This document shows positions 1 to 64,000 of a DNA stretch of 64,000 nt, piece after piece. Made by a program: the position numbers and the translations under genes. The notes beneath the pieces are model-generated. The model was given only the letters and a program-made list of their open reading frames with translations, ran no database searches and had not been told where the DNA came from. The first letter of the stretch is position 1, and the number at the start of each line of letters is the position of its first letter. Where the stretch lies: the IMG/VR virus record IMGVR_UViG_3300018080_008436, positions 248,001-312,000 of that record. One strand, given 5' to 3'.

Positions 1-1
1 T

Positions 2-289
2 CTCATCGAAATCATTCATCCCTTGATCGAATGCTTCAAGTTTATGTCTGAATTGCTCTTTTTCCATATCCCAGACAATTGGTTTCTTATCGACCAATCT
101 GGAATCAATCCCTTCGTCCAAAAGATACTTATGATTGTCCTCTCCAAAAGTATAACAAACATAAGGCTCGTTCCAGGGATTCATCTTAAGTAGTTTAATG
201 TCATTATCAATTTTAGAACGTCTTTTATAGAGGCGACGACCCTGATGATCATGAATCCCCCATAGACTTCTTACAAAACCTCTCTTCAT
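2..289 (-). CDS. Putative glycosyltransferase, paralog of 300..1046 (runs off window start)
   Basis: Manual translation MKRGFVRSLWGIHDHQGRR...YTFGEDNHKYL...WDMEKEQFRHKLEAF aligns to N-terminus of 300..1046. Confidence 0.65.
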   Translation of the reverse strand, partial: MKRGFVRSLWGIHDHQGRRLYKRRSKIDNDIKLLKMNPWNEPYVCYTFGEDNHKYLLDEGIDSRLVDKKPIVWDMEKEQFRHKLEAFDQGMNDFDE

Positions 290-299
290 TATTTATACC

Positions 300-1046
300 T
301 CATAGTAAATGTAAAAAACATGATTTCTTTCCATCTAACATGGTTTGTGAATAGACGGATTTTCTTCTTAAATTGCAAACCTCTGGCTCAAACAAATTCC
401 AGTAGACTTCTGAACCACACCAACCACCACAGAAATCATCAATGTATTTAGACATTGCAGGTTCATCATCAAAAATCAAACTTTTTTCTCGGAACCGAAG
501 TTCCAATCCTCTTTTCTGTCTTTCCGCCTGCTTTTCGTCAACCCATTTATGAAGGCCATCCCATATATCTATCATCTTTTCTGGGATAGAATCATCTCTA
601 AAATAGGCGAATCCTCCATTACAAACTTTTCTAAGATCTGTTTCTCTCCAAAGGCACTTTTTAGTCCTATATTGGAATAGGTTAGCCTGGAAGGACTCTT
701 TTTTACCCAATTCGTCCCAAACATAGTCGAATTTATCAGTTGGCACACAATCCCAATCGAGAAAAGCAATCTCATCAAAATAATTGAATGCGATATGAAA
801 AATCTCTAGTTTATGACGGTACATCTCCGTTTCAAGATCCCACATGGTTGGGAATGTATTTACGCAGATGGAGTTAAAGCCATTATCTTCCAGCCATTTG
901 TGGTTCTCATGCCCAAACGTAAATATCGTAAACCAATCTCGTTCTTTGGTTTCAAGAATTTCCTTTTGGATTTTACCGTTACGATGTTTCCAAACATCGC
1001 CCCACAAACCTCTTATGAATGCTCTCCTTACAGTGGACATTCCCAT
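300..1046 (-). CDS. Putative GT-A fold glycosyltransferase
   Basis: DxD motif FLDWDC, NGGF motif, glycan-cluster context. Confidence 0.55.
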   Translation of the reverse strand: MGMSTVRRAFIRGLWGDVWKHRNGKIQKEILETKERDWFTIFTFGHENHKWLEDNGFNSICVNTFPTMWDLETEMYRHKLEIFHIAFNYFDEIAFLDWDCVPTDKFDYVWDELGKKESFQANLFQYRTKKCLWRETDLRKVCNGGFAYFRDDSIPEKMIDIWDGLHKWVDEKQAERQKRGLELRFREKSLIFDDEPAMSKYIDDFCGGWCGSEVYWNLFEPEVCNLRRKSVYSQTMLDGKKSCFLHLL

Positions 1047-1834
1047 CCAAGCTCCTCAGATAACTCTTTCAGTTCATCATTTTGAGTTAATTTGACGAAA
1101 CGATTGTCGTCTTTGACAGTTTCCCATCTTTTGAGAACATTCATCGACTGGGCATCCTTCTTTTTCTTCATTCCGTCAAAACTACTTCCCCATGATCTCC
1201 CATGACCTATCTTCATGACTGTATTCAATCGACTATCATCTTCTTTGAGGTCAAGAATTGTTTCCAACAACCTTCTGTACTGTGGATCTGAAAACCATTC
1301 ATCATATTTAAGAACAACCTTATGTTCAAAATTCTGAGTCTTGTTCAGACATTCTTTGGCCATTTTTATCCACATTTTTGAGAAACTATTTGGATTTGAC
1401 AAAAGTCTGTTCCTACCCCAGTTTAATACACTAGCATATTGGTTATATGGGTCTCGTATTACAAGGACATTATCTCTTCGTTTACTAAACTCATCCAGTC
1501 CATATTGTTGACAGAAATAATGTTTCTGCTCTCGAATCTCTGGGTTGAGTCCAATATCGAATACTGTAAACTCCGTTCCGAGAATGATCGCACTTGGCTT
1601 GGAATTTCCAACCTCATCATAATGAGTCAGTTCCTTATATCCCAACTCATCTTTAGTAAAAGCCCAAAAAGGGATTTCAAAACCAACCATCTTGCCTTTC
1701 TTTCTGCCAAGCTGAGACATACAGTTCTTATAAACAACTGAATCAAAATGACCTATAAGCCAAGATGTGATTGCATGCTGTCCAGTTCTCTGTACTCCCA
1801 CTACATGAATTTCTCTATCAGTTGCGTAATTCAT
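1028..1834 (-). CDS. Sulfotransferase-like protein
   Basis: PAPS-loop-like GVQRTGQHAI and IRDPYNQYAS; paralog of 60888..61760. Confidence 0.6.
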   Translation of the reverse strand: MNYATDREIHVVGVQRTGQHAITSWLIGHFDSVVYKNCMSQLGRKKGKMVGFEIPFWAFTKDELGYKELTHYDEVGNSKPSAIILGTEFTVFDIGLNPEIREQKHYFCQQYGLDEFSKRRDNVLVIRDPYNQYASVLNWGRNRLLSNPNSFSKMWIKMAKECLNKTQNFEHKVVLKYDEWFSDPQYRRLLETILDLKEDDSRLNTVMKIGHGRSWGSSFDGMKKKKDAQSMNVLKRWETVKDDNRFVKLTQNDELKELSEELGWECPL

Positions 1835-3681
1835 TTTACCTCACGAATTATGAATATAAAATCTTCCTCTTTGGGTTCAATAACCTCGCACTTAGGGCAT
1901 TCAAAATCATTCTTCTTGTTTATTTTTTCACAAGTATCTGACCCACCATGTTCAAAACATAACATGGGATGAGGTTCTTCCTCAGGCATATTGGCGTTTT
2001 GTTCGACAATTTCTTGATCGATCTCAAACCCACCCTCATGTTCTTCAACATAGTCTTCCATTTGATCATCAGACCCAAAACACTCTTTCTCCTGATTAGC
2101 CGCTTCAACTTGCTTGATCTTCTCAGCAAGCTCACTAATTGGCCTTCTGCTATTGCCTTGAGTAAATCCATGATTTCTCTTAAAATTAGCGACTCCACCA
2201 AGATGAGGATCAAAACGGTTGCAGACAAAAAACATGTAAGTATCCTGACTTGGTACAGGCAATTTTCTCTCTCTTAAAAGTGAAACACAAAAACGAGTAA
2301 ATTTCGCCTTATGCAACTGAATAAAAGAAATAGTTCTTTTTGTGTTGTGATAAAATCTTCTGCCTTTTACTTCTCCCTCATCCATCATGGGTTTAGCGTT
2401 TTTAAGCTTTCGCCTCCAATGCCCAGTGGCCCATTTGTCAAGCTTTTTGATGTGTTCTGGTCTGCTATATGACCACTTATGGCCACAATAAGCGTATTTC
2501 TTCATATCTTCGTTGAATAATGGTTTGTCATTGGTCGCATAACTATCTGCATCCAATTTCAACCAATAATCTGTTTTGACATGTTCTGCTGTTCCAAAAA
2601 CAAACGCACTCAGCATTTCTTCTCTATGATCATCAGCTTCTGGGAAAGACCATGGAATTAATTTCACATTAGGAAGTTTAAGAAACTCTAACCTTTCGTC
2701 ATTCAGTTCCATCCCATTAACAAAAACCATAACAGGATATTTATCGATGTTTTTGTACTTTCTCCAGTTAGGAAATGTCAACCTAAGAAATTCTACATAT
2801 TTCTCATCACAGGCAGTAACAATTGTTACATCATCAATAATCCCATCTCTGACTTTCAAATATTTTCTAAGTCTTTTATCAGCATATTGAAGGTAATGGT
2901 TGATATTTGCTGTATTGTTTTCACACATCTCTTCGAATTCTTTCTTCCAATGATCGCAATTTGGAAAATCCAAACAATGCTTCTTACCATGGAAGTGGAC
3001 AACTCTCTTGTCCTCTACCTTTTCTCCAAACTTTACGCTAACATTGTATTTAATTGGGGCGATGTGGACTTTCAAACCCCACTCGTCAGCAGAGGGATAT
3101 AGAATCTGGAAGGCAACTTCATCTGGAATAAATATCCTGGCTTTAGATCCCTTGTGGGCCAGATTTACCCAATCAGTTACGAATTTCGTCCACTTCTTAG
3201 ACTTTCTGAACGAAAGGATGCCAGTGTTCACTGCTGGATTTTCCTCAAGAGCTTTCTTCATATGTCTTTCTTCAGCGATGCCGTCAAATTTCTTAACTCT
3301 TTTTGCCATTGTTCGGCCATTTGACTTCCATCCACAAAAATGAGGTATTGAAACATCTGCATCGTCAAGATAATCAAACATTTCATCAATACTACCTTTA
3401 AGAACCATATCAGAATCAAGCCAAAGTGTTCTGTCATAAGGAGGGTTAGCAAACATATCTGTTTTTCTGACAAGAGTTTTTAGTTCATGCTTCTCGTCAT
3501 TATGGATAATATCAACATTGTAATGCTTACAAACATCGTCAAATTCATGAGGGTAGGGATCTTCAAGATAAAACGTAATAGGGCCATCCCAGTGCCTTCT
3601 AATCGTTTCGAGAGCGACGATTGCTCGGACAATACATTGATCTCCCCTATTAAACATAATAATTCCGCGTGTTTCTTCCAT
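1831..3681 (-). CDS. Two-domain glycosyltransferase (GT8-like + second GT-A domain)
   Basis: LWLDSD...NTGI...DEVAF...HFHG and second WLKLDAD domain. Confidence 0.65.
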   Translation of the reverse strand: MEETRGIIMFNRGDQCIVRAIVALETIRRHWDGPITFYLEDPYPHEFDDVCKHYNVDIIHNDEKHELKTLVRKTDMFANPPYDRTLWLDSDMVLKGSIDEMFDYLDDADVSIPHFCGWKSNGRTMAKRVKKFDGIAEERHMKKALEENPAVNTGILSFRKSKKWTKFVTDWVNLAHKGSKARIFIPDEVAFQILYPSADEWGLKVHIAPIKYNVSVKFGEKVEDKRVVHFHGKKHCLDFPNCDHWKKEFEEMCENNTANINHYLQYADKRLRKYLKVRDGIIDDVTIVTACDEKYVEFLRLTFPNWRKYKNIDKYPVMVFVNGMELNDERLEFLKLPNVKLIPWSFPEADDHREEMLSAFVFGTAEHVKTDYWLKLDADSYATNDKPLFNEDMKKYAYCGHKWSYSRPEHIKKLDKWATGHWRRKLKNAKPMMDEGEVKGRRFYHNTKRTISFIQLHKAKFTRFCVSLLRERKLPVPSQDTYMFFVCNRFDPHLGGVANFKRNHGFTQGNSRRPISELAEKIKQVEAANQEKECFGSDDQMEDYVEEHEGGFEIDQEIVEQNANMPEEEPHPMLCFEHGGSDTCEKINKKNDFECPKCEVIEPKEEDFIFIIREVK

Positions 3682-3738
3682 AAATGCAAATTCCTTGTGA
3701 GGGTTACTCGATTTTATTATACAGGGATAATTGTGGGA

Positions 3739-3993
3739 TTATATACTTCGGTGCTTATTATTTGCAATCCAAGTTATTCCTTGATAAATCCCAGGTTTAT
3801 AGTAGTCAAATCGGTATTGTCTTTTGAGTTGGGCAAGTTCTTCATCTGTGAGATCTTCGAAAGTTTTTCCTTCTGGCAAAAACTGCTCTTCGGATCTCTG
3901 GAAAACATCCATATCCTTAGACACGTCATCGTAAGTATCTACAGCGTCCCTGGGTTTAGAAATAGCTGGTTGAAAACGTTCCATTTCGAACAT
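3739..3993 (-). CDS. Hypothetical protein
   Basis: ORF with GGAGG RBS. Confidence 0.6.
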   Translation of the reverse strand: MFEMERFQPAISKPRDAVDTYDDVSKDMDVFQRSEEQFLPEGKTFEDLTDEELAQLKRQYRFDYYKPGIYQGITWIANNKHRSI

Positions 3994-4023
3994 AATAACA
4001 CCTCCAAGTATTTATTCAATACT

Positions 4024-4965
4024 CTACTGGAGATACCCTAGTTCTTCCAAAAGTGCCATGGCCCTTTCATTCTTTGTGAATTCATCAATTCTATCTTGAT
4101 GTTCTGACTTCTTCCATTTGCCAACTCTATTGGATGAGATCTTCTTTGCTTCCCCTGCCCAGGCATAATTAGTTTTTACATTAGTAGAATCCTGATAATC
4201 AACCAATTCTTTCTCATATGGGATACCTATATGAGAACATACCCTCTGCAATGTCTCTTCTGGCTTTATTACAAGATCTTCATATTTGACTATCATAGAG
4301 ATATCTTTAAATTCAAGACCCTTTGTAACATCATTAACCCATCGATCTATATCTACCCAATATTGCCCAGGATGATATGGATGAACCGATGTAGTAACAT
4401 CTCTTCCATCTCTTATCAAATGTATAAGCTTTACATCGCCCTTGAATATTTTATGAATTTCATCAAAAACTAAGATATTTTTAGGTGTCTTTTCACACCA
4501 GATCTTCCCATCCATGTCATGTCCGTCAAGCTCTCTTATGATTCTAATAAGTCTTGTTGGATTTGGATAAAAGGCAAAAAGTTCTTCATCAATGGCATGA
4601 ATCTTCTCATGAGCACCAAGTATACTAAGCAAAAGAGTAGTCCCTGATCTACCACACCCTCCAACAATAACTGGAGAACCATATTTCTTGAGAGCCTCTA
4701 CCTCTCGATACATCCAAGTGTTTATTGTACCAGATGAAACCATCTCTTTGAACAACTTGACAAACAACTCTGGATTATTCTCAGCAGGCTTTTCGTAAGA
4801 AACTCTCCATGAATCTCCCCAAAGCCATTTCCCTCCACTCTCAAAATGAACGAACTGCGAAGAAGCCCCTTCCTCTATCTTATATATTGACTCACCAGGA
4901 TGAGTATAATATTTATACGGTTCTATTGTAAGTACTTTGTCTATAGAAGCTTTGGTTATTTTCAT
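4024..4965 (-). CDS. Sulfotransferase
   Basis: GCGRSGTTLL, EKTPKN, LIRDGRDV, VKYEDLV motifs. Confidence 0.85.
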   Translation of the reverse strand: MKITKASIDKVLTIEPYKYYTHPGESIYKIEEGASSQFVHFESGGKWLWGDSWRVSYEKPAENNPELFVKLFKEMVSSGTINTWMYREVEALKKYGSPVIVGGCGRSGTTLLLSILGAHEKIHAIDEELFAFYPNPTRLIRIIRELDGHDMDGKIWCEKTPKNILVFDEIHKIFKGDVKLIHLIRDGRDVTTSVHPYHPGQYWVDIDRWVNDVTKGLEFKDISMIVKYEDLVIKPEETLQRVCSHIGIPYEKELVDYQDSTNVKTNYAWAGEAKKISSNRVGKWKKSEHQDRIDEFTKNERAMALLEELGYLQ

Positions 4966-5663
4966 TGCATCCTCACGAAACTGTCACAGAAGCCCCTTAA
5001 TCTTCTAAGATCTTCACAATCCATAGATCCCAGATGCCCCTTCTCATAATTTGCTTGCAACGATTTATCAAGAGTAAAGTGTTTTTCTACAACCTTAGCT
5101 CCGCGAACAACAGAAGCAATTGCCGCAGTTAATCCAAAAGTATGATCACTAAAACCCATGTATCTTGAGTTTTTAAAATCGCAATTTGGAATATCTTCTA
5201 AACGTGCTGGATAATCTGAGATACATAAAAAATAATGGACGTTATCTCCATCATATCGAAAATCATTCTGGTTAAAACCGTTAGATACATAGACTGGCTT
5301 GTTAGTTGCCATCACTTTATGACATAATGCCATGTCTTCAAAAGTTCGACTTGCTATCTTGTAACTGGAGAAGCTCAACTGTTCGCACCAATAGAATCTT
5401 TCCTCATCAAAAACGGAACAAAGAACCCCAAGGTCAATTGAATCGGCATATCTCTTGATTCTACTTAGCTCTGGTAATGTAATTTCAGCATACTTCTTTC
5501 TGTCATCACCAAATAGTCTTTGTGATGAATATAGTTGGAATTTCACCATATCTGCTCCAAATGTCTTGCATTGAAGCATCATACTAAATATCGCATCAAT
5601 CGATCCGCCATGTTGAGGATGCAGTTCTGCTATGATCTCAATTCTTTCGTTTTTTGGTTCCAT
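4962..5663 (-). CDS. neuB: N-acetylneuraminate (nonulosonate) synthase family, no C-terminal SAF domain
   Basis: IIAE..HGG, ADMVKFQ, YKIASR, GFSDHT, VEKHFTLD motifs. Confidence 0.85.
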   Translation of the reverse strand: MEPKNERIEIIAELHPQHGGSIDAIFSMMLQCKTFGADMVKFQLYSSQRLFGDDRKKYAEITLPELSRIKRYADSIDLGVLCSVFDEERFYWCEQLSFSSYKIASRTFEDMALCHKVMATNKPVYVSNGFNQNDFRYDGDNVHYFLCISDYPARLEDIPNCDFKNSRYMGFSDHTFGLTAAIASVVRGAKVVEKHFTLDKSLQANYEKGHLGSMDCEDLRRLRGFCDSFVRMQ

Positions 5664-6264
5664 TGAGTCTTTCCTCCACTTCTTTTACATTGTCAATATC
5701 ATGCACATCTATATAATTTGTAACATAGACACCACTTCTCGTACTAAGAGACTTTTGATAAACATACTCCCTTCTCATTATTCTAAAAGCGGCATTCATT
5801 ATAAGATCCTCATTAACACTAAATATCTCACTTCGGTCGAACTTTATAAATTTCTCAAGTGCTCGATCTAAATCATCACTATTGATCTCTGGAGAATTCG
5901 CCTGTACTGAAATTACGATGTCTGGAATACCAACTGTATCATAATTAGGGCTAACTATTGTACCTGCCTCTGGATTAACAAGAACATCCGTTGCATGTAT
6001 AATTGCGTCCTGTTTAAATACATGATCTTCTGCCAACTCTTCTGGTCTAACAATAACTCCAGCCCTATGGCCCAAGGCTATGCCCCAAATTTCCTTATCT
6101 TCAGTTGAAACATAAACCCTATCAATATATTCAGACTTTTGGCAGGCATTTATTGCCCAAGCCAACATCGGAACACCACAAACTGGGTAAATGTTCTTTC
6201 TAGGCAATCTTTTAGACCCACCTCTTGCAGGTATTACGGCAACAACTTTTTTCCCATCAATCAT
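5638..6264 (-). CDS. neuA: Acylneuraminate cytidylyltransferase
   Basis: AVIPARGGSKRLPRKN, VSTED motifs; adjacent to neuB. Confidence 0.88.
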   Translation of the reverse strand: MIDGKKVVAVIPARGGSKRLPRKNIYPVCGVPMLAWAINACQKSEYIDRVYVSTEDKEIWGIALGHRAGVIVRPEELAEDHVFKQDAIIHATDVLVNPEAGTIVSPNYDTVGIPDIVISVQANSPEINSDDLDRALEKFIKFDRSEIFSVNEDLIMNAAFRIMRREYVYQKSLSTRSGVYVTNYIDVHDIDNVKEVEERLNGTKKRKN

Positions 6265-6881
6265 ACAATTGTCTCTTTGTACTCTTGGCTCTTCGTTTTG
6301 TTGCTCTTATGCATTCTATATCTATAGAAAGGGAACTTCAAATGATGGATTTTGTATTTCTCTCCGAGTCTCTTTCTCAATTCCTCTTCCTCTCTATGTC
6401 TCATAGCAGGATTGTAACCACCTAATTCAAGGAGCAAATCTCTACGATACATAATCCCACAAGAAATTGGATCTGTTTCTGCGTACTTTCTTTCAATCTC
6501 ATGCTCGAAATTATCAACATGATAATAATCGCAAGAAACGCAGAATGCATCATGATTACTCATCAAATAAGTTCTCATGAAAAAGGCGAGATTCTTGTTA
6601 ATGAAATCATCGGCATCAACTCGAACAGCAAATTGCCCTCTAGCGGCCCTTAAGCCAACGTTAGACGCTTCTGCGACTCCCAGGTTAGTTTCATTCCTAA
6701 TGTAAATGATATCCTTAAGGAATGGCTTTACAACTTCGCTTGAGTTGTCTGTACTGTTATCATCAACCAGAATGATCTCAGGCTCAATATTAGCTTGGTC
6801 AAGACAACTTCTTAGGCATCTTGCCAAGTACCTTCCATAGTTATAGTTAGTGATGATTATTGAAACGTCACTTGTCTTCAT
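6261..6881 (-). CDS. Glycosyltransferase family 2
   Basis: VSIIITNYNYGRYL, VDDNSTD, VDADD; start trimmed to MKTSD. Confidence 0.9.
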   Translation of the reverse strand: MKTSDVSIIITNYNYGRYLARCLRSCLDQANIEPEIILVDDNSTDNSSEVVKPFLKDIIYIRNETNLGVAEASNVGLRAARGQFAVRVDADDFINKNLAFFMRTYLMSNHDAFCVSCDYYHVDNFEHEIERKYAETDPISCGIMYRRDLLLELGGYNPAMRHREEEELRKRLGEKYKIHHLKFPFYRYRMHKSNKTKSQEYKETIV

Positions 6882-7474
6882 GATATTACCTCCAATTGAA
6901 CACCCTCCCAATCAATAACTGTACCAGATCCGAGAGCATTCCAATCCTTTTCTTCTCCAATATATTTTACAACTTTTAGGTCTTCAGATGACTTTATAAA
7001 ATCGATAACCTTATCTCCTTTCTTCGTCACTAACCCATAATCATGTATTACGATGATCGGATTCTGATTGATAGAAACCCCAATGGCATTCTGGATGTCC
7101 ATTCTCAGGTTCTTCTCAGTGTGAATACAATCTATTAAAACGAAACCTATATTTTCTAGGTCCCATTCTTCATTATAAACATCTTTTTCGATAATTTTAT
7201 AATTATCCAACCCAAGTGAAGAACATAATTTGTCAGCATTGCGAACCTGCTCTACTGAATGATCAAAGCCATACACTTGTTTTCCCAATTGTTTCGCTAC
7301 AGTTGCAAGAACAGCAGTTGTATTCCCAGATGAAGTACCCACTTCCAAAATATCTCCTTCAAAAGGACACTCCAACAAAATATCAATAACATCTTTTTTG
7401 AACTTGAGGGTTGTCGTCGCCTTCACTTTATCTTTATGCTGGATCTTACTCAATAACTCTTCAAAACTATCCAT
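6878..7474 (-). CDS. Class I SAM-dependent methyltransferase
   Basis: LEVGTSSG, IDCIH, HDY motifs. Confidence 0.75.
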   Translation of the reverse strand: MDSFEELLSKIQHKDKVKATTTLKFKKDVIDILLECPFEGDILEVGTSSGNTTAVLATVAKQLGKQVYGFDHSVEQVRNADKLCSSLGLDNYKIIEKDVYNEEWDLENIGFVLIDCIHTEKNLRMDIQNAIGVSINQNPIIVIHDYGLVTKKGDKVIDFIKSSEDLKVVKYIGEEKDWNALGSGTVIDWEGVQLEVIS

Positions 7475-8141
7475 TAATATAACCCTCCAATACAGAAAAC
7501 CACTTGCTCCTATCCCCTTTCAGCCCACCTCTTCCTTGATGTAAGAAAAATGGATCATCATTGATAAATGATTGTTCACAATAAACTTCAGGGAATACGT
7601 GCTTCTCTTCCATCTCTTTATTGTTCCTTGAGTTGGGCAATATTAAGAATTCCAGACCATTGTCTTCACAAAATTTCGTAAGATTACCGCCAGTATCTTG
7701 ATGTTCATGAGAAAAAACCAAATTGTTGTCCGTTAGGAAACTCCGACGCATAAACATGAACTGAGGTCTAGCAATACCCAGAGATTCTTCGTATCTTCCT
7801 GATACAAAAGCATATTTGTCTGCCAATTCTTTTAAATCCTTCACCCATTCTCTAACAAAAACCGTATCTGGATCAAGTATGCAAACGTATTCATTCTTGC
7901 AAAACTGAAAAGCTTGATTCACCCCATTCGAATGACTTTCTGAACCTAATGAACCTTTGTAATTACCTGGTTCTATGTGTATACCAGATTGATCCTTGAA
8001 AATTGCATTTAATTCAGATAAATCATTCGAATTGTCAACAATTACGACATTGTAATCACACAAAACGAACCTTTTTATGCTATTGGTCAACAATTTTATA
8101 AACCTGACCGATTTGTAGTTTACTATAACGAAATCTATCAT
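7467..8141 (-). CDS. Glycosyltransferase family 2-like
   Basis: VIVNYKS, IVDNS, ILDPD. Confidence 0.75.
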   Translation of the reverse strand: MIDFVIVNYKSVRFIKLLTNSIKRFVLCDYNVVIVDNSNDLSELNAIFKDQSGIHIEPGNYKGSLGSESHSNGVNQAFQFCKNEYVCILDPDTVFVREWVKDLKELADKYAFVSGRYEESLGIARPQFMFMRRSFLTDNNLVFSHEHQDTGGNLTKFCEDNGLEFLILPNSRNNKEMEEKHVFPEVYCEQSFINDDPFFLHQGRGGLKGDRSKWFSVLEGYING

Positions 8142-9280
8142 GAAACATCCTTTATAACACTATCTAATATTTTCTTTGCGACTCCACCTGGCTTAAACAG
8201 TTGTTTTTCCCTAACTTCATCAAATAGGTCTGAGAAATCTTTTGCCGTAACTCGATTAACAGCCTCTTCAAACTCTTCGAAGTTCACCTCATGATGTAAA
8301 AAGTCCTCAACAGAAGAACTCTTGGAACAAAGTGGACAATTATAAGGTTTGTCATATATCAAACTCGATAACTCTTTTCTTTTCTTATCCCTGATCTGTT
8401 TTTTGCAGAATGGGCAAACAATCCTATCCCCCAAATTAGCACAAAAATCATGATCATACAAAGGTCTAAAATTTCTCTCGTAAGGCTTGCAATTAACATT
8501 AACAATAGGTATACCCATCATAACGGCTTCTTTAATCGTTGAAGAACTGCTGTTAACCAACACATCACAAGCAGTCATTAACTCCATTGTCGGATGAGGA
8601 AACCACTTCTTATCTTCTATGTAGATATCCCCTCTCAGATCCTCTGTTGTCCTCTCTTTCGCTCTCGCTTTAACAACAACACAGTAATCCATCCTTCTTA
8701 GATAGTCAAAAACAACTCTGAAATCCACTATCCCGACATCTCTTAACCTGGGAACAATAACGAGAGCTTTTTTCTGGTCTTTGGGCAAGCCATATTCGCG
8801 GATAACCTCATCTCTATCAATTTTAAGATCATATTTAGGCAATCCACAATAGATATTCTTCTCAGACATAGTATTGTAGTACTTTGCAAAATATTCTCCT
8901 GGCATCACGATCTTATTGGCTCTGTTCTTATATAAATTGTGATATCCAGCATGTTTAAAATCACTCATATGGGTTAAAACTACGGTATATACATCTCCAT
9001 TTAAGAAATTAAGCCCTCTATTCTCTGAAACGAATACAGGAGTCCTAACACCCAATAATGCTCGTCTAGCGTTTTTATTGATGATCTCAAATCCATAAAT
9101 CTCACTCAATTGCCGTAAATTGTCAAGATTATCACATATGTTATTAAACCCTTTCTTACAGATTATATAAAAACGAGATTTTATCCCTAATTTATTGGCT
9201 TCTATTGCCATAGGGATAAAATATTTCAGCATATGAGTTTGTAGAACAACAAAGTTGATGAAATTCATCTTACTCCTCAA
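8138..9280 (-). CDS. GT-B fold transferase (TagF/sialyltransferase-like) with inserted CxxC..CxxC
   Basis: GLPKYD, DVLVNSSSSTIKEAVMMGIP; paralog of 10502..11488. Confidence 0.55.
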   Translation of the reverse strand: MRSKMNFINFVVLQTHMLKYFIPMAIEANKLGIKSRFYIICKKGFNNICDNLDNLRQLSEIYGFEIINKNARRALLGVRTPVFVSENRGLNFLNGDVYTVVLTHMSDFKHAGYHNLYKNRANKIVMPGEYFAKYYNTMSEKNIYCGLPKYDLKIDRDEVIREYGLPKDQKKALVIVPRLRDVGIVDFRVVFDYLRRMDYCVVVKARAKERTTEDLRGDIYIEDKKWFPHPTMELMTACDVLVNSSSSTIKEAVMMGIPIVNVNCKPYERNFRPLYDHDFCANLGDRIVCPFCKKQIRDKKRKELSSLIYDKPYNCPLCSKSSSVEDFLHHEVNFEEFEEAVNRVTAKDFSDLFDEVREKQLFKPGGVAKKILDSVIKDVS

Positions 9281-10505
9281 TGCCTGGAGATTTGTAATAA
9301 AATAACTGCATGTCTTTTCTCTGACATGTCAGCGGAGTCAGTTGAATGTTTTCGTCATATCTTCGATAATCTTCTGGCTCTATGCAATAATCAAACTTCC
9401 CAGTGTTGGTTTTGGCCCCCAACATATCTGATAACTCATAAATCAATACGTGCTTACAAACCCTTAATAGACCCTTCACTAACCGTGCCTTTTCCTCTCC
9501 TTTCGGAAGGTGCATAAGAAATCCCATACTAACGCCAAGATCAAAATAGTTGTCTTCATAATTCTCTAAGCAATATTTCCTCATGTCTCGACAGAAAAAA
9601 TGGGCGTTTCTATCTGAAAAAAGTTCCCTAGCTTGATTTAACGCTTCTTCACTGATGTCGAACCCTACAGCTTCACAATCATATCTATCAACAGCATACA
9701 ATAAATTTCTACCTACATTACACCCAACTTCAACGATATTATTTACATCAGCTTCATTGGAAATCTGATCAAAATAATCATACATAGATTTAGTTCGATC
9801 CTTTTTGACCTTAGAATTCAGATAGTTGCCCTTTATGGTCTCACCTTTGTATTTAACATACAAATTCTCTCCCCAATAATTCGCTTTTTTCTTTCTTAAA
9901 ATATAATATTTGTAAGAGCCATCTACCTCATCAAAATACTCATAATTAGGATTGAATGATTTGAATGATTCATCCACTTTCTTAATATCAAAAAGACTAC
10001 AATCAGCTTCATTAACCTCATGAGTTCCTTTATCAAATCCAATAACAATAATCCCATCTTCTTTTAGTATAGAAAACCACTTTTCTAAAGTAATATTTGG
10101 ATTTGGGGCGTGATCTAAAGAATTCGAAAAAATGATATCCCACTTCTCGTTCCAATCTTTTGGAAAATTCGAGAAATCCATTACGAAATCTGCATTAGAT
10201 TCTGGAGAAATATCAAGAGAACTCACAGAAACATTTTTGTCTTTTAGCCCCTCTCTCCAAACATCTCGTTCATGGTTGTTTCTCGTCCCAAGGCAGATCA
10301 TCTCAGAACCGTCTTCAACCAAATCATATATTTTGTCACAGCATTCTAAGTAATGATTTTTATCTCTCTTCTTGTAGGCTTTGGCCTTATGTCTTTTAAC
10401 CTGAGCATCAACATACTCATCTTGACTTACTCCCTCGTCGTAAAACCTTTTCTTAACAAAGTTAAAATCAAAAGTATTTTTAAATGCTCTTTTCTTCTTT
10501 CTCAT
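9270..10505 (-). CDS. Tandem class I SAM methyltransferase
   Basis: CLGTRN..FSNSLDH domain and EVGCNVG..GFDIS..LMHL domain. Confidence 0.75.
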   Translation of the reverse strand: MRKKKRAFKNTFDFNFVKKRFYDEGVSQDEYVDAQVKRHKAKAYKKRDKNHYLECCDKIYDLVEDGSEMICLGTRNNHERDVWREGLKDKNVSVSSLDISPESNADFVMDFSNFPKDWNEKWDIIFSNSLDHAPNPNITLEKWFSILKEDGIIVIGFDKGTHEVNEADCSLFDIKKVDESFKSFNPNYEYFDEVDGSYKYYILRKKKANYWGENLYVKYKGETIKGNYLNSKVKKDRTKSMYDYFDQISNEADVNNIVEVGCNVGRNLLYAVDRYDCEAVGFDISEEALNQARELFSDRNAHFFCRDMRKYCLENYEDNYFDLGVSMGFLMHLPKGEEKARLVKGLLRVCKHVLIYELSDMLGAKTNTGKFDYCIEPEDYRRYDENIQLTPLTCQRKDMQLFYYKSPGIEE

Positions 10506-11488
10506 AATAATTTCTCCAATATATTTTTAGAAACATCTCCTTTTTCGAATAGGTGTTTTTCACGCGACTCTTGAAAACTACCTTTCAAATCAGTAGACAT
10601 AATTTTTTCAATTGACCTTTTAATCTTCTCAACATCTGCCGAGACAGCAAGATTAATGACATAGTCGTAGTCATATAAAAAATCAAAACGTCTTGACGAT
10701 TTCACACAGAAGTTGATAAAAGGTACATCCATCATAACACATTCTTTTGATGCAGTTGAATCAAAATTAACTACAAAATCGCTAACAGACATAAGTTCCA
10801 TTGTAGAATGAGGATACCAACTAAAATCTTCAACATATGTATCCCCTCTATATAATTCGTGATTCTTCATCCCTGATTGAATTGGATCTTTCCCTCTCGT
10901 TTTAACAATAATGCTATACCCCATCTGATGCAACGACTCATAAGCTCTTTGCAAAACTGTAAATAACTTTCCGTTAAGATATTTTACACGAGGAAATATG
11001 ACAAGAGCATTCTTCTCTCCAACTCTATATCTCCTTCGCACAGAATCTGGATCAATGACTACGTCATACTTTGGACTACCAAAATACAAATTTTTGGGAC
11101 TCTCCTTTTTAAAATACTGCGCAAAAAATTCACTTGGCATACATACATGATCAACATCGTCTATATAATGATCATAATGAACTGTAAAATCTCTCATTGA
11201 AGTGATTGCCACACTCTTTTGGCAGGAAGAGATATTATCAATGTTCACTCCTTCAATAGAAAAAACAATCGAATCTTTGTCTTCAATCTTTCTACGATAA
11301 TTCACTACGAATCCATGATCAAAAGCCATTTCTTCAAGGAGATGCTTGTGTGAAGCTGGGTTGTGGTACTTTTGAGTTTTATAGACATGCAACTGAGATT
11401 TAAGACCCAAACGATTCCCTTCTTTAATAAGGGGAATGTAATATCTTAATGCCGCCATTTGATCTAGTATGAATCTTAGATTGCTCAA
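10502..11488 (-). CDS. GT-B fold transferase (TagF/sialyltransferase-like)
   Basis: GSPKYD, DFVVNFDSTASKECVMMDVP; paralog of 8138..9280. Confidence 0.55.
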   Translation of the reverse strand: MSNLRFILDQMAALRYYIPLIKEGNRLGLKSQLHVYKTQKYHNPASHKHLLEEMAFDHGFVVNYRRKIEDKDSIVFSIEGVNIDNISSCQKSVAITSMRDFTVHYDHYIDDVDHVCMPSEFFAQYFKKESPKNLYFGSPKYDVVIDPDSVRRRYRVGEKNALVIFPRVKYLNGKLFTVLQRAYESLHQMGYSIIVKTRGKDPIQSGMKNHELYRGDTYVEDFSWYPHSTMELMSVSDFVVNFDSTASKECVMMDVPFINFCVKSSRRFDFLYDYDYVINLAVSADVEKIKRSIEKIMSTDLKGSFQESREKHLFEKGDVSKNILEKLL

Positions 11489-12411
11489 ATTATTTCCTCA
11501 TACTGTTTACACATATCTTCTTTCCCATAATCATAAAACGCCATACGATTCTGGCAAATTTTATAATGTATATAGTCACTCTGCAATACTCTTATTATCT
11601 CAAATAACTCTTCTGCATCTTTAAACGTCCTTACAAAATCCTTTGCATACTCAATACAAGCGTCAGCTTCGCTATGAATGAGAGGAATTAACCCACAACT
11701 CAGCCCTTCTGGTATATGGTTGGGGCCTGGTTCAAACAATGATGCTGATACATAAACATCATGCTCCCTTAGTAATTCTGGCAATGCATGATAAGGTTGA
11801 GCCGATATCTTTCGACAATACTGTAAACTACCTTTCATCGGCCTCCCTATAAAAGTGAATTGAGCAATCTGTGGATTTCTATTACAAAATCTATCCAATT
11901 CTTTGTAAATAGGATAACCCTTATATATGTTATCTGAGAAATGGTGAGTTACGATCTTTAGTGGGGACATTGGCCTTCTTGATCTATCCTCTCTATAAAA
12001 AAGAGTTCTATCGCTACCATTTCTAATGACAACCGAATTAGAAACATTCATCCCCTTATCTATAAAATACCCTCTGAGCCATTCACTTACAAATACAGTC
12101 TTGTCAGCAACCCTTTTATTAGATTGAATAATGAGATCATCCAACCCCTTGCTGTTTGGTCTATGAGCATCATTTTCATTGATTCGATGAATGACCTTAG
12201 CCCCTTTCTTCCTTTGCTCTTCAACTTCCTCCAAACTAAATGTAACGCTTCTATCACGAACATCCATCAGAACAATTACGTCAACGTCATTCGACAGATC
12301 AAAAACTACATCATGTCCTTTGCCAGAGAAATAGGCAGACAACATCCTAAGGACTTGATTCCCCCCTCCGTATGGACCATCTACTATTCTTCTGTTAAAA
12401 GCTATTTTCAT
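11485..12411 (-). CDS. Glycosyltransferase family 4
   Basis: GPYGGG, FVSEWL, SLFEPGPNHIPEGLSCG (E-x7-E). Confidence 0.8.
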   Translation of the reverse strand: MKIAFNRRIVDGPYGGGNQVLRMLSAYFSGKGHDVVFDLSNDVDVIVLMDVRDRSVTFSLEEVEEQRKKGAKVIHRINENDAHRPNSKGLDDLIIQSNKRVADKTVFVSEWLRGYFIDKGMNVSNSVVIRNGSDRTLFYREDRSRRPMSPLKIVTHHFSDNIYKGYPIYKELDRFCNRNPQIAQFTFIGRPMKGSLQYCRKISAQPYHALPELLREHDVYVSASLFEPGPNHIPEGLSCGLIPLIHSEADACIEYAKDFVRTFKDAEELFEIIRVLQSDYIHYKICQNRMAFYDYGKEDMCKQYEEII

Positions 12412-13157
12412 TAATCTCTGAACCTACGAACTCTTATGCTACCTTTCTTCGCTAGTTTATAATGTTCATCTATAAGCTTCATAGTTTTCTTTCTTTCGAT
12501 CTCAGCCTCTCTAAGATTAGGACCATGGCCACTATCATCTGGACTATGAACCCATGTCTCAACCATAATTGAACCCTTGTTAGAGTGATTTATGATATTC
12601 TGAGTTACATCATAAGGATTTGGGAGATGCTCATATACATCCATAATACAGACGATATCAAAATTACATGAGAATTTAGGATTCGAATAATCCGCTGTTA
12701 TCTCATGCACTTCGCATTCAACCCCTGCCTTGTTCAACCTCCACTTAGCAAACTCAAGATGTTCTCCAGCTACATCAACCAAAACAAACTTCATGTTCGA
12801 CACATCTTTAGTTTGAGTGACCCAATGAGTAAATGGAGCGATTCCACATCCATATTCCAAAACAACACTGTTATCTTTTAGATATGGATTAAAAAATCTT
12901 CCATAATTGAACCCTCTTCTATAAACCATCTGACGGAATACCTGCCATGCCCCAATATCTTTATAGAAATCCATTTTTGATTGTAAAGATTCTCTAGGCT
13001 TCATATCCCAAAGGTCTTCAAAAGTCATTCCACTTACAGCTTCACATGTATCGGACTCTGGCAAATCAGGCTTACGCCCCTTTGCTCTTGTCCCCAATAT
13101 CTCTGCCTCTTCTGGAGTTACTCCATAATACTCACATAAATCATCACACCAAACCAT
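12411..13157 (-). CDS. Class I SAM methyltransferase
   Basis: LEYGCGIA, DVYEHLPNP. Confidence 0.8.
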   Translation of the reverse strand: MVWCDDLCEYYGVTPEEAEILGTRAKGRKPDLPESDTCEAVSGMTFEDLWDMKPRESLQSKMDFYKDIGAWQVFRQMVYRRGFNYGRFFNPYLKDNSVVLEYGCGIAPFTHWVTQTKDVSNMKFVLVDVAGEHLEFAKWRLNKAGVECEVHEITADYSNPKFSCNFDIVCIMDVYEHLPNPYDVTQNIINHSNKGSIMVETWVHSPDDSGHGPNLREAEIERKKTMKLIDEHYKLAKKGSIRVRRFRD

Positions 13158-13168
13158 GTTAATTCCTC

Positions 13169-13795
13169 TTATTTGTTATAAAGTATGCATAGACCAAATT
13201 TGTCTCTTATAAACTCTATTCTTACATCGTCATCTTCATAAACGTCTTCTGTAACAACTTCAGATCCAAATATCTCTTCAAGAACATAAAGTTCCCATGC
13301 GGCATATACCTTCTTGTTCTGAAAATTGTTTGAAGCTCTCTTAAGAGCCTCATAGACATTCATAGAGATATCATGGGTCATGAAGTTAACCTCATTCTCC
13401 AAAGCTAATTTTACTAAATTCCTGGTCAGTATATATGGATGGGCATCAAGGAAAAGAAGGTCTGGGTTATATTTCTCAAAAAGTCCTTCCTCTTTCCCAG
13501 TTACATCCTCAACATGCAAAGTAAAGTCTTTCTTGTCCATGAACTTCACTTTGTCTTCAATATCCCAAGAGTGAATCTCAAGATCTATTTCCAGGTATTT
13601 TGCAATATCATAAAAAACTCTGGTTGAACATCCATACTGCACTCCAAACTCCAAAAGAACTTTGGGTCTATTCTCTTGGAAATATTCAAAAATACCTCTC
13701 ACTTCTTCTTTAGAAACTGTTTTGGCTTTTTTCAGTATCCTTGGCAATTGACTATTATCAAAAAAATCATCGAAATTCTTCATATTCTTCTCCAT
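13169..13795 (-). CDS. SAM methyltransferase (Methyltransf_24-like)
   Basis: LEFGVQYGCS, FLDAH, HD. Confidence 0.7.
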   Translation of the reverse strand: MEKNMKNFDDFFDNSQLPRILKKAKTVSKEEVRGIFEYFQENRPKVLLEFGVQYGCSTRVFYDIAKYLEIDLEIHSWDIEDKVKFMDKKDFTLHVEDVTGKEEGLFEKYNPDLLFLDAHPYILTRNLVKLALENEVNFMTHDISMNVYEALKRASNNFQNKKVYAAWELYVLEEIFGSEVVTEDVYEDDDVRIEFIRDKFGLCILYNK

Positions 13796-13797
13796 CT

Positions 13798-14676
13798 TTA
13801 AACAAACTCCTGAAATAACTGGTCAAATCTTGGTACAATTACTTCATGTAAAAAATTCTGCACATTTTGATAATTATACATGACATAATCCTTACTCTTA
13901 AATATCTTTTTGGCGATCTCATCAGGCTCACATAAACAATTGGGGTGAATAACCTCAGAAACAATCCCGACATCAGTAGCAACAACAGGTACTTTCCTAT
14001 AAGTAGCTTCTAAAACTGCTTGTGGACCGCCCTCTGTTCTAGATGAAATAATATAAGCATCCAACTTGTCATAAAGAGGATTTAAATTATCAACTTTATG
14101 ATGATATTCATATCGTATACCTCGTTTCTCAAGTTCACCAATGACATACTCTCTACAAAAACCTGCCAAAACTACATTGACCTCGACCGATTTGTTAATT
14201 TCTTCAATAGCGTCGATTAGAATATCTGGTCCTTTCACTAACTTTGCTTTTCTTGTCCTCGTTTCTCCATCCTTTTGAAAAGAACCGATGTTGAAAAACT
14301 TGTTTGGCTCAACTTCATACTTTGGTTCCCTGGCTTTTGATAACACCCAGTAAGGAATCTGCCTAATATTGTCATTTACGCCGAGATCCTGCATCTCTTT
14401 AAAAGTGAATCTGTTGTTGGTTACGCAAGCAACTGCTTTCTTCAACAGATCCAATTTATACATCTTAATCTGTGGCTTATTAATGTGATGTAAATGCGCT
14501 ACTACTGGTCTTCCAAAATTTAATGCTCTACCAAGTGACCAAAAATCAACAGACCAGATTATATCAGGTTGTTTTCTCGGTCCAACAACCTCAAGGCTTG
14601 TATATTTTTGGAAATCTTTCTTGATATTGTCAAGAACCCAATTCGCACCATCAGAAACAACTGCTATCTTTGTCAT
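13798..14676 (-). CDS. Glycosyltransferase family 4
   Basis: KGPDIL, SRTEGGPQAVLEA, VVATDVG. Confidence 0.85.
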   Translation of the reverse strand: MTKIAVVSDGANWVLDNIKKDFQKYTSLEVVGPRKQPDIIWSVDFWSLGRALNFGRPVVAHLHHINKPQIKMYKLDLLKKAVACVTNNRFTFKEMQDLGVNDNIRQIPYWVLSKAREPKYEVEPNKFFNIGSFQKDGETRTRKAKLVKGPDILIDAIEEINKSVEVNVVLAGFCREYVIGELEKRGIRYEYHHKVDNLNPLYDKLDAYIISSRTEGGPQAVLEATYRKVPVVATDVGIVSEVIHPNCLCEPDEIAKKIFKSKDYVMYNYQNVQNFLHEVIVPRFDQLFQEFV

Positions 14677-15707
14677 TCTCCAAGGACTCCCTCTATCAGT
14701 TTAACGAATTCTTTAGCCCTTGCATCGATAGTATGATGATTCTTGAAAGTGTCCTTCGCGTTAGCAACAATTCGTTCTCTTTCCTGATCGTTATCAACAT
14801 AATACTTGATTCTCTCAAGAAAATTGTCTTGAGTTACCGACACATAGTTAAACCCATCTTCCAAATGAAGTTCCTTTTCTCCATATGGCTTCTCACCAAC
14901 GTATAATGTCCCACAACCCATAGACTCGAAGATTTTATTGAAAGCTAAGTGATATCTCCCTCCACAACTTACCAAAATCTTCGATTTACTAATAACTTTC
15001 GCGTACTCATCTCTAACCATAGGAGTATGTTTGAAGTTGAAACCGCAATGTGGATAGTTTTTGTATACAATCCCTATCTTATCTGAAATTCCAGATAATG
15101 CTTTATGCATACCTCTTCTAAACCTGTAAAAATTACCCATGGCACCAAGAGTAATGACATCATGTTCTTTAGGCAGTCCATAATCCTTGAAACATGTCTC
15201 CTCAACACACCTCGGATGAGCTACGAATTTCATATGATCTCGTATTCTCTTGTCAAAAAACGAGTTAAAATCTTTTGGATTTGAATATGGTGGGGTAAAA
15301 CAGCAGAACATATGACTGAATTGCAACCCTCCGAGATCGTTCGAAAATTTCCTCGGTTTTCTTGCCCAAAAATCACTAAGAGCAAAAACCTTCTTTACTC
15401 CCTTTACCTTCCCAAACCCAGTTGGGAAATTCCATAGGTTTTCAGGTATATTGTAGTGATTTATATAAATGTCACCAACTTTCTCATTTGGAGTGAAGTA
15501 ACTGTAAACAATATCAGGTTTGTCATCTCCATATACTTGAGAAATAATCTCTCCCAGGTCGGTATGCTTATAATTTGGCCATCCTGGTCCATACATCTGA
15601 GTATCACATGCCCTATTGACACATTCCATGTCGTAGATCATGTTCCCAGAATGCCATCCCTCCCGATTAACATTCAAAAGCAATACTTTATACTTACTCA
15701 GAGACAT
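14673..15707 (-). CDS. Glycosyltransferase (CgeB / Glyco_trans_1_2-like)
   Basis: KIFESMGCG, ERERIVANA..HHT; start trimmed to MSLSK after AGGAGG. Confidence 0.75.
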   Translation of the reverse strand: MSLSKYKVLLLNVNREGWHSGNMIYDMECVNRACDTQMYGPGWPNYKHTDLGEIISQVYGDDKPDIVYSYFTPNEKVGDIYINHYNIPENLWNFPTGFGKVKGVKKVFALSDFWARKPRKFSNDLGGLQFSHMFCCFTPPYSNPKDFNSFFDKRIRDHMKFVAHPRCVEETCFKDYGLPKEHDVITLGAMGNFYRFRRGMHKALSGISDKIGIVYKNYPHCGFNFKHTPMVRDEYAKVISKSKILVSCGGRYHLAFNKIFESMGCGTLYVGEKPYGEKELHLEDGFNYVSVTQDNFLERIKYYVDNDQERERIVANAKDTFKNHHTIDARAKEFVKLIEGVLGE

Positions 15708-16629
15708 ATTCCCTCCTTTCGAAATACAATGCGAACATAGCCTTAAAACCATAAATCGCCACATCCCAAGACCATCTACTAACTATTTCTGCCTGAAAAT
15801 TCTTCGCCTGTTCAATTCTAAACTCATCATCTTTCATTTTTTCTATTGCTTCACAAAGACTATCAACATTCCTATCAATTAGCAGTCCTTTTTCTCCATC
15901 TTTTATCATATCTGTAGCGGCCCCACTTCTTGTTGAAATAGGAGCCAAACCCATTGCTCCAGCTTCCATGAGGGGGTTATTCAAACCTTCAGTTTTGGAC
16001 ATACAGACATGGATATTGGCTTTTGAGTAGAAATATGGCATTTCTTCAAGTGTCAATTTTCTATTGTATTCAGCGGTTATGATTTCTGCATTAACCTTTT
16101 TACAAGCTTGTTTAACCAGATCAAAACCCTTGTTGGCAGATCCACGACCAGAAACACTTACCTTTATCGGACCTTCCAAAGGTTGGAATGCATTCTCATT
16201 CTTCTTTATGTCAAATACATCTAAATTCACTCCATGTCCAACATTCAAAAGTGGCTTGTCATCCACTATACCACTAAAAACGTCAAACATTCTTGAATTT
16301 ACTACATGGAATATAGAGCATTTATCTTTGATCGAAGCACATCTTCCTGGGAACCCATGTTCATACAATCCTTTGGGACCTTCTGGATGCTCTCTATGTA
16401 GAAATTCACATCTCAACCCCATTATCGTTTTCTCTTTGGGTGGATATCCACCCCTCAAAGGAATTGGATCAAGAACATACACTAAATCGTAGTCTTTAGA
16501 CATATTCTTGATACCCTGCTTTCTATAAGCGATATCTATATCATATTCTGTAATGCGTTTCTGGATCTCATGACAATGTCTGTCAAAAATCCACCCTTTC
16601 TGATCTGCGACTAATAAAATCTTCTTCAT
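15694..16629 (-). CDS. Glycosyltransferase family 4
   Basis: NKGFDL, SKTEGLNNPLMEAGAMG. Confidence 0.85.
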   Translation of the reverse strand: MKKILLVADQKGWIFDRHCHEIQKRITEYDIDIAYRKQGIKNMSKDYDLVYVLDPIPLRGGYPPKEKTIMGLRCEFLHREHPEGPKGLYEHGFPGRCASIKDKCSIFHVVNSRMFDVFSGIVDDKPLLNVGHGVNLDVFDIKKNENAFQPLEGPIKVSVSGRGSANKGFDLVKQACKKVNAEIITAEYNRKLTLEEMPYFYSKANIHVCMSKTEGLNNPLMEAGAMGLAPISTRSGAATDMIKDGEKGLLIDRNVDSLCEAIEKMKDDEFRIEQAKNFQAEIVSRWSWDVAIYGFKAMFALYFERREYVSE

Positions 16630-17441
16630 AAACTACTCCAGTATCTTTGCAGTGGAAGTGTTAGTATGTCAATTGTATTTCTCCCTGCCTTACATGAATT
16701 ACAATCGTAAAATTCGTTAAATCTCTGACTTTGGGGATGACCTCCATACCAATGCAGAGCATAAGATTCCTGAGTGATATGAATAACGTCCTCATATACC
16801 TTATTTATCAGGTAAGACTCAGGAATTGGATAGAAATAATTTGGAGGAGCATTAAAAAGAACATTCTCACTTTCCCACTCTTCTCGATGCTTAGAAAACA
16901 AATCCCGAAACATGAATGGCCCCAAACTATTGTAATCCTTAGGATCATAACAGTCCATCATCTCATTCATAATTTGTTTTACGACAGGACAATACTTCTT
17001 TGCCCCTATAACGCCAACAGGAGCATAAATACCACAAGATTGCGCCCTATATATGCTGTAGATAAAATCAACGTCAGGAAGGCTGTAAAATGGTCTTAGT
17101 ATTATCTGATCTGTATCAAGATAATACCCACCATTATTGTAAAGCCACCACCATCTAAAAAGATCGGATTGATAATTTGGGGCATAAGTGGGGAAAAGGT
17201 TTGATTCGACTACTTTTACACCGAGTTTAGACAAGGCTGGGATGTAGTCAGTAAACAAACGGCCCTCTCGCTGGAAATCCTGCTTCTCTACTCCCCATTT
17301 AATGTCTTTGGCAGACTGCTTGGAGAGATAGAGTTCGATCTCAGCGTCAGGATGGTGTTTCCTTAAAGAAACAAAAGTCAGGAACCGAAGATATGACAAC
17401 TCAGTTCCTGACCAAAAAAGTCCAAATTTTAACGGAATCAT
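16626..17441 (-). CDS. Glycosyltransferase GT32-like (DxD sugar-binding region)
   Basis: SDLFRWWWLYNNGGYYLDTD, LGP. Confidence 0.8.
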   Translation of the reverse strand: MIPLKFGLFWSGTELSYLRFLTFVSLRKHHPDAEIELYLSKQSAKDIKWGVEKQDFQREGRLFTDYIPALSKLGVKVVESNLFPTYAPNYQSDLFRWWWLYNNGGYYLDTDQIILRPFYSLPDVDFIYSIYRAQSCGIYAPVGVIGAKKYCPVVKQIMNEMMDCYDPKDYNSLGPFMFRDLFSKHREEWESENVLFNAPPNYFYPIPESYLINKVYEDVIHITQESYALHWYGGHPQSQRFNEFYDCNSCKAGRNTIDILTLPLQRYWSSL

Positions 17442-17482
17442 TGGGTTGCCTTATAGTTGTCAACAACCCAAATATTATACAG

Positions 17483-18910
17483 TTAATCTTCCCACCATTG
17501 ATCAACTTGCTCTAGTCCAAGACCTTTTAATTCTTGAATAGTTTCTTCTACAGATTTACTGCCATAAATTCCGTATGTGTTCTCCATTTCTTCGCAAAAA
17601 CCCCCAACCATTTTAAAAACTTGACACAAATACTGCCTTTCACTACTTCCAGCATCATAATAAGAGTCTGCTAATTCTCCACTTTCCCTTCTAAAAGCAA
17701 AAGAGAAACAATCTTGGCTGAATTCTGGATCATATGGATCAAGCTTTGAAATACAGAAAACACATGGATCTACTTCATCCGTTTTTAATTCCTGAAGGAG
17801 TCTCGCATTTTCTTCTGCCTTCACCAATACGTTGAGATCAAAAAACATCTTCTTGACCTCTTCCAGGTTATATGTCCCACCTTTGATCGTAACGGTTCTA
17901 TCAGGCTCAATCGTGTAAAATGACTCATCCTCTTCAGGTTCATCTGGAACAACTGGCGTTTTGGCGAAAAACGAATCTGGATACATAAACTGCATCCCAA
18001 GACGCTTCGCAAAAGTCTTATCAGTTGTTTGATCTCCAACCATAATGCATTCACTCACATTCAGCTTGTATTTGTAAATATAAGGAATGGCCATCCCTGA
18101 TTGAGGCTTACGGCAATAGCAACTTACTGGCGGAACCTTATGAGGACAATAAGAGACCTCAACATCATTACAAATTGCTAAAGTTGCATTCGTAACTTCG
18201 AAACACAACTCGGCACCTTTTTCAGTCAACTCGCCTTTTGCAATACCAGATTGGTTTGATACCCCAATAAGGTAATATCCAAGCTTTTTATAGGCCCGTA
18301 AGACCTCTCCCGCCCCTTTCCTTACTTTGATCTCTGTTGGCTTTGTAGGGTACTTCCCATTGCCTCCAACAGTCTCCCTCAAAGTACCATCATAATCAAG
18401 GAAAATTGCTTTGTTTGTAAAACCCTCCCTTGGTTCCCTTCTGAACACTCTTTTCTCCACATTTTCAAAACCTTCGTCTTTCGTCGGTTTTTCAAATTCT
18501 TTCTTCATTTTGAAAAAGACAGAAATAGGGAACATGTTCGGATCTTTCTTAACTTCTTTCAGATCCTCTTTGTCATAAAACACCTTGCCATATCGTTCCA
18601 TCATCCTCTGCAAAGCATTAATCTGACAATCTTCCACAGAAGTTGACATCCAAAGACAACTGATCGGAACATCATGCTTCTTACACATCTCAATAAAAGG
18701 CTTGCGCTTATCTGCTTGCATAAAAGTGCAATCAAGAACAACAGAGTTCCCATTTTTGAGAGAAGCCTCAAGTTTCGGCAACAAATCGAGTGTTCTCCCA
18801 CCCTCTTTATCTCGGCTTAAATACGCATATGTATGCTTCTTCATGATTTCCTTTACTGCCGAGCTTTTCCCACTTGCAGGGAATCCAACCGTCATGATTG
18901 CTTTTTGCAT
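17483..18910 (-). CDS. Polynucleotide 5'-kinase / 3'-phosphatase (P-loop + HAD-IIIA) with C-terminal extension
   Basis: GFPASGKS kinase; FLDYDGTL, SNQSG, CRKP, VGD HAD motifs. Confidence 0.85.
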   Translation of the reverse strand: MQKAIMTVGFPASGKSSAVKEIMKKHTYAYLSRDKEGGRTLDLLPKLEASLKNGNSVVLDCTFMQADKRKPFIEMCKKHDVPISCLWMSTSVEDCQINALQRMMERYGKVFYDKEDLKEVKKDPNMFPISVFFKMKKEFEKPTKDEGFENVEKRVFRREPREGFTNKAIFLDYDGTLRETVGGNGKYPTKPTEIKVRKGAGEVLRAYKKLGYYLIGVSNQSGIAKGELTEKGAELCFEVTNATLAICNDVEVSYCPHKVPPVSCYCRKPQSGMAIPYIYKYKLNVSECIMVGDQTTDKTFAKRLGMQFMYPDSFFAKTPVVPDEPEEDESFYTIEPDRTVTIKGGTYNLEEVKKMFFDLNVLVKAEENARLLQELKTDEVDPCVFCISKLDPYDPEFSQDCFSFAFRRESGELADSYYDAGSSERQYLCQVFKMVGGFCEEMENTYGIYGSKSVEETIQELKGLGLEQVDQWWED

Positions 18911-18928
18911 TGATTTACTCCTTTAATT

Positions 18929-19354
18929 TTAACACAACATTCCATAATCCCATTCTCCCGCTACAGCACCACACTCTTTGCAGTTAATCTGTCCTTTATT
19001 CTCTAGACCAAAACCGAATCTAATTATCGTAGTATAACTTTCTTCAAGGTCTGCACTTCCGCAACTCCAACATCGTATCGGACTTCCCTGGCTGTCCCAA
19101 AAACCAAGCAGTTCTGCTAATAACTTGAATTCTTGGCTCCCAACCTCGTTATTAATAACAAGAAGTCTTCTATAAAGAAGATATTGCTCTTTGTCACTAA
19201 ATCTACAGTAGTTTTCCTGAATATAACAAGACAGATATTCACGTCTCATCAAATCAATTTTGGAAGATGATGTGAACTCCCCATGGAACCCTAGAACAGA
19301 GATAACACAAGGCATTCCTTTCTGGAAACTCGTATAGTAACAGACCTTTGACAT
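18929..19354 (-). CDS. Hypothetical protein, Zn-ribbon C-terminus
   Basis: CWSC..CKEC. Confidence 0.5.
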   Translation of the reverse strand: MSKVCYYTSFQKGMPCVISVLGFHGEFTSSSKIDLMRREYLSCYIQENYCRFSDKEQYLLYRRLLVINNEVGSQEFKLLAELLGFWDSQGSPIRCWSCGSADLEESYTTIIRFGFGLENKGQINCKECGAVAGEWDYGMLC

Positions 19355-19663
19355 TTATTCCTCGAAAACATCCAACTTATCATCGGACCCTTCAAATTGT
19401 TCCATACGAACTTGAATATATGGAGCCTTGTCAAAAGTGGAGAACGTCTTCGCAGTTGCAAGAATCATAAAAACAAACAGGAAAATGCCTGTCATGAAAT
19501 TATTGTAGTTAAGCGCAAGCATCTGACCCAACGTAAACATAAAAAGCATCATAAAGATGATGCAACAAGGGACTATGAATCCCCAGGTAAGATAAATCGC
19601 GGTATAAACTTCCATGAACTCTTGCATTTTCGGGACTCCTTTTCTTAGTTTATACCAATACAA
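19355..19663 (-). CDS. Small membrane protein
   Basis: Two hydrophobic segments. Confidence 0.55.
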   Translation of the reverse strand: MYWYKLRKGVPKMQEFMEVYTAIYLTWGFIVPCCIIFMMLFMFTLGQMLALNYNNFMTGIFLFVFMILATAKTFSTFDKAPYIQVRMEQFEGSDDKLDVFEE

Positions 19664-19715
19664 TAAACCCCCTTAACTAAAAGTCAAGGGGGTTTTCAAA
19701 ATATTTCCGATTTTC

Positions 19716-20213
19716 TTAAAGGTTGACTTTTCGAAGATGTTCAACCAGACCTCTCTGTGATGGAAATACTAGTTTCTCCATCTCATCAAGATCGCACCAT
19801 TTATACTCACAGATCTCTGGAATCTTATTTGGACCCCAGTACGAAGCACATCTCATTTCATGATTTTTCAGCACTCCATTAGTATCGTTGAGTAAATACA
19901 GAATCACATCTTTGTCCTTCATTGAGAAAGTATAGAATGGACTAGTTGATTGGCTCAACTGTAATTCAACACTTCTAAGAATATCGATGCCCGATTCTTC
20001 TTTAAGTTCTCTAGTTGCGGTTGCAATCAAACTTTCCCCATATTCCTGCTGTCCTTTAAAAACTGTCCAGCACTGATCTTTGGGGTATTTGGTTGTTCTG
20101 CCAATTAAATACTTTCCGTCCTGTGAGCGAACAATAAACCCAGCAGAAACCACTCGTTTTGGTCTTCTTTCGTTTCTACTACCCTTTTCGCTATCCCTAC
20201 GAACCTCTGACAT
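19716..20213 (-). CDS. NUDIX hydrolase
   Basis: KGQQEYGESLIATATRELKEESGI Nudix box. Confidence 0.9.
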   Translation of the reverse strand: MSEVRRDSEKGSRNERRPKRVVSAGFIVRSQDGKYLIGRTTKYPKDQCWTVFKGQQEYGESLIATATRELKEESGIDILRSVELQLSQSTSPFYTFSMKDKDVILYLLNDTNGVLKNHEMRCASYWGPNKIPEICEYKWCDLDEMEKLVFPSQRGLVEHLRKVNL

Positions 20214-20222
20214 ACCCTTCTC

Positions 20223-21056
20223 CTACATTAACATTGCGTCTACTGATAAAGATTCCCCAACATCTTTATTATACCCACCTTTTTGTAACAGACACGCCAT
20301 TTTACCAATATATCTGTCACGAATAGGCTCAAAATACATACTTTTTATGAAATTCCCCTGAATCCTGGCATAAATTGTAAACTTTCTCTCTTTATGCTCA
20401 TAATTCACAAAAATATACATGTCTGAAACTGATTCCTTCGGATCGACAAGATAAGTGTGTTGTACAGGAACCTCCCTCATCTCTTCCTCAGTCTGAAACG
20501 GTCTCGTCCTCCCTTTAAATTTCATTCCAGATGTCAAAACCTTGACAGTTCTTGTTCTAAAGCTCTTCTCATCTCTCACTATAAGAATATTGTCATTGTT
20601 TCGAACCGCTTCTTGTAGATTAGTTGAACACTGGTGGTTTTTAATCCATTTATCAACTACATACATCGCCCCCTTGTCTACAAAATCAAAAATCCTTTTC
20701 TTTGCATCTTTGGAGCACCAGTTATCTATCTTCGCGTTATCCTCTTTTGTTAACTCATAAGTAAAATTAATTCTCTTCCCACTCTTAACTTTCTTAGGCT
20801 CTGGCTTAGGCTCTGGCTTAGGCTCTGGCTTAGGCTCTGGCTTAGGATTAGACTCCAGAATCTTTTCCTCGAAACTTTCGATGAACTTAACTTCAACCTC
20901 TGAACACTCTATTGAATGTTCAGCAACTTTTATCGCTCTTGCCACACAATGAGGATTACCTTCTTCCAGAATAAAACAACAGTTTTCAATATCATTATGA
21001 AGATCAGCGAGTTCTTTCTTATACATCAAAGCTATGTCTTTCCAATCGTACATCAA
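20223..21056 (-). CDS. Hypothetical protein with (PKPE)n linker
   Basis: 277 aa ORF coupled to recD2 stop. Confidence 0.65.
   Translation of the reverse strand: MMYDWKDIALMYKKELADLHNDIENCCFILEEGNPHCVARAIKVAEHSIECSEVEVKFIESFEEKILESNPKPEPKPEPKPEPKPEPKKVKSGKRINFTYELTKEDNAKIDNWCSKDAKKRIFDFVDKGAMYVVDKWIKNHQCSTNLQEAVRNNDNILIVRDEKSFRTRTVKVLTSGMKFKGRTRPFQTEEEMREVPVQHTYLVDPKESVSDMYIFVNYEHKERKFTIYARIQGNFIKSMYFEPIRDRYIGKMACLLQKGGYNKDVGESLSVDAMLM
20794..20846. repeat. 12-bp tandem repeat TTAGGCTCTGGC x4.4 encoding PKPE
   Basis: Directly visible. Confidence 0.95.
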
Positions 21057-23350
21057 ACAACCTGCAATATCTTCTTTCCCGTAGATAACTCTTTGATGAT
21101 ATTATTGAGGTTTGTGAATCGCCTCTTAATTGAGCTACGACTTGGAGCTAATCTATACATATGATCATTCCCATATATGTATAAATGTTTCTCGGCCCTA
21201 GTAAACCCTGTATAAACCAATTCTTTGTTCATCATGATAGATGCCTCAGATGACATCAGCATAATGATATGCTTTGACTGAGATCCCTGGAATTTATGAA
21301 CAGTAATCACCCAAGCGACCATGATCTCATCCATCTCCTGTCCATAGTAATATATGATATCATTATCAAACTTGACAAGTATGAACTTCTCTTTTTTGTC
21401 GCTTTTCTTTGGATCTCGAATCCTTTCCCCAAGATCAGTAATTACTCCCATATCCCCATTAAACACACTCTTGTCATAATTATTCTTAATTTGGATAACT
21501 CTATCCCCAATATAGAATTTTTTGAACTCTCGCTCTAAGAATTTAGTGGTCATGTTGTTTTTGGAAGCCATCTTCTGCTGAACAATTTCATTCAACCTAT
21601 GAACTCCACAAGTTCCCTTCTTCATAGGAGAGATAATCTGAAGATCCTCGATATCCTCTTTTTCAGTGTATTTGTCAATAAACTTGATTAATTCATCCTC
21701 AATAGTATTGGAATTCAACTCTTTCCATGTGATATCTGTAGCAGTTTCTGGTATCGCAGTAACAACACCATTCGAAACACTATTAGCTATCAAACTAATA
21801 TAGCTGTTTTCATCCTGCCTATGAATTTTATCAAGAGTCACAACATTTGCACAACCCGATTTGACAATGTCTGCCAGAAAATTACCAGGAGAAACAGATG
21901 GCAACTGGTTCTTATCACCAACAAAAACAATATTGGTTCTAGGGTTACTGTCAACAGCAACCATCAACGCATACATTGTATCAATACCTGCCATACTGAT
22001 CTCATCTACCAGTAAAATCTCTTGTTCAATCCCTTTTCGAGGAAGAACATCATCTGGGCCGATATCCAAGCCTCTATGAATAGTAGTAGCGGCTCCACCA
22101 GTCCTTTCAGACAACACTTTGGCCGCTTTTCCAGTTGGGGACATCATATTCATAGAAAGTTTCTTCTTTCTTGCCAAATAATAGATACATCTACAAATTG
22201 TTGATTTTCCAGTACCACCACCACCAGTTATTACAGAGACCCTGTTATCAAAAACACTTTTGATTGCCTGTTTCTGAGTTTCATCCAGTTTAATATCTCG
22301 CCCCAGGAAAAAAGATATATTTTTCTCGGCATCTTCTATATCTTTGTCACTGCACTCATATCTGGATGGTTTCTGATTTCTTTTATGTAGAACTTCAGCA
22401 ACAAACTGCTCTCTTTCCCAAATATGGGTTAAATATACGAATGACAGACCCTCTCCATGATCTTTTACAGCCGTAAATGGACTGCTGGGATCTTTGACAA
22501 TATGCGGAATCAACTTGGCATAATTGCTATTAAATTGATTACCCAGAGCTTCATCACATTCAGCCAATGTTTTAATTACTGACTTTTTCAAAGTGGTATA
22601 AGGTATACATAAATTCCCATTGGAAGAGGAGTCGTCTTTAATACAATATTCCATACAAGCTGAGATCCGAAACTCAACCTTAACGTTTCTATTGATCTTA
22701 TGAGCGATAACGTCAGCACTCAAAAACCCAATACCTCTCAAATTAGTCAACAGATATGGATTCTCTTGAAGCTTTTCTTTGGTCTTATGTTCCCAAATTT
22801 CATATGCTTTATCAGCAAGTTTAACTGGGATATTGCATTTTATAAACCACTCATATAGATTTCTCTTATGTTGTTTCTTTTGCCACTCTTCCTCAATAGC
22901 CTCAAGTCTGTTCTCTGTAATCCCGTTAATACATAACAACCTTTTCGGGTGATTATCAAGGATATCAATTATCTCATCAACTTCAAAAGTTTTGAGTATT
23001 TCTGTCGCCCTTGACTCTTTGATGTTTGGCAGTTGCATCAGGAAACTTTTCATGGCCTTCTGATTTGTTGGCACATCCTGATAATAACCAGAAGCTTTGT
23101 ACTGTTTCCCTCTTTTCGGATCATCAACAAAATCGCCAACAAAAATATAACTATGCCCTTCTGGCCTATCCCCTTCGGCCATCGTTTCTACAACAATAGT
23201 AAAAGACTTCCACCTTTCATTCATGTATGGTCGGACTAACTTCTGCAAACCTTTATTATATCTTTCACTATATGGATCTAGATTACAGGCAAGAATTGCA
23301 AAATTATCACGACGAAAAGTAACCTTCTCAACAATGCAGGGAAGTTCCAT
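21053..23350 (-). CDS. recD2: RecD2-like SF1B helicase
   Basis: HhH repeats, GGGGTGKS, DEISM, VGDKNQLPSV, TVHKFQGSQ, YTGFTRA. Confidence 0.93.
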   Translation of the reverse strand: MELPCIVEKVTFRRDNFAILACNLDPYSERYNKGLQKLVRPYMNERWKSFTIVVETMAEGDRPEGHSYIFVGDFVDDPKRGKQYKASGYYQDVPTNQKAMKSFLMQLPNIKESRATEILKTFEVDEIIDILDNHPKRLLCINGITENRLEAIEEEWQKKQHKRNLYEWFIKCNIPVKLADKAYEIWEHKTKEKLQENPYLLTNLRGIGFLSADVIAHKINRNVKVEFRISACMEYCIKDDSSSNGNLCIPYTTLKKSVIKTLAECDEALGNQFNSNYAKLIPHIVKDPSSPFTAVKDHGEGLSFVYLTHIWEREQFVAEVLHKRNQKPSRYECSDKDIEDAEKNISFFLGRDIKLDETQKQAIKSVFDNRVSVITGGGGTGKSTICRCIYYLARKKKLSMNMMSPTGKAAKVLSERTGGAATTIHRGLDIGPDDVLPRKGIEQEILLVDEISMAGIDTMYALMVAVDSNPRTNIVFVGDKNQLPSVSPGNFLADIVKSGCANVVTLDKIHRQDENSYISLIANSVSNGVVTAIPETATDITWKELNSNTIEDELIKFIDKYTEKEDIEDLQIISPMKKGTCGVHRLNEIVQQKMASKNNMTTKFLEREFKKFYIGDRVIQIKNNYDKSVFNGDMGVITDLGERIRDPKKSDKKEKFILVKFDNDIIYYYGQEMDEIMVAWVITVHKFQGSQSKHIIMLMSSEASIMMNKELVYTGFTRAEKHLYIYGNDHMYRLAPSRSSIKRRFTNLNNIIKELSTGKKILQVV

Positions 23351-23373
23351 GAGATATCTCTTTCTTTGGGGGA

Positions 23374-24432
23374 TTAAATGGAGATCGTTACATATTCAAT
23401 TTTTGATCTTCCATAAGTATAAACGAGGTGTAGGTTTCCGTCATTTTCTATCATGTAAGGATAGCTCAACTCTTCGGAAACGCATTTGTCCTGATCTTCA
23501 CTATCAATAGATTCTCTGACAACTAATTCATTAGCAACTTCAATATTCATAACATAATCAGGGTCTTCTTCATATGGATTATGTTTATCGTCTAATTTTA
23601 TTTCTTGAATAACTAGTGGTTTTCTATAGAGTTCACTTGGATTGCTTACCAGGAATGCTCTTCCATCAACAGTAACAACATCAACCCCACTATTAGGATT
23701 AGGGAGATTCGTTTTTATCGGAGATATCCAGCCACTACCCATACTATACTGAACACGTCTTGAGTAGTAGATACAATCTAATCCTCCAGAAGATCTGAAA
23801 AAAGCATGAGCATTATTATCTACATCTTTCCATATGGCAGGCTGAATAACCCCCATGCTGACACTTGGTCTTCCATTATATGGGTTCCTATATTGAACTT
23901 TTCGTTCTACTGCCAACGGTTTGCTTCTATAGGCATAATCCCACTTGCCATCTGAGATAATATATCCTTCCATATAGCTTACCCAATCGCAAAAAGTTTC
24001 AACCGAACTCCCACAAACAACACTATGCTCTCCAGTTGGGATGGGTTTCGTCTTTACAGGCCCATTCAAACCAGCAGGCAACGTTTGACTGTCATTTCTT
24101 ATGTCTCTTTCGCAAGTAGAAGAATCCCAATCTGTTACATTATGAATGAAAGTCTGCCACCTATCACAAAACTGACCTGCTTTTTCAAACATCCATAGTT
24201 TATCTTTATGAGCAAAAAGAATTGGATTCCATCTTGGTGTAGGGTCTTGAGCACCAAGAATAATATTTTCTCCTTCATCATTTAAATTGTGAAGAAAAAT
24301 TGCTACATCAGGAGCGCCTTCTCTTGTGCCTCCGAACCAAGCAAAAACTGGATGATCTTCCCAGAATTCTATAGTTGCGGCATGTACGGATCTTGTGGGG
24401 GTGTCTAAAAATCTTCTGTCTGTTATTTGCAT
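23374..24432 (-). CDS. BNR/sialidase-like beta-propeller
   Basis: HAATI, WFGGTREG, GPVKTKP, LPNPNSG, SYP..HLVYT. Confidence 0.75.
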   Translation of the reverse strand: MQITDRRFLDTPTRSVHAATIEFWEDHPVFAWFGGTREGAPDVAIFLHNLNDEGENIILGAQDPTPRWNPILFAHKDKLWMFEKAGQFCDRWQTFIHNVTDWDSSTCERDIRNDSQTLPAGLNGPVKTKPIPTGEHSVVCGSSVETFCDWVSYMEGYIISDGKWDYAYRSKPLAVERKVQYRNPYNGRPSVSMGVIQPAIWKDVDNNAHAFFRSSGGLDCIYYSRRVQYSMGSGWISPIKTNLPNPNSGVDVVTVDGRAFLVSNPSELYRKPLVIQEIKLDDKHNPYEEDPDYVMNIEVANELVVRESIDSEDQDKCVSEELSYPYMIENDGNLHLVYTYGRSKIEYVTISI

Positions 24433-24519
24433 CGTTGATCTCCAATAAAAAACTCTGCTACCCAATAATTATACTATAAGATAGCAGAGTTTTTGAAATT
24501 TTCAAGGAAAAAGACTAAA

Positions 24520-25527
24520 TTAGTCGTAAACTACAACGAACATCTTTCCAGCAGGGCTAAAAGCTACTGCTGTATTTTCATCGTTATAGGTAGTTCCATT
24601 GAAATCGTTAATTACAGCAGGAATACCTTCTGTATTAACTTTAACCAATCTTGTGCCATTGGCCGCATTAGCATCAATAACGTAGAGGTTACCAGATGCA
24701 TCTACGGAGCAGTGACGAAGTTCGTTGTACTGACAGTTAAATGCAGTTGTTCCAAGAGCTTTCCCTGCAACTCCAGATCCAGAATGGAGATAAACCCATC
24801 CACGAGGAGTAATTTTCTTGATTTTGTAGTTGGCAGTATCACAAACAAATACATTACCATTCGCATCACAAGCAACGCCAAGAGGATTGTCGAAAAGAGT
24901 CTTTGCAGTAGTTGCAACATTTTCGCCGTCTCCAGCAGTATCACCTGCATAGGTATAAACCGTACCATCCTTAATTCTACGAATTGAGTCGTTACCTGAA
25001 TCGGCAACATAAACAGTACCACTTGGATCTACATCAACATCCCATGGAGTATCAAACTTAGCGGCTCCACCAACGCCATCAGTATGACCAGCTACGCCAC
25101 CACCGTCTCCAGCGAGAACGCTTACATAACCATCTCTGATAACTCTAATCTGGTTGTTTCCAGAATCAGCAACATAAATGTTACCACTGTTGTCGCAGGC
25201 CAAACCAACTGGAGCATTAAATCTAGCATCCAAAGCTGGGACGTTAGCCAATGTTCCGTTATCTCCTGAGGTTCCATCTTCTCCAGCGTAAAGAGAAACT
25301 CTTCCGCCTTCATCAATTTTGAGAATAGTATGTCTGTCTAAATCAGAGACATAGATATTACCACTATTGTCTACGCAAACACCAGATACAGAAACTGATC
25401 CTTTTGCAGTAAGCTGATTAGGGCCAGCTTCCAACTTAGCGGCAATCTCAGCATCTGTTAAGTTAACACCAAGAGCCGCAGTCGTTGCAAGATCGCTCTG
25501 AGTTATTCTAATTACACTATTAGCCAT
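24520..25527 (-). CDS. NHL-repeat beta-propeller protein
   Basis: Repeated FNAPVGLACDNSGNIYVADSGNNQIR units. Confidence 0.85.
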   Translation of the reverse strand: MANSVIRITQSDLATTAALGVNLTDAEIAAKLEAGPNQLTAKGSVSVSGVCVDNSGNIYVSDLDRHTILKIDEGGRVSLYAGEDGTSGDNGTLANVPALDARFNAPVGLACDNSGNIYVADSGNNQIRVIRDGYVSVLAGDGGGVAGHTDGVGGAAKFDTPWDVDVDPSGTVYVADSGNDSIRRIKDGTVYTYAGDTAGDGENVATTAKTLFDNPLGVACDANGNVFVCDTANYKIKKITPRGWVYLHSGSGVAGKALGTTAFNCQYNELRHCSVDASGNLYVIDANAANGTRLVKVNTEGIPAVINDFNGTTYNDENTAVAFSPAGKMFVVVYD

Positions 25528-25618
25528 TTTTATTCCTCCTAAAAACCATTTAAGGATTCATTCGTTTTCTTATTCTAGAAAACTTTTTGTTCTTCCTTTC
25601 TCACTTTACATTTTTTAT

Positions 25619-26953
25619 TTAGAGTCTGTTAGCCGCCTCTTCAGACAGCAATGATCTTACTCCATCTCTAAGAATAACATGGGCAGAGTTACTTGAATCT
25701 TTGAACGCATCCAATACAACTGAAAGACCATTTGTCCTACGATCCAAATATGGGTTATCTATCTGTTCAATATCACCAGTTAGAATAACCTTTGTATTCT
25801 CTCCCGCTCTTGTTATGATCGTTTTTATCTCAAGTGGAGTAAGATTTTGAGCTTCATCGATAATGATATATTGATTATGAATACTCCTACCTCTTATATA
25901 AGTTAGAGGCTCAATAAAGATTTTATCACTAAGCTCAGCTATCTTTTTCCCACTCATCTTCTTCTGACCCTTTTTCTCAGGTGATTTTGCTTTATTACTA
26001 TGAACAATCTCCAAAGCATCATAAATGGGTTGCATCCATGGGTCTAACTTCTCATTCACATCTCCTGGTAAAAAACCAATATCTCGACCCATTGGTTGAA
26101 CAGGTCTACTAATGAGCATTTTTTCATACCTTTCTTCCTGCTCTACCATATATTCACCAGCGGCTGTTGCAAGCAAGGTCTTCCCAGTCCCTGCCATTCC
26201 TACCAAACATACCAAATGGATATCATCATCTAACAATGCATCCAAAGCAAAAGCTTGCTCTCTATTTTTTGATTTAATCTTTAATGATGGAGGTAAAAAA
26301 TCTAATCTCTCTACCATAGATCTGTCCTTACTGACTCTGGCAAGCATATTTTTGCTTTCATCTGGACTTTGGACCATTAGGTAGTAATTGCCCCAAGGAA
26401 TGTCATCATCATCAAATACCCACTCTACAGGACATTCATCCTTTAGTTTAATTTCAGCATATGTTTTTCTATTAACCTCAACAGTACGGAATCCTTCATC
26501 AAGAATAACACTTTCGCATACTCTGGTTGCTTCATAGCATTCAGCCCTGATCCCAAGAGCATTCGCTTTCAGTCTAACGTTAATATCTCTTGAAATAACT
26601 ATACACTCATTCTCTGGCTCTTGAGCCTTCATAATATCTGCAATATGAAGTACATGAAAATCGACATCCTTCTCCTTTCTATAGGTTCCTAAGTTGCCAT
26701 TATAAATAACTCTTATTTGACCTTCCCTATCATCTCCTAATCTAACCCCTTTTCTTAAATCCCCCAATTCTCTGAATTTGTCGAGTGATCTAGAAACTTG
26801 ACGGGAGTTTCGCCCTAACGCCCCATTGTCTCTTTTGAATGTGTCTAGCTCTTCAATCACTCCGATTGGAATAATCACAGTATGTTCCTCAAAACTGAAT
26901 ATCGCTTCAGGATCTTGCAACAGAACATTTGTGTCAATAACGAAATTTTTCAT
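25619..26953 (-). CDS. phoH: PIN-PhoH ATPase (PhoH2/YlaK-like)
   Basis: VIDTNVLL PIN; GMAGTGKT, RGRS, DEAQN, TGDIEQID. Confidence 0.93.
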   Translation of the reverse strand: MKNFVIDTNVLLQDPEAIFSFEEHTVIIPIGVIEELDTFKRDNGALGRNSRQVSRSLDKFRELGDLRKGVRLGDDREGQIRVIYNGNLGTYRKEKDVDFHVLHIADIMKAQEPENECIVISRDINVRLKANALGIRAECYEATRVCESVILDEGFRTVEVNRKTYAEIKLKDECPVEWVFDDDDIPWGNYYLMVQSPDESKNMLARVSKDRSMVERLDFLPPSLKIKSKNREQAFALDALLDDDIHLVCLVGMAGTGKTLLATAAGEYMVEQEERYEKMLISRPVQPMGRDIGFLPGDVNEKLDPWMQPIYDALEIVHSNKAKSPEKKGQKKMSGKKIAELSDKIFIEPLTYIRGRSIHNQYIIIDEAQNLTPLEIKTIITRAGENTKVILTGDIEQIDNPYLDRRTNGLSVVLDAFKDSSNSAHVILRDGVRSLLSEEAANRL

Positions 26954-26971
26954 TATTCCTCCTTTATGGAT

Positions 26972-27334
26972 TTATTTTGGCGTGTTCTTCTTTTTCTCTT
27001 CTTTCTGGGAAGCCTTCACTTCATCCATAGAAGAGTAAACTTTTGTGACTTTGCCAAAAACTTTTTTGGTCCAACCATTGATTCGACCATGATTGTTTCC
27101 AATTAAACAACCACGTTTATCGTTTTTAGCTTTAACTAGGTGAGTATATAGGTTCCCTCGAACCTTGCAGTATACCATATCCCCGACTTCGGTATCCTGC
27201 CATGTGGTGGGTACAAGCTTTACTGGTTGCTTGCTTTTGATGAGTGGAGTCATGCTGTTTCCAGGTTCTCGACTGATGATCGACTCCCCTTCCAACAACT
27301 TATTGACTTTCCAATTATGCATCCATTCTTCCAT
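26972..27334 (-). CDS. S24/S26 peptidase-like protein
   Basis: GNSMTPLI..GDMVYC..THLV. Confidence 0.55.
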   Translation of the reverse strand: MEEWMHNWKVNKLLEGESIISREPGNSMTPLIKSKQPVKLVPTTWQDTEVGDMVYCKVRGNLYTHLVKAKNDKRGCLIGNNHGRINGWTKKVFGKVTKVYSSMDEVKASQKEEKKKNTPK

Positions 27335-27445
27335 TCAGTGACTTTTGTTGGTCATTAATTCAATAATGATCCGACCTTTTCCTACCGACACTATTTTAGG
27401 AAAATAAAATCAACATTTAAATCACTGTTCTACAACAAAATAGAA

Positions 27446-27649
27446 CTAAGAATCCTTCTTCTCCTGTTCCCTTTGTTTCTTTGCATATGCTAAACGTTTA
27501 TTCCAAGCCTTTCTTCTTCTTTCGCAAGCTTCACAAGGCTTTATGCCAAACGTCTTTGTAATTTTGGCGAATGTATCTCCGAAACCTTCAGAAGGTTGAG
27601 ACCAAATCTTTTTTGTCCTATTCCAAAACCATTTTATCCACTTAATCAT
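27446..27649 (-). CDS. Hypothetical protein (CxxC)
   Basis: ORF coupled to upstream stop. Confidence 0.55.
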   Translation of the reverse strand: MIKWIKWFWNRTKKIWSQPSEGFGDTFAKITKTFGIKPCEACERRRKAWNKRLAYAKKQREQEKKDS

Positions 27650-28116
27650 AACTTCAAAAACCTCGAAAATAATTCCCTTGCCTTAGGGTCTTTTACAATC
27701 TCCAAACCGTGATCTATTATCATCCCATTCGGTCTATGTTTATTTCTGTCAAGTAAGTGAATAGCCCTTTCTGGACCCAAGAATTTGCAACCAACGATAT
27801 AAGCAGTAGCAGAGCTTCTGGAAATGCCAGCCCAACAATGAACCATAAGATTTTTTGGGTTAACTTCTTTTACCCACTGAATAATCTCCTCAACATCCTC
27901 TTTCTTTGGAGAATGGTATCCCCAATCGTCATATCTCTTATATGGAACATCATCCATATATTTGATCAGGATGTCTTTAGCATGCTTTTCTAAACCATTC
28001 AGTGGATGGTTATCCATTCTGTACTTACAATCCCTTAAAGAAATTACATGCCATCTTTTAGAGTGTTGCTTCAACTCTTTTGCGGCTTCTTCTGCACTGA
28101 AAATTTGAATGTTCAT
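27646..28116 (-). CDS. Cys-based (tyrosine/dual-specificity) phosphatase
   Basis: VHCWAGISRS CX5R motif. Confidence 0.85.
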   Translation of the reverse strand: MNIQIFSAEEAAKELKQHSKRWHVISLRDCKYRMDNHPLNGLEKHAKDILIKYMDDVPYKRYDDWGYHSPKKEDVEEIIQWVKEVNPKNLMVHCWAGISRSSATAYIVGCKFLGPERAIHLLDRNKHRPNGMIIDHGLEIVKDPKARELFSRFLKL

Positions 28117-28152
28117 AATTACTTCCCTTATACTTAATTATACAAAGGCTTT

Positions 28153-29064
28153 TTGCCACTTTTACTTGAACAAAAACAAAAACGGCTTACTAATATGGAT
28201 CTAATAGACTTCGGTTCTGGACACCCAAAACATTCAAAGTTTTTTGAATACTTTATCTCACAAACAGAGAATATTAAAATCAAACGATATCTAAGTATCG
28301 GTTCTTATAACCCAAAGAAACTCATTGATAAAAAAGTAGGATACTTTCAATTCAGAATCAATGAAGTGCTATGCTCCATGGATAATGGAGATTTCATAAA
28401 CATAGATCTCGACACCCTTAGAGAACTTAATACCGAAATACTTTTTATCTCTCAAATAAGAAAAGATCAGAAAGAACAGCTATATGAGCTTAACAGAAAT
28501 TATGGGTATCGAATATATCCATTCATCCTGATACCGAGATATCACAAAACGATATATCCCATTTTTGCAAAATATGCTAAAGAATACACATACATGCTAT
28601 CCAAAAACAAAAAATATGTAGCCCATATGAGATATGGACTCAGACATAGGTGGCATAGAACTCCTTGGGTTCGATTTACTAATCAACATAACACCCATTT
28701 TCCTCGCGAAAAACTAATAGGAGAACCTTTCTTCCAAAGATTATGTGACTGCGATTGGGGAGTCAGTCTAAAAGGCTCTGGTGATGATTACAAATGTATG
28801 AGAGAAACTGAGTTTGCAAACTTTGGCATACCAATGGCCCTAAACTTCGAACCATATTATCCTTTCAAATTTGAAAAAAACGTTCACTATAAATTGCTAC
28901 ATAAGCCAGAAGACCTCCAGGACTTAATTTACTCAGAATACTCTGAGCTTTATAAATTCTCACAAGCGTCTAAAAAACTTGGAGAAAAATACTTCTCCCC
29001 ACAAGGTTGTCTTGGATTAATGAAGTCTCTTTTGAATCAAAAGAAGTACAACATAGAATTTTAA
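28153..29064 (+). CDS. Hypothetical protein, possibly GT-like C-terminus
   Basis: 303 aa ORF; SLKG..KCMRETE..GIP. Confidence 0.5.
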   Translation: MPLLLEQKQKRLTNMDLIDFGSGHPKHSKFFEYFISQTENIKIKRYLSIGSYNPKKLIDKKVGYFQFRINEVLCSMDNGDFINIDLDTLRELNTEILFISQIRKDQKEQLYELNRNYGYRIYPFILIPRYHKTIYPIFAKYAKEYTYMLSKNKKYVAHMRYGLRHRWHRTPWVRFTNQHNTHFPREKLIGEPFFQRLCDCDWGVSLKGSGDDYKCMRETEFANFGIPMALNFEPYYPFKFEKNVHYKLLHKPEDLQDLIYSEYSELYKFSQASKKLGEKYFSPQGCLGLMKSLLNQKKYNIEF

Positions 29065-29065
29065 T

Positions 29066-29142
29066 TGGTGGCAACGAGAGGAGTCGAACCTCCGACGCTC
29101 TGCTCTTCAGGCAGACGCTCTTCCACACTGAGCTACGTTGCC
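29066..29142 (-). tRNA. tRNA-Phe(GAA)
   Basis: Cloverleaf, anticodon loop CTGAAGA, CCA. Confidence 0.93.
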
Positions 29143-29145
29143 ATT

Positions 29146-29221
29146 TGGTGGGATGCCTCGGTATCGAACCGAGTTCTCTGGTTTTTCAGACCAGCGCAAT
29201 GACCTCACCTGCTCACATCCC
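29146..29221 (-). tRNA. tRNA-Phe(GAA), divergent second copy
   Basis: Loop CTGAAAA, CCA. Confidence 0.9.
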
Positions 29222-29224
29222 AAT

Positions 29225-29288
29225 AAAAAACCCCGACCAGAAGTCGGGGCCAAAATACACGAAAAAAACCCCGACGAATGTCGAGGTT
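29225..29288 (-). terminator. Two tandem intrinsic terminators of the Phe attenuator
   Basis: AACCTCGAC-ATTC-GTCGGGGTT-T5 and GCCCCGAC-TTCTG-GTCGGGGT-T5. Confidence 0.85.
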
Positions 29289-29326
29289 AAAAAGATCTAA
29301 ACAACACTTTGATCTAACTACCTCGA

Positions 29327-29371
29327 CTAGAGGTGGCTAAAAAATCGAAAGATGTTGTTTAAGTTGTTCAT
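29327..29371 (-). CDS. Leader peptide MNNLNNIFRFFSHL (Phe attenuator)
   Basis: AAGGA RBS, TTT CGA TTT TTT, stop inside 1:2 hairpin. Confidence 0.8.
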   Translation of the reverse strand: MNNLNNIFRFFSHL

Positions 29372-29396
29372 AATGTAAAATCCTTTTGTTGCCCCT

Positions 29397-29427
29397 ATTA
29401 TAGGGTATCATCCATGCTTTTCAAGTC
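29397..29427 (-). promoter_or_regulatory. Sigma70-type promoter GACTTGAAA-N16-TATAAT
   Basis: Same motif at four non-coding RNA loci. Confidence 0.8.
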
Positions 29428-29439
29428 AGAACTGCAAAA

Positions 29440-29691
29440 TTAATCCAATTCAAGCATATCAATAAGATCAGCCTTACTTCTATATCCTGCAAACTTCAAC
29501 TGAGGATCATCCACAAAAGACATAGGAACGGCCATAATGCCGAGTCTTTGAGCTTCTTTGAGGTTATCTGGATCTTCAGTCGGCTTAAGCTCTACTTTTA
29601 CTTCTGGGTACTCTTCTACCAGTTTGTCAAGCTCTTTCTTGAGTCTCTTACATGGGATACAGTGCTCTCCTGTAAAAACTGTTACTTTCAT
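29440..29691 (-). CDS. Thioredoxin/glutaredoxin-like protein
   Basis: CIPC, cis-Pro AVP. Confidence 0.85.
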   Translation of the reverse strand: MKVTVFTGEHCIPCKRLKKELDKLVEEYPEVKVELKPTEDPDNLKEAQRLGIMAVPMSFVDDPQLKFAGYRSKADLIDMLELD

Positions 29692-29703
29692 TTTCTTTCT
29701 CCT

Positions 29704-30486
29704 TTAGGTTAAAAAATCTTTGTCAACGTAATGCACCATGAACTTACATACAGTATCGATAAGTTCATCAGGCATTCTTTTAAAACATTCGTTCACAAAC
29801 TCATCTGGAACGTTTTTGTAATATGCATGAGCAATTGAGCCAGCCATAGCCGCAATGGTATCGCTGTCTCCACCCATCATTACTGCTTCTCTTATTGTAC
29901 TCTCAAAATCCTCAGAATACAAGAAAGCGTATACAGCTTGCGGAACTGTCTCCTGGCAACTACAATTAAATCCTAGATGCTCAGAGGTCAAAATAAGGTC
30001 CGTTCTGTATCCAAACGACTCTACTGCTTCTCTAATTTCTTGCTTTGTCCCTCCATGCCAAGCTATGAATGTTGCCAAAGCAATTGCTTGAGCACCTTTA
30101 ACTCCCTCTTCATGATTATGAGTCGCATCAGCACTCTTTTTGGCCTCTGCTAGAACATCCTTTTTAGATCTGCAATAGAAAGCAACAGGGCTAACTCTCA
30201 TCGCAGACCCATTGCCATAACTATTATACCCTTCTTCTTGCTCACTTAAAGCCCACTCTTTGAAAGCACTACCATACCCTCTATCTTTGTAATTTCTATA
30301 GTATTCACGAATAGATTGTGAATAGTTTCCTGAATTCATCAAAACATCTGCTACTGCGCAGGTTAGAACAGTATCGTCAGTAAAAATACACTTCTTGTTG
30401 AATAGAAGAAAATTTTTGGTTTTGGGGTGTCTTTTTGGGCCTTCCCAACGAGAGCCTATTATGTCTCCTAAAATCGCGCCTATCAC
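29704..30486 (-). CDS. ADP-ribosylglycohydrolase (DraG/ARH family)
   Basis: GAILGDIIG, TDDT, GNGSAMR, GGDSDT; GTG start after AAAGGAGA. Confidence 0.92.
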   Translation of the reverse strand: MIGAILGDIIGSRWEGPKRHPKTKNFLLFNKKCIFTDDTVLTCAVADVLMNSGNYSQSIREYYRNYKDRGYGSAFKEWALSEQEEGYNSYGNGSAMRVSPVAFYCRSKKDVLAEAKKSADATHNHEEGVKGAQAIALATFIAWHGGTKQEIREAVESFGYRTDLILTSEHLGFNCSCQETVPQAVYAFLYSEDFESTIREAVMMGGDSDTIAAMAGSIAHAYYKNVPDEFVNECFKRMPDELIDTVCKFMVHYVDKDFLT

Positions 30487-31502
30487 AATCTTTCTCCTTT
30501 TACTCTTTCCTTTTCGTACCCTAACCAAACTTTCCAACTTTTCCAGCCTCTATCTTTATAAGTCCTATCTGGCACACTTGGTAAACAAACAGGTCTAGTA
30601 TTTTCTTTCCAATATAAACACCATTCTGTTTTGCTTCTTATTCCCAATTTATGAACGAATTTTTCTGCTTCTTTATAAGGCATAAACCCACTTTTTGCAA
30701 CTTTTATACTCCCCAAATCATAAAATTTGTTCTTTTTCCTTATTAAAAATAAATTCGAAGGAGTGTTATACATATATTCTCTTAAAAGTATCGAACTGTT
30801 CTTAGCCACCCTAACTCTATAATACTTCTCTTTTAAACTTCTAACATTCCCCCTAAAACCATTTATATTTTCTTTTAATTTTAATAACAAACCATATGAG
30901 AACTTCTCACTTCCACTAGTAAGAGATGATTCTATGGAGTTCCTAGATATAGATACATTACCGTCTCCGTCCCATAGCCCTCGTATAAAATCTGGCAGAA
31001 ATTCTTCTGGAACATTAGGCATTTCACATGTCAGGCTTTTTCTCTCAGTTCCACCTATTTTTTTAATTGATTCAACTAAATTTCTACAATAAATGTTCAA
31101 ATGACAATATTTGCTTCTTGTCTCTTTAATGGGTCCATCAAAACCCATCGTTTTTGCGATTAACTCTAATAGATATTTATCTTTATTACTTTGCGTAATT
31201 GAAAACAAACTTTCATAAATACACCCATCTGCCCACCAAAAACCCAAAATATACGCCATATCATGAGTCCATATCTCAAAGAAATCCTCATTTATCGAAT
31301 ATTTATCTCTTTTATAGGACATCTTTTTATACCCCATCCAATCCATGTACGAAACCCATTCCGACTTATATACTTGATGAGGACTGCGAGGAATGAATGG
31401 AGGTCTGTTGTTTTTACACCAATCTTCCCATTCTGACTGCTTTTTAAGACCTAATTGACGTACATATTGTCTTGCTTCTTCAAATAACAGGAATTTACTC
31501 AT
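30483..31502 (-). mobile_element. Free-standing LAGLIDADG homing endonuclease with flanking repeat domains
   Basis: AYILGFWWADG and FIRGLWDGDG motifs. Confidence 0.85.
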
Positions 31503-31531
31503 TTCTTACTCTCCTTAAATGTTTTCGTCAT

Positions 31532-31600
31532 TTAATTCAAATAATTATGCACTTTATCCTGCGATTGACCCAACATTTTTCCGATGATTGCTCCGATCAT
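31532..31600 (-). pseudogene. Orphaned original 5' end of the ADP-ribosylglycohydrolase gene
   Basis: MIGAIIG followed by frameshifted NVGS, matching IGAILGDIIGS downstream. Confidence 0.65.
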
Positions 31601-31627
31601 AGTCTTTGTCCTTGTATTAAATCGATA

Positions 31628-31942
31628 TTACCAAGCGGCTTTTATTGTATGATTTCCCTCGGCATCATATGTGATTTGTTGCCAATAACCAGATGAGTCT
31701 GTATGGAGAATAATCCTACCCAAAACATCGTATGACCAATACTGCCATGCTCCATTATAGAAATCAATCCTTACGCATTGTTTCTTATCATTATATGATC
31801 TTCTGTGCCATTCCCCTTTGGAATTATTGTAGGCTATCCAAAGCCCTGCTTTATCATACTCTTTGGTTTCCCAAACTCCATTATCATGGACATCTCGTAT
31901 GATTTGCCCCCCATCTTTCGTTCTTGTTACAAATGAAGGCAT
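31628..31942 (-). CDS. Hypothetical protein with YD-like repeats
   Basis: Repeats W...YDxxG; similar to 38529..38954. Confidence 0.6.
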   Translation of the reverse strand: MPSFVTRTKDGGQIIRDVHDNGVWETKEYDKAGLWIAYNNSKGEWHRRSYNDKKQCVRIDFYNGAWQYWSYDVLGRIILHTDSSGYWQQITYDAEGNHTIKAAW

Positions 31943-32004
31943 GTTGTTACCTCTTTCGTAAAGGCGTTGCACATCATTATTCTAAAAGCCGAATAGGGAA
32001 TCCT

Positions 32005-33108
32005 TTATCGGTGATCAGCCATCTCTTTCAGAATTCTTGAGAACCAAAGTTTTCTTGAAAATTCCCAAGCTTCATTTTGGGTTTCTTCGTTCTCATCTTT
32101 AACAGAAAAAGAACCCATTGGTATCCTTGCGGCTCCTGCACCCATTTTTCCGCCACCATGTTCTTTCCCAAAAATCTTTTTACAGATCTTATCAACATCA
32201 ATGGCCAGTCCGCTACTTCTAACACTGACTTCCAGGTTATCTCCGACAATAGCAACAATAAAAGAAGTGTCAATACCCTCGACTCTAGCTCTTTCTTCAG
32301 CTATACTTGGAAGGGCATCTCTTTTTGCAGGGGTTATGTAACCAATTCCTCCAAGAAACACTCCATTCTCTGAAATAGCATGTCCGTCATGGTCCAATCT
32401 TTTTCTAAGATCAAAATGATATGGTGGAATTGGATAGTTGATGATTTTAGCAAGCATTTTTTGATCTGTAACAACAATCAAGCTCTTATACGCATCAAAA
32501 TCGAGATCTGTAACGACATCTGTAACTAAATCGCACGTATCTGTCTTAATGCCAATTAACAATGCTGTTGCAACATTAGAATCTTCTTCTGACATTTTGT
32601 CGAACTCTATTTTAGCCTGCATCATGTATTCCCATACAATCGTGGAAGCAGAGCCGACACTTCTAATGTCTTTTAATTTTGCCTTCTTTGTATCACCTTT
32701 ATGATGATCAATAACCAAAGTGTAGACTGCATTGGGTATTGCGCTCCTTTCTGGAATGGTATCTACACAAACATATATGTCGGCAAAATTCTCAACATCT
32801 TCAGGAGTTTGAAGTTCCCCCTCAACCTCATCAACATGCGTTAACTGAAGATTAAGAACATTAATCATAGTTTTGTTTTGGGGATGGGAAATCTCTCCAC
32901 TATAAATCAAAGAAACTCTAGCTTCTGGAAGCCAACTTCTGATAAGTCTTTTGAGTCCATATGCAGATCCGATACAGTCTGGGTCTGGACAGGAATGCAT
33001 TGTTATTGCAATATGAAGTTGATGATTTGCCTCAAAAACCTCAAAAAGTTCATCTTTGAACTGATCTGCAATATGGTCAACATTCTTTACTTCTTCTTTT
33101 TCATCCAT
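32005..33108 (-). CDS. DHH/DHHA1 phosphoesterase (NrnA-like)
   Basis: HSCPDPDCIGS, VD, IDHH, DT, SVRS, GGG. Confidence 0.88.
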   Translation of the reverse strand: MDEKEEVKNVDHIADQFKDELFEVFEANHQLHIAITMHSCPDPDCIGSAYGLKRLIRSWLPEARVSLIYSGEISHPQNKTMINVLNLQLTHVDEVEGELQTPEDVENFADIYVCVDTIPERSAIPNAVYTLVIDHHKGDTKKAKLKDIRSVGSASTIVWEYMMQAKIEFDKMSEEDSNVATALLIGIKTDTCDLVTDVVTDLDFDAYKSLIVVTDQKMLAKIINYPIPPYHFDLRKRLDHDGHAISENGVFLGGIGYITPAKRDALPSIAEERARVEGIDTSFIVAIVGDNLEVSVRSSGLAIDVDKICKKIFGKEHGGGKMGAGAARIPMGSFSVKDENEETQNEAWEFSRKLWFSRILKEMADHR

Positions 33109-33180
33109 CTTCTTCTCCTTAATAAATAGAAAACGACTCCTACATTGGTTAATATAGGAGTCGTTTAGGATAAGTCAAGC

Positions 33181-33378
33181 TCAGGAAACAACTAAATTTT
33201 CAGATTCTTCTGACTCGTTTTCAGCCAGTAAATTCTCTTTACACTCTTCGCAAATTCCATGCGACAGCATAATTAGTCGATCCTCTACATAATGATCCAC
33301 TTCATGCGTAGAAATGCTGATAGTTTTTCTGCACCAAGCGCATCCAACTACAATCGTTTGTAAGTATATGTCTTTCAT
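33181..33378 (-). CDS. Hypothetical Zn-binding protein
   Basis: CAWC..SHGICEEC. Confidence 0.6.
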   Translation of the reverse strand: MKDIYLQTIVVGCAWCRKTISISTHEVDHYVEDRLIMLSHGICEECKENLLAENESEESENLVVS

Positions 33379-33575
33379 TTTTATTCCTACACATAGTGGG
33401 GTTAGTTTTCTTCCATTAGGGTATATTATACTACATATTCTGAGGAAGTCAAGTTAAGAAACTTATTTTTTTATAAGTTCGGCTTGACTTTGGCCAGAAA
33501 AGCCTTATACTAAATATTAAGTAATTGTTAACTTGATTAACAATCAGTTTGGAAAATTTCTAAAGGATGTGAAAA

Positions 33576-33668
33576 ATGAAACGTTTAGAAGACATGTTCA
33601 TGACCATGATGGAGAAGTCAACAGAGATCATTATCTTTGCTATCTTCTTGTTAATCATCTTGGCTTAA
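33576..33668 (+). CDS. 30-aa hydrophobic peptide (not in ORF track)
   Basis: MKRLEDMFMTMMEKSTEIIIFAIFLLIILA; AAGGA RBS; TTGACT-N16-TATACT at 33484..33511. Confidence 0.5.
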   Translation: MKRLEDMFMTMMEKSTEIIIFAIFLLIILA

Positions 33669-33684
33669 TACCACTCATCAGATT

Positions 33685-33762
33685 TGGTCGGGATAGCTGG
33701 ATTCGAACCAGCGACTCCTTGACCCCCAGTCAAGTGCTCTAACCAGGCTGAGCTACATCCCG
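33685..33762 (-). tRNA. tRNA-Pro(GGG)
   Basis: Loop CTGGGGG, C1-G72, CCA. Confidence 0.93.
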
Positions 33763-33811
33763 ACAATTATTCCGACACTTATCCCGACATTTTGTCGGGA
33801 TTCAGAAAAAC

Positions 33812-33926
33812 GCCAGTGTATTGCTCATTTATACTACCTCACAAAGTTTAGAATGCTGAATAGAACCTTATTCAAGTTCACTTTTAATAGTACTGTATGG
33901 GTGGGATTCGAACCCACATCTCTGGC
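33812..33926 (-). ncRNA. Permuted tRNA-like RNA carrying CAGCA module
   Basis: GCCAG/CTGGC ends, T-arm first (GTGGG TTCGAAT CCCAC), GAACTT-GAATA-AGGTTC-TATT-CAGCA. Confidence 0.5.
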
Positions 33927-33927
33927 T

Positions 33928-34003
33928 TGGTATCCCCAACGGGAATTGAACCCGTATCTGTTGGTTGAGAACCAACTATCCTAGACCGTTAGACGATGGG
34001 GAC
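33928..34003 (-). tRNA. tRNA-Glu(CTC)
   Basis: Loop TTCTCAA, CCA. Confidence 0.93.
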
Positions 34004-34010
34004 ATTAAAA

Positions 34011-34138
34011 ATGAGTCGGAAGGAATCGAACCTTCATTCCCTGGTTGATTTATTAAACATCAAATAGTTGCTGGAACGAAACTTATACAGTTTCACTTGG
34101 TTTTATGTCCAGGAGTTCTACCATTAAACTACGACCCA
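34011..34138 (-). ncRNA. tRNA-like RNA whose anticodon loop is replaced by a ~65-nt insert with CAGCAA module
   Basis: Intact acceptor, D and T arms, CCTGG/CCAGG stem, no encoded CCA. Confidence 0.7.
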
Positions 34139-34158
34139 AGTTGTATCTCTAATGAGAT

Positions 34159-34235
34159 TGGTCGGGTATGCAGGATTCGAACCTGCGATCTCATCATCCC
34201 AAATGATGCGCCTTACCAGACTAGGCTAATACCCG
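34159..34235 (-). tRNA. tRNA-Pro(TGG)
   Basis: Loop TTTGGGA, CCA. Confidence 0.93.
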
Positions 34236-34239
34236 ATAC

Positions 34240-34406
34240 AGAAGTGTTTTATCCTGTTAAACTATCCCCAACAAGATCGTACTTTAAGTCATCTGACACT
34301 AACTCATTTCTGACCCCAGAATATATTTTATTGTTTTGAATGTCAGTTCGTAACAACTACTTTACACTCTTAAGCCGAGGCTGGGACTCGAACCCAGATC
34401 TCTCCT
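34240..34406 (-). ncRNA. Circularly permuted tRNA mimic (YrlA-like topology)
   Basis: Order AGGAG, T-arm, CCTCGGC, long loop, GTTGGGG, D-arm, CTTCT. Confidence 0.6.
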
Positions 34407-34408
34407 TT

Positions 34409-34499
34409 TGGTGACGCAGACGGGATTCGAACCCGCAAAGGAATCTCTTCCTACCAGATTGAAAGTCTGGTTACTTCAGGCCAATTTGTATACTGCGCC
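34409..34499 (-). tRNA. tRNA-Glu(TTC) with long variable arm
   Basis: Loop CTTTCAA; AGGAA-GAGA-TTCCT extra arm; CCA. Confidence 0.85.
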
Positions 34500-34508
34500 A
34501 TTTTTTAG

Positions 34509-34626
34509 TCAGGACGGCTGGATTCGAACCAACTCCTTTAGCTCCTCAAGCTAAAATAAATATTGCTGTAGCGAACCTTATTGTCAAGTTCATGTTTATA
34601 ACGTGCTACCATTACACTACGTCCTG
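34509..34626 (-). ncRNA. tRNA-like RNA with ~47-nt CAGCAA module between D-arm and anticodon arm
   Basis: CAGGACG/CGTCCTG acceptor, TTAGC-TTGAGGA-GCTAA hairpin, T-arm; no encoded CCA. Confidence 0.7.
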
Positions 34627-34671
34627 ATGGTCTGACCCTCAAAAATCATAAGTCTGATTCTCGAAAAGTCA

Positions 34672-34750
34672 TGGTCTGGATGGTAGGATTCGAACCTACG
34701 CTACTCCTCAGTCCAAGTGAGGCGGGATGACCAGACTTCCCCACATCCAG
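34672..34750 (-). tRNA. tRNA-Pro(TGG), divergent
   Basis: Loop CTTGGAC, CCA. Confidence 0.88.
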
Positions 34751-34780
34751 ATTAAGTCTTCTAAATTTTCAAAGATCATT

Positions 34781-34856
34781 TGGTGACCCCAGTGGGAATC
34801 GAACCCAACCTTCCCAGGATGAAAACCTGGTGTCCTAGCCGATAGACGATGGGGCC
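34781..34856 (-). tRNA. tRNA-Glu(TTC)
   Basis: Loop TTTTCAT, CCA. Confidence 0.93.
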
Positions 34857-34865
34857 ATGGACAAT

Positions 34866-34931
34866 AAAAAAGCCCTCCTAACGCAAGCTAAGAGGGCACA
34901 AAAAAAGCCCTCCCGCTCATGGCAGAAGGGC
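34866..34931 (-). terminator. Two tandem intrinsic terminators of the Glu/Pro attenuator
   Basis: GCCCTTCTGC-CATGA-GCGGGAGGGC-T7 and GCCCTCTTAGC-TTGC-GTTAGGAGGGC-T6. Confidence 0.88.
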
Positions 34932-34953
34932 CAAAATCATAGTTATGATCTAA

Positions 34954-35031
34954 CTACAGATCGGCTGACCTCCTGCCAAAGGCTGGCGGTTCTTCTCGTT
35001 CTGGTTCTCGAATGTACATGTAGTTGTTCAT
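34954..35031 (-). CDS. Leader peptide MNNYMYIREPEREEPPAFGRRSADL (Glu/Pro attenuator)
   Basis: AAAGGA RBS; 4 GAA + 3 CCR within 8 codons. Confidence 0.8.
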   Translation of the reverse strand: MNNYMYIREPEREEPPAFGRRSADL

Positions 35032-35056
35032 AACAAATTTTCCTTTCGTTACCCCC

Positions 35057-35087
35057 ATTATAAACCATCCTAGAGACTTTTCAAGTC
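35057..35087 (-). promoter_or_regulatory. Promoter GACTTGAAA-N16-TATAAT
   Basis: Shared motif. Confidence 0.8.
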
Positions 35088-35168
35088 GAATTTGAAAATT
35101 TTTAGCAAAGTAATAAAAATAAAACGATTATGGCGACTTCCATATATACTGGATTACACCAGAAACAA

Positions 35169-35429
35169 CTAGTCTTGCTTAGAAATTGTCTCAACATCTA
35201 TATAATTCTTCCCCGTTAAAATCCAATTCTTCACTAACTTTTGCAAACATCTTGAGCAAAGAGCCGCTTCCTCATCTTTGACATCAAAATTATTCAAAGA
35301 GATCTGAATACAGACTTTCTTCCCCTTATTGTCCATCTCTATAGTAAACTCTTGGTCACCAAGTACCCCCGTTTCTGGAGTTACTTGGCAACCACAAGAG
35401 TCACATAGATATTCTATCTTAATCGCCAT
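35169..35429 (-). CDS. Hypothetical Zn-binding protein
   Basis: CDSC..CSRC. Confidence 0.6.
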   Translation of the reverse strand: MAIKIEYLCDSCGCQVTPETGVLGDQEFTIEMDNKGKKVCIQISLNNFDVKDEEAALCSRCLQKLVKNWILTGKNYIDVETISKQD

Positions 35430-35947
35430 TACTTCTGAAAAACTCTTGCTCTTTTGGCATGAGATTGTCTAGCGGCAACCATTCGTGGATCATCATCAGC
35501 CAAACTCAATCCTTGTTCTGCTCCCAAAAGGAAAGAGTCAACGACTTCACGGGCCAATTTATGATTTTCTCCCCATTCTGGGTTTGTGGCAAATAGAAGG
35601 TCAATACCATTCAAAAGAGCCAAAGAGCCTGCTAAGGCCAAAGGGCGTTCGTTTGGCTTAATTTTACCCTCTGCAACGGCTTTATCGAGGTAATCCTCAA
35701 CAACAGGGAAAAGAACCTGGGTATAGGTTGCTCCTTGAGAGGTATCAGCGGTTACACCTTTGATAACTCCAATAACTTCTTTTACAACTGCCATTTCTTC
35801 TGGAGTTGGGTCGTCATAAGCAACCCAGGTTACTGAGGCACCTAAACCTGCGTTCAGAGCTACTACTTTTGCTTGGCTTGGTGTACAACCAGTTAATGGG
35901 ATCATCAACATGGCTACGATTGCGGTGAAAAACATACTTCTTTTCAT
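35429..35947 (-). CDS. Putative lipoprotein
   Basis: Signal peptide with lipobox LTGC. Confidence 0.7.
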   Translation of the reverse strand: MKRSMFFTAIVAMLMIPLTGCTPSQAKVVALNAGLGASVTWVAYDDPTPEEMAVVKEVIGVIKGVTADTSQGATYTQVLFPVVEDYLDKAVAEGKIKPNERPLALAGSLALLNGIDLLFATNPEWGENHKLAREVVDSFLLGAEQGLSLADDDPRMVAARQSHAKRARVFQK

Positions 35948-36465
35948 TTCAAGTTCTCCTTATTTTTGGTTAATTTTACTGAAATAAATCTTGGTTCATC
36001 TTTTCTACTAGTGACAGTCGCAAAATCAGAGCATTTTTCTACAATTTCGTCCATTTTGCTCTTCGCAACATTAATATTTACTCTACGTCTGATCTTCATG
36101 GTGAAATGAAGTTCATGGCCATGATCAATAAACTCTTGAGCGTGTTTCATTTTATGCTCAACATCATGATCGTCAATCGAAGGAGTAAAACGTATCTCCT
36201 TCATCTCATGTTTTTGATCTTTTTGTTGCTTCTTTTGTTTTTTACCTTTTTGATATTTCCACTTACCGTAATCAATCAACTTACATAATGGGTTGTTCTT
36301 CTCGGTTTCCCCAGAGAAACAAACTAGGTCTAAACCTTTGTCCTGAGCTATCTCAATAGCATCAAGTGTTTTGATTTCTCTGTGAAATTTGTTATTTTCA
36401 TCAACCAAATCAAGAATGACGAAGCTTTTGCTGTCAACGACCAAGAACGGTTCCATGGACTTCAA
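35944..36465 (-). CDS. infC: Translation initiation factor IF-3
   Basis: GLDLV..PLCKLIDYGKWKY..KEIRFTPSIDDHD..K. Confidence 0.9.
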   Translation of the reverse strand: MKSMEPFLVVDSKSFVILDLVDENNKFHREIKTLDAIEIAQDKGLDLVCFSGETEKNNPLCKLIDYGKWKYQKGKKQKKQQKDQKHEMKEIRFTPSIDDHDVEHKMKHAQEFIDHGHELHFTMKIRRRVNINVAKSKMDEIVEKCSDFATVTSRKDEPRFISVKLTKNKENLK

Positions 36466-36476
36466 TGGTGTCCCTC

Positions 36477-36734
36477 CTATTTTGTGTAGTAATCTTTCAT
36501 TTCTTTGATTAAGACTTCCAATTTCTCCTGATAAGCCTTCATTTCGACTATGTTGTTCCTCAGAAGAACGGCGTTGCCTTTATCTAAATACAACCTATCA
36601 CCCTCTTTTTCAAACGCTGGTTGCGTTAAAACAGGTTTCTCAGGCATAACCCATGCTTTACCAACTGGATTCGTATGATGACATCCAGTGAAGACAAACA
36701 AACTAAAACATGCTATTAAGATCGTCTTGTACAT
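36477..36734 (-). CDS. Small lipoprotein (o-spanin-like)
   Basis: Lipobox FTGC, Pro-rich then helix; paralog of 58376..58633. Confidence 0.5.
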   Translation of the reverse strand: MYKTILIACFSLFVFTGCHHTNPVGKAWVMPEKPVLTQPAFEKEGDRLYLDKGNAVLLRNNIVEMKAYQEKLEVLIKEMKDYYTK

Positions 36735-36921
36735 CGTCTAAATCCTCACTCTCTTTCTGCTCTTCCTTCTCTTCATCAATTTTATCATATTCTTCTTTCA
36801 GTGTCTCTTGAATTTCCTGGGCCTGAGCTTCTTGCTCTTCTTTCTCTTCCTTCTTCTTAGTAAAGAAGTAATCGAGAATAGTTTTGATAAGATCCCATAA
36901 ACTCGTTCCTTTTTTACCCAT
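36703..36921 (-). CDS. Small coiled-coil protein overlapping lipoprotein gene
   Basis: GGAGG RBS; 32-bp overlap. Confidence 0.55.
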   Translation of the reverse strand: MGKKGTSLWDLIKTILDYFFTKKKEEKEEQEAQAQEIQETLKEEYDKIDEEKEEQKESEDLDDVQDDLNSMF

Positions 36922-36971
36922 GATATAGTCCCTCCAAATAGTTCTACCAGACTCTTTCTGAAAAATTGTTT

Positions 36972-37283
36972 TTAATCCTCTGCATTTTCCGACAATTTAT
37001 TCACCTGAAGAACTACAGTATGTCTAGGTCTCCACCCAACAGTTTTTGCCGCCAGAATAGCTGATTTAGCTTTCACTTCAACTATTTGATCAGTTCTTTT
37101 ATTTCTAATAACATAAGAGGTATCTATTTCATCCTTCTTATTATCGTATTTGCTTTTCTTCATGGCTTTGAATTCTTTGGCCCCTACGTGGACTTCAGGT
37201 TCCTTATCGACCTTTTTCGTAGCGTCAAGCAAATCGTTTTTTCTGAGAGAGTCAACAAGTTTTTTCGATACATTCTTATCCAT
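36972..37283 (-). CDS. Hypothetical protein
   Basis: Start trimmed to MDKNV. Confidence 0.55.
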   Translation of the reverse strand: MDKNVSKKLVDSLRKNDLLDATKKVDKEPEVHVGAKEFKAMKKSKYDNKKDEIDTSYVIRNKRTDQIVEVKAKSAILAAKTVGWRPRHTVVLQVNKLSENAED

Positions 37284-37701
37284 CGGTATAAGCCTCAAAA
37301 TTAAGATCTTCAAAGCAGAAGCCAAGAAGGGGTTCAATTAGCTCATCCAGAGGAACATTATTTTTTCTAGCTTTTTCTCTGATGTTATGAGCAAACATAT
37401 TAGCGGACTCAACGAAGTTTTTTAATTCTTCGATATTATTGGATTCCAAAGTGCCAATCCATGTTGCTATTGGCTGATTGCAGGAACATTTGATTACACA
37501 ACTTCCATGAACATGATCTACTTCCAATTCAAGGAACTCAAACTCAGTGCAATCTTCTAAATGTTGTTTAATATCTTCTTCGAAACTCATGAGAATTGAA
37601 CTTTTTTCTTTGAAATAATAGACTTTGTGCAAAAATGTATTTATATCGATAATCCCTTCTGCACGTAATTTAATAAGACGATCTAATTCTTTAGAGTCCA
37701 T
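37276..37701 (-). CDS. Hypothetical protein
   Basis: ORF track. Confidence 0.6.
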   Translation of the reverse strand: MDSKELDRLIKLRAEGIIDINTFLHKVYYFKEKSSILMSFEEDIKQHLEDCTEFEFLELEVDHVHGSCVIKCSCNQPIATWIGTLESNNIEELKNFVESANMFAHNIREKARKNNVPLDELIEPLLGFCFEDLNFEAYTDG

Positions 37702-37723
37702 TATAGCTGTTTTGAAAATGTTT

Positions 37724-38065
37724 TCAAGTTTCGTTGCTTCTTACCCATTCAGGCACTTCGCCTTCTTCCCAACGGATAGCTCTGTCCAAATCTTCTTGAG
37801 TGGGCATCAGAATATTGTTTGATATCATATAATTCTGCCAATCTTCCCCAAACTGTTCTCGGCATAAAGCTTGACCCCAATCAAACAACTCTCCTGAAAT
37901 TGAGTAAACGGTATTCCCATGTTTCTCATTCATTCTCTTGACCCATTCAAAAACACCTAATACTACTTGTTTTTGCTGTTCTTCGAGACTCATTTGATCT
38001 ACTGCTTCTTCTACTACCTCATTTGATTCTTGAGTAATGTCCATTTTTTCCTCAATGGTTTTCAA
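37724..38065 (-). CDS. Hypothetical protein
   Basis: ORF track. Confidence 0.6.
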   Translation of the reverse strand: MKTIEEKMDITQESNEVVEEAVDQMSLEEQQKQVVLGVFEWVKRMNEKHGNTVYSISGELFDWGQALCREQFGEDWQNYMISNNILMPTQEDLDRAIRWEEGEVPEWVRSNET

Positions 38066-38128
38066 ATCAATTTGTTTTTTATTATACAGTCGATTTTCTC
38101 CAAAACAGTTTTTAAACGGTTTTAAACT

Positions 38129-38490
38129 GTTTATAAATGCAATTTCAGGTCGGTTGGTAAGTGTACACTCCCCCTATAGCAGGAAGGAGGAGTAATACAC
38201 TTACCAGAGGCAGTTTATAACTGCAATTTCCAGTATAGGCAGTTTCATGTCACGATAGTGTTGAGGACTGGATTACCTCGGGTAGGTTAGCGGTCACCAC
38301 TACACTATACTCCCAGAATAAAATTCTCTAACGGTCGGCTTAAAGCTCGGTCACTTTTCGTTTTAGCGCCATATTCATTGCTTCCTGGGCTTTACCCGTC
38401 TCGGAACCCAGCCCCTAGCCAACTAACCTAGAATAGTCAATCTGACTGGGGTACAGCGCCCTACCGTATCAATCCATTTCGGTAGGATTT
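38129..38490. other. Structured non-coding region (ncRNA or origin-like)
   Basis: No ORF >=60 aa, several long inverted repeats, 18-bp direct repeat. Confidence 0.4.
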
Positions 38491-38528
38491 TGAATATTTC
38501 TGCTGATTTTAGTCTGGTAGTATTTTAG

Positions 38529-38954
38529 TTATTCAGTTTCTTTGAATAAAAATTTATGTTCAGAAAAGTATTCGTTAATACAACAACATGTTTTTGGATG
38601 TTTGTTGTTCCCATTTCCATGATGAGTCATGATTTTTTTATCATCAAGTAAATATATCCATTCGGCCCAGTACCCATCACTATCGTCATATCTTATTACT
38701 CTTCCTAAATCATCATACTTGTACTCTTCCCAAAGCTGATCCCCATTTTTGTCAATATCGCTGTTCCATCTGGTTAATAAGCCTTTTGTGTAATGCTTTT
38801 CATCCCATGAACCATCGTCATAATCAGTCCTGACAACGCATGCATGAGTTGTCATCTCGGCCCCTTGGAAGTTTACTCGGATCTCTTTGCCGCACCTCTT
38901 GCAAATTTTGGCATAATAGCTCTGGACCTTTCCATTGGGCAGTATTTCACCCAT
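38529..38954 (-). CDS. Hypothetical protein with YD-like repeats
   Basis: WEEYKYDDLGRVIRYDDSDGYW. Confidence 0.6.
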   Translation of the reverse strand: MGEILPNGKVQSYYAKICKRCGKEIRVNFQGAEMTTHACVVRTDYDDGSWDEKHYTKGLLTRWNSDIDKNGDQLWEEYKYDDLGRVIRYDDSDGYWAEWIYLLDDKKIMTHHGNGNNKHPKTCCCINEYFSEHKFLFKETE

Positions 38955-38962
38955 AATTTACC

Positions 38963-39898
38963 TCACTCAAACAGTGGATCTTTAAATTCACAAACTCTTC
39001 CATCATGATAGAAAACTCTGTCATATGGATGGACTTCTTGTCCCCAGAGATGTCTCAGTACTTCTAATGTATAGCTTCCCTGACAGCATTTCAAGTCAAA
39101 ATTTCCGTCAGGGTATCTTTTTACAAAAGCACAGGATGATTTCATCTTAATTGGCTCAATCACAAAGTCTTGAACTCTTGTCTTTATCTCGTAACCATTT
39201 ACGTTACAATTTTCCAGTATTTTTCGCATATCTTGTACTGGCATCGGAATAAGATGGTCTGATTGACGTAAAATAAGCTCATCGGAAGAGATCATACTAA
39301 GATCATAGTTGGCGTTATGGACTGTCAGATGACCCCAAACAGCCCACATGATCTTTTTAGTGATGGTTTGTTGCTTTTTTGGGGACAAATTGCCGAAAAT
39401 TATCTGTCGAATCTTTTTTGATTTCTTGAAGTATTCTAAATCTGTAAAATTCGAGACGAATTCGTCATAACTATCACAATTTTGAACTAACTCAGGGAAA
39501 GTCATCCGAAAAGTTTGAAAATTTGCCGAAACCAGGTCTACAGAGACCATTTGCTTCCCTACATTGTCATGTTTATAGACACATTTATCTGGAACTTTGC
39601 GGTTCAAACTAGTTTGGTGGATCGCATGGTCCTCATCTGTAACAAAATCCTGATATTTACTGTGATCTTTGACTGAATCAATGATACTTTCGCGAGTGGC
39701 CTTCATATATGCCAAGAAATCGCCCTCATTTCCAAATCGAGCCAATGCCTCACCAAGCATATCAACTTTACATAAAGTTTCATACTGCCTATTCAGGGCA
39801 AGTATCTGGTGTTCGAAATAGGGGTCTTGCACCACAGAAATAGGAAGACTGTAGTCTTTGACGAAACTGCGTCTTAGTGAATGAGACCAGTTTTTCAT
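38963..39898 (-). CDS. Hypothetical protein, possible polymerase-palm-like motifs
   Basis: SVDLVSANFQ and SSDELI; function uncertain. Confidence 0.45.
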   Translation of the reverse strand: MKNWSHSLRRSFVKDYSLPISVVQDPYFEHQILALNRQYETLCKVDMLGEALARFGNEGDFLAYMKATRESIIDSVKDHSKYQDFVTDEDHAIHQTSLNRKVPDKCVYKHDNVGKQMVSVDLVSANFQTFRMTFPELVQNCDSYDEFVSNFTDLEYFKKSKKIRQIIFGNLSPKKQQTITKKIMWAVWGHLTVHNANYDLSMISSDELILRQSDHLIPMPVQDMRKILENCNVNGYEIKTRVQDFVIEPIKMKSSCAFVKRYPDGNFDLKCCQGSYTLEVLRHLWGQEVHPYDRVFYHDGRVCEFKDPLFE

Positions 39899-39924
39899 TG
39901 TGTTGCTCCGATAAAATCAGATGA

Positions 39925-40362
39925 TTAGTCGAACAGATCTTGTAAAAAGCCTTTCTCAGGTATATCTTCAGGGTTCTTCTTGGCCCTGGTCATACCGTTG
40001 TTTATTACTGTACTGTTTAATCTAACGACCTTTTCTCGTTTGTCAAGGTCTTTTATCTTAACAAAGTAACTTTTTGCATTTCCAAGTCTGTAGAGCTTAC
40101 CTAAATCCATTACATCTTCAAAATCACAGTATTTGACTTCTTGAATCTTGTTTAGATCACTTTGGGAGAAGAGGAAACATCTTTCATTCTCATCATATTT
40201 GTTCTCAACCCAAAGTGCATAGTAGAATTCGCTTTCTACAGCTTTTTTGTTTTTATTAGGCAGTTTCACCATTTTTCCGTGAACTGCATTGGCATTTCTA
40301 AAGAGTCCCATAATAGCCTCCATTGTTTTAATCAATGGATTTATTCTGGAAAACTTTTTCAA
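39925..40362 (-). CDS. Hypothetical protein
   Basis: ORF track. Confidence 0.6.
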   Translation of the reverse strand: MKKFSRINPLIKTMEAIMGLFRNANAVHGKMVKLPNKNKKAVESEFYYALWVENKYDENERCFLFSQSDLNKIQEVKYCDFEDVMDLGKLYRLGNAKSYFVKIKDLDKREKVVRLNSTVINNGMTRAKKNPEDIPEKGFLQDLFD

Positions 40363-40371
40363 CTACCTTTA

Positions 40372-40713
40372 TTAGTCAGCCAAAACAACCAGCATGTGGT
40401 CATCATCAAAAATCTCAACATTATCTATGACAATATAGTGAGTATCTTGTTTGATAAACTCTTCTAATAATTGAGAAGCGATGTGATGTAGTCCATCGTC
40501 AGTAATGAAATAGGAAAATTCCTGTATTGATCTCACTACATCAATTTCATCTGAGAATTGGATGAGAATTTGGAATAATTTCGGGACATCTTCATGAGAG
40601 ATGTCGAATTCTTGAGTGAGATTTTTCGTTCTGACCCATTTTAGGAACTCAACTTTGAAATTTTCGTCCCTTTTGTGTTTAAGTATGGTGACATGAGGCA
40701 TTTTACCACTCAA
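40372..40713 (-). CDS. Hypothetical protein
   Basis: ORF track. Confidence 0.6.
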   Translation of the reverse strand: MSGKMPHVTILKHKRDENFKVEFLKWVRTKNLTQEFDISHEDVPKLFQILIQFSDEIDVVRSIQEFSYFITDDGLHHIASQLLEEFIKQDTHYIVIDNVEIFDDDHMLVVLAD

Positions 40714-41251
40714 TCGCTTTCGTAAACTTAACGTTGGTCTCTGATTTCAGTCTTTTCCGTAGTTTTGAAAAATCTTCTCTGCCAGTCCCAGGTCTTCTTT
40801 CATAATGATATTCCACAAACATCAAATCGACATAATGAATTGATCCTTCGTTTAGCATATGGTAGAGGATATCGTATTCAGCACCCTCTATATCCATTTT
40901 TACGACAATGTAGTCATCTGGAGAGAAATTATCTTTAATCCATTTGTCAAAATCGATACACTCAATAGTTCGTTTCTTCTCTCTTCTTGGTTTACTTGGG
41001 TTAGGAAAGACACTATTGGCCTGACCATATACCCTTCCGCTTGCATAAAAAGAAATTTCGCCATCAAAAGTCCATAGTGCTTTATTAAAGAAGGTAATAT
41101 TCTTCTTTTTCATCTCTTCATCGTGATTATCTGGCATTTTATTTGGGTCAAATGCAAAGAATTCAAAAGAGTCATCGTATTCTGGCCTTTTTTTAAAAAG
41201 CCTAATACCTTTACCTCTATAATATCCACAATCTATAAAAATTTTTCTCAT
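40703..41251 (-). CDS. FkbM-family methyltransferase
   Basis: FIDCG, VKMDIEGAEY, VEYH. Confidence 0.85.
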   Translation of the reverse strand: MRKIFIDCGYYRGKGIRLFKKRPEYDDSFEFFAFDPNKMPDNHDEEMKKKNITFFNKALWTFDGEISFYASGRVYGQANSVFPNPSKPRREKKRTIECIDFDKWIKDNFSPDDYIVVKMDIEGAEYDILYHMLNEGSIHYVDLMFVEYHYERRPGTGREDFSKLRKRLKSETNVKFTKAIEW

Positions 41252-42657
41252 TGTTTCACCTCTACCTCATTATACAAAAGGTCTTTATATGCCCTCAAAA
41301 GCTTCAGTTTATTTTCTTTGCCTATTGTCCAGTTTGCATGAAACGTTTTTATTGGGTAATCGGGCAAAGGTATTTTACCTCCATCATAATGAACTTCATT
41401 TGTGACTCTCCATACGGAAAAATACTCTTTGGGAAGCTGACAGATTTTAAATTTAGTCTTCATTTTTTTTCGAAAAGTTCTCAAAGCATTATCCATGTTA
41501 TCTTGGTCATCTCTACTGGAATCATAAACCTGTTCATAGTAATCAAAGAAACTCCGAACTCTATCGGTAACTCTTGCGGCGAACAAACCAGTACAATGTA
41601 TGTAGTTAGAATCCATTTGAAACACCATATCACTACCCGTTAAATGTTTTTCAATATCTTTGCGAATACTATTGAGAAATAGTACATCTACGTCTGAAAA
41701 CAATACATAATCATTTTTTGATGACCTGAACTCTTCTATTATTTTTGAAGCTTTTAGCCGAGTAACATCAAACCACCCAGATTTATAATAGTCACCACAT
41801 GAACCTTTTTGATCTATTTCAACAAATTTTAAGTCATATTCATTCGCCAGGAATTTATCGAACGATGGTTTGAAGAAATTTTTATAATAATCTAAATGTG
41901 ATTTTGATGCAACGGCGAATAATATAGGTTTTATTATCTCTCCATCTGAGGTCCTCCTAAAAACGATCCTATGACGGTCCAAGATGCCCTGAGTTCTATA
42001 CTTTTTGCCACAAATATCCTCTTTAATCAATGCCGCTGGCCCTTTATACGAATCGCTCAGCCCTCTATAGTTTCTTATATTGGAAGCATGATGGTGTATG
42101 GCTTTAATATGTGGGTAACCGTTTTTCATTTCTAAACCAGCGAACTGCGCCTCATATGCAAAGGAACTTTCGCAGTTTCCTTTACCAAGAAGAAAGTCAC
42201 AATCGAATTTTATCATGGGAGTCTTAAAAGCCCATGCGTCATGAGAATATCTAGGGTCAACTCGGAAAAGTGAACCTTCTGGAGTTCGATAGTTTTTGGG
42301 GCTGGAAATTTTACCGTTTTTTAACATGTCATGTCTAGTGATAACAACAATCAGATTATTCCAATCCATTTTTTCAAGAAAGTTTAGTGATTGATCAAAG
42401 AAGATGTCATTATTTGCTAACAGGAAGATGTCATTTGTACCCATTTCGTTAGCGAACTTGATAGCATCAGAATATTGCAACCTTTGGCCTATAATTATTT
42501 GACATATCTTGTCTGAGCTAAAGGAATATTTTGTTTCATTTAGCAAATATATCTTTGATATAAATGGATTATCAACATTTCGTTGCAATGTCTCGTCAAT
42601 TTCTTTTTGACGATCAGGATCTTTATCCACATAGTATTGGCAAATGAGATTAATCAT
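41248..42657 (-). CDS. Two-domain glycosyltransferase (C-terminal nucleotide-diphospho-sugar transferase)
   Basis: LANNDIFF; FSDVDV, CTGLF, DDQ, HANW..K. Confidence 0.75.
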   Translation of the reverse strand: MINLICQYYVDKDPDRQKEIDETLQRNVDNPFISKIYLLNETKYSFSSDKICQIIIGQRLQYSDAIKFANEMGTNDIFLLANNDIFFDQSLNFLEKMDWNNLIVVITRHDMLKNGKISSPKNYRTPEGSLFRVDPRYSHDAWAFKTPMIKFDCDFLLGKGNCESSFAYEAQFAGLEMKNGYPHIKAIHHHASNIRNYRGLSDSYKGPAALIKEDICGKKYRTQGILDRHRIVFRRTSDGEIIKPILFAVASKSHLDYYKNFFKPSFDKFLANEYDLKFVEIDQKGSCGDYYKSGWFDVTRLKASKIIEEFRSSKNDYVLFSDVDVLFLNSIRKDIEKHLTGSDMVFQMDSNYIHCTGLFAARVTDRVRSFFDYYEQVYDSSRDDQDNMDNALRTFRKKMKTKFKICQLPKEYFSVWRVTNEVHYDGGKIPLPDYPIKTFHANWTIGKENKLKLLRAYKDLLYNEVEVKQ

Positions 42658-42759
42658 ACGTTTTTATTCAAAACTGGATGCAGTTCTTCCTATTGTGTTT
42701 GGTAGGGTTTCCGGTTTTGGGAAGAGAATTATTTGTGAGGATTAAATAGAGTTTGAATT

Positions 42760-43719
42760 ATGGCAGATAAAATATTTGATGATTATCATGGACCATCTAT
42801 TAAAATAAATGGAGTTTGCTATAAGTGGATAGGCGAAACAACTGCTTCAAAGAATGCAGAACCATCTGATATTGGTGGTTTTTATGATTCCTGTTTAGAA
42901 TGTAATTTAGAATCAAGTTCTTCAAGTTCTGAGGGTCCACCTGCGCAACGGTCAGTAAGGCTTGGACCGTCGCAAACTGGCTGGGGTGGTTATCTGGGAT
43001 ACTCAGGAGGGATTATTTCCCCATATGACGAGCCAGACGATTTGAGCGGCCAGCAGGTTGCATATTCTATTTGGCTTAAGGTTGATGGAGGGGTTGGGTA
43101 TGTAATGAGTGAGTTCGACAGTAGCTCTAATTTTGTCAATGGGATATACGGTGCTGGTAACGGTTGGGGGCCGAGATGGGCATGGCCAGGAAATCTTGAT
43201 AGCGGTATTGGCGGAATCGCTGATAATCTGCCAGGGAACTGGAAACACGTTTTCTGTGGGTTTTTGCCAGACCAACCCCCAGATGTAGACAACAACGCAC
43301 GAAAAGTCTATCTATGGGAAGATGGTGTCCGAAAAACCCGACCTGCACATCAGTATTTTGGGGATGACCAACCTGAAGCCGCCAACTCCTACTTGGGAAA
43401 TTGGGGAGGAAAAGTGATAGCGTGTTGTTTTGGTGTTTGGAAGTTCGCCACTCAATTGACACTGTCTGAGATGGATGACATGGCGAGTTATCTCCGAAAC
43501 AGTGGTGACGCTTTCTTATATGAGGACATGGTTTCAGATGGCGGTTCAGATTTACATCTAACTGATTTAGTCCACTTTTACAATCTGAATGAGTATAGTG
43601 ATGGAAGTACTGCGGTAACAAGAGAAGATAAGGTTGGAAACAAAGATTATATTGCATATGAGGGAGGTGGGTCTATAGAAGGCTATCCAGTATCTTCAAC
43701 CGACTTCCCATCATCTTAA
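42760..43719 (+). CDS. Family A modular protein (conserved N-cap, Ser linker, LamG/lectin-like C-domain)
   Basis: MADKIFDDYHGPSIKINGVCYK..CLEC-ESSSS. Confidence 0.7.
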   Translation: MADKIFDDYHGPSIKINGVCYKWIGETTASKNAEPSDIGGFYDSCLECNLESSSSSSEGPPAQRSVRLGPSQTGWGGYLGYSGGIISPYDEPDDLSGQQVAYSIWLKVDGGVGYVMSEFDSSSNFVNGIYGAGNGWGPRWAWPGNLDSGIGGIADNLPGNWKHVFCGFLPDQPPDVDNNARKVYLWEDGVRKTRPAHQYFGDDQPEAANSYLGNWGGKVIACCFGVWKFATQLTLSEMDDMASYLRNSGDAFLYEDMVSDGGSDLHLTDLVHFYNLNEYSDGSTAVTREDKVGNKDYIAYEGGGSIEGYPVSSTDFPSS

Positions 43720-43729
43720 GGAGTAAATC

Positions 43730-45043
43730 ATGGCAAACAGAATATTTGACGATTATCAGGGACCATCTGTAAAAGTAAATGGTGTCTGTTATAAATTTAT
43801 AGGAGAAACAACTTCTTCTGTAAATTCATACCCAACTCAAATCCAAGGAACTTTTGACTCTTGCCTAGAGTGTGCTTTAGAAAGTTCATCTTCTGAAAGT
43901 ACTGTATCTTCGTCTTCAGAATCATTTGATAATGTAAGTACATCTTCAGAATCAATCAACAATAATTCATCTTCAAGTTCATATATTTGTGAGAACGCAG
44001 AAGTTAATCAAGTTGTTCCAGCTTTTAATCAAATAACAATTACACCTCCAACTTTATGGAGTTCTCAGTTCCCAACAGGTAAAGTTTGTGTTGATGAAAC
44101 TCATGAAGGAAATTATGAAAACCATGGTGCAGTTGATTTAATCACTTTTGATAATGAGGGAGCGGCAAGTACTTTTTCTTCTGGACAATCCATTCAAGTG
44201 TGTGAGGGACCATGCCCTCCTGTTTCCAGTAGTTCAAGTTCTGAAGGATATTCTGAATCAAGTTCTTCAAGTTATGTTCCACCTGATTTAACAGGAAGGT
44301 CGATATATGTGGGCAACGGCAACTCTCTTACCCAATTAGATCCAGTTGTTGGAGATCTTTTGGAAGATCCAGCTACTCAAGGAAATCAAATCGTCTGGGG
44401 TGGATGGTTCCAAGGGTTACAGGGTTCAAGTGGAGCATATTGGTTTTGGATAGAGAATGAATGGAGATTAGGAAAAGATGTCGCTGGAAACTCTCAATCA
44501 TATGTTCGTTTAAATGGAGAGTGGCAATGGTCAAGACCTGCAAGTGGCCCCGCAAGAGGTGGTTGGCAACACTTAATGTGGTCATGGACCCCTTATTCCA
44601 ATGAAGATGGTGGAATAGCTCAATATGCTTCTTATTGGAATGGGCTTGCATGGACCCCATATAGAACTTTTAATGGAACTTTCTCATTCACGAATCCTGG
44701 TGGAGGAACAATATTCTATGATACAGAACCCAATTTTGGGATAAGGGCTACTGGTGTAGGAGTTTGGTCATTTCCTTATGAAAGTCAAATGACCAGAGCA
44801 CAGATAGCCTCTTGGTGTACTAGTATGAAAAACGATTATACAACTATAAATTACTATAATATGAATGAAGCAACTTACAAGAAAAGCAATATTATTCATT
44901 TTTGGAATTTTAACGAACCTAGTGATGGAAGTTCTCCAGTAACAAGATATGATGTTGTAGGAGAAAAACATTGGACAGATAATGACAATGGTAGTGGATA
45001 TGTAACTAGTGCTACAGTAATCCCAACAGAAGTTCCATCTTAA
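43730..45043 (+). CDS. Family A modular protein
   Basis: Same N-cap, Cys-bounded middle module, LamG-like tail. Confidence 0.7.
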   Translation: MANRIFDDYQGPSVKVNGVCYKFIGETTSSVNSYPTQIQGTFDSCLECALESSSSESTVSSSSESFDNVSTSSESINNNSSSSSYICENAEVNQVVPAFNQITITPPTLWSSQFPTGKVCVDETHEGNYENHGAVDLITFDNEGAASTFSSGQSIQVCEGPCPPVSSSSSSEGYSESSSSSYVPPDLTGRSIYVGNGNSLTQLDPVVGDLLEDPATQGNQIVWGGWFQGLQGSSGAYWFWIENEWRLGKDVAGNSQSYVRLNGEWQWSRPASGPARGGWQHLMWSWTPYSNEDGGIAQYASYWNGLAWTPYRTFNGTFSFTNPGGGTIFYDTEPNFGIRATGVGVWSFPYESQMTRAQIASWCTSMKNDYTTINYYNMNEATYKKSNIIHFWNFNEPSDGSSPVTRYDVVGEKHWTDNDNGSGYVTSATVIPTEVPS

Positions 45044-45053
45044 GGGGTAAATT

Positions 45054-46397
45054 ATGGCTAACAGAATATTTGATGACTATCAAGGAGCATCCGTTAAAAT
45101 AAACGGCATTTGCTACAAATTTATAGGGGAAACTACACGTTCTGTAAATTCTCAACCTCAAGAAATTGAAGAAACTTATGATAGTTGTTTAGCTTGTGCT
45201 ATTGAGTCAAGTTCATCAGAAAGTACTCAGTCTTCCAGTTCAGAATCAATTGGAAATACTAGTTCATCTTCTGAATCATTTGGTAATGAGTCATCTTCAA
45301 GCTCTCAACCATGTGTTGATTGCGAGATATCTATTATTTCAATTGCGGGGAATAAATTGTGGATTTCTCCTCCAACAATTTTTATCTCTGGAACGATCCC
45401 CTCACCTAGCCCAGTTTGTGTTGATGATATTTATGAAGCAAATTATAGAAACATGGGAAATGAAGATGAGATTGAATTTGTAGGTGCTGGAGTGGCGAGT
45501 AAATTTTCTGTTGGACAAATTATTGAAGTTTGCGAAGGTAATTGTGTTGGAACTAGTTCTTCAAGCTCTGAAGGATATTCTGAATCAAGTTCTTCAAGTT
45601 ATGAGCCACCTGCACAACGTAGCGTCAATGTTGTAAGAACGGATGGCTCTACAGTCAATCGTGGCAGGATTATATATGATGGTGGACCACTCGCATCACC
45701 GACAGAACATTGGACACAGCAAGGAACGCAGAAGATCTATTCAATATGGTCTCGCTGGACTTACGTATCCAATGTTTGGAACTACACAGAAAGCGGCTCA
45801 GCCCCTTTAGTCAATTTTGGGACTGGAAACTTCTCAGCCCGTCAGATGCGCGTTGGCTTAGCCAACCTTACGATGTATAACTCAGTAAGGATAAGTGGTG
45901 ATAATAGTTTCCAGTGGTATCATGCTCTTTATGCATGGACACCAATAGGCGTTTGGCATGATGACTACATGTTGGCCTACCGTGATGGCAATGTAGGCTT
46001 CAAGTTCCCAGACAGCAGAAATACAGAACTTACATCTCCTGCCGCTACTACGTGTATATTGGGGGCAGGAGGAGGACCTAGTCACTACTGTTGTATGGGC
46101 ATGTGGGACTTTCCATATGGTGATCACCTTTCTAAGGCAGAAGTTCAGGCTTTAGCTGTTTACCTTTATAATGGCGGCACTGCATTACAATATGAGAATC
46201 TGAGTGATGTTCCAGCGTATTTAGACAACATGACACATTTCTGGAATTTAAATGAGTATTCTGATGGCACATCGCCTGTGACTTACGAAGATAAAGTTGG
46301 AAATGCCGACTTCATAGGTGACCTATCGCCAGCATCCCCTGAGTATGGCCCCTTTAGCACCTACCCGATATCAACAACAGACTTCCCATCATCTTAA
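45054..46397 (+). CDS. Family A modular protein
   Basis: As above; ends YPISTTDFPSS like 42760. Confidence 0.7.
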   Translation: MANRIFDDYQGASVKINGICYKFIGETTRSVNSQPQEIEETYDSCLACAIESSSSESTQSSSSESIGNTSSSSESFGNESSSSSQPCVDCEISIISIAGNKLWISPPTIFISGTIPSPSPVCVDDIYEANYRNMGNEDEIEFVGAGVASKFSVGQIIEVCEGNCVGTSSSSSEGYSESSSSSYEPPAQRSVNVVRTDGSTVNRGRIIYDGGPLASPTEHWTQQGTQKIYSIWSRWTYVSNVWNYTESGSAPLVNFGTGNFSARQMRVGLANLTMYNSVRISGDNSFQWYHALYAWTPIGVWHDDYMLAYRDGNVGFKFPDSRNTELTSPAATTCILGAGGGPSHYCCMGMWDFPYGDHLSKAEVQALAVYLYNGGTALQYENLSDVPAYLDNMTHFWNLNEYSDGTSPVTYEDKVGNADFIGDLSPASPEYGPFSTYPISTTDFPSS

Positions 46398-46426
46398 GGA
46401 ATAAATTATGACAAAAGGAATAAATT

Positions 46427-47119
46427 ATGGCTAACAAAATATTTGATGATTACCAAGGGCCATCTATTAAAATAAATGGAGTGTGCTACAAGTTTATAGG
46501 TGAAACTACAGAACCCTTCGACTCTAACCCAAGTGAAATTGAAGGAGAATTTGACTCATGCCTTGCTTGTGCTTTAGAATCTAGTTCTTCAAATTCATCT
46601 GAAAGTATAGGTAACTTTTCAACATCAAGTTCAAGTAGCTCAAGCGAAGTGCCTGTTGTTCTTGGAAATGGAGAAACAGTAGATGTTGATGAAGTCCTTG
46701 GTGCAGGACATTATGGAAGGGTTCAAATCACTTATACTGGAGATCCTACTCCACCCAACGCCGCTGGTGTTGTGACAGTAAACAATGTCAGCTACAACAT
46801 AGCCAATGAAGATCCTGATTTTGCTTGGGATTACGACGATGCACAAAATGGTAGGCATGTGTTCACAGTTATTGGAGAGACTATCCACAGAACGGCTGAT
46901 GGTAAAGAGTTTTCGGTAACTTGGGATGGTACTGGTAGTATAATCTTTACGGTAGATGTTGAAGACATTAACAAGTCAAGCAGTAGCTCAAGTTCTTCAA
47001 GTTTTGATGATTTTAAAGCGTGGAATGATTTCGCTACTGATGGGCCAAAACCTAAGACTTGGGCAGACATGAGTAATAGTGGTGACTATCCAAGAACCTG
47101 GTCTGAACTACAAAGTTAA
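46427..47119 (+). CDS. Family A modular protein
   Basis: Same N-cap, unrelated C-domain. Confidence 0.7.
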   Translation: MANKIFDDYQGPSIKINGVCYKFIGETTEPFDSNPSEIEGEFDSCLACALESSSSNSSESIGNFSTSSSSSSSEVPVVLGNGETVDVDEVLGAGHYGRVQITYTGDPTPPNAAGVVTVNNVSYNIANEDPDFAWDYDDAQNGRHVFTVIGETIHRTADGKEFSVTWDGTGSIIFTVDVEDINKSSSSSSSSSFDDFKAWNDFATDGPKPKTWADMSNSGDYPRTWSELQS

Positions 47120-47128
47120 GGAGTAAAA

Positions 47129-47833
47129 ATGGCACAAATATTAGATACAGATTATGTTGGTGATAGTTTAGATAAACTATTATTGAATTCAAATACAACA
47201 GTAAATTTAACAAGTTCTCAAACTGCTACTCAAATACAAGCTGAGATTAATGCACAACCTAAGAATTTGAATGGTTACGACCTGACATTTCAGTTTGCAG
47301 ATGGGACTTATGCGCTGGATGCGGCATTGACGTTTAAGGGATTCCATGGTGGGACATTTAAAATATATGGTAATGCTTCTGATAATAGTCTATCAACTTC
47401 GAAATCGGTTGATTTAACTTTCAACAACAACACTAGCGGGATAATTGTGGACTCATGTTCGCGAGTAGAAATCTACTACTGTGATATCAGTCATAACACA
47501 GATGTTAATACAACATATGGTGTGCATGCTACAGATATCCCAGATATATATGTCAGGTATTGTTACATTCATGGGAACAGCAATGTTCGTGGCTCAAATG
47601 CTCAGTTTTTACGATCACTCGGCGTATTTCGTGATAACTATGTCAGCAACGTTCAGTATGCCTTATTTGTAGCAAATTCAGCAACAATATACTGTCAAAA
47701 TTGTGACGATACTGGAACTCAGCCTGCGTATGGTTTGTATTCAGTCGGAGCTTCAACAATTGGAAAAAACGGTACTCAACCATCTGGAAGCACCGCCAAT
47801 GAAAGTTCTGCATCTGGCGGCGTAATCCGATAA
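47129..47833 (+). CDS. Family B beta-helix-like protein
   Basis: DYVGDSLDKLLL..QPKNLNG..FADGTY..DDTGTQPAYGL..GGVIR. Confidence 0.7.
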   Translation: MAQILDTDYVGDSLDKLLLNSNTTVNLTSSQTATQIQAEINAQPKNLNGYDLTFQFADGTYALDAALTFKGFHGGTFKIYGNASDNSLSTSKSVDLTFNNNTSGIIVDSCSRVEIYYCDISHNTDVNTTYGVHATDIPDIYVRYCYIHGNSNVRGSNAQFLRSLGVFRDNYVSNVQYALFVANSATIYCQNCDDTGTQPAYGLYSVGASTIGKNGTQPSGSTANESSASGGVIR

Positions 47834-47851
47834 ATAAGGAGATTTTTTCAA

Positions 47852-48553
47852 ATGGCAGTTATACAAGATAGTGATTATGTTGGAGATTCATTGGGGAAGT
47901 TGTTGTTAAATGAGAATACTACAGTAAATCTCAATTCTTCAATGAGTGCTAGTGAAATTCAGGGGTTAATTGATGGTCAGCCTAAGAATTTGAATGGATT
48001 TAATTTAAATTTTCAATTTGGTGATGGAACATATACGTTGGATAGTCAGCTTTTATTTACTGGATTTTTTGGAGGAACTGTTCGTGCATATGGTAACTCA
48101 TCTGACAATTCTTTGAGTACCAGTAAGAATGTAGTGCTTAACTTCAACAGCAATTCAGAAGGTGTTATTGCAAGTAAATGTATGGATTTTGATGTTCGAT
48201 ATATGGAAATCTCAGTACAATCAAGTTCCAATTTTCGCAGATGCACTTATGGGATTGCTTGTCCTAGATTCAATGTTTTGTATTGTTATTTGCGAGGGAA
48301 TTCTACATCTTTAGGTGCCTCAATATATGTAAGTCATGGCACATCATATACTTCAGGCAACTATGTGTCGAATATCCAGAATGGTATTTATGCGGGTTGG
48401 TGTTCGAAAATTGGCAGTGATGGGAATGATGATACAGGTACTCAACCAGCATATGGGTTGTATGCTCTTGGTGGTGGTGTTATAGCAAAAAATGGGACAC
48501 AGCCTTCAGGTAGCACAAATGAAGGAACAGCAACTGGTGGGGAGATTCGATAA
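47852..48553 (+). CDS. Family B beta-helix-like protein
   Basis: Paralog. Confidence 0.7.
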   Translation: MAVIQDSDYVGDSLGKLLLNENTTVNLNSSMSASEIQGLIDGQPKNLNGFNLNFQFGDGTYTLDSQLLFTGFFGGTVRAYGNSSDNSLSTSKNVVLNFNSNSEGVIASKCMDFDVRYMEISVQSSSNFRRCTYGIACPRFNVLYCYLRGNSTSLGASIYVSHGTSYTSGNYVSNIQNGIYAGWCSKIGSDGNDDTGTQPAYGLYALGGGVIAKNGTQPSGSTNEGTATGGEIR

Positions 48554-49251
48554 TGGCTACAATTTCAGAAAGTGATTATGTAGGGGATTCGTTAAGTAAG
48601 TTGCTCTTAAATGAGAATACAACAGTAAATTTAAATAGTTCGATGAGTGCTACTCAAATACAAGCAGAGATAGATGCTCAACCTAAGAATTTGAATGGTT
48701 TTGATTTAACGTTCAAGTTTGCGGATGGTACATACACGCTGGCTTCTGGTTTGACTTTTAGCGGATTTCATGGGGGGCAAACACTCATCAACGGAAATGC
48801 TTCTGACAATACCCTGTCTACCACCAAATCTGTATTTTTGGATGCAGATGGTGCTACTGGGGAGAATGCTATTACAGTTGAAGAGTGTGACCTCGTTTAC
48901 ATCCAGTACTTAAAAATAGAATTTGATAGTGCTACTGGTAGGGGCGTTAGGCTAAGGTCTTCGAATTTCTATGTTGATGCGTGTTACATTTTAGGAGATA
49001 GCACATCAAATGGTGAATGCATACAGGCTGATTATGGCGCAGGAGCGGTAAGGCGTTGCTATTTAAGTAACGCGGAAAATGGAATCAGGGCAACTTATGG
49101 ATCTTGTGGATCAATTGACAACGATGATACAGGTACGGCTCCAGCATACGGTTTATATGCCTTGTATGGAGCAACGATTGGGAAAAGTGGTACGCAACCC
49201 TCTGGATCGACTGCAAACGAGCAAGCTTTCGGTGGCGGCGCAATCCGATAA
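48553..49251 (+). CDS. Family B beta-helix-like protein
   Basis: Paralog. Confidence 0.7.
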   Translation: MATISESDYVGDSLSKLLLNENTTVNLNSSMSATQIQAEIDAQPKNLNGFDLTFKFADGTYTLASGLTFSGFHGGQTLINGNASDNTLSTTKSVFLDADGATGENAITVEECDLVYIQYLKIEFDSATGRGVRLRSSNFYVDACYILGDSTSNGECIQADYGAGAVRRCYLSNAENGIRATYGSCGSIDNDDTGTAPAYGLYALYGATIGKSGTQPSGSTANEQAFGGGAIR

Positions 49252-49269
49252 ATTTAAGGAGATTTTCAA

Positions 49270-49377
49270 ATGGCACAAATATTAGATACAGATTATGTAG
49301 GTGATAGTTTAGACAAATTGTTATTGAATCCGAATACAACAGTAAAAGGAACAGCAACTGGAGGAGTAATAAGATAA
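49270..49377 (+). pseudogene. Family B gene collapsed by in-frame internal deletion (35 aa)
   Basis: MAQILDTDYVGDSLDKLLLNPNTTV fused to KGTATGGVIR*. Confidence 0.8.
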
Positions 49378-50099
49378 TGGGTGGACCAAATATTCAAACA
49401 AGCGATTATGTAGGTGATAGTCTTGATAAGTTGATCCTTTCAAATAACAAGACTGTCAATCTCGACAACTCAATGAGTACAAGTGAGATTCTGGCGTTAG
49501 TGAATGATCAACCTCGCAATCTTAATGGCTACACTCTGACGTTTCAGTTTGCAGATGGCACCTACAATTTGAGCAATACATTGGACTTCCGAGGGTTTCA
49601 TGGCGGAACTTTGTATATCCATGGGAATACAAGTGAAACTGATGCAACCGTTAAGCATACTACTCAGCAAGTCCATCTTAATGGCGCTTCAGTTGATGGG
49701 AATGTCATATTTGTATTTAGTTGTCAAAGTTACATCCAGATAAGGAATTTGAAGGTAACAGTTAAGGATTACAACAATGCAGGTGGGATCGTTGTACAAG
49801 GCTGTTGTCAAATTTTCATCCAATACAATTATGTTGTTGGTAGTGGGAAGTCAAATGCGAGGGCGGCAATTAGAGTTGATACATCGATTGGTGGAGTTTA
49901 TTCGAATTATGTGAGCAATATTCCTTATGGGATTGATTGTAATTTCGGAAAAATTTATTCTTATGACAATGATGACACTGGGACTCAACCTAACTATGGG
50001 CTGTTAGCTGGCTCTGGTGCAACAATTGGAAAAGGAAGTACTCAACCAACTGGTTCAATATCCAATGAAACAACAGGAAATGGAGCAGTGATAAGATAA
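49377..50099 (+). CDS. Family B beta-helix-like protein
   Basis: Paralog. Confidence 0.7.
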   Translation: MGGPNIQTSDYVGDSLDKLILSNNKTVNLDNSMSTSEILALVNDQPRNLNGYTLTFQFADGTYNLSNTLDFRGFHGGTLYIHGNTSETDATVKHTTQQVHLNGASVDGNVIFVFSCQSYIQIRNLKVTVKDYNNAGGIVVQGCCQIFIQYNYVVGSGKSNARAAIRVDTSIGGVYSNYVSNIPYGIDCNFGKIYSYDNDDTGTQPNYGLLAGSGATIGKGSTQPTGSISNETTGNGAVIR

Positions 50100-50209
50100 T
50101 GACACAGATATTAGATACAGATTACGTTGGTGATAGTTTAGATAAGTTGTTATTGAATTCAAATACAACAGTCAATTTAACATTAAAAGCAAAAAGGGAA
50201 AAGACATGA
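50099..50209 (+). pseudogene. Truncated family B 5' stub (36 aa)
   Basis: MTQILDTDYVGDSLDKLLLNSNTTVNLT then unrelated sequence. Confidence 0.75.
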
Positions 50210-50394
50210 ATACATTTATAGCACGAAAGGATAACGGTGATAAAATTTCCTTCTTAGAAGGAAATTTTAAACTTGGTGGATTAAATCCAGAATATGAAGC
50301 AAAGTATTGTGATTGTGATGAGAACACAACCAATACTTCGGAAATCGCAGATTGGGACACCGCTTTGGATGTGTCATATGTAATTGATGAATAA
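50206..50394 (+). CDS. Hypothetical protein
   Basis: ATGA-coupled to stub. Confidence 0.45.
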   Translation: MNTFIARKDNGDKISFLEGNFKLGGLNPEYEAKYCDCDENTTNTSEIADWDTALDVSYVIDE

Positions 50395-50586
50395 GAAGGA
50401 GAGACAATAAAATGGGCGCTTTTATTATTTGTTTATTGTTAATTGGTCTCCTAATACTAATTTGTAATTTATTAACACCAAAACTCATTGTTGTTACAAA
50501 AGCGGCAAAACTAGAAAGACGTTTTAATAATTATAGGCAAATTATTTTTCTTTTAGAGATAGAAGATAATTAATTAGGAATAAATT

Positions 50587-52059
50587 ATGGTAAACAGAAT
50601 ATTTGACGATTATCAAGGACCATCCATTAAAATAAATGGAGTCTGTTATAAATGGGCTGGGGAAACAACTGAACCCTTTAATTCTCACCCCAGTGAAATT
50701 GAAGGAACTTTTGATACTTGCTTGGAATGTGCAATAGAAAGTTCTTCAAGTTTGTCTTCTGAATCTGAGTCCTCTGAATCAATTAATAACTTTAGCTCTT
50801 CTTCTGAATCAATTGAAAATACTTCATCAAGTGAATCAATTGCATGTCAAGAAGGAGATATCCAATTTGTGCTAAGTCAAGCAAACGCATTACAATTCTC
50901 TCCCCCAGTATTTCAAGGAGCCATTGACGAAGGAATTGTTTGTATTGATGGAATTCGAGAGGGAACTTACACAAACTATGGGCAGGAAGATCTTATTGTT
51001 TTGAGTGACCCAGGAGCTTATGTGAATTATACTGCTGGACAAACTGTTGAAGTTTGTGAAGGGCAATGTCCTCAAGTTTCAAGTTCTTCAAGTTCTGAAG
51101 CATATAGTTCAGAGAGTTCAAGTAGTTCGTTCCCTGAAGGTATATTCTTAAAAATGGAATACGATGCAAGTACGAGTCTTACAACACAGCTTCGATTCGA
51201 TAATGTAATTGATTACGGAGATGCTATTATATATTGGGGAGATGGAGATACTACTGATATTAGTGGTACTGGGAACGGTACAGAAAACCATGTTTATGAT
51301 TCTAGTGGAACCTATGAGGTTAAAATAAGTGCTACTGGCAATTTTTGGTTAGGACAATCTACCACTACTTCATATCGAACAGGGTATAAAAAAATTACCC
51401 AATGGGGAGATGTAAAATGGTCCAGATGTGATTTCTCCTTTGCCAACCTTCCAGACCTAGAGGTGACAGCAACAGATTATCCTGATTTATCAAATGTAAC
51501 AGATGTTAGATATATGCTTGCTGGTTGTACGAATATGGTTGGAGACCAGCATGACTGGGCATGGGATATGACAGGAGTAACTGATTTAAGCCACATGTTT
51601 CAGAATTCTCTTGCTTTTAACGGCACTGTTCAAAACTTTAGCAACATGGGAGATGCAGAGAACCTGTCGTTCATGTTTGTGGGGAATGGCAGAAGTAATC
51701 CTGGTTCGTTCAATCAACCGATTGGAGTTTGGGATACATCTAGTGTAACAGATATAACTCAAATGTTACAATATCAGCCTGATTTTGATCAGGATTTATC
51801 AAACTGGGATGTTAGTAACGTGACAGATACTGCTCAATTTATGGAGAATTTTGGTGTTGAAGAGTTATCAAATGCAAACTATAACGCACTTCTGATTTCA
51901 TGGGGTGGACAATCATTAATCTCTCATGGCGATACTATTTCTTTTGGAAAAAGTAAGTATACAGATGACAGCGGAGATTGCCCAAGTTGTCCTATTACAA
52001 CAGGCAGAAGTGCTATAGCGGCGGCATGGGGTACATTACGAGATGGTGGGTCTGTTTAA
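50587..52059 (+). CDS. Family A modular protein with PKD-like and BspA/DUF285 repeats
   Basis: WGDG, FNQPIGVWDTSSVT, QDLSNWDVSNVT. Confidence 0.75.
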   Translation: MVNRIFDDYQGPSIKINGVCYKWAGETTEPFNSHPSEIEGTFDTCLECAIESSSSLSSESESSESINNFSSSSESIENTSSSESIACQEGDIQFVLSQANALQFSPPVFQGAIDEGIVCIDGIREGTYTNYGQEDLIVLSDPGAYVNYTAGQTVEVCEGQCPQVSSSSSSEAYSSESSSSSFPEGIFLKMEYDASTSLTTQLRFDNVIDYGDAIIYWGDGDTTDISGTGNGTENHVYDSSGTYEVKISATGNFWLGQSTTTSYRTGYKKITQWGDVKWSRCDFSFANLPDLEVTATDYPDLSNVTDVRYMLAGCTNMVGDQHDWAWDMTGVTDLSHMFQNSLAFNGTVQNFSNMGDAENLSFMFVGNGRSNPGSFNQPIGVWDTSSVTDITQMLQYQPDFDQDLSNWDVSNVTDTAQFMENFGVEELSNANYNALLISWGGQSLISHGDTISFGKSKYTDDSGDCPSCPITTGRSAIAAAWGTLRDGGSV

Positions 52060-52069
52060 GGAGTAAATT

Positions 52070-52660
52070 ATGGCTAACAGAATATTTGATGATTATCAAG
52101 GAGCATCCGTTAAAATAAACGGTATTTGCTATAAATTTATTGGAGAAACAACAAGACCATTTGATTCTCATCCAAGTGAAATTGAAGGAACTTTTGATAC
52201 TTGTTTGGCATGTGCTGTTGAAAGTTCATCTTCAGAAAGTACCCAGTCTTCCAGTTCTGAATCAATTAATAACTTTAGCTCTTCTTCTGAATCAATTGAA
52301 AATACTTCATCAAGTGAATCAATTGCATGTCAAGAAGGAGATATCCAATTTGTGCTAAGTCAAGCAAACGCTTTGCAATTTTCTCCCCCAGTATTTTTCG
52401 GAGTTATTCCAGAAGGAACCGTTTGTGTTGATGGGGTACATGAAGGAACTTATACAAATTATGGTGGAGAAGATTTAATTGTTTTTAGTGATTCAGGAGC
52501 TTATCAAAGCTATACTGATGGACAAACCATTGAAGTTTGTGAAGGGGTTTGTTTGCCACAAGCAGTTTATAAGTATAGCAATCTACAACTGAATGTATCA
52601 CCAAACACATATAGATATACTCCAGTTATAATTGAGTCAAGTTCATCAAGTTCAGGATAA
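52070..52660 (+). CDS. Family A modular protein (short, mosaic)
   Basis: 5' end like 45054, middle like 50587. Confidence 0.7.
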   Translation: MANRIFDDYQGASVKINGICYKFIGETTRPFDSHPSEIEGTFDTCLACAVESSSSESTQSSSSESINNFSSSSESIENTSSSESIACQEGDIQFVLSQANALQFSPPVFFGVIPEGTVCVDGVHEGTYTNYGGEDLIVFSDSGAYQSYTDGQTIEVCEGVCLPQAVYKYSNLQLNVSPNTYRYTPVIIESSSSSSG

Positions 52661-52675
52661 ATTTTAGGAGGATTT

Positions 52676-53158
52676 ATGGATTTATATTTTTTACAAGACC
52701 AAGGAGACGCTTTGGTTTATAATGACGGAATTGCATATGAGTTTGTTGAGCAAACAGTTCAAGTCCCAAATGCAAGTGGAGCGCAAGTTATTGAAGGAAA
52801 CATCTCTTCATTTAATTTCAGCATTGCTGACGCACAATTAAAAACAGCTTACACTGCTGGTGAACATGCTTTGGCTTTTTATGTTGATGAAAATAAAATT
52901 GAAGTTGACATGCCCCTTGCCAACACTTGGTATACTTTCCCCGATGTTCCAGTTGCAGGAGTTATTCGGGTTTGGCAAACGGGAGCATTTTACCCAAACA
53001 TAAAAATTAATGGTATTGATCAGGCCGTTAACGCAGGAACAAGCAAAGCTAGTGCAATGCCATACAATGTTGCTGTTGGAGATGTAATCGAAATACGAGA
53101 ACCAACTACTAGTGGAAACACTGGGTACGGATATATATTGCCATTTGTTTATCCATAA
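52676..53158 (+). CDS. Hypothetical beta-rich protein
   Basis: AGGAGG RBS. Confidence 0.65.
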   Translation: MDLYFLQDQGDALVYNDGIAYEFVEQTVQVPNASGAQVIEGNISSFNFSIADAQLKTAYTAGEHALAFYVDENKIEVDMPLANTWYTFPDVPVAGVIRVWQTGAFYPNIKINGIDQAVNAGTSKASAMPYNVAVGDVIEIREPTTSGNTGYGYILPFVYP

Positions 53159-53159
53159 A

Positions 53160-53179
53160 TTGGGCGCAAGGATTGAATT
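53160..53179. repeat. Duplicate of tRNA-His 3' end (att-like)
   Basis: TTGGGCGCAAGGAttGAATT vs 53711..53730, 18/20 match. Confidence 0.6.
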
Positions 53180-53217
53180 AAAAAAGGGTGGACTAAGTCC
53201 ACCCTTTAACATTTACT

Positions 53218-53547
53218 TCATTCAGTTAGTACAGGGATCTTCTTCGGTTTGCCCCTACTAGACTTCGGCAAACTAATTTTAAGAACTCCATTGTCTAAAG
53301 CACTTTTTATCTTACTTACCGCAACATCATTTGGAAGTCTGAAGGATAAATCTTTTTTGCCATAAGCTCTCTTCCTATATCCACCTTCTTTATCTCGTTC
53401 CCAAGAAATGTCCAAATAATTGTCCTTTGCATAAACCTCTACTTTGTCCTTCTCGACACCTGGCATATCAACTCTTACTTCATAGCTTTCATCATTTGTC
53501 CAAGTGTCATACTCAACGTCTCTGTTAAAAAAGAAATCAGAATACAT
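53218..53547 (-). CDS. Small heat-shock protein (Hsp20/alpha-crystallin)
   Basis: VDMPGVEKDKV..FRLP..LDNGVLKISLPK. Confidence 0.9.
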   Translation of the reverse strand: MYSDFFFNRDVEYDTWTNDESYEVRVDMPGVEKDKVEVYAKDNYLDISWERDKEGGYRKRAYGKKDLSFRLPNDVAVSKIKSALDNGVLKISLPKSSRGKPKKIPVLTE

Positions 53548-53592
53548 AACTTGTTCCTCCTTTAGTTAGTTTGTTATGCAATTTTACTAAAA

Positions 53593-53609
53593 AGCAAAAC
53601 ACATGCCAA
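53593..53609 (-). promoter_or_regulatory. Sigma54 -24/-12 promoter of hsp20
   Basis: TTGGCATGTGTTTTGCT (GG-N10-GC). Confidence 0.65.
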
Positions 53610-53677
53610 CTCTATTTAAGCAGGAATCTAGGTAAGAAAAGGGACAGTTTGACACATATAAGTGAGACAAATGGGCG

Positions 53678-53706
53678 CAAAAAAGCGCCATCCTAAAATG
53701 GCGCTT
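53678..53706 (-). terminator. Terminator ending tRNA operon 3
   Basis: AAGCGCCAT-TTTAGG-ATGGCGCTT-T4. Confidence 0.75.
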
Positions 53707-53711
53707 GAGTT

Positions 53712-53803
53712 TGGGCGCAAGGACGGAATTCGAATCCGTAGGGGAGATTACCTCCAACAGGGTCACAACCTGTCACGCTAAGCCAATTACGTTCTACCTT
53801 GCG
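53712..53803 (-). tRNA. tRNA-His(GTG) with long variable arm
   Basis: Loop TTGTGAC, GGAG-GTAAT-CTCC arm, C73, no encoded G-1. Confidence 0.8.
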
Positions 53804-53804
53804 A

Positions 53805-53880
53805 TGGGCTACTCGACGGATCTTGAAACCGCAACCTCCAGGGCCACAACCTAGCGCTCTGCCTTTGAGCTACGAGTAGC
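53805..53880 (-). tRNA. tRNA-His(GTG)
   Basis: G-1:C73, loop TTGTGGC. Confidence 0.88.
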
Positions 53881-53891
53881 ATCAAATTGGT

Positions 53892-54563
53892 CTATCCCAA
53901 CCATTTGTCTCTTTTAAATCCACCTATTTCTTGAATGCCTCCCATAATTTTTTGTTTTATTTCAACGCTGTGTAATCTTACTGTGCAAATTCCGTATTTT
54001 AGTTTACCCTGAAATTCGCTAGATTTAAAATAACATTTTCTCAAATTTTCTTTCGTCAAACTAAGTGCATTAAGCCAAAATTCAACAATCTCTTGTTCAG
54101 AAACTCCATTGTTTGTATAGGCATTTATAGAAAGAGCAAATCTTTTTTCTTCAAACTCAAAGTGTTCTCTAAGGAACTTCATAAAAAGAATCATCATGTC
54201 AATATCGCTATTGCAGAATGTCACTCCTTTATTGGATTCTTTTGTTCCTTCTGCCCAATAAAGAATACAGCCAACCCGAAAACTTTCAGATATTTTAGCA
54301 AGTGCTCTTCCATCAGTTTGCCACTTCCTTCTTTTTCTTCTGAATTTTTCCGAATATTTCTCCTGTTTACCAAAATAACCACCTTTTCTTGTTTTTGTCC
54401 TGTGCCGCAATTTTAGGTTTTCTATTTGTTCTTTCGTTAGTTGAATATCTCGAACCCATAAACTAACAGACGATTGAGACACATCTAGAATCTTGGCTAT
54501 TTTCTTTATAGATTGTCCACTTTTTCTTAGTTCTCTTGCTTTGTTTCTTTCGACTTTTTTCAT
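53892..54563 (-). mobile_element. HTH + single-motif LAGLIDADG-like endonuclease inside tRNA operon
   Basis: SIKKIAKILDVSQSSVSLW HTH; ILYWAEGTK..FCNSD; start trimmed to MKKVE. Confidence 0.6.
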
Positions 54564-54621
54564 TTTCGAACCCCCATAGTTATATGTGATATAACATATT
54601 ATACAGCAAGTTCGAACTTTT

Positions 54622-54696
54622 TGGTAGCAGTATCGGGACTTGAACCCGAACGGCACTCCTTATGAAAGAGTCGCACTACCATTATGCTATACTGCT
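54622..54696 (-). tRNA. tRNA-Met or Ile2 (CAT)
   Basis: Loop TTCATAA, CCA. Confidence 0.85.
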
Positions 54697-54750
54697 ATGA
54701 AAGTCTTGGGCTAACCATTGCCCAACCTAGCGTCATTTATCGTATCCAAT

Positions 54751-54825
54751 TGGCGGTGATAAGGGGAATCGAACCCCTGTCCTCTGGGCGACAACCAGAA
54801 ATCCTAGCCATTAAACGATATCACC
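54751..54825 (-). tRNA. tRNA-Asp(GTC)
   Basis: Loop TTGTCGC, G73, CCA. Confidence 0.9.
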
Positions 54826-54831
54826 GATAAG

Positions 54832-54905
54832 CGGAACCGAAGGGACTCGAACCCTCAATCTCCTGATCGACAGTCAGGGGCACTAACCAATTGCGCTACG
54901 GCTCC
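54832..54905 (-). tRNA. tRNA-Asp(GTC), CCA not encoded
   Basis: Loop CTGTCGA. Confidence 0.88.
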
Positions 54906-55023
54906 ATAAAACTGAAAGCTCTAAAGTTTTCGTTAGTCTTTTTGCTTTCGCTCATACTCCTATACTCTTTATTGTCCAATCCAGTTGTCAATTGGCTCTA
55001 AGGAACGATACGAACTTTCAGTT

Positions 55024-55100
55024 TGGTGACGACAGTTGGACTTGAACCAACGCTCTCCAGTGTGTCGAACTGGCGATTTATCCATCTAATCTATGCCGTC
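55024..55100 (-). tRNA. tRNA-Val(GAC), C33
   Basis: Loop TCGACAC, CCA. Confidence 0.8.
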
Positions 55101-55104
55101 AATT

Positions 55105-55182
55105 TGGTTCTGCGAGAGGGACTTGAACCCCCGACCTCCTCCTTATCAGGGAGGCGCTACTTACCATCTGAGCTACCGCAGA
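55105..55182 (-). tRNA. tRNA-Ile(GAT)
   Basis: Loop CTGATAA, CCA. Confidence 0.9.
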
Positions 55183-55187
55183 ATCAT

Positions 55188-55278
55188 TGGTGGGAGTAGC
55201 AGGACTTGAACCTGCGTTTACCTTTCGGCCTCCTGTGTATCAGACAGGCGCTCTAACCAAATACTGAGCTATACTCCC
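55188..55278 (-). tRNA. tRNA-Ile(GAT) with long variable arm
   Basis: Loop CTGATAC; GCC-GAAA-GGT arm; CCA. Confidence 0.85.
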
Positions 55279-55338
55279 ATAACATTCTTTTTGCATTGTA
55301 ACATCATCAATGTTATCGTGCAAATTTGATGTTACAAT

Positions 55339-55413
55339 TGGCAGGGACGAAAGGATTTGAACCCTTACCGCATGGTTTTGGAGACCAGCAGGCTACCATT
55401 ACAACACGCCCCT
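55339..55413 (-). tRNA. tRNA-Trp(CCA)
   Basis: Loop CTCCAAA, G73. Confidence 0.9.
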
Positions 55414-55418
55414 GTTAG

Positions 55419-55494
55419 TGGTACTCCTACCAGAACTCGAACCTGGATCTTCGACTTCGAAGGCCGTTATTCTAATCCATTGAACTATAGGAGC
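55419..55494 (-). tRNA. tRNA-Arg(TCG)
   Basis: Loop CTTCGAA. Confidence 0.88.
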
Positions 55495-55528
55495 ATCTAC
55501 ATATAAATTTTCAAAGAACTCTAATTCT

Positions 55529-55605
55529 TGGTACACCCAGCAGGATTTGAACCTGCAACCTCCTGGTTCGTAGCCAGACGCTCTATCCAATTGAGCTATG
55601 AGTGC
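55529..55605 (-). tRNA. tRNA-Arg(ACG)
   Basis: Loop CTACGAA. Confidence 0.93.
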
Positions 55606-55610
55606 AACTT

Positions 55611-55687
55611 TGGTACTCCTGGCGGGACTCGAACCCACATAGACCTGTTTAGAAGACAGGTGCCTGATCCAGTTAGACTACAGGAGC
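55611..55687 (-). tRNA. tRNA-Arg(TCT)
   Basis: Loop CTTCTAA. Confidence 0.92.
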
Positions 55688-55854
55688 ATCTAAAATTATT
55701 TCAACTTTTCTTTCGCTTTTTTCAAATCCTCAATTAACTGTTTCTTTGAGTAGTTTCTGCCTACCCAAACTAATTCATACATTTTCTCGTCTTTTTGATT
55801 CTGAACACTGTTCAGAACTCGTTCTAAAATCTCTTGTGCTGTTTCTTTCATTTT

Positions 55855-55929
55855 TGGCCTCTCCTATAGGACTCGAACCTATATCTGCGGTTTAGGAAAC
55901 CGATATTCTATCCCTTGAACTAAGGAGAG
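55855..55929 (-). tRNA. tRNA-Arg(CCT)
   Basis: Loop TTCCTAA. Confidence 0.9.
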
Positions 55930-55937
55930 TCAGGCAC

Positions 55938-55970
55938 AAAAAAAGCCCAAGCTCCTTAGAGCCTGGGCTT
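55938..55970 (-). terminator. Attenuator terminator of tRNA operon 3
   Basis: AAGCCCAGGCTC-TAAG-GAGCTTGGGCTT-T5. Confidence 0.88.
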
Positions 55971-55988
55971 CGTAAATCTGCTTATCTA

Positions 55989-56069
55989 TCAGAACATGCG
56001 ATAGCGCAGATCAGAAGCCCTGTGGCTCCAATCGCGTCTAATAATATGCATGTCTCTAACAACGTTCAT
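55989..56069 (-). CDS. Leader peptide MNVVRDMHIIRRDWSHRASDLRYRMF (multivalent attenuator)
   Basis: TAAGGA RBS; codons match the downstream tRNA set. Confidence 0.8.
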   Translation of the reverse strand: MNVVRDMHIIRRDWSHRASDLRYRMF

Positions 56070-56166
56070 TTTTCTTAAATCCTTATTCGATTTAGTTTTT
56101 CAACTTACCCTCATTAGTCACATTTGATTTGAGTTTTTCTCAGATCTGTACCAAGAAGTTATTATC

Positions 56167-56197
56167 ATTATAAGCCTTATTCAGAGTATTTCAAGTC
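56167..56197 (-). promoter_or_regulatory. Promoter GACTTGAAA-N16-TATAAT
   Basis: Shared motif. Confidence 0.8.
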
Positions 56198-56220
56198 GTC
56201 TTTGAAGATTTTCTTGAATT

Positions 56221-56727
56221 TTATCTGAGGGTATCGTACAAGTCCTCATACCTAGCTCTCCACCAGTAAGCTTTAGGTACATTGCCAATGCAGAAATAAT
56301 CCCCTGCATCCTTGGCCTTTAAATAAAAATTATGTGCTTCCTCATATAAGCCAAAGATCCTGGCAGAACGAATAATCCTGGTAATTCTAAGTAAGTTATG
56401 GTTGAACTCTTTACACCAAACCCTTTGTTTATCTTTGTCATCAACATCCAGGCCATAGAAATCGAGCATACGTTCAACAGCATTGGTCATATTCTCTGTG
56501 ATTTCTGGGATATCTCTGCATTCTTCCACTATCATTGGGTTAATAACTGGATATGTCATTGCCCAATTAGATGTTTCGTGCAAAGGGAAGATCCATTGAA
56601 CCTGATCATGACACTTTTCCATTTCTTCATCACTACAATAAAGAATGTCCTCATAAATCCTTCCTTTGTAATCAGCGTGATTGCCTGACAAGAATTTTAC
56701 AATCCAATCTTTATCTGTAATGATCAT
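56221..56727 (-). CDS. Opioid growth factor receptor (OGFr_N)-like domain protein
   Basis: HDQVQWIFPL..MLDFYG..NHNLLRITRIIRS. Confidence 0.8.
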   Translation of the reverse strand: MIITDKDWIVKFLSGNHADYKGRIYEDILYCSDEEMEKCHDQVQWIFPLHETSNWAMTYPVINPMIVEECRDIPEITENMTNAVERMLDFYGLDVDDKDKQRVWCKEFNHNLLRITRIIRSARIFGLYEEAHNFYLKAKDAGDYFCIGNVPKAYWWRARYEDLYDTLR

Positions 56728-56768
56728 TTTAGTCACATTTGATCCAGGTTTTTCCTAGATCTGTACTG

Positions 56769-57515
56769 TTAGAAAAGACCCAAGGCTCTCCCCTGATCCC
56801 TGAAAGCAATTTCGATAACAAGTGAGAACCCTTCTGGAACCAAATATTGCTTGATTACTTGTTTCTCACATTCTTCGCTCATATCCTGTTCTATTCCCAT
56901 TTGACCTTCAAGAACTTTTACAGCCACATTGAATGCTTCATATTCAAATTCCACAATATCAACTTCTCCTTCAAGATCTCGAAGAAGCGCCTGACCTTCA
57001 TTCAAACCAATCATCTCATAGAAATAGATCATAGCTTTATAAAGTTCATGTAATTTATCTGACTCACGCATCTGATCGTGAATCTCAAATGATATATTGT
57101 CCAAAGCCTCTCTACATTCTACAAGTTTCTTGAAGTCTTCGTCTTCAAAAGCATCGTTAAGATTTCCACTTGCCATGATCTCTGCGATCTTATCTCCAGA
57201 AACATATTCGTCGTCGTCAGGAATAGCTCGATACAAATCTTGTAGAAGTTTGATGTTTTCCATTTTTTCTCCACTATTTTCATCAATAACAAGCTCAATT
57301 CTGAATTCGCGCTCTTTATTGTCGATAAAGTGAGATACATTTTCGATCAACCAAGTTAAAACTTCTTCTGCGGCTTTATCAGCATCTACATTTTTACTTA
57401 GTTCATGGATTTCTTGAAGGGTCTTTTTCTCGAATGTCATTTTGACTTCTTCAAATTCGAATTTACCTTCAGCAAGGTTTTGGAATGCTTCAATAATTTT
57501 CTCTTCATCACTCAT
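56769..57515 (-). CDS. Hypothetical acidic protein
   Basis: Start trimmed to MSDEE after AGGAG. Confidence 0.6.
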   Translation of the reverse strand: MSDEEKIIEAFQNLAEGKFEFEEVKMTFEKKTLQEIHELSKNVDADKAAEEVLTWLIENVSHFIDNKEREFRIELVIDENSGEKMENIKLLQDLYRAIPDDDEYVSGDKIAEIMASGNLNDAFEDEDFKKLVECREALDNISFEIHDQMRESDKLHELYKAMIYFYEMIGLNEGQALLRDLEGEVDIVEFEYEAFNVAVKVLEGQMGIEQDMSEECEKQVIKQYLVPEGFSLVIEIAFRDQGRALGLF

Positions 57516-57516
57516 T

Positions 57517-57975
57517 TTATTTCTCCTTAGTAAACCATCTACATTGGTGTAATTTTTCACTACATTTGGGACATTGGATTCCTTTTTGGATAGCTTCTTG
57601 GAAATTTAGCATACTGGAACCAGTAGTTGGGCATTTTTTTGGAAGTCCAGCCTTTTTGATTGCTTCATCTAAAGAATCTAAATCGTCTAAGAACACATCA
57701 TATTGCCATAGACATTCTGCACCAATACTCCAGAGATTTACTCTATAGCATTTGGTTTTGATTCCTTCCTTGTTCGGGAAAGTAATTAGGGCGTATTCTC
57801 TGCCAGTGTTTTTGAGTTCCTGGATTTGTTGTTTTAGCTCAGGAAGTTCTTTAATACGTTCAGAGTTAATAATATCATCAATATCCCCCATAGGCCAGGG
57901 GGCAGTAATAGTGAAACCAGTCCCACAGTATTCGCAGTCGTCGTTTCTACAGGTAAAATCGCATCCAGCAGGCAT
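57517..57975 (-). CDS. Hypothetical Cys-rich protein
   Basis: Multiple CxxC. Confidence 0.6.
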   Translation of the reverse strand: MPAGCDFTCRNDDCEYCGTGFTITAPWPMGDIDDIINSERIKELPELKQQIQELKNTGREYALITFPNKEGIKTKCYRVNLWSIGAECLWQYDVFLDDLDSLDEAIKKAGLPKKCPTTGSSMLNFQEAIQKGIQCPKCSEKLHQCRWFTKEK

Positions 57976-58008
57976 AATATAACCTCTTTTGTTTTTAGAG
58001 ATTATACA

Positions 58009-58296
58009 TTATTTTTTCTTGTTATTCTTCCTTTGCTCTTTCTTCTGTGCTTCAAGGGCCTTGCGATCCCTTTCGTACATCTCTTGCCTGTTCTGAATTC
58101 TTTTATTTCTTGCTTCAATTCGTTTCTTGCGTTGCTGAACTCTTTCTTGTCTTAGACGAATACGTTTTTGTCGAGGAGTCATCCCTTCAAGCTCTTTCTC
58201 AAGCCTCTCTTTTTCACGTTTCTCAATAATACGTCTACGTCTTTCAGCGACTTCTTGTTTGAATTTTGCTTTACTTCTTTTACATTTACATCCCAT
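58009..58296 (-). CDS. Highly basic coiled-coil protein
   Basis: R/K-rich 95 aa. Confidence 0.55.
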   Translation of the reverse strand: MGCKCKRSKAKFKQEVAERRRRIIEKREKERLEKELEGMTPRQKRIRLRQERVQQRKKRIEARNKRIQNRQEMYERDRKALEAQKKEQRKNNKKK

Positions 58297-58375
58297 TTCT
58301 CAGTCTTCCAAGTTAGAACCGATATATATTTCTTCTTGAAATTATACCTGATTTCCTTGCAAATTTGTAGTGGGA

Positions 58376-58633
58376 TTACCGATTTTCAAAATGTTCTTCA
58401 ATTTTTTTATTCTGTTCGGTAGCGTACTCATTATAAGCCTTTATTCCAATCTCAAGCTTGGTAGCATACTTGACCATGGACTCAAAGTCTTTCTTGTCCA
58501 GAGCAGGGCTTAAAACGGGCCTATCAGGCATCGGGATTATTGGATACCTCTGATTTATCATCGTCGTGTGATGACACCCCGTTAGAACCGTCAATCCAAT
58601 CGTCAAGATTAACATCATCTTTATCCACTGCAT
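58376..58633 (-). CDS. Small lipoprotein (o-spanin-like)
   Basis: LTGCHHT..MPDRPVL; paralog of 36477..36734. Confidence 0.5.
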   Translation of the reverse strand: MQWIKMMLILTIGLTVLTGCHHTTMINQRYPIIPMPDRPVLSPALDKKDFESMVKYATKLEIGIKAYNEYATEQNKKIEEHFENR

Positions 58634-58823
58634 TTTGGGCCTCCTGGATTCTTCTTTCTAGTTCGATTGCTTTTTTCATGCTCTGTAACACTTCTTCCAT
58701 TGCTTCAATGTCAGAGCCTTCGGCATGGTCAAGTTTATTGGCAATCATCTTCAGAAGAGATTTGATGATCTCAAGTGCAGTAGTTGCCAATAGCATTTCT
58801 GTTCCTGTAAAACGTGCAGACAT
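58524..58823 (-). CDS. Coiled-coil protein overlapping lipoprotein gene
   Basis: AGGAG RBS; 110-bp overlap. Confidence 0.5.
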   Translation of the reverse strand: MSARFTGTEMLLATTALEIIKSLLKMIANKLDHAEGSDIEAMEEVLQSMKKAIELERRIQEAQNAVDKDDVNLDDWIDGSNGVSSHDDDKSEVSNNPDA

Positions 58824-58916
58824 AATTGATCTCCTTCGTTGCAGAAACATTATTCTATATAGAAAAAGAAAAACCCTAGAGCGGGGAACTCTAGGGCTTT
58901 TCAGGTGGGCCGAATC

Positions 58917-60350
58917 TTAGACGGTGACCCCTTCTGGGACTACGATTTCATACTTCTCGATTGCTCGATCAAGTACTGCCATTGGCGAGAAATCAGTGCC
59001 TCCGAGAACTGCGCCTAAGATTGAAGGACTGAAGCCACTTACAAGAGCAACATTCTCATGCGTACCTCTTGCAGGACTTCCTGCATATCCAGCAGTATTC
59101 CAATATACAATCTTTGGACGACTGTATCCATTTGCTTCCCACTCTTCCATGCATCTTTCAATAGTGGTCTTATCGCAGTTACTAGCGCCAGAGCACCAGC
59201 CTCCACCATTATCGAACTGCATGTCTGAAATGATCAACAGACAGTTTGGAATCTGTTCATCAGTTACGTTGAACATCTTTGCAGAGTTCAGGATCTGATC
59301 AAGAGCCGCCTTGACGTTCGTTGATCCACAATATCCTTCTCTTCTGCAACGCTGAATTCCCTGAACAAAAGTCTTTCCCTTCCAATCGACAAGGTGACTG
59401 TCGTTTGAGAATGGAATGAACTTCCTGTAGAAAGGGTTATCCTTTCCAACCCTGTCAGAGCAGTACAATCCCAAACTGGTTGAGATATCAATAGCTCTGA
59501 TAGAACCAGAGACAGTAACTCCCATAGATCCAGAGAAGTCACAAATTGGCATGATTCTCATGTTGCAGTCTTCCATGAAGTTTGGAAGAGCTTCAAACTG
59601 AGCATTTGCCAACTTACCATCCTTGTTAGCAGTACGAAGAACGTCATGTGGGAACAAAGCACTTGCGTTAACCTTGTTGTCAGAGTCCTCGTCAGTCAAA
59701 GACTCTCTCCACTGATCGTATCTTGCAGGATCATGCTTCAAGAATGCGTTAGCAGATCTTGCCATTGCGACAGAAGGAACAGTGTTGTAGTCAATGTCAT
59801 GCCAGTCGCCTGAGCACATTGCAGTCTCTACAACATTAGTGTACTCAGCCAAGTGCTTTCTGAATACCTTTGGAGACATTCCGAGAGCCTTTCTAAGCTT
59901 TGCGAAAACAACCTTGTTCTTCTTCTCTCTTGGTGCCCACTTGCAAGCAAGACCATGCTTATCAGCAATAGCTCTTGCCCAGTACTGGATTGCAGTATCT
60001 TCGCAAGGAGTATCGATACATGCAGTCAAGTCATCCCAACGTCCAGTCTCTGGAATAAGATGAATATTGACAGTAATCCACTCAGGATGCTTCTCAGCCA
60101 TCCACTTCAATACAGAACGGAATCCGCTTCTGTTACCTGCTCCACCTCTAGCATCACGAAGCCAGAAAGCAAGCTTTGCGGCACGAAGTTGATCGGACTT
60201 GAACGCAGGCTTAAACAAGTTCAGAGCACCTGCCTCCGAACCGTAGTAGCTACCACGCTTCTCGAAAAGTGATCCTGCCTTGGAGAAGAACTCCAAAAGT
60301 GCGTTTCCAGTTGAGTCATACAGAAAGTCGTTGTTGTGTCCTCTTGCCAT
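58917..60350 (-). CDS. TROVE-like DUF2828 + vWA protein
   Basis: WLRDARGGAG, GRWDDL, KWAPRE, VPSVAM, CDFSGSM MIDAS, ISDMQFD, VYWN, VSGFSP. Confidence 0.8.
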   Translation of the reverse strand: MARGHNNDFLYDSTGNALLEFFSKAGSLFEKRGSYYGSEAGALNLFKPAFKSDQLRAAKLAFWLRDARGGAGNRSGFRSVLKWMAEKHPEWITVNIHLIPETGRWDDLTACIDTPCEDTAIQYWARAIADKHGLACKWAPREKKNKVVFAKLRKALGMSPKVFRKHLAEYTNVVETAMCSGDWHDIDYNTVPSVAMARSANAFLKHDPARYDQWRESLTDEDSDNKVNASALFPHDVLRTANKDGKLANAQFEALPNFMEDCNMRIMPICDFSGSMGVTVSGSIRAIDISTSLGLYCSDRVGKDNPFYRKFIPFSNDSHLVDWKGKTFVQGIQRCRREGYCGSTNVKAALDQILNSAKMFNVTDEQIPNCLLIISDMQFDNGGGWCSGASNCDKTTIERCMEEWEANGYSRPKIVYWNTAGYAGSPARGTHENVALVSGFSPSILGAVLGGTDFSPMAVLDRAIEKYEIVVPEGVTV

Positions 60351-60381
60351 CGTACCATCCTCCTATTGTTGGTTTTGTGTC

Positions 60382-60447
60382 AAAAAAAAGACCAGTCAAA
60401 CTTGGTTCCGAGTCCCATCTCGCGTATGGAACAAAGTCTAACTGGTC
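60382..60447 (-). terminator. Long hairpin + T8 between RNA array and TROVE-like gene
   Basis: GACCAGTTAGACTT..AAGTTTGACTGGTC-T8. Confidence 0.75.
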
Positions 60448-60460
60448 AAAGTTAAAAATC

Positions 60461-60818
60461 GGAACAGGTTAGCAATTTTGGTTTTCATTTCAAGTGAAAG
60501 TTTTGGTTGCTGTAACTAACCTTCTATCCTAAATTAAAAATTTGAACAGACTGACTTGTTTTTTTTAGCATAAAAAATTTTGAGTTGCTGAATGCAGTCT
60601 TATATCAAATTGTTTTTCTAAATTTTCCTTTTTCTTGTTTTCAAAGAAACAAGTGAAACAGCTTGGGTTTTCCATCCTTTATTTCAGACCTCGATGAATT
60701 TGGGTCCTCAAATTTATTTTTAAAACCCTCTCGACTGGGTTCTCGTTTTATTTCTGTCAGGGCGACTCTGACGCTCGTTTTATCGTGTTTTTTGGTTGCA
60801 GTAACCAAGCTTTATTCA
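60461..60818 (-). ncRNA. Array of three structured RNA units with helix-(C/T)AGCAA-type motif
   Basis: Units 60461..60529, 60540..60610, 60654..60818 with covarying stems; third has ACTGCAA. Confidence 0.7.
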
Positions 60819-60830
60819 GTTGTTGGTTCC

Positions 60831-60861
60831 ATTATAAGGATTACGAAAAACTTTTCAAGTC
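60831..60861 (-). promoter_or_regulatory. Promoter GACTTGAAA-N16-TATAAT
   Basis: Shared motif. Confidence 0.8.
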
Positions 60862-60887
60862 GGTTTTGAATATTTTTTTTGAATTTT

Positions 60888-61760
60888 TTATTTTTCGATT
60901 TCGAACGGTGGATCTCCGAATAGGATTCTGGAGTATTCAAGCATCCTTTTATCAAGTGTAAGAACTTTCATTAAATGCTTTTTTGCCTTTTCTTCCTTGA
61001 AACTCCTTTCCCATCTATCAAGTGTCTTTAGATTTTGGCCCCTTTTTTTGTTCTCAAAAGTGCTACCACCACCATATTGGGTAATAACATTGAGTCTCCT
61101 GTCAGTGAACTCAACATCTAATTGTTTACAGATATTTTTCCTGTAATCAATGTCAACAAACCATTGGTCATATATAATAGGAATGAAGTTTTCAGGGATA
61201 TGATTTGTGATCCCTAGAAACTCTTCCGCATAACCTATCCAAAGAGATGAAAACGTTTTGGGGCCATTTATGCGGTGCCTCAGACTTCTCCAGAAGAATG
61301 CGCTTGTTATATGATTCCAAGGAGATCTTAGGATAAAGATAAAGAAGCTTTTAGGGCTAATTGAGCGTAAGTTCTCATATTCAGGGTTAGTTTGCTTCAA
61401 TCTTTCTAAAAGACCCTTTTCTTCATCTTTGTAAAACTTATCGTAGATCCTGGCAAAGGATTCTGGAGATGAATTTTCTGATCCAAGAACGATAGCCTGT
61501 CTTTTATCCCTGTAATGATAGTCAAGAACTTCGATATCGCTCTTCTTTTTTTCACCTTTAGCAAAGTGTTGGTATCTCCACTTTCTTCCTGGAGGGTTAT
61601 GGTTAATTTTAAATGACGAGTTCGATGGCTTACAACAACTCAAATTATTTTTGTAGATAGCATGATCAAAAGTTCCTAAAAGCCAAGAGCTAATTCCATG
61701 TTGTCCACATCTATTCATGCCACAAACATGAATGGTTTTTTCAGTCAGATATTCTGTCAT
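60888..61760 (-). CDS. Sulfotransferase-like protein
   Basis: GMNRCGQHGI, LRSPWN; paralog of 1028..1834. Confidence 0.6.
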   Translation of the reverse strand: MTEYLTEKTIHVCGMNRCGQHGISSWLLGTFDHAIYKNNLSCCKPSNSSFKINHNPPGRKWRYQHFAKGEKKKSDIEVLDYHYRDKRQAIVLGSENSSPESFARIYDKFYKDEEKGLLERLKQTNPEYENLRSISPKSFFIFILRSPWNHITSAFFWRSLRHRINGPKTFSSLWIGYAEEFLGITNHIPENFIPIIYDQWFVDIDYRKNICKQLDVEFTDRRLNVITQYGGGSTFENKKRGQNLKTLDRWERSFKEEKAKKHLMKVLTLDKRMLEYSRILFGDPPFEIEK

Positions 61761-61762
61761 TC

Positions 61763-62350
61763 TTAGCCCTCTACTATAGATATCTTTGCTACTCTGTCAG
61801 GCTGTGTTAACGCCATTCCAATCTTACCCCTGGAATCATAAATGATTCCAATGTACTCAGCATCTTCTAATGCGTAGATCTCTTTCTGTGGAATTTTATC
61901 ACTCCAAAAAATCCTAGCACCCTCAAATGATCCTACCGAAGTCACTCCATCAATGATCTCCAGATCCCAGCTAAAGAACTTTCCTGAGGGATCTACTTCT
62001 TTTTTAATGAACATACCCATCATTGGGTTCATGATGATAGCTTTCGGGTCTTCTAAAAGCTTACAAAGCTCATACACACCTTGTATAGTAAAGCCTCCGA
62101 CAGATAAAGCATGTTTCTTTGGTAAAATACTTGCTTCTAGTAAAAGAAAAAATAGTTCATCTTCTTTTTCTTGTCCGACTTGCTCTAAAGGAGGGATCAA
62201 AGCGGAATCTCTGCCAGTTACATGATCAACAGTATGATCAGGCATCATTAGATATCCACCAAGCTCTCTGTTTATTTCATAAACTGGATGAAGTCCACCT
62301 AAGTCATCATTAATTAATAGGATTCTTGCAAGGTTGTTTAATTTTTTCAT
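61763..62350 (-). CDS. Hypothetical protein
   Basis: GGAGG RBS. Confidence 0.6.
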   Translation of the reverse strand: MKKLNNLARILLINDDLGGLHPVYEINRELGGYLMMPDHTVDHVTGRDSALIPPLEQVGQEKEDELFFLLLEASILPKKHALSVGGFTIQGVYELCKLLEDPKAIIMNPMMGMFIKKEVDPSGKFFSWDLEIIDGVTSVGSFEGARIFWSDKIPQKEIYALEDAEYIGIIYDSRGKIGMALTQPDRVAKISIVEG

Positions 62351-62398
62351 TATTTTCCTCCACTAAAAAAGCCCCCGAATTTAATCAGGGGCTTGAGT

Positions 62399-62890
62399 TT
62401 AACATCTCTTGTCTGCGGCCCAGGTTGCGGCCCATGAGTGAGGCTTGTGTTCGCAGTGGAACCCTTGAGCGGCAACCATACCAACCAACTCTGGTAGGTA
62501 TTTTGAGCTTTTGTACTTAAGATTTGGATTAACATCCAAGTGAATGGTGATGATCTTCGCAGGGTCAATCTTACCATTTAGGAACCATCCTACCTCAAGA
62601 GACCTAAAGGCTTCAATCATCAATCTCTGTCTCAAATTACTGATTCTCTCAGTTCTTTCTGAAGATAGGATTGCGCATCCACCTAATCCAAGGGTATATG
62701 CTACGAGGCAAGTAGTAAAGGTGCAGTACTTTTTGCCTTTTCTGGAATAGTTCTGGCTATCTGTACCAATGTAGAACTCCGCATTGGGATGTTCTCCCAT
62801 AAAGTCTATCACTTCGATAGCTGTCCTATCCCCAAACCTTTTCCACTTCCAGTTAATAAAAGGCGTGTACTTCCCCTCGTAGAATCCCAT
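62399..62890 (-). CDS. RNase H-like YkuK (DUF458) family
   Basis: YIGTDSQ, RLMIEA..S, IHLDVN, KP.SWAAT.AAD. Confidence 0.85.
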   Translation of the reverse strand: MGFYEGKYTPFINWKWKRFGDRTAIEVIDFMGEHPNAEFYIGTDSQNYSRKGKKYCTFTTCLVAYTLGLGGCAILSSERTERISNLRQRLMIEAFRSLEVGWFLNGKIDPAKIITIHLDVNPNLKYKSSKYLPELVGMVAAQGFHCEHKPHSWAATWAADKRC

Positions 62891-62907
62891 AATATGTCTC
62901 TCCTATT

Positions 62908-63225
62908 CTATGGTATGATGATCCCTCCTTTTCTTTTGTCGTTAGGAGTGACTATCGTACTCTGTTGTTCTTTCAATTTTTCGATAGCTTCTTGTTGAGC
63001 CTCGTCTCTCAACCGATCATACTCTTCTTCAGCGAATTTCTGAAAATCTTCGAAGCACTGCTCAAGAGTATACCCTTCTGGGAATTCAAAGTTTTGTGGA
63101 TCTCCCCCATATGGAGTTGGAATGATGAACATCCCGATGAACTGAGGTTCACCTTCTCCAACGGGGAATTTGCCAACTAACTGCTTCCCGTCGTCGTCCA
63201 CGAATTGTTTAATTTCGTAGATCAT
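62908..63225 (-). CDS. Hypothetical protein
   Basis: ORF track. Confidence 0.6.
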   Translation of the reverse strand: MIYEIKQFVDDDGKQLVGKFPVGEGEPQFIGMFIIPTPYGGDPQNFEFPEGYTLEQCFEDFQKFAEEEYDRLRDEAQQEAIEKLKEQQSTIVTPNDKRKGGIIIP

Positions 63226-63575
63226 ACCCCAATCCCCAGAGTCTCTTCAAGATCCATGACAACGTCTCCACTGTCATTCCAGGAATTGACGACTTTGCTC
63301 TGGATGTTTCTCAGAGCAGGCAACGGAAGGTTCTCAATGTTGACCATATGAGGAACAACCATTACCTTAACCCCAGTTACTCCTTCGAAAAGTTCGTTTA
63401 CCGTTTCGGCAACTCTTTCCATGTCGGACTTTGTTGCTGGAGTCTTTTCATTGCCAACCGTGACAATCAAAAGAGATCCGTCTTCGACATTTGGGAACAC
63501 CTGGGTTTTGAGTGTTTCCAGATCTCGATCCATCTGTCCACTCGTTTCTTTTTTTACAGTCTCTTTCTTTGACAT
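63222..63575 (-). CDS. Hypothetical protein
   Basis: AAGGAG RBS. Confidence 0.6.
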   Translation of the reverse strand: MSKKETVKKETSGQMDRDLETLKTQVFPNVEDGSLLIVTVGNEKTPATKSDMERVAETVNELFEGVTGVKVMVVPHMVNIENLPLPALRNIQSKVVNSWNDSGDVVMDLEETLGIGV

Positions 63576-63640
63576 TGTCTTGCTCCTTAGTTAGACTTAA
63601 GAACGATGATATTTATAGTATAGACCGAAAAAACAATAAA

Positions 63641-64000
63641 TCAAGGGCGAGTATGCAAAATAACTTGTTCGATCAACCTTTCTATGGAAGTTTCTGGCAA
63701 CCTTCTCCTTTCCTTTTTATAAAGAAAATCAAGGTATCTCGTTTTTGGTGCATTATCTGGACGACCATAAAAGAAGTTCTCAGATCCTACATGTAACCCA
63801 AATTCAACATTGGTTGTAAACGCTGGCATTGTTTTAAGTTCTCTAGGAACCCACGCAAGTATGGCTCCAAATTCTCGACAATGCGCTAAAGCCCTATATT
63901 CCCAATAAACTTGTTTGTGATAGTCAAAGGTGTCATCACCCTCTTTTTCTCGTGGTTCAGGGACATAGAGAACTCCATCGAATTCATGCTGTTTAAAAAT
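63641..64000 (-). CDS. Nucleoside 2-deoxyribosyltransferase-like protein (5' end outside window)
   Basis: Frame extends upstream: YVPEPR..QVYWEYRAL..AWVPRELKTMPAFTTNVEFG. Confidence 0.65.
   Translation of the reverse strand: MFKQHEFDGVLYVPEPREKEGDDTFDYHKQVYWEYRALAHCREFGAILAWVPRELKTMPAFTTNVEFGLHVGSENFFYGRPDNAPKTRYLDFLYKKERRRLPETSIERLIEQVILHTRP

What the first reader, a model, noticed from the sequence alone, without database searches (positions are those of the whole stretch)
34011..34626. tRNA scaffolds carrying a circularly permuted copy of the TROVE-leader module
Seen: 34011..34138 has GAAACT-GTATA-AGTTTC-GTTC-CAGCAA in place of the anticodon loop. 34509..34626 has GAACTT-GACAATA-AGGTTC-GCTA-CAGCAA between the D-arm and an anticodon-like hairpin. 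A third copy lies in 33812..33926. The GT and ATA that flank the helix in the 60.5 kb units here join to form the hairpin loop, so it is the same module permuted, 26 kb away. Both scaffolds keep acceptor, D and T arms but lack encoded CCA. Inference: chimeric tRNA-like RNAs processed by tRNA machinery, loaded on the TROVE-like protein, and co-induced by the Glu/Pro attenuator, which would link the two systems.
Basis: partly seen in the sequence, partly recalled or inferred. Interest (0 to 1): 0.85.

Follow-up and report, generated by a model that had tools for sequence, protein, structure and literature searches.

The report
tRNA-shaped partners of a phage Ro60-like protein
A giant phage encodes tRNA-shaped RNAs whose anticodon end carries a rearranged copy of a small RNA motif found beside a Ro60-like (TROVE-like) gene in well over a hundred phage and bacterial sequences, so they are most likely Y-RNA-like partners of that protein rather than ordinary or spliced tRNAs.

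Summary
On the minus strand, 34138..34011 (E1) and 34626..34509 (E2) score as tRNAs (46.7 and 45.6 bits) with 64- and 58-nt inserts. A third copy of the module lies at 33889..33851 (E3).

The module is a 6-7 bp covarying helix. One strand reads AUA-arm-NNUW-CAGCAA; the other reads UAAAA-arm-GU. Upstream of the 58917..60350 gene the same parts occur in the other strand order, so the circular permutation is real.

That gene (Pfam DUF2828/DUF7788) models as a Ro60 ring plus vWA domain. A covariance model of the unpermuted unit gave 131 matches in 158 DUF2828 loci plus the window. All are on the gene strand, and nearly all lie within about 450 nt of the ORF.

Ten tRNA-like carriers from eight lineages covary in every arm. 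In one phage two of them sit directly upstream of the DUF2828 gene. Another phage has the same fold with a closed acceptor, which is the YrlA (bacterial Y RNA) layout.

My best reading is that these are a normal-topology variant of tRNA-mimicking Y RNAs that bind the Ro60-like protein. Binding, processing and absence of splicing are inferred; no RNA data were available. The unpermuted unit also resembles Dictyostelium Class I RNAs, but below Rfam's threshold.

The parts
34011..34138 (-). E1: tRNA-like RNA gene. It has a 7-bp acceptor, D arm, T arm and a 5-bp anticodon stem (CCUGG/CCAGG). The anticodon loop is replaced by the permuted module plus one extra hairpin. No CCA is encoded.
   Evidence: Rfam tRNA 46.7 bits with a 64-nt insert. 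Model R1 47.4 bits. Not called by ARAGORN.
34066..34106 (-). Permuted module of E1: UAAAA..-GAAACU-GUAUA-AGUUUC-GUUC-CAGCAA
   Evidence: Model R3 40.3 bits (this sequence is a training member).
34509..34626 (-). E2: tRNA-like RNA gene. The module is inserted between the D arm (after position 26) and a short anticodon-like hairpin (UUAGC-UUGAGGA-GCUAA). No CCA is encoded.
   Evidence: Rfam tRNA 45.6 bits. Orthologs in L049, L046, L052, L056 and L058. Covariation in all arms.
34561..34601 (-). Permuted module of E2: UAUAAACAU-GAACUU-GACAAUA-AGGUUC-GCUA-CAGCAA
33808..33926 (-). E3: structured element directly after tRNA-Glu(CUC). A terminal stem (GCCAG/CUGGC) encloses a T-arm-like hairpin and the third permuted module (33889..33851), and the element ends in a U run. 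It is not a full cloverleaf.
   Evidence: R3 46.8 bits. No homolog was found in other loci.
33685..34856 (-). tRNA array that carries E1-E3: Glu, Pro, E2, Glu, Pro, E1, Glu, E3, Pro. All six canonical tRNAs encode CCA.
34872..35084 (-). Upstream control region of the array. It comprises a sigma-70-like promoter (35084..35057), a 25-codon leader ORF rich in Glu and Pro (35031..34954), and two intrinsic terminators (34932..34906 and 34897..34872).
   Evidence: The leader peptide and terminators are conserved in L047 and L049.
58917..60350 (-). Gene for the Ro60-like protein (Pfam DUF2828 + DUF7788; PHROG 850 'RNA-binding protein'), the proposed partner of the module.
   Evidence: AF2 pLDDT 92. 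Foldseek matches to Ro60 2i91/1yvr/1yvp and phage phiLo Ro60 9l5y, probability 1.0, with a C-terminal vWA domain.
60655..60816 (-). Unit A: unpermuted module with a long insert of about 130 nt (AAUAA-AGCUUGG-UUAC-UGCAAC ... CCAAGCU-GUUUC).
   Evidence: Read. Homologous units are present in L131 and L132.
60543..60605 (-). Unit B: unpermuted module (AUAA-AGACUG-CAUU-CAGCAA ... CAGUCU-GUUCA).
   Evidence: R2 60.2 bits. Rfam Dicty_Class_I_RNA 20.6 bits.
60461..60527 (-). Unit C: unpermuted module (AUAGA-AGGUUAG-UUA-CAGCAA ... CUAACCU-GUUCC).
   Evidence: R2 57.4 bits. Rfam Dicty_Class_I_RNA 22.9 bits.
60382..60447 (-). Long G+C-rich hairpin followed by eight U, lying between unit C and the Shine-Dalgarno sequence and ATG of the DUF2828 gene. 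It looks like a terminator or attenuator.
   Evidence: Read. Equivalent hairpins occur in L131, L132 and L133. The simple scan did not flag it because the loop is too long.
60831..60858 (-). Promoter-like site (TTGAAA-16-TATAAT) for the unit A-C transcript. It has the same extended sequence as the promoter of the tRNA array.

Best explanation
E1 and E2, and in a reduced form E3, are non-decoding tRNA mimics. They act as Y-RNA-like partners of the phage's Ro60-like protein (58917..60350).

Shown:
- They have a tRNA body: a 7-bp acceptor, a D arm and a T arm.
- At the anticodon end they carry a conserved two-stranded motif. It is a 6-7 bp helix. One end is flanked by AUA on one strand and G(U) on the other. 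The opposite end is flanked by NNUW-CAGCAA opposite UAAAA.
- The same motif, with the chain ends at the other end of the helix, forms about 60-nt hairpin units. These stand in tandem next to DUF2828 genes in many phages and prophages.
- In some phages such a unit encloses a T arm, a closed acceptor and a D arm, which is the YrlA layout. E1 and E2 are that fold with the chain ends moved to the acceptor.

Inferred:
- The RNAs are co-transcribed with the Glu/Pro tRNAs and released by RNase P and 3' processing.
- The Ro60-like ring binds the helix and CAGCAA motif, as Ro60 binds the Y RNA stem.
- The tRNA-shaped half serves as a handle for tRNA-recognising factors, or gates the ring. This would fit an RNA quality-control or repair setting. 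A Pnkp-like gene lies at 17483..18910, and relatives carry RtcB.
- The three units before the gene are further partner sRNAs, and may also give feedback control at the terminator.
For: - tRNA scaffold.
- Conservation: ten carriers from eight lineages show 97% paired cells, and 22 of 27 pairs change on both sides. The module helix does so in 5 of 7 pairs. Slid controls give 34-49%.
- Helix variants seen: GAACUU/AGGUUC, GAGCCU/AGGCUU, AAACCU/AGGUUU, GAAACU/AGUUUC, GAAUCU/AGAUUC and CAGAUU/AAUCUG.
- Link to the protein: R2 gave 102 matches at E < 0.1 in the window plus 78 viral DUF2828 loci, and 29 more in 80 genome loci. All 131 are on the gene strand, none is inside the ORF, and most lie within 450 nt of it. 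The unit stem is 98.8% paired, and 7 of 7 pairs change on both sides.
- Physical linkage of the permuted form: in L158 two tRNA-likes with the module (1599-1713 and 1719-1827) precede three units and the DUF2828 ORF.
- L158:1719-1827 has no anticodon hairpin at all; the module fills the loop of a 5-bp anticodon stem.
- YrlA-type forms closed by the same stem and motif occur at L146 3962-4082 and 4243-4375. When re-permuted, the first is collinear with E2, including the anticodon-like hairpin.
- The protein is Ro60-like.
- Precedents: bacterial YrlA RNAs mimic tRNA and are encoded near Ro60 genes (PMC4201824). Thermus phage phiLo Ro60 binds Y-like RNAs encoded upstream of its gene (PMC12135203).
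Against: - No expression, end-mapping or binding data exist. No RNA run was listed.
- In the window the tRNA-likes lie 26 kb from the protein gene.
- The motif differs from the known Ro60-binding motif GNCGAAN0-1G (PMC4201824), so binding is inferred from gene neighbourhood only.
- In E2-type RNAs the hairpin after the module keeps a 7-nt loop, with U at the position of U33 in 8 of 8 sequences and a purine at 37 in 7 of 8. W_E2, L052 and L058 have a 5-bp stem. Decoding, or splicing to a normal tRNA, is therefore not excluded for this subtype.
- 34 of the 78 viral DUF2828 loci gave no unit at E < 0.1.
Confidence: 0.55

Rival explanations
1. E2-type RNAs are working tRNAs with an extra arm. The anticodon-like hairpin decodes (GAG here; UAC, UAG, UGU and others in relatives). 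The module is an added arm that recruits the Ro60-like protein for surveillance or regulation of that tRNA.
For: The hairpin after the module has a 7-nt loop with U33-like and R37-like residues in 8 of 8 and 7 of 8 sequences. W_E2, L052 and L058 have 5-bp stems and 4-5 nt variable loops. U at position 34 is frequent, as in phage tRNAs. L049 and both L158 copies encode CCA.
Against: E1 and L158:1719-1827 have no usable anticodon loop. The supposed anticodon changes between close orthologs that have identical acceptor stems: GAG in the window against UAC in L049. The same hairpin is present in the L146 YrlA-type form, whose acceptor is closed by a loop and so cannot be charged. E1 and E2 lack CCA, while all six true tRNAs beside them encode it. 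To my knowledge no tRNA with an arm at position 26/27 is known.
Confidence: 0.12
2. The inserts are introns. They are cut out, and the halves are joined by a phage RNA ligase, giving ordinary tRNAs.
For: Removing the 57 nt after position 26 of E2 would leave a canonical 72-nt cloverleaf (read). Relatives encode RtcB (L047, L048). The window encodes a Pnkp-like kinase/phosphatase.
Against: No cut within the E1 or L158:1719-1827 insert leaves a 7-nt anticodon loop with U33. The insert is far too short for a group I intron, and no intron family matched in Rfam. No bulge-helix-bulge motif is evident, though I checked this only by eye. The insert is not arbitrary sequence: it is a motif that exists as a free-standing unit at more than 130 other places. 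Its helix, loop ends and flanks are conserved, which excision alone would not require.
Confidence: 0.1
3. The motif is recognised by a factor other than the DUF2828 protein, such as a nuclease, an RRM-type or Hfq-type protein, or a host factor. Its position next to DUF2828 genes would then reflect cis regulation or processing of that mRNA.
For: Binding has not been tested. In the window and its close relatives the units lie between a promoter and a terminator just before the gene. The one protein shown to bind the look-alike Dictyostelium Class I RNA directly is an RRM protein, Rnp1A (PMC7919456).
Against: The units lie downstream of the gene as often as upstream. They also occur in tRNA-like RNAs far from the gene (this window, L133). 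The protein has the fold of an RNA-binding ring whose known relatives bind neighbouring small RNAs (PMC4201824; PMC12135203).
Confidence: 0.15
4. E1-E3 are decayed tRNA genes that happened to pick up a duplicated hairpin, and they have no function.
For: E1 and E3 have no orthologs in the loci examined. The E1 fold is no more stable than shuffled sequence, z = -1.2.
Against: E2 orthologs persist in at least five further lineages whose flanking DHH protein is 66-74% identical where read, and all arms covary. The same design recurs in unrelated tRNA bodies in L133 and L158.
Confidence: 0.05

Closest known systems
YrlA / bacterial and phage Y RNAs with Ro60 (Rsr) (Rfam RF02553; Chen et al. 2014, PMC4201824; phage phiLo Ro60 with Yrl1/2, PMC12135203)
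   Same: In both systems a ring-shaped TROVE + vWA protein is encoded beside small RNAs. Those RNAs combine a protein-binding stem with a domain that mimics the tRNA T arm, D arm and acceptor. L146 carries exactly this layout next to a DUF2828 gene.
   Different: The protein belongs to Pfam DUF2828/DUF7788 and does not match the TROVE profile. The stem motif is UUACAGCAA with an A tract, not GNCGAAN0-1G. In E1 and E2 the chain ends are at the acceptor, as in a real tRNA, and the protein-binding helix is capped by a loop, so they are a circular permutation of YrlA. They sit in a tRNA operon 26 kb from the protein gene. There is no YrlA match in the window, and relatives reach only 32 bits against a cut-off of 69.
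Dictyostelium Class I RNAs (Rfam RF01414; Kjellin et al. 2021, PMC7919456)
   Same: This comparison concerns the unpermuted units, not E1-E3. The shared features are:
- length about 60 nt;
- a 5' AAG;
- a 6-7 bp terminal stem that covaries;
- the motif UUACAGCAA directly after the 5' arm (Rfam consensus CCUUACAGCAA);
- a variable A/U-rich middle;
- an A tract before the 3' arm;
- a 3' CUGU;
- many copies per genome.
Full-length sub-threshold matches were 32.3, 28.8, 22.9, 20.6 and 16.0 bits.
   Different: No match reaches the 41.5-bit gathering score, and ten other DUF2828 loci gave none at E <= 2. The hosts are social amoebae, and the RNAs were reported as unique to Dictyostelia. Their only proven direct binder is the RRM protein Rnp1A. 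I could not check whether dictyostelids have a DUF2828 protein. E1-E3 have the permuted strand order.
Canonical tRNA (Rfam RF00005)
   Same: Acceptor, D and T arms and the conserved D-loop and T-loop residues are present, and the scores are above the gathering cut-off.
   Different: The anticodon loop is replaced (E1) or displaced by a 57-nt insertion at position 26/27 (E2). No CCA is encoded. ARAGORN does not call either.
Intron-containing tRNA genes (bacterial group I introns in anticodon loops; archaeal bulge-helix-bulge introns)
   Same: There is an insertion in or next to the anticodon arm of a tRNA gene.
   Different: The inserts are 57-64 nt long, they match no intron family, and no bulge-helix-bulge motif is evident. 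The insert is a conserved motif that also exists on its own.

Membership tests
tRNA (RF00005) | Cloverleaf with a 7-bp acceptor, D arm and T arm, scoring above the Rfam gathering cut-off | tested here: met
   46.7 bits (E1) and 45.6 bits (E2) against a cut-off of 29. The arms covary across ten homologs.
tRNA (RF00005) | 5-bp anticodon stem closed by a 7-nt loop carrying the anticodon | tested here: not met
   E1 has 64 nt in place of the loop. E2 has only a displaced hairpin after a 57-nt insertion, and its triplet is not conserved among orthologs. ARAGORN calls neither.
tRNA (RF00005) | 3' CCA and aminoacylation | not testable with these tools
   CCA is not encoded in E1 or E2 but is encoded in all six neighbouring tRNAs. 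Post-transcriptional addition and charging would need experiments.
YrlA / bacterial Y RNA (RF02553) | Encoded next to a Ro60-family gene | tested here: inconclusive
   In the window E1-E3 lie 26 kb from the gene, and only the unpermuted units are adjacent. In L158 the tRNA-likes are 700-900 nt upstream of the ORF.
YrlA / bacterial Y RNA (RF02553) | tRNA-like domain (T arm, D arm, acceptor-like stem) joined to a protein-binding stem | tested here: met
   The collinearity with the YrlA-type RNA of L146 holds after re-permutation.
YrlA / bacterial Y RNA (RF02553) | 5' and 3' ends paired in the protein-binding stem, with the acceptor closed by a loop | tested here: not met
   In E1 and E2 the ends are at the acceptor, and the module helix is the part closed by a loop.
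YrlA / bacterial Y RNA (RF02553) | Ro60-binding motif GNCGAAN0-1G (PMC4201824) and the Rfam gathering score | tested here: not met
   The motif here is NNUW-CAGCAA. There is no YrlA match in the window. The best in relatives is 32 bits against 69.
Ro60 / TROVE protein | HEAT-repeat ring plus a C-terminal vWA domain | tested here: met
   AF2 pLDDT 92 and pTM 0.91. Foldseek top matches are 2i91, 1yvr, 1yvp, 9l5y and 9kop at probability 1.0 with TM 0.5-0.6, and vWA domains match the C-terminal part.
Ro60 / TROVE protein | Match to the Pfam TROVE profile, or sequence similarity to solved Ro60 structures | tested here: not met
   Pfam gives DUF2828 + DUF7788 only. phmmer and hmmsearch against PDB sequences found nothing relevant.
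Dictyostelium Class I RNA (RF01414); applies to units A-C | Short terminal stem kept by compensatory changes, with the conserved 11-nt motif next to its 5' arm, a 5' AAG and a 3' CUGU | tested here: met
   The stem is 98.8% paired and 7 of 7 pairs change on both sides. UUACAGCAA matches 9 of the 11 motif positions, and AAG and CUGU flank the stem. The RNA ends themselves have not been mapped.
Dictyostelium Class I RNA (RF01414); applies to units A-C | Rfam gathering score of 41.5 bits | tested here: not met
   The best scores are 32.3 bits (L133) and 22.9 and 20.6 bits in the window. A second set of ten loci gave none.
Dictyostelium Class I RNA (RF01414); applies to E1-E3 | 5' and 3' ends joined by the stem | tested here: not met
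   In E1-E3 the stem is a hairpin with the strand order reversed.
tRNA intron (group I or bulge-helix-bulge) | A recognisable intron fold, and a canonical tRNA once it is removed | tested here: not met
   No intron family matched in Rfam. No cut within the E1 insert leaves an anticodon loop. Removing the E2 insert would leave a cloverleaf. I checked for a bulge-helix-bulge motif only by eye.

The most novel reading that the evidence does not exclude
The RNA units linked to DUF2828 genes and the Class I RNAs of dictyostelid social amoebae are the same kind of RNA. Both would be ligands of a Ro60-like (DUF2828-type) protein. Class I RNAs have so far been regarded as unique to Dictyostelia and have no known mechanism. 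On this reading they would be Y-RNA analogues, and the phage tRNA-likes E1 and E2 would be circularly permuted, tRNA-fused members of that class.
Probability: 0.3. Interest if true: 0.85.

Novelty: new variant of a known kind. Interest (0 to 1): 0.75.

Why it matters
Ro60 and its Y RNAs are a conserved but poorly understood RNA surveillance system, and bacterial Y RNAs are known to mimic tRNA. This locus adds four things.

- A very large, mostly viral branch of Ro60-like proteins (DUF2828/DUF7788) now has a candidate RNA ligand. The motif is simple and can be searched for.
- The ligand comes in three topologies: a free hairpin, a YrlA-like form, and a true-ended tRNA shape. That is a natural circular-permutation experiment showing which parts of the fold matter.
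- The tRNA-shaped form sits in a phage tRNA operon, so it would be matured by the tRNA machinery. This gives a direct handle on what the tRNA-like half of Y RNAs is for.
- If the resemblance to Dictyostelium Class I RNAs is real, a long-standing orphan RNA class gains a testable protein partner.

Tried and rejected
- Exact-pattern scan of viral contigs for the hairpin plus CAGCA gave one hit (L003). It lies in coding sequence with no tRNA, so it is chance.
- A D-loop...TTC...CAGCA pattern gave 39 loci, but nearly all were ordinary tRNAs whose T arm happens to read TTCGAATCCAGCA, or were coding sequence.
- BLAST against GenBank phages found only ordinary tRNA matches and no relative of the phage.
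- L006, a distant DHH homolog locus, has no tRNAs.
- I considered a sigma-70-like TTGACA-17-AATATT inside E2 as an internal promoter and set it aside. The TTGACA depends on the loop sequence GACAAUA, which is not kept in L046, L052 or L133.
- The module-only model R3 found no further permuted copies, so E1 and E3 have no orthologs in the loci I held.
- Sequence searches of the protein against PDB chains were empty; only the fold search worked.
- No RNA-seq run holds the region.
- The two original Class I RNA papers (Aspegren 2004, Avesson 2011) are not in the library. The three unnamed Class I-binding proteins therefore could not be checked.
- The protein atlas showed only viral clusters and gave no information on amoebae.
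Full report
**Setting**

The window is part of a jumbo phage. It is identical to IMG/VR contigs of 296 and 476 kb and to a 525 kb metagenome contig. GenBank phages hold no close relative. The window carries 20 ARAGORN tRNAs, an IF3 homolog, a DHH phosphoesterase, a PIN-PhoH protein, a RecD-like helicase and a Pnkp-like kinase/phosphatase.

The finding lies in a minus-strand tRNA array at 33685..34856. Its order is Glu, Pro, E2, Glu, Pro, E1, Glu, E3, Pro.

**Check of the observation**

Rfam's tRNA model matches 34138..34011 (E1) at 46.7 bits and 34626..34509 (E2) at 45.6 bits, both over the whole model. They carry 64 and 58 extra nucleotides at the anticodon position. ARAGORN calls neither.

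- E1: a 5-bp anticodon stem (CCUGG/CCAGG) encloses UAAAACCAAGU, the hairpin GAAACU-GUAUA-AGUUUC, GUUC-CAGCAA, and one more hairpin.
- E2: the stretch UAUAAACAU, GAACUU-GACAAUA-AGGUUC, GCUA-CAGCAA follows position 26. After it comes a hairpin UUAGC-UUGAGGA-GCUAA, a short variable loop and the T arm.
- E3: a third copy, GAACUU-GAAUA-AGGUUC-UAUU-CAGCAU, lies at 33879..33853. It sits inside an element that follows tRNA-Glu(CUC), starts with a T-arm-like hairpin and is closed by a terminal stem.

All six true tRNAs of the array encode CCA. E1 and E2 do not.

CAGCAA alone is not enriched, and a loose hairpin-plus-YAGCA pattern is common. The significance therefore rests on the full module and on its homologs.

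**The module and its permutation**

Upstream of the gene at 58917..60350 lie a promoter, three units, a long hairpin with a U run, and then the Shine-Dalgarno sequence and start codon.

Each unit reads AUAA, arm b, NNUW-CAGCAA, a variable stretch, an A tract, arm a, GUUC. The tRNA-likes read UAAAA, arm a, G..AUA, arm b, NNUW-CAGCAA.

This is the same two-stranded motif. The chain break is at one end of the helix in the units and at the other end in the tRNA-likes.

**Homologs of the tRNA-likes**

The flanking DHH protein led to syntenic loci. A covariance model built from E2 and two orthologs (R1) recovered the following:

| Locus | Coordinates |
|---|---|
| L049 | 9102-9220 |
| L046 | 9727-9843 |
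| L052 | 1678-1794 |
| L056 | 4622-4755 |
| L058 | 4672-4806 |
| window (E1) | 34138..34011 |
| L133 | 45-164 |
| L158 | 1599-1713 |
| L158 | 1719-1827 |

Across these ten RNAs 97% of cells pair, and 22 of 27 pairs change on both sides. That includes 7 of 7 acceptor pairs and 5 of 7 pairs of the module helix. Slid controls pair at 34-49%.

In L158:1719-1827 the module simply fills the loop of a 5-bp anticodon stem, and no anticodon hairpin exists. In L158 both tRNA-likes lie 700-900 nt upstream of the DUF2828 ORF, followed by three unpermuted units.

**The protein**

Pfam gives DUF2828 + DUF7788, and PHROG 850 is named 'RNA-binding protein'. Sequence searches against PDB found nothing.

An AlphaFold2 model with pLDDT 92 matches Ro60 structures best: 2i91, 1yvr, 1yvp, the Ro60/La/pre-5S complexes and Thermus phage phiLo Ro60. 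These matches have probability 1.0 and TM about 0.5-0.6. vWA domains match the C-terminal part. 'TROVE-like' is supported at the level of the fold.

**Link between motif and protein**

A model of the unpermuted unit (R2, from 20 units) gave two sets of matches:

- 102 matches at E < 0.1 in the window plus 78 viral DUF2828 loci. These loci share as little as 36% protein identity.
- 29 matches in 80 loci from bacterial and archaeal genome bins and isolates.

All 131 are on the strand of the gene. None lies inside the ORF. In the first set 45 lie upstream and 57 downstream, mostly within 450 nt and often two to four in tandem. The stem is 98.8% paired, with changes on both sides at all seven pairs. 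These alignments were fitted to the model, so the slid controls of 29-44% are the fair comparison.

This is the pattern expected of small RNA genes that belong with the protein, as Y RNA genes do with Ro60 genes (PMC4201824; PMC12135203). Because the units lie downstream as often as upstream, 'leader' is not the right word for them in general.

**Bridge to YrlA**

Directly after the DUF2828 gene of L146, two units (3962-4082 and 4243-4375) use the same stem and CUACAGCAA motif. They close a T arm, a 7-bp acceptor-like hairpin and a D arm. That is the YrlA layout, and Rfam's YrlA model gives 32 bits, below its cut-off of 69. L155 gives a similar partial match.

Going 5' to 3' from the D arm, the order is spacer, arm a, (ends or loop), arm b, NUACAGCAA, spacer with a small hairpin, T arm. 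This order is the same in L146 and in E2.

I cut the L146 RNA in its acceptor loop and joined its ends. The result is predicted to fold as a cloverleaf and aligns collinearly with E2, including the anticodon-like hairpin. E1 and E2 are therefore best described as YrlA-type RNAs with the ends moved to the acceptor.

The anticodon-like hairpin is present in a form that cannot be charged. That argues against decoding as its purpose.

**Most likely mechanism**

The shown parts are the tRNA body, the conserved covarying motif, its strand-specific linkage to genes for a Ro60-like protein, and the existence of all three topologies.

The inferred parts are:

- co-transcription with the Glu/Pro tRNAs from the promoter at 35084..35057;
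- release by RNase P and 3' processing;
- binding of the Ro60-like ring to the helix and CAGCAA motif;
- use of the tRNA-shaped half as a tether or gate, in an RNA surveillance or repair setting.

For that setting, the window holds Pnkp, relatives hold RtcB, and there are NADAR and ADP-ribosylglycohydrolase genes next to DHH in relatives.

I put this reading at 0.55.

**Rivals**

- Working tRNAs with an extra arm (0.12). In favour, U33-like and R37-like residues are kept in the 7-nt loop. Against, the triplet changes between orthologs with identical acceptors, E1 and one L158 copy have no such loop, and CCA is missing precisely in E1 and E2.
- Introns (0.10). In favour, removing the E2 insert would leave a cloverleaf. 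Against, the same is not true of E1, no intron family matches, and the insert is a motif with an independent existence elsewhere.
- Another binding factor (0.15). This cannot be excluded without biochemistry.
- Pseudogenes (0.05). This fits poorly with covariation across lineages.

**The attenuator claim**

Before the array lie a 25-codon ORF (MNNYMYIREPEREEPPAFGRRSADL) and two terminators. The peptide motif E-P-E-x-E-(E)-P-P and the terminators recur in L047 and L049, and in L049 E2 follows them.

Co-regulation of E2 with tRNA-Glu and tRNA-Pro is thus plausible but untested. It does not connect to the DUF2828 locus. That locus has its own promoter with the same extended sequence, CGACTTGAAAAGT...TATAATGG.

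**Resemblance to Dictyostelium Class I RNAs**

Permissive Rfam scans of the unit regions gave full-length matches to RF01414:

| Unit | Bits |
|---|---|
| L133, first match | 32.3 |
| L195 | 28.8 |
| window unit C | 22.9 |
| window unit B | 20.6 |
| L133, second match | 16.0 |

The cut-off is 41.5 bits.

The published definition of Class I RNAs (PMC7919456) is:

- a 5' AAG;
- a 6-bp terminal stem kept by compensatory changes;
- an 11-nt motif next to the 5' arm (Rfam consensus CCUUACAGCAA);
- a variable middle;
- a 3' CUGU;
- length about 60 nt;
- many copies per genome.

The phage units fit this definition feature by feature.

Ten other loci gave no match at E <= 2. Class I RNAs were reported as absent outside Dictyostelia, and I could not check whether dictyostelids encode a DUF2828 protein. 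I therefore give a real relationship a probability of 0.3. I found no paper linking Class I RNAs to TROVE or DUF2828 proteins.

**Verdict**

The object is a new, circularly permuted, tRNA-ended variant of the tRNA-mimicking Y RNA idea. It is tied to a large and mostly viral family of Ro60-like proteins whose RNA motif, as far as I could find, has not been described.

Noticed in passing
window 34872-35084 (-); L047 6840-7010; L049 8620-8810: A short leader ORF rich in Glu and Pro codons (here MNNYMYIREPEREEPPAFGRRSADL), followed by two intrinsic terminators, precedes the tRNA-Glu/tRNA-Pro array. It is conserved at the peptide level in relatives. It looks like a translation-coupled attenuator of a tRNA operon.
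   Followed up: partly
window 34240-34406 (-): The 165-nt spacer after tRNA-Glu(UUC) starts with a T-arm-like hairpin (CUGGG-UUCGAGU-CCCAG), as E3 does. It ends with a stretch like a tRNA 5' half (GGGGAUAGUUUAACAGGAUAAAAC). No family matched, and it lacks the CAGCAA module.
   Followed up: no
window 34409-34499 (-) and 55188-55278 (-): tRNA-Glu(UUC) and one tRNA-Ile(GAU) are 91 nt long, with a 15-nt hairpin-like insertion in the variable region. That is unusual for these isoacceptors.
   Followed up: no
L047 7880-8200: A relative lacks E2. In the same array it has two other oversized tRNA-like genes with CCA ends, one of them with an insertion of about 110 nt in the D loop. It also has an HNH endonuclease gene between tRNAs and an RtcB gene nearby.
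   Followed up: no
L047 8300-8385; L049 9460-9545: A conserved structured element of about 85 nt follows tRNA-Glu in relatives, at the position of E3. It lacks the CAGCAA module.
   Followed up: no
L115 328-500 / L063 148-320; L146 6055-6181: These are unpermuted units whose variable insert contains a T-arm-like hairpin (GGG-UUCGAUU-CCC). They are intermediate between the plain hairpin units and the YrlA-type form.
   Followed up: partly
L152 924-1004: An 81-nt RNA matches both ends of the tmRNA model (68.8 bits) with only 9 nt in place of the 302-nt middle. It is a minimal tmRNA-like tRNA domain in a tRNA array beside a DUF2828 gene.
   Followed up: no
window 35057-35084 and 60831-60858 (-): The tRNA array and the DUF2828 locus have near-identical promoter regions (CGACTTGAAAAGT...TATAATGG). 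The same TTGAAAA...TATA(C/A)T type precedes the units in L131, L132 and L133. It may define a phage promoter class.
   Followed up: partly
window 30483-31502 (-): A LAGLIDADG homing endonuclease ORF lies beside the DHH gene, at the position where relatives carry a NADAR gene.
   Followed up: no
L133 9003-9470: A gene fragment with a Cas12f1-like TNB domain (TnpB-like) lies about 3.5 kb downstream of the DUF2828 gene, next to a tRNA cluster.
   Followed up: no
L214-L293: DUF2828 genes with upstream units also occur in contigs binned as, or isolated from, cellular organisms. Examples are Ruminococcus flavefaciens strains, Halobacillus, Thermoactinomyces, Akkermansia and Woesearchaeota bins. They are probably prophages or phage contigs in bins, but I did not check this.
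   Followed up: no

Follow-up and report, generated by a model that had tools for sequence, protein, structure and literature searches.

Concerning the control of transcription by leader peptides, the best described systems are the attenuators of amino-acid biosynthetic operons (trpL, hisL, pheL/RF01859, thrL, leuL and ilvL), in which a short translated ORF carries a run of codons for the sensed amino acid, the pairings 1:2, 2:3 and 3:4 are mutually exclusive, an intrinsic terminator lies before the regulated genes and the position of the ribosome decides the fold. In the pheM-pheST attenuator of E. coli the same principle is applied to a component of the translation apparatus, the Phe-tRNA synthetase, and is read out through the cognate aminoacyl-tRNA. 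T-box riboswitches also make a terminator/antiterminator decision upstream of translation-related genes in response to the state of a specific tRNA, although they bind the uncharged tRNA directly through a specifier codon and a T-box bulge, without translation. In the proline-codon leaders mgtL and mgtP of Salmonella mgtA/mgtCBR (PMC3641672), Pro codons in a short leader ORF make the transcription decision sensitive to Pro-tRNA supply. Such leaders also respond to the speed of Pro-Pro peptide-bond formation, and thereby to EF-P. Large phages (T4, T5, KVP40-type and huge phages) carry clusters of tRNA genes which are thought to compensate for codon-usage mismatch or host tRNA loss, and which are long mixed arrays with no described sensing element.

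In the current study, a 64,000-nucleotide stretch of a huge uncultured phage (positions 248,001 to 312,000 of IMG/VR record IMGVR_UViG_3300018080_008436; hereafter the window), which occurs in sediment and seawater metagenomes, was found to place a small Glu/Pro-rich leader ORF and two predicted transcription terminators directly in front of its Glu and Pro tRNA genes, suggesting that these tRNAs are probably made only when ribosomes run short of them. Compared with the classical attenuators, the regulated genes are tRNAs rather than enzymes, the element is phage-borne, single leaders mix two to seven amino acids chosen to match the tRNAs downstream, and some leaders possess two terminators linked by a relay. 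Where pheM-pheST controls a synthetase protein operon in a bacterium, the target here is the tRNA itself, which closes a direct feedback loop on the species being sensed. The mgtL and mgtP leaders control Mg2+ transport and virulence genes, do not pair Pro with Glu codons and do not precede tRNA genes. In contrast to the known phage arrays, the tRNAs are split into small amino-acid-specific operons, each with its own promoter, codon-matched leader and terminator(s). For Cellulophaga phage phi4:1, a long mixed array of 24 annotated tRNA genes, only the annotation table was read and the upstream DNA was not examined for a leader ORF, so that this phage is not informative as to generality. Full-text literature searches found no report of attenuators before tRNA genes, subscription-only literature not being covered.

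Architecture of the Glu/Pro leader

The observation made in the initial annotation, namely a Glu/Pro leader with a double terminator at 35087-34857, was confirmed, all elements being present on the minus strand (Table 1). The promoter matches 11 of 12 positions of the sigma-70 consensus, and its longer form GACTTGAAA-N16-TATAAT occurs five times in the window against 0.02 expected, three of these sites preceding the three tRNA clusters. The leader ORF begins about 20 nt after the predicted start site and carries four GAA and three CCR codons within eight codons; GAA and CCA/CCG are read by the UUC and UGG anticodons of the tRNAs encoded downstream. The leader also holds a 1:2 hairpin, an antiterminator strand and two tandem intrinsic terminators, the second of which ends 9 nt before tRNA-Glu. 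Segment 2 pairs with CCUUCUGCC of terminator 1 (T1) in a duplex of -16.9 kcal/mol which none of 300 shuffles reached, while the 3' arm of T1 (GCGGGAGGGC) pairs with the 5' arm of terminator 2 (T2; GCCCUCUU) to form a relay hairpin of -13.8 kcal/mol. The 194-nt leader as a whole folds with z = -4.3 against shuffles.

Table 1. Predicted features of the Glu/Pro leader and of its two sister elements in the window (all on the minus strand)
Feature	Coordinates	Description
Sigma-70-type promoter	35057..35087	TTGAAA-16-TATAAT at 35084-35057; -35 at 35084-35079, -10 at 35062-35057
Shine-Dalgarno sequence (SD)	35041..35046	AAAGGA, 9 nt before the AUG
Leader ORF	34954..35031	25 codons plus UAG: MNNYMYIREPEREEPPAFGRRSADL
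Sensor codons	34984..35010	CGA GAA CCA GAA CGA GAA GAA CCG CCA (4 Glu, 3 Pro, 2 Arg)
1:2 hairpin	34972..34989	CCGCCA-GCCUU-UGGCAGG, overlapping the Pro codons; about -7.6 kcal/mol
Segment 2 (B), antiterminator strand	34961..34977	GGCAGGAGG-UCA-GCCGA; GGCAGGAGG at 34977-34969, extended by GCCGA at 34965-34961
Terminator 1 (T1)	34906..34932	C arm 34932-34922, D arm 34916-34906; -18.7 kcal/mol; U run 34905-34899
Terminator 2 (T2)	34872..34897	E arm 34897-34887, F arm 34882-34872; -17.4 kcal/mol; U run 34871-34866
Regulated tRNA operon	33685..34856	Glu(UUC), starting at 34856; Pro(UGG); Glu(UUC, long arm); Pro(UGG); an interrupted tRNA-like element; Glu(CUC); Pro(GGG)
Phe leader	29222..29427	Promoter 29427-29397 (same motif); ORF 29371-29327 (MNNLNNIFRFFSHL); T1 29288-29267; T2 29250-29230; precedes two tRNA-Phe genes (29221-29066)
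Operon-3 leader	55930..56197	Promoter 56197-56167 (same motif); ORF 56069-55989 (MNVVRDMHIIRRDWSHRASDLRYRMF); single terminator 55970-55943; precedes Arg x4, Trp, Ile x2, Val, Asp x2, Met and His tRNAs (55929-53805)

The two other tRNA clusters of the window share this layout but carry different codons: FRFF precedes the Phe tRNAs and VVRDMHIIRRDWSHR precedes the Arg, Trp, Ile, Val, Asp, Met and His tRNAs, while EPEREEPP precedes the Glu and Pro tRNAs. The Phe leader is built in the same way as the Glu/Pro leader from different bases, and has the geometry of a textbook attenuator.

Membership of described RNA families was assessed against Rfam, where only tRNA passed threshold. Phe_leader (RF01859) scored 15.6 bits against a threshold of 55 bits and no other leader family (His, Trp, Thr or Leu) appeared, permissive thresholds returning only sub-threshold matches driven by the terminators; the element therefore works like these families but is not a sequence member of any. 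The possibility that uncharged tRNA or a protein is sensed directly by the RNA, in a T-box-like or PyrR/TRAP-like manner and with no need for leader translation, draws on the presence of a terminator/antiterminator alternative upstream of translation-related genes and on a weak, sub-threshold PyrR-site match (22 bits against a 54-bit threshold, E = 1). However, no T-box motif is present and no T-box (RF00230) match was obtained even at E values up to 10, no other cis-regulatory family reached threshold, the leader of about 190 nt is far shorter than a T-box and has an ORF occupying its 5' half, and an ORF with a start codon, a conserved frame and synonymous variation at the cognate codons is present in all 19 leaders described below. 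We regard this alternative as very improbable.

Leaders of related phages and conservation of the pairings

Relatives were identified through the syntenic phage IF3 gene, and 19 distinct leaders were recovered from this and related uncultured phages (individual leaders are designated below by the L number of the relative concerned). In almost every one, the codons of the leader track the tRNA genes behind it. Seven Glu/Pro leaders carry E.PEQEPP, whereas six operons that also possess His and Ile tRNAs carry leaders of the IHIPEHIEPEH type; His is absent from all seven Glu/Pro leaders and occurs one to three times in all six His-containing ones. An Asn-Gln-Asn cluster has NQQNNQQNQN, and a relative of operon 3 has MDMHIRRWDR, with AGA, CGA and AGG matching its three Arg tRNAs. 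Enrichment of cognate codons appears in all classes, with binomial P values from 1e-2 to 2e-6 per leader, and a cross-assignment matrix was highest on the diagonal for four of five representatives, the His/Ile/Glu/Pro leader scoring equally against the nested Glu/Pro set. The match is imperfect in places, since the L105/L166 and L115 leaders have Pro codons although no tRNA-Pro gene was detected in the stretch examined, and the L024 Phe leader has only two Phe codons. The ORF of the Glu/Pro leader is conserved in six related phages, and codon identity is selected, as Pro codons vary between CCA, CCC, CCU and CCG while remaining Pro; several close relatives have only a weak SD.

Each of the 19 leaders has a canonical terminator just before the first tRNA and, right after the cognate run, a segment of 8-13 bp complementarity to the 5' arm of that terminator, which none of 300 shuffles reached in 10 of the 19. 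The antiterminator helix pairs in 97% of cells, with compensatory changes in 4 of 10 pairs and no match among 500 shuffles, while slid registers gave 37-66%. The C arm covaries with both its B and its D partner. The 1:2 hairpin is retained in all seven Glu/Pro leaders (-5.4 to -10.3 kcal/mol), its outer pairs being invariant and its inner stem variable, and RNAalifold predicted both this hairpin and T1 independently across the seven leaders.

These data bear on two alternative readings. Firstly, the attenuator might work as proposed but act as a general sensor of translation capacity that is not specific for the listed tRNAs, whereby any slowing of ribosomes (starvation, ribosome damage or host shut-off) would allow all tRNA operons to be read together. 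All three leaders of the window share the promoter, two share the 5' UTR and the MNN start, non-cognate codons such as NYITI and the CGA before UUU are conserved, and a ribosome stalled anywhere in the first half of the ORF gives the antiterminated fold when its footprint is masked. Nevertheless, codon content differs between operons and follows tRNA content in five independent classes, which a purely general sensor would not need, and we consider this reading unlikely. Secondly, the promoter, ORF and terminators might form a separate unit encoding a micropeptide or a trans-acting sRNA, the tRNAs being expressed by constitutive leak or from elsewhere; the terminated transcript would be a stable, structured RNA of about 150-185 nt, and attenuator products with trans functions (rnTrpL/peTrpL) are known in Sinorhizobium. 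Against this, the peptides are conserved only in their cognate-codon run and in the nucleotides that pair with the terminator, the element always sits directly before tRNA genes with no intervening promoter, and the codon-tRNA match would have no explanation. A trans role could exist in addition, but not instead, and this reading is judged highly unlikely.

Further searches for counterparts were unproductive. Among cultured phages, blastn returned only generic tRNA hits and tblastn with the phage IF3 returned nothing useful, while the only distant relative found through synteny of a DHH gene (L003) had no tRNAs nearby. A scan of viral sequences with a 5'-UTR pattern, whose spacing differed from that of the leaders, gave 16 hits, all by chance. 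The EQEPP codon pattern gave no hits in IMG/VR and three chance hits inside unrelated bacterial genes in the GTDB genomes, with no tRNAs nearby, and no bacterial counterpart was thus found; the HIPEHIE pattern recovered only the contig already identified. A non-exhaustive search of IMG/VR with the bare promoter pattern yielded only operon 3 of the phage itself, and the other tRNA operons of this phage outside the window were not covered. The leader is identical in the DNA contigs of three sequencing runs, which show no variation within it.

Ribosome position, folding and the proposed mechanism

The most likely explanation, in which we place considerable though not complete confidence, is ribosome-mediated transcription attenuation of a phage tRNA operon. 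In this view, host RNA polymerase starts at the sigma-70 promoter and a ribosome translates the 25-codon leader just behind it. If Glu-tRNA and Pro-tRNA are plentiful, the ribosome would run through GAA/CCR to the stop codon, unwinding and covering segment 2, so that the 5' arm of T1 pairs with its own 3' arm and transcription stops, any polymerase that leaks through meeting T2. If either tRNA is scarce, the ribosome would stall on the Glu/Pro run, covering segment 1 and leaving segment 2 free to capture the 5' arm of T1 as soon as it is made; the orphaned 3' arm of T1 would then capture the near-identical 5' arm of T2, neither terminator hairpin would form, and the polymerase would read into the tRNA genes, whose products relieve the stall, giving negative feedback and tRNA on demand. 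Every tRNA operon seen in this phage clade carries its own leader. What the analysis establishes is the sequence anatomy, its conservation, the covariation of the pairings and the agreement between codons and tRNAs, whereas translation of the leader, stalling, the kinetic order of folding and the biological purpose are inferred. A likely purpose is the topping up of tRNAs depleted by host shut-off or by host tRNA-cleaving defences, although plain amino-acid starvation would also trigger read-through and extra tRNA would not help under that condition.

Footprint-mask folding, a fold-as-transcribed approximation, showed that with a ribosome on the cognate codons the 5' arm of the terminator is sequestered (0.8-1.0), and that sequestration falls to 0.2-0.6 once the ribosome has passed them, the switch falling at the end of the cognate run. 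The fit is less clear for operon 3, L105, L115 and the Asn/Gln leader, in which the ORF ends 17-33 nt beyond segment 2 and a terminating ribosome would sit between B and C rather than on B. At equilibrium the terminator hairpins win for most modelled ribosome positions (T1 in 13 of 18 leaders at every position), including the Glu/Pro sensor codons of this window, and equilibrium probabilities in most leaders do not separate stalled from unstalled ribosomes; the model therefore rests on folding order, as in classical attenuators, which was not simulated. Read-through in response to cognate charged tRNA, and its requirement for leader translation, were not measured, there being no RNA or experimental data and no RNA run that holds the phage, and neither the host nor whether it couples transcription to translation is known. 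No promoter fits between T2 and the first tRNA, so the first tRNAs can only be made by read-through.

The relay is conserved as a D:E hairpin of -13.8 to -18.2 kcal/mol in all five double-terminator leaders, appears in the MFE structure at the transcript length where E has just emerged, and E tracks C between L026 and L114. Its kinetics were not examined, and it may be only partial in this window, where T2 is stronger than the D:E hairpin and forms at equilibrium.

The interpretation offered in the initial annotation is therefore supported in its core by comparative evidence which was not available to that annotation: a leader-peptide attenuator with Glu/Pro sensor codons, a 1:2 / 2:3 / 3:4 scheme of alternative pairings and a second terminator reached by a relay, built like the Phe leader from unrelated bases. 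Three of its side inferences fared less well. Cross-talk through CGA codons, read by a tRNA-Arg of operon 3, is weak for this leader, as CGA occurs in only 3 of 7 Glu/Pro leaders and the position reads R, Q or L in relatives; for the Phe leader, where CGA-UUU is kept in 3 of 3 cases, the idea is open. EF-P sensitivity, for which mgtL and mgtP are the closest precedent, is plausible but was not tested; EPP is kept in 7 of 7 Glu/Pro leaders but is absent from the His/Ile/Glu/Pro class. Finally, the element had been framed mainly as a sensor of Glu and Pro as amino acids, whereas the more telling point is that the regulated genes are the cognate tRNAs themselves, so that the element reads tRNA supply.

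Implications for phage-encoded tRNAs

On a broader reading, which we hold to be more likely than not, a clade of huge phages runs its whole tRNA complement as a set of autonomous supply-on-demand modules, each small operon being gated by a leader peptide whose codons are a barcode of exactly the tRNA species encoded behind it, up to seven amino acids and individual Arg isoacceptors. The phage would therefore measure, codon by codon, which tRNAs the infected cell lacks and replace only those, the shortage possibly arising from host shut-off or from tRNA-cleaving defences, and tandem terminators linked by a strand relay would sharpen the switch. This would be the first case of tRNA genes controlled by translation of their own cognate codons.

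The two-terminator relay suggests a possible general way to lower leak without losing inducibility, and the leaders, at roughly 150-250 nt, are compact and could serve as tRNA-availability sensors for synthetic biology. The codon barcode allows function to be predicted from sequence alone, and flags which tRNA-like genes with odd shapes are decoded as what. tRNA genes in bacteria and phages are described as being under promoter-level control (growth rate, stringent response or phage timing), and a direct feedback loop in which the ribosome tests for the very tRNAs encoded downstream would be new. It also bears on the question of why phages carry tRNAs, be it codon bias, host tRNA degradation or escape from anticodon nucleases, since the sensor says that shortage of specific tRNAs during infection is what the phage responds to.

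Organisation of the Glu/Pro leader and its genomic context

The element lies on the minus strand and, reading 5' to 3' from position 35087, comprises a promoter (GACTTGAAA-N16-TATAAT) matching 11 of 12 consensus positions, a 5' UTR of about 20 nt in which AAAGGA is placed 9 nt before the AUG, a leader ORF encoding MNNYMYIREPEREEPPAFGRRSADL, and two intrinsic terminators (T1 and T2), each followed by a U run. The first gene downstream, encoding tRNA-Glu(UUC), begins only 9 nt after the U run of T2 and opens a cluster of three Glu and three Pro tRNAs. Each of the pairings listed in the initial annotation was found to be present. The 1:2 hairpin CCGCCA/UGGCAGG lies over the Pro codons (-7.6 kcal/mol), while GGCAGGAGG, extended by GCCGA, pairs with the 5' arm of T1 (-16.9 kcal/mol; 0 of 300 shuffles reach this value) and the 3' arm of T1 pairs with the 5' arm of T2 as a hairpin of -13.8 kcal/mol. 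The whole leader folds better than all 200 shuffles (z = -4.3), and the observation made from the sequence alone is confirmed.

Coordinates of the leader and of other features of the window and of related loci
Sequence	Coordinates	Strand	Feature
Window	35087	-	5' end of the element (promoter)
Window	35031-34954	-	Leader ORF
Window	34932-34906	-	Terminator T1
Window	34897-34872	-	Terminator T2
Window	34856	-	Start of tRNA-Glu(UUC)
Window	33685	-	End of the Glu/Pro tRNA cluster
Window	34409-34499	-	tRNA with a long extra arm or insert
Window	55188-55278	-	tRNA with a long extra arm or insert
Window	34011-34138	-	Interrupted tRNA-like element, first
Window	about 34520-34650	-	Interrupted tRNA-like element, second
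Window	about 34375-34405	-	T-arm-like minihelix
Window	about 33895-33927	-	T-arm-like minihelix
Window	35944-36465	-	IF3 gene
Window	17483-18910	-	Polynucleotide kinase/phosphatase gene
Window	53892-54656	-	HTH-domain ORF
Window	30483-31502	-	LAGLIDADG endonuclease-like ORF
Window	60360-60861	-	Promoter motif and stretch without an ORF
Window	58917-60350		DUF2828/DUF7788 gene
L024	8001-8062		tRNA-like sequence after the leader terminator
L117	9090-9149		Leader cut off by the contig end

The window matches two IMG/VR contigs of 296 and 476 kb at 99–100% protein identity (DHH and IF3 genes), and the same DNA is present in sediment and seawater metagenomes. It encodes a range of phage-type functions, namely a RecD2-type helicase, a PIN-PhoH protein, a polynucleotide kinase/phosphatase, a DHH phosphoesterase, an ADP-ribosylglycohydrolase, homing-endonuclease-like ORFs and its own translation initiation factor IF3 with both domains. 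This is a huge uncultured phage with translation-related genes, for which no cultured relative was found in the phage collection.

All 20 tRNA genes of the window sit in three minus-strand clusters. The promoter motif occurs five times in the window against 0.02 expected, and three of these sites head the three clusters. At another site the motif is followed by about 470 nt with no ORF, containing a repeated GGTTAC(T/A)GCAACCAAAA motif and a terminator-like hairpin, ahead of a DUF2828/DUF7788 gene; this stretch may encode non-coding RNA(s), although no Rfam family matches it. The other two clusters have the same design as the Glu/Pro cluster. Upstream of the two tRNA-Phe genes are a promoter, the ORF MNNLNNIFRFFSHL, two terminators and the same 1:2, 2:3 and relay logic built from different bases. 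Operon 3, which holds Arg x4, Trp, Ile x2, Val, Asp x2, Met and His tRNAs, is preceded by a promoter, the ORF MNVVRDMHIIRRDWSHRASDLRYRMF and one terminator with an antiterminator. Fourteen of the fifteen codons from V3 to R17 of this ORF are cognate to tRNAs of that operon, and all seven amino acids are represented. Mobile-element-like genes are interleaved with the tRNA clusters, since an HTH-domain ORF sits between tRNA-Met and tRNA-His inside operon 3 and a LAGLIDADG endonuclease-like ORF lies between the Phe and Glu/Pro operons.

Several tRNAs with Glu(UUC), Ile(GAU), His or Pro anticodons are 85–95 nt long with a long extra arm or insert, a shape that is normal only for Leu, Ser and Tyr tRNAs in bacteria. 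As this trait is conserved across the clade, being seen also in the related loci L024, L027, L037, L049, L113 and L115, the charging identity of these tRNAs is in question. The Glu/Pro operon furthermore contains interrupted tRNA-like elements of uncertain identity. The first scores 46.7 bits as a tRNA with an insert of about 57 nt and receives a doubtful Asp(AUC) call from ARAGORN in intron mode, while the second has tRNA-like ends around a long insert and is not called by either tool. Short T-arm-like minihelices (GGGTTCGAnTCCC with flanking stems) follow two of the tRNAs, and may be processing signals or tRNA remnants.

Leader codons and tRNA content in related phages

The phage IF3 gene lies 0.9 kb upstream of the leader, is syntenic with the Glu/Pro tRNA operon across the clade and has homologues at 37–71% identity in metagenomes. 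Metagenome and viral contigs were searched with an alignment of these homologues and individual homologues were looked up, which yielded syntenic loci (designated by L numbers) with tRNA clusters downstream. The short ORF found upstream of the first tRNA in each is listed below.

Leader peptides and downstream tRNAs in loci related to the window
Locus	Leader peptide	tRNAs downstream
L024/L025	MNNYITIERPEQEPPAPSWRTLGL	Pro x3, Glu
L026	MNNNITIEQPEQEPPAFGWRTVE	Glu, Pro
L027	MRNYITIERPEQEPPAPCWRPLKV	Glu, Pro, Pro, Glu
L111	MRNYITIELPEQEPPAPGWRNT	Glu, Pro
L113	MNYAITTEQPEQEPPVGDWRM	Glu, Pro, Ser(GGA), Glu, Glu
L114	MNYYINNQEPEPEEPPALSWRIVD	Pro, Glu, Glu, Pro, Glu
L037	..KMIVQIPEHIIENPEPITGEGVVD	His, Ile, Glu, Glu, Pro, Pro, Glu
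L040	MQAVVIHIHSQEIPESECGRAMA	His, Ile, Glu, Pro
L049	MTVMIHIPEHIEPEHEGALE	His, Glu, Ile, Glu, Ile, Pro, Pro
L053	MIFNIPEIHPEEPIANKQFGLDEL	His, Glu, Ile, Pro, Glu, Pro
L115	MNNVIHIPEHIEIPEPIGKGYGTALY	His, His, Ile, Glu, Ile
L105/L166	MKMNINTIHIPEHIEIPEPIGKGYGCVMS	His, Ile, Glu
L105 (second cluster)	MFFINQQNNQQNQNSESNLGMVVQIILLAV	Asn, Gln, Asn
L111 (Phe)	MNTTTNILVRFFSPA	Phe
L024 (Phe)	MKIESYISTRFSTAQVFLG	Phe x2
L124	MKNVMDMHIRRWDRSF...	Arg(CCU), Arg(UCU), Arg(ACG), Trp, Ile, Asp, Met, His

In L124, the three Arg codons AGA, CGA and AGG match its three Arg tRNA isoacceptors. His codons are absent from all seven Glu/Pro leaders and present in all six leaders of operons that contain tRNA-His. When compared with the amino-acid frequencies of the long ORFs of the window, cognate residues are enriched in every class, for example with P = 5e-6 (L049), 3e-5 (operon 3) and 2e-6 (Asn/Gln), and cross-assigning leaders to the wrong tRNA sets removes the enrichment, except for the nested Glu/Pro and His/Ile/Glu/Pro sets. 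The match is imperfect in places, as two leaders carry Pro codons although no tRNA-Pro gene was detected in the stretch examined, and one Phe leader has only two Phe codons. Some relatives have weak ribosome-binding sites. The two Glu-containing classes are clades and so count as few independent events; even so, five distinct codon sets match five distinct tRNA sets. A further leader, in L117, is truncated and reads MNYNNYISVPEPSEPSCLLA..., adding Ser to the Glu/Pro run, while the relative L113 has a tRNA-Ser(GGA) inside its Glu/Pro operon. In L024, a tRNA-like sequence of about 62 nt lies directly after the terminator of the Glu/Pro leader, with an acceptor stem, a T arm and a UUUCAAU loop but no anticodon stem, and is not called by ARAGORN.

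RNA structure and the predicted attenuation switch

All 19 leaders have a canonical terminator immediately before the first tRNA. All 19 also have a segment complementary to the 5' arm of the terminator, starting 41–57 nt after the AUG and just past the cognate run, although the terminator sequences differ completely between classes. Within the seven Glu/Pro leaders the antiterminator helix pairs in 97.1% of cells, four of ten pairs show changes on both sides, no shuffle out of 500 reaches the observed score, and slid registers pair in only 37–66%. The variable positions of the 5' arm of the terminator covary with both partners, the 3' arm and the antiterminator strand, and RNAalifold, given no hint, returns the 1:2 hairpin and T1. 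The 1:2 hairpin is present in seven of seven (-5.4 to -10.3 kcal/mol), with invariant CC/GG outer pairs and a variable inner stem. Pro codons vary among CCA, CCC, CCU and CCG while remaining Pro, which indicates selection on decoding and not only on RNA sequence.

In order to examine how the element most likely works, a 28-nt ribosome footprint was modelled at each codon and the transcript was folded as it exists just before the 3' arm of T1 is made. With the ribosome on the cognate codons or earlier, the 5' arm of T1 is sequestered (0.8–1.0), whereas sequestration falls to 0.2–0.6 once the ribosome has moved past them. In the window the switch lies between the two Pro codons, and in the Phe leaders it lies just after FF. 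This is the classical logic, whereby stalling gives an antiterminator and read-through while smooth translation gives a terminator. While the pairings and their covariation are seen directly in the sequences, the folding order is an inference: at full equilibrium the terminators win in most leaders and at most ribosome positions, and the decision must therefore be kinetic, as in trp or his. There are no transcript, ribosome or functional data for this phage, whose host is not known. In leaders whose ORF runs far past segment 2, the antiterminator strand, a terminating ribosome would sit between the two strands and not on one of them, and the fit to the classical geometry is less clear in these cases.

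Double terminators occur in the window, in L026, L113 and L114, and in the Phe leader of the window, while single terminators occur in L024, L027, L111 and all the other leaders. In every double case the 5' arm of T2 (E) is nearly the same as that of T1 (C), so the 3' arm of T1 (D) can pair with either. The D:E hairpin scores -13.8 to -18.2 kcal/mol, comparable to the terminators themselves, and with a stalled ribosome the MFE at the transcript length where E has just emerged is antiterminator plus D:E in all five. Between L026 and L114 the C, D and E arms change together, which fits a constraint on D:E, though gene conversion between the two terminators would look the same. The design would let T2 catch polymerases that leak through a formed T1, while being bypassed in the antiterminated state. 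In this window, however, T2 is 3.6 kcal/mol stronger than D:E and forms at equilibrium, and the relay may here be only partly effective. We regard the relay as conserved and plausible, but untested.

Relation to known attenuators and implications for tRNA supply

The initial annotation read this region as a Glu/Pro attenuator repeating the double-terminator logic of the Phe leader with unrelated bases, and this interpretation is supported. Its proposal of cross-talk through CGA codons, whose tRNA-Arg(TCG) is in operon 3, fares less well: CGA is present in three of seven Glu/Pro leaders and those positions are Q or L elsewhere, so it is not a conserved feature here. CGA-UUU is nevertheless conserved in all three Phe leaders, and CGA appears among the Arg codons of the L124 leader, so that a role as a slow codon or as an Arg(UCG) input remains possible for Phe. 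With regard to the suggested EF-P sensitivity, EPP is invariant in the Glu/Pro class and absent in the His/Ile/Glu/Pro class. The idea, which was not tested, is reasonable by analogy with the Pro-codon leaders of Salmonella mgtA/mgtCBR.

The element satisfies each criterion of a leader-peptide attenuator that can be examined from sequence, and it is not a member of any Rfam family, as only tRNA passes threshold, Phe_leader scores 15.6 bits against 55, and there is no T-box. The closest functional precedents are the amino-acid operon leaders and the pheM-pheST attenuator. What differs here is that the targets are tRNA genes, that the element is carried by a phage, that leaders mix several amino acids matched to the tRNA content of the operon, and that some leaders have terminators linked by a relay. 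Full-text literature searches found no description of attenuators in front of tRNA genes, and a codon-pattern scan of one genome per bacterial species found no counterpart.

Based on these findings we conclude, with fairly high confidence in the mechanism, that this is a real and conserved element, most likely a ribosome-dependent attenuator governing a phage tRNA operon, and one of a family of codon-matched leaders in a clade of huge phages. The polynucleotide kinase/phosphatase of the window, together with the T4 Rnl1-type RNA ligases in relatives, hints that tRNA damage is a real pressure on this clade, although that link is inference. In the relatives (L125, L126 and L127) the ligases lie next to the OGFr_N-like gene, and PARP/WGR, NADAR, ADP-ribosylglycohydrolase and ART genes are also found; together with the kinase/phosphatase of the window, these look like a tRNA-repair and ADP-ribosylation toolkit. 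Because the regulated products are the cognate tRNAs, the circuit would in this view constitute a negative feedback on tRNA supply.

What the first reader, a model, noticed from the sequence alone, without database searches (positions are those of the whole stretch)
42760..52660. Family A: six proteins with a common N-terminal cap, poly-Ser linkers and swappable tips
Seen: a ~50-aa cap (IFDDYxGxSxKxNGxCYK..CLxC) followed by Ser/Glu tracts, an optional Cys-bounded module and different C-domains (LamG-like x3, PKD+DUF285, others). About 115 bp are identical between ~50773 and ~52256, while the 5' end of 52070 resembles 45054, showing recent shuffling. Inference: interchangeable fibre/adhesin subunits docking through the cap. 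The Ser tracts are plausible O-glycosylation targets for the GT cluster.
Basis: partly seen in the sequence, partly recalled or inferred. Interest (0 to 1): 0.6.

Follow-up and report, generated by a model that had tools for sequence, protein, structure and literature searches.

The report
Plug-in adhesin family of a giant phage
A half-megabase bacteriophage carries about twenty genes that join one small, previously undescribed cysteine-containing head domain, through serine-rich flexible linkers, to many different sugar-binding or adhesion tips, most likely interchangeable virion surface fibres, possibly sugar-coated by the phage's own large glycosylation gene cluster.

Summary
Six + strand genes (42760-52660) share a 51-aa N-terminal domain with invariant Cys20/Cys45/Cys48, then Ser/Glu linkers. 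Four add a four-Cys beta-barrel module, and the C-domains differ. The 116-nt exact repeat (50773-50888 = 52256-52371) and the 45054-like 5' end of 52070 are confirmed.

The family is larger than reported: 17 N-terminal caps in the 296-kb record and 19 in a 476-kb record of the same phage. The phage is tailed (portal, TerL), with a genome of about 524 kb.

A profile search of 1.84 billion proteins found 90 relatives, all unnamed metagenomic proteins. Most have the cap at the N-terminus, followed by Ser tracts. Some carry it internally, up to seven in tandem.

With 63 sequences the cap folds confidently (pLDDT 90) and has no PDB match.

In one lineage of small siphophages, cap proteins sit 4-5 genes after the tape measure, the receptor-binding position.

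Best reading: exchangeable virion adhesins anchored by the cap. Docking and oligomerisation are untested.

Glycosylation is circumstantial. The two cap clusters flank about 50 kb rich in glycosyltransferase, methyltransferase, sulfotransferase and PseI/PseF-like genes. Poly-Ser tracts occur in about 40 of 277 proteins.

Verdict: new variant of a known kind; interest 0.62.

The parts
42760..43719 (+). Cap protein, 319 aa: cap (residues 1-51), short Ser tract, orphan C-domain paralogous to those of 43730 and 45054
   Evidence: the only sequence relative of the 45054 C-domain
43730..45043 (+). Cap protein, 437 aa: cap, linker with two ES[IF]xNx[ST] motifs, four-Cys barrel module (87-162), second Ser linker, LamG-like-type C-domain
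45054..46397 (+). Cap protein, 447 aa: cap, linker, four-Cys module (87-164; AF2 pLDDT ~95), linker, ConA/LamG-like jelly-roll C-domain (186-447)
46427..47119 (+). Cap protein, 230 aa: cap, Ser linker, ~110-aa beta-rich domain of unknown family, poly-Ser(9), short W-rich tail
47129..50099 (+). Four 'family B' paralogues (234, 233, 232 and 240 aa): short right-handed beta-helix proteins embedded in the cluster; no cap
   Evidence: Beta_helix E 2.4e-6; TM 0.78-0.83 to DUF1565 and Prophage_tail clusters
49269..49353 (+). Stub copy of the family B 5' end (89% identical to 47128-47212); 35-aa ORF
50098..50182 (+). Second stub copy of the family B 5' end (92% identical); 36-aa ORF
50587..52059 (+). 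Cap protein, 490 aa: cap, linker, four-Cys module, linker, PKD-like motif plus DUF285 (BspA-type) repeats
52070..52660 (+). Cap protein, 196 aa: cap, linker, four-Cys module, short tail. Mosaic: the 5' end is like 45054, the linker and module like 50587
50773..50888 (+). 116-nt exact repeat, copy 1 (encodes the linker and the start of the module)
   Evidence: double-depth 116-nt unitig
52256..52371 (+). 116-nt exact repeat, copy 2
52676..53158 (+). 160-aa protein: possible Cys-less, degenerate cap-plus-module paralogue. A 160-aa gene sits in the same position after the short cap protein of the other cluster; its homology to this one was not tested
   Evidence: cap HMM E 0.005; pairwise E 0.03; weak
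53183..53207 (.). Perfect 11-bp-stem hairpin with T/A runs on both sides, between the convergent genes; closes the + strand block
40703..42657 (-). Divergently transcribed neighbours: FkbM-family methyltransferase (182 aa) and nucleotide-diphospho-sugar transferase (469 aa)
4024..17441 (-). Core of the glycan-synthesis block: sulfotransferase, NeuB/PseI-like synthase, PseF-like cytidylyltransferase, two GT2, three GT1/GT4-type, one GT32-type and several SAM methyltransferases

Best explanation
The six genes belong to a family of about 20 paralogues in a ~524-kb tailed phage. I read them as modular virion-surface adhesins (receptor-binding or host-glycan-binding fibrils).

Each protein has four parts:
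(1) A 51-aa N-terminal domain: beta-hairpin, strand, then a helix that starts with CxxC. Three Cys are invariant. It is probably stabilised by metal or disulfide.
(2) An extended Ser/Glu linker that usually carries an ES[IF]xNx[ST] motif.
(3) Optionally, a small four-Cys beta-barrel spacer and a second linker.
(4) A variable tip: ConA/LamG-like, DUF285/BspA-like, beta-helix, FG-GAP propeller, arabinofuranosidase-B-like, or a W-rich C-terminal domain.

Inferred mechanism. The common N-terminal domain fixes every paralogue to the same kind of site on the particle. Synteny in small relatives suggests the tail tip or baseplate region. The flexible linkers project the different tips, so the virion displays a mixed set of binding specificities. 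New combinations arise by recombination within the conserved cap-, linker- and module-coding DNA.

Second, less certain inference. The Ser tracts are O-glycosylated in the cytoplasm by the phage's own glycan cluster, giving stiff, protease-resistant stalks.

Shown: the architecture, the family size, purifying selection on the cap, mosaicism, the tip domain types, and the tail-module position in one siphophage lineage.
Inferred: virion location in this phage, docking by the cap, and glycosylation.
For: Architecture and family size.

Phage identity: portal (phrog_16240, E 1.6e-47) and TerL (phrog_2, E 5e-28). The gene order on a 523,871-bp contig is a circular permutation of the record.

The cap is an autonomous, selected domain. 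AF2 gives pLDDT 89.8 with 63 sequences. Median pS is 0.66 against pN 0.23 among 15 paralogous caps. The three Cys are invariant in 63 sequences.

The architecture is conserved outside this phage: 90 hits, 45 of them at E < 1e-10, mostly an N-terminal cap followed by Ser runs.

Tips are of adhesin or glycan-binding type: DUF285; Laminin_G_3, DUF285 and FG-GAP_2; LamG, matrixin, ArabFuran-catal and HpiC1-like among relatives; ConA/LamG fold for 45054. The co-located family B proteins are beta-helices resembling Prophage_tail C-domains.

Tail context. In L039 the gene order is HK97 capsid - connector - tail terminator - tail_T - tape measure - 3 genes - two cap proteins. L037 has the same layout, with the tape measure at E 7e-38 and a 'virion structural protein' next to the caps.

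In this phage, one member (712 aa, FG-GAP) lies inside a block of giant Ser-tract genes at G000 127-181 kb.

Shuffling.

Glycan link.
- The two cap clusters flank a region with about 9 glycosyltransferase-like genes, about 6 methyltransferases, a sulfotransferase, and PseI-like (E 2e-30) and PseF-like (E 1e-25) genes.
- Distant cap proteins also sit beside sulfotransferase/GT8/methyltransferase genes, an SASA-family gene, or a sub-threshold MptE/Maf-like gene.
Against: - No virion proteomics and no RNA run.
- No docking partner was found. The post-tape-measure proteins of the small siphophages have no homologue in this phage.
- The trimer or oligomer test could not be run.
- The cap also occurs internally (G000 3810-7037, residues 737-781) and in tandem arrays of 2-7 copies in other proteins. 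That fits a general structural or binding repeat as well as an anchor.
- In this phage the two main clusters lie among glycan, translation-factor and nucleotide-metabolism genes, not recognised morphogenesis genes.
- None of ten large proteins tested in the 122-175 kb giant-gene block hit a PHROG with an assigned function; one hit phrog_7816, of unknown function.
- L037 and L039 are related to each other, so the synteny argument rests on one lineage.
- Glycosylation evidence is adjacency only. The PseI/PseF-like and MptE-like matches are all below the curated cut-offs.
Confidence: 0.55

Rival explanations
1. Decoration rather than tail fibre. The cap binds a highly repeated lattice site on the capsid or tail sheath. 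The roughly 20 paralogues compete for it and form a mixed, Hoc-like or fibril-like coat on the whole particle.
For: About 20 paralogues with one identical-type anchor need many equivalent sites. The proteins are short (188-712 aa), have flexible low-complexity linkers, and show no shaft repeats or recognisable trimerisation motifs. Many other large Ser-tract proteins exist in the phage, including ORFs that are 50-52% Ser.
Against: In the small siphophage lineage the cap genes sit in the post-tape-measure (tail-tip) region, not beside the capsid gene. No lattice partner was identified.
Confidence: 0.2
2. The 'cap' is not an anchor but a small Cys-stabilised binding or structural repeat, for example metal-binding or glycan-binding. 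It can be used singly at the N-terminus or in arrays. Attachment to the virion, if any, is through another part.
For: There are internal and tandem copies: P0023 and P0047 x5-6, P0088 x7, G000 3810-7037 x1. Internal copies have a fourth Cys about 20 residues upstream, giving a Cys4 set typical of a self-contained Zn or disulfide unit. The fold is novel, so function cannot be transferred from a known structure.
Against: In about 70 of 90 relatives, and in all 19 copies with a full-length cap in this phage, the domain starts at residue 1-5. That strong positional bias is expected for an assembly end. The tips are already binding domains.
Confidence: 0.13
3. Non-virion proteins: soluble lectins or enzymes released at lysis, or acting inside or on the infected cell. 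The cap would be a recognition tag for the phage's modification enzymes.
For: The clusters lie next to modification genes rather than morphogenesis genes. Some relatives carry enzyme domains such as matrixin and arabinofuranosidase-B-like.
Against: There is no signal peptide or hydrophobic N-terminus (read directly from the sequences). Relatives sit in a tail module. Large paralogous arrays with swapped binding tips are typical of receptor-binding proteins.
Confidence: 0.08
4. The cap is a capsid-targeting propeptide, and the S-x-E-rich linker is cut by the prohead protease, as for internal head proteins of T4 and phiKZ-like phages.
For: There is a conserved N-terminal tag followed by Ser/Glu-rich sequence containing many S-x-E triplets. 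The cleavage-motif analogy comes from my own knowledge and was not tested.
Against: The tips are extracellular-type binding domains, and the module and cap contain conserved Cys. The cap is a folded 51-aa domain under purifying selection rather than a short signal. Relatives are in tail modules.
Confidence: 0.04

Closest known systems
Multi-RBP phages with a conserved N-terminal anchor and exchangeable C-terminal receptor-binding domains (T7 gp17-type fibres; branched tailspike sets of CBA120, G7C, Klebsiella jumbo phages PhiK64-1/RaK2). Comparison from my own knowledge.
   Same: Many paralogues share a conserved N-terminus and carry swapped binding or depolymerase-type tips, with recombination at the domain junctions. 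In related siphophages the genes lie after the tape measure.
   Different: The anchor here is only 51 aa, Cys-containing and of unmatched predicted fold. There is no PHROG or Pfam membership. Flexible poly-Ser linkers replace trimeric shafts. About 20 copies. The domain also occurs in internal tandem arrays.
Cellulosome dockerin-cohesin plug-in system (own knowledge)
   Same: One small docking-size module is joined by Ser-rich, often glycosylated, linkers to many different catalytic or binding modules. This is the closest analogy for how the family may work.
   Different: The cap has no duplicated Ca-binding F-hand motif and no Dockerin Pfam match. No scaffoldin- or cohesin-like partner was found. 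The docking itself is unproven.
Serine-rich repeat glycoproteins (Fap1, GspB, SRRPs) and Sdr proteins of Gram-positive bacteria (PMC6973325, PMC7661464, PMC3794999)
   Same: Ser-rich stalks project a binding region. In SRRPs the stalks are O-glycosylated in the cytoplasm by GT4-type enzymes encoded nearby. This phage has three Glycos_transf_1-type genes in the flanking cluster.
   Different: No signal peptide, no aSec system and no LPXTG anchor. The tracts in this family are short (20-35 aa). The setting is a virus. Modification is not demonstrated.
Virus-encoded virion glycosylation: mycobacteriophage capsid and tail-tube glycans (Freeman et al. 2023, PMC10527164, as cited in PMC12619734); Mimivirus fibrils and chlorovirus capsids (own knowledge)
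   Same: The virus carries its own glycosyltransferase cluster, presumed to modify surface structural proteins.
   Different: The cluster here is far larger and includes nonulosonic-acid-type, sulfo- and methyl-transferase genes. The proposed acceptors are poly-Ser linkers in about 40 proteins. Nothing has been tested experimentally.

Membership tests
Phage receptor-binding proteins with an N-terminal anchor and exchangeable tip | Paralogues share the N-terminus and differ in the C-terminal binding domain | tested here: met
Phage receptor-binding proteins with an N-terminal anchor and exchangeable tip | Encoded in the tail or baseplate module | tested here: inconclusive
   Met in the related siphophage contigs L037 and L039, which are one lineage. 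In this phage the clusters lie among glycan and translation genes; only the 712-aa member is in a giant-gene block of unknown function.
Phage receptor-binding proteins with an N-terminal anchor and exchangeable tip | Homo-oligomeric (usually trimeric) assembly and binding of the anchor to a virion hub | not testable with these tools
No partner candidate was found.
Phage receptor-binding proteins with an N-terminal anchor and exchangeable tip | Sequence membership in a described anchor or tail-fibre family | tested here: not met
   No Pfam or PHROG family covers the cap. No PDB relative by sequence or by fold.
Laminin_G_3 / ConA-like lectin fold (C-domains of 42760, 43730, 45054) | Profile match to PF13385 or a related family | tested here: not met
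   No Pfam hit at E <= 0.1. hhalign against the phage's own LamG_3 paralogues gives probability 0.6%.
Laminin_G_3 / ConA-like lectin fold (C-domains of 42760, 43730, 45054) | Jelly-roll fold similarity | tested here: met
   For 45054 only. ESM Atlas feature score 0.97, with all named clusters among the listed best hits carrying Laminin_G_3. TM 0.63-0.69 over 199-224 residues, based on the Atlas's low-confidence model. My own AF2 model of this part was poor.
DUF285 (PF03382, BspA-type repeats) | Score above the Pfam gathering threshold | tested here: met
   50587: 75.1 bits against 25. Paralogue G000 24098-25516: 87.7 bits.
Serine-rich repeat glycoproteins (SRRP) | Signal peptide/aSec export and LPXTG wall anchor | tested here: not met
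   The N-termini are polar (MANRIFDDYQG...) and there is no C-terminal LPXTG; read directly from the sequences.
Serine-rich repeat glycoproteins (SRRP) | Ser-rich tracts with dedicated cytoplasmic glycosyltransferases encoded nearby | tested here: inconclusive
   Ser tracts are present and GT1/GT4-type genes are in the flanking cluster. No GtfA/GtfB orthology was tested and there are no modification data.
Dockerin (cellulosome) | Duplicated Ca-binding F-hand motif / PF00404 match | tested here: not met
   No Pfam hit. The cap is a hairpin-strand-helix Cys3 domain.
Flagellin-type nonulosonic-acid O-glycosylation (PseI/PseF/Maf) | PseI, PseF and Maf orthologues scoring above curated cut-offs | tested here: inconclusive
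   PseI-like 106 bits against 340; PseF-like 90 bits against 206. MptE-like 25.5 bits against 34.6. Other Pse or Leg pathway genes were not searched for.
Zinc-ribbon / treble-clef-like metal-binding domain | Four ligands brought together by a knuckle and a helix N-terminus; fold match | tested here: inconclusive
   Three Cys are invariant, and a fourth is present in internal copies. The CxxC sits at the start of the predicted helix. There is no structural match, and model coordinates could not be inspected.

The most novel reading that the evidence does not exclude
A ~524-kb phage builds its own glycocalyx. About 40 proteins with poly-Ser tracts, including ORFs that are 50-52% Ser and up to 4,276 aa, would be O-glycosylated by a phage-encoded pathway of about 50 kb, possibly with nonulosonic-acid, methylated or sulfated sugars. 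The cap family would then be a cellulosome-like plug-in system: a new metal- or disulfide-stabilised 51-aa docking fold that mounts about 20 interchangeable lectin or adhesin tips on that coat. Small siphophages in the same sediments would share the same parts.
Probability: 0.2. Interest if true: 0.85.

Novelty: new variant of a known kind. Interest (0 to 1): 0.62.

Why it matters
If correct, this is an undescribed way for phages to organise host recognition. A tiny common anchor domain and flexible, probably glycosylated, poly-Ser stalks would carry about twenty exchangeable binding tips on one particle.

It would define a new protein domain family: no Pfam, PHROG or PDB relative, and 90 metagenomic members.

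It would also give a concrete substrate hypothesis for the large glycosylation clusters seen in huge phages, whose targets are mostly unknown.

The family is shared between a half-megabase phage and 25-35-kb siphophage contigs, one of them from a sample that also holds the huge phage. That makes it a tractable marker for exchange of receptor-binding modules across very different phages.

Tried and rejected
- Megablast of the 10-kb region against 50,697 phage records: no match.
- Pfam and PHROGs on the six proteins: only DUF285, plus PHROG families without an assigned function matching the DUF285 part of 50587 and a weak one (E 0.0012) in the linker-module part of 52070; nothing for the cap.
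- Terminase_6N, NCLDV capsid and gp23 family searches of the record: none. Portal and TerL were then found by PHROGs.
- PHROGs on ten giant proteins around the 712-aa member: essentially nothing.
- hhalign of the three window C-domains against the LamG_3 paralogues: negative.
- Word search for relatives of the 45054 C-domain: only its own paralogue.
- First AF2 run of full-length 45054 with 16 sequences: only the Cys module was confident. A BFVD search with that model gave meaningless rows.
- Module fold search: best Z 8.2, within the stated noise range. Matches were to Sen1/SETX and riboflavin-synthase/LumP-type barrels and to ~270-aa baseplate chains of siphophages JBD30, Chi and R4C. Taken as 'small six-stranded barrel' only.
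- Cap fold: no match in PDB (VIA-wide best Z 2.4; Foldseek none) or BFVD. The Atlas structure library was not available.
- Scan of 185,579 prokaryote genomes with cap patterns: no relative. The wider alignment was too diverse to give patterns.
- Reads: only Logan contigs were available. They break at the repeats and show cross-mapping paralogues, not population-level recombinants. No RNA run.
- The NCBIfam search gave no support for the Maf-like gene.
- Relation of the 160-aa protein at 52676 to the family is weak.

Full report
**1. What is there**

The window is G000:C1:35648-99647 of a 296,327-bp IMG/VR record. Between 42760 and 53158 there is an island of + strand genes in an otherwise - strand region, and GC skew flips sign there.

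Six ORFs begin with the same 51 residues: 42760-43719, 43730-45043, 45054-46397, 46427-47119, 50587-52059 and 52070-52660. The consensus starts MAnKIFDDYQGxSIKINGvCYKFIGETT and ends DSCLECALE. Y9, G11, C20, Y21, T27, P35, C45, L46 and C48 are invariant.

Every cap is followed by a Ser/Glu tract. Four proteins then have a module bounded by four Cys (residues ~87-163) and a second Ser tract. The C-terminal parts differ.

At DNA level the 5' ends are a six-copy repeat family. Most of the genes are preceded by an AAGGAG/GGAG-type ribosome-binding site. The block ends at a perfect hairpin at 53183-53207.

**2.

- The exact repeat is 116 nt, 50773-50888 = 52256-52371. In Logan's assembly graph it is a separate 116-nt unitig at twice the depth of its neighbours.
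- The first 60 nt of 52070 match 45054 at 58/60 and 50587 at 50/60.
Its module is 80% identical to that of 50587 but only 44% to that of 45054.
- 50587 and its DUF285 paralogue in the other cluster share 73% in the cap but 32% in the module.
- Against this mosaic background the caps are old. Median synonymous difference among 15 paralogous caps is 0.66, against 0.23 non-synonymous. The cap is therefore kept by purifying selection, not by recent copying. The 116-nt tract is a recent conversion event.

**3. The family is much larger**

- A cap HMM finds 17 N-terminal caps in the record. Ten lie on the - strand at G000 11.8-25.5 kb, six in the window, and one is a 712-aa protein at 158.5-160.6 kb.
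- There is also one internal copy, in the 1,075-aa Ser-rich protein at G000 3810-7037.
- A 476-kb IMG/VR record of the same phage has 19 N-terminal copies.
- The tips include Laminin_G_3, DUF285 and FG-GAP_2, an arabinofuranosidase-B-like domain in P0002, a beta-helix-like protein, and a W-rich C-terminal domain. That last domain is shared with non-cap neighbours.
- Both clusters contain the same trio: a DUF285 protein, a short cap-plus-module protein, and a 160-aa protein.
- The C-domain of 45054 has no sequence relatives beyond its paralogue and no profile match to LamG. The ESM Atlas nevertheless places it in the ConA/LamG fold.

**4. What the genome is**

- A portal (E 1.6e-47) and a large terminase (E 5e-28) identify a tailed phage.
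- The same genes lie on an ENA contig of 523,871 bp. Its gene order is a circular permutation of the record. The genome is therefore about 524 kb, and the 'provirus' record is a piece of it.
- It encodes IF3, RF-1 fragments, HSP20, ribonucleotide reductase and a tRNA nucleotidyltransferase.
- Near-identical sequence is present in sediment and seawater metagenomes from three studies. No RNA run holds it.

**5. Relatives elsewhere**

- Word search found only the phage's own proteins.
- A profile search of 1.84 billion representatives found 90 proteins, 45 of them at E < 1e-10.
- All are metagenomic, and those checked are unnamed singletons.
- Most have the cap at residue 1-5 followed by Ser runs, or in some cases Pro/Thr-rich runs, and then varied domains.
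- A minority carry the domain internally or in tandem. P0023 and P0047 have 5-6 copies and P0088 has seven. These internal copies have a fourth Cys about 20 residues upstream.
- No relative was found in 185,579 prokaryote genomes or in INPHARED phages.

**6. Structure**

With 63 sequences the cap is predicted at pLDDT 89.8. It has a hairpin (13-22, containing C20), a strand (38-42) and a helix (45-54) that begins with C45-x-x-C48. It has no match in the PDB (best Z 2.4; Foldseek none) or in BFVD, and no PDB sequence relative.

The Cys pattern suggests a metal site or disulfides. This is an inference; I could not inspect the coordinates.

The four-Cys module is predicted at pLDDT ~95 as a small beta-barrel. 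Its best structural matches (Z 7-8) are within the noise range stated by the tool.

**7. Context that bears on function**

Two small siphophage-type contigs carry cap proteins in the classical receptor-binding position.
- L039 (25 kb) runs capsid - connector - terminator - tail_T - tape measure - 315 aa - 353 aa - 349 aa (Ser-rich) - cap protein - cap protein.
- L037 (35 kb) has the same layout. Its tape measure scores E 7e-38, and a 'virion structural protein' sits next to two cap proteins.
- The two contigs are related to each other, so this counts as one lineage. Their post-tape-measure proteins have no homologue in the huge phage.

Inside the window cluster sit four short beta-helix proteins (family B) whose predicted fold resembles Prophage_tail C-domains.

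**8. Serine tracts and the glycan cluster**

- The region between the two cap clusters (G000 ~26-78 kb) holds about nine glycosyltransferase-like genes: GT1/GT4 x3, GT2 x3, one GT32-type, Nucleotid_trans, and a sub-threshold MptE/Maf-like gene.
- It also holds about six methyltransferases, a sulfotransferase, a BNR sialidase-like gene, and NeuB/PseI-like and PseF-like genes, both below the equivalog cut-offs.
- Distant cap proteins are also next to sulfotransferase/GT8/methyltransferase genes, an SASA-family gene, or an MptE-like gene that aligns with the one in this phage (E 3e-6).
- Poly-Ser is not special to this family. Forty of 277 ORFs in the record have S4+ runs. These include a 4,276-aa ORF that is 52% Ser and a 1,266-aa ORF that is 50% Ser. 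The proteome as a whole is 11.5% Ser.
- Ser codons are mixed (TCT, TCA, AGT), so the tracts are not simple slippage products.
- The first linker usually contains a conserved ES[IF]xNx[ST] motif: 13 of 17 members, four other Ser-rich proteins of the phage, and eight external relatives.
- All of this makes glycosylation plausible, but it is adjacency and analogy only.

**9. Interpretation**

I read the family as exchangeable virion-surface adhesins or receptor-binding fibrils, with the N-terminal domain as the common attachment end (confidence 0.55). The Ser linkers may be glycosylated; I put that part at about 0.35-0.4.

The main caveats are these:
- There is no virion or expression evidence.
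- No partner has been identified.
- The oligomer test could not be run.
- The domain also occurs in internal arrays, which fits a general Cys-stabilised repeat equally well.

The rivals are a capsid or sheath decoration coat, a cap that is itself a binding repeat, non-virion proteins, and a capsid-targeting propeptide.

**10. Comparison and novelty**

The family works like the multi-RBP sets of other phages and, by architecture, like dockerin-tagged cellulosome components or SRRP adhesins. It fails the membership tests for all of them:
- no known anchor family;
- no dockerin motif;
- no signal peptide, aSec system or LPXTG.

It is best filed as a new variant of a known kind, built on an undescribed domain.

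Noticed in passing
G000:C1:261791-274621 (L033) and G000:C1:1-3798 (L009): ORFs of 4,276 aa (52% Ser, 329 runs of S4+) and at least 1,266 aa (50% Ser). Forty of 277 ORFs have poly-Ser runs, and the proteome is 11.5% Ser. This is a mucin-like protein set in a phage.
   Followed up: partly
window 47129-50182: Four paralogous ~235-aa right-handed beta-helix proteins (family B), plus two 85-nt stubs of their 5' end (49269-49353 and 50098-50182; 89-92% identical to 47128-47212). The stubs give 35-36-aa ORFs, which look like relics of recombination.
   Followed up: partly
window cap proteins, residues ~59-80 (e.g. 45054 residues 64-80): A conserved linker motif, ES[IF]xNx[ST], containing an N-x-S/T sequon. 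It occurs in 13 of 17 cap proteins, four other Ser-rich proteins and eight external relatives. A second periodic motif, SE[GA]YSE, occurs in the second linkers.
   Followed up: partly
whole record; ENA contig k141_941235 (L012, L021, L022, L035, L036): The IMG/VR 'provirus' record (296 kb) is part of a genome of about 524 kb. Gene positions on the 523,871-bp contig are a circular permutation of the record.
   Followed up: yes
L010:8940-10247 (-) and L037:3-1283 (+): Sub-threshold MptE/Maf-like domains (25.5 and 30.7 bits against a cut-off of 34.6) in two unrelated phages that both carry cap-plus-poly-Ser proteins. The two proteins align with each other (E 3e-6).
   Followed up: partly
G000:C1:3810-7037 and 1-3798 (L009): Two giant Ser-rich proteins start with a duplicated ~60-aa unit containing D-x-D-x-N-x-D-like motifs, reminiscent of EF-hand or dockerin loops. 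Pfam does not confirm this. The first protein also has an internal cap domain at residues 737-781.
   Followed up: partly
G000 11787-12995, 158494-160632, 160646-163003; L039:8952-11840: A W-rich C-terminal domain (Cys-bounded start, ending ...W.RG..W) is shared by proteins with and without caps, and by 13 of the 90 cap relatives. No Pfam family covers it.
   Followed up: partly
L036:11630-12347 (G000 ~20.1-20.9 kb): The release-factor gene appears split into a 43-aa PCRF piece and a 133-aa RF-1 piece beside cap cluster 1. A relative (L023) has an intact 204-aa PCRF+RF-1 gene and a cREC_REC gene in similar synteny.
   Followed up: no
window 20223-21056: Coordinates of the window and of the ENA contig differ by 24 nt across this gene (268-aa product in the contig). 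This is an in-frame length variant between assemblies.
   Followed up: no
P0023 and P0047 (external relatives): Long proteins with tandem cap domains also contain a GDPH motif, known from autoproteolytic VWD/RGM-type domains (own knowledge).
   Followed up: no
window 53183-53207: A perfect 11-bp-stem hairpin flanked by A and T runs, between the convergent genes 52676-53158 (+) and 53218-53547 (-, HSP20). It is probably a bidirectional terminator.
   Followed up: partly
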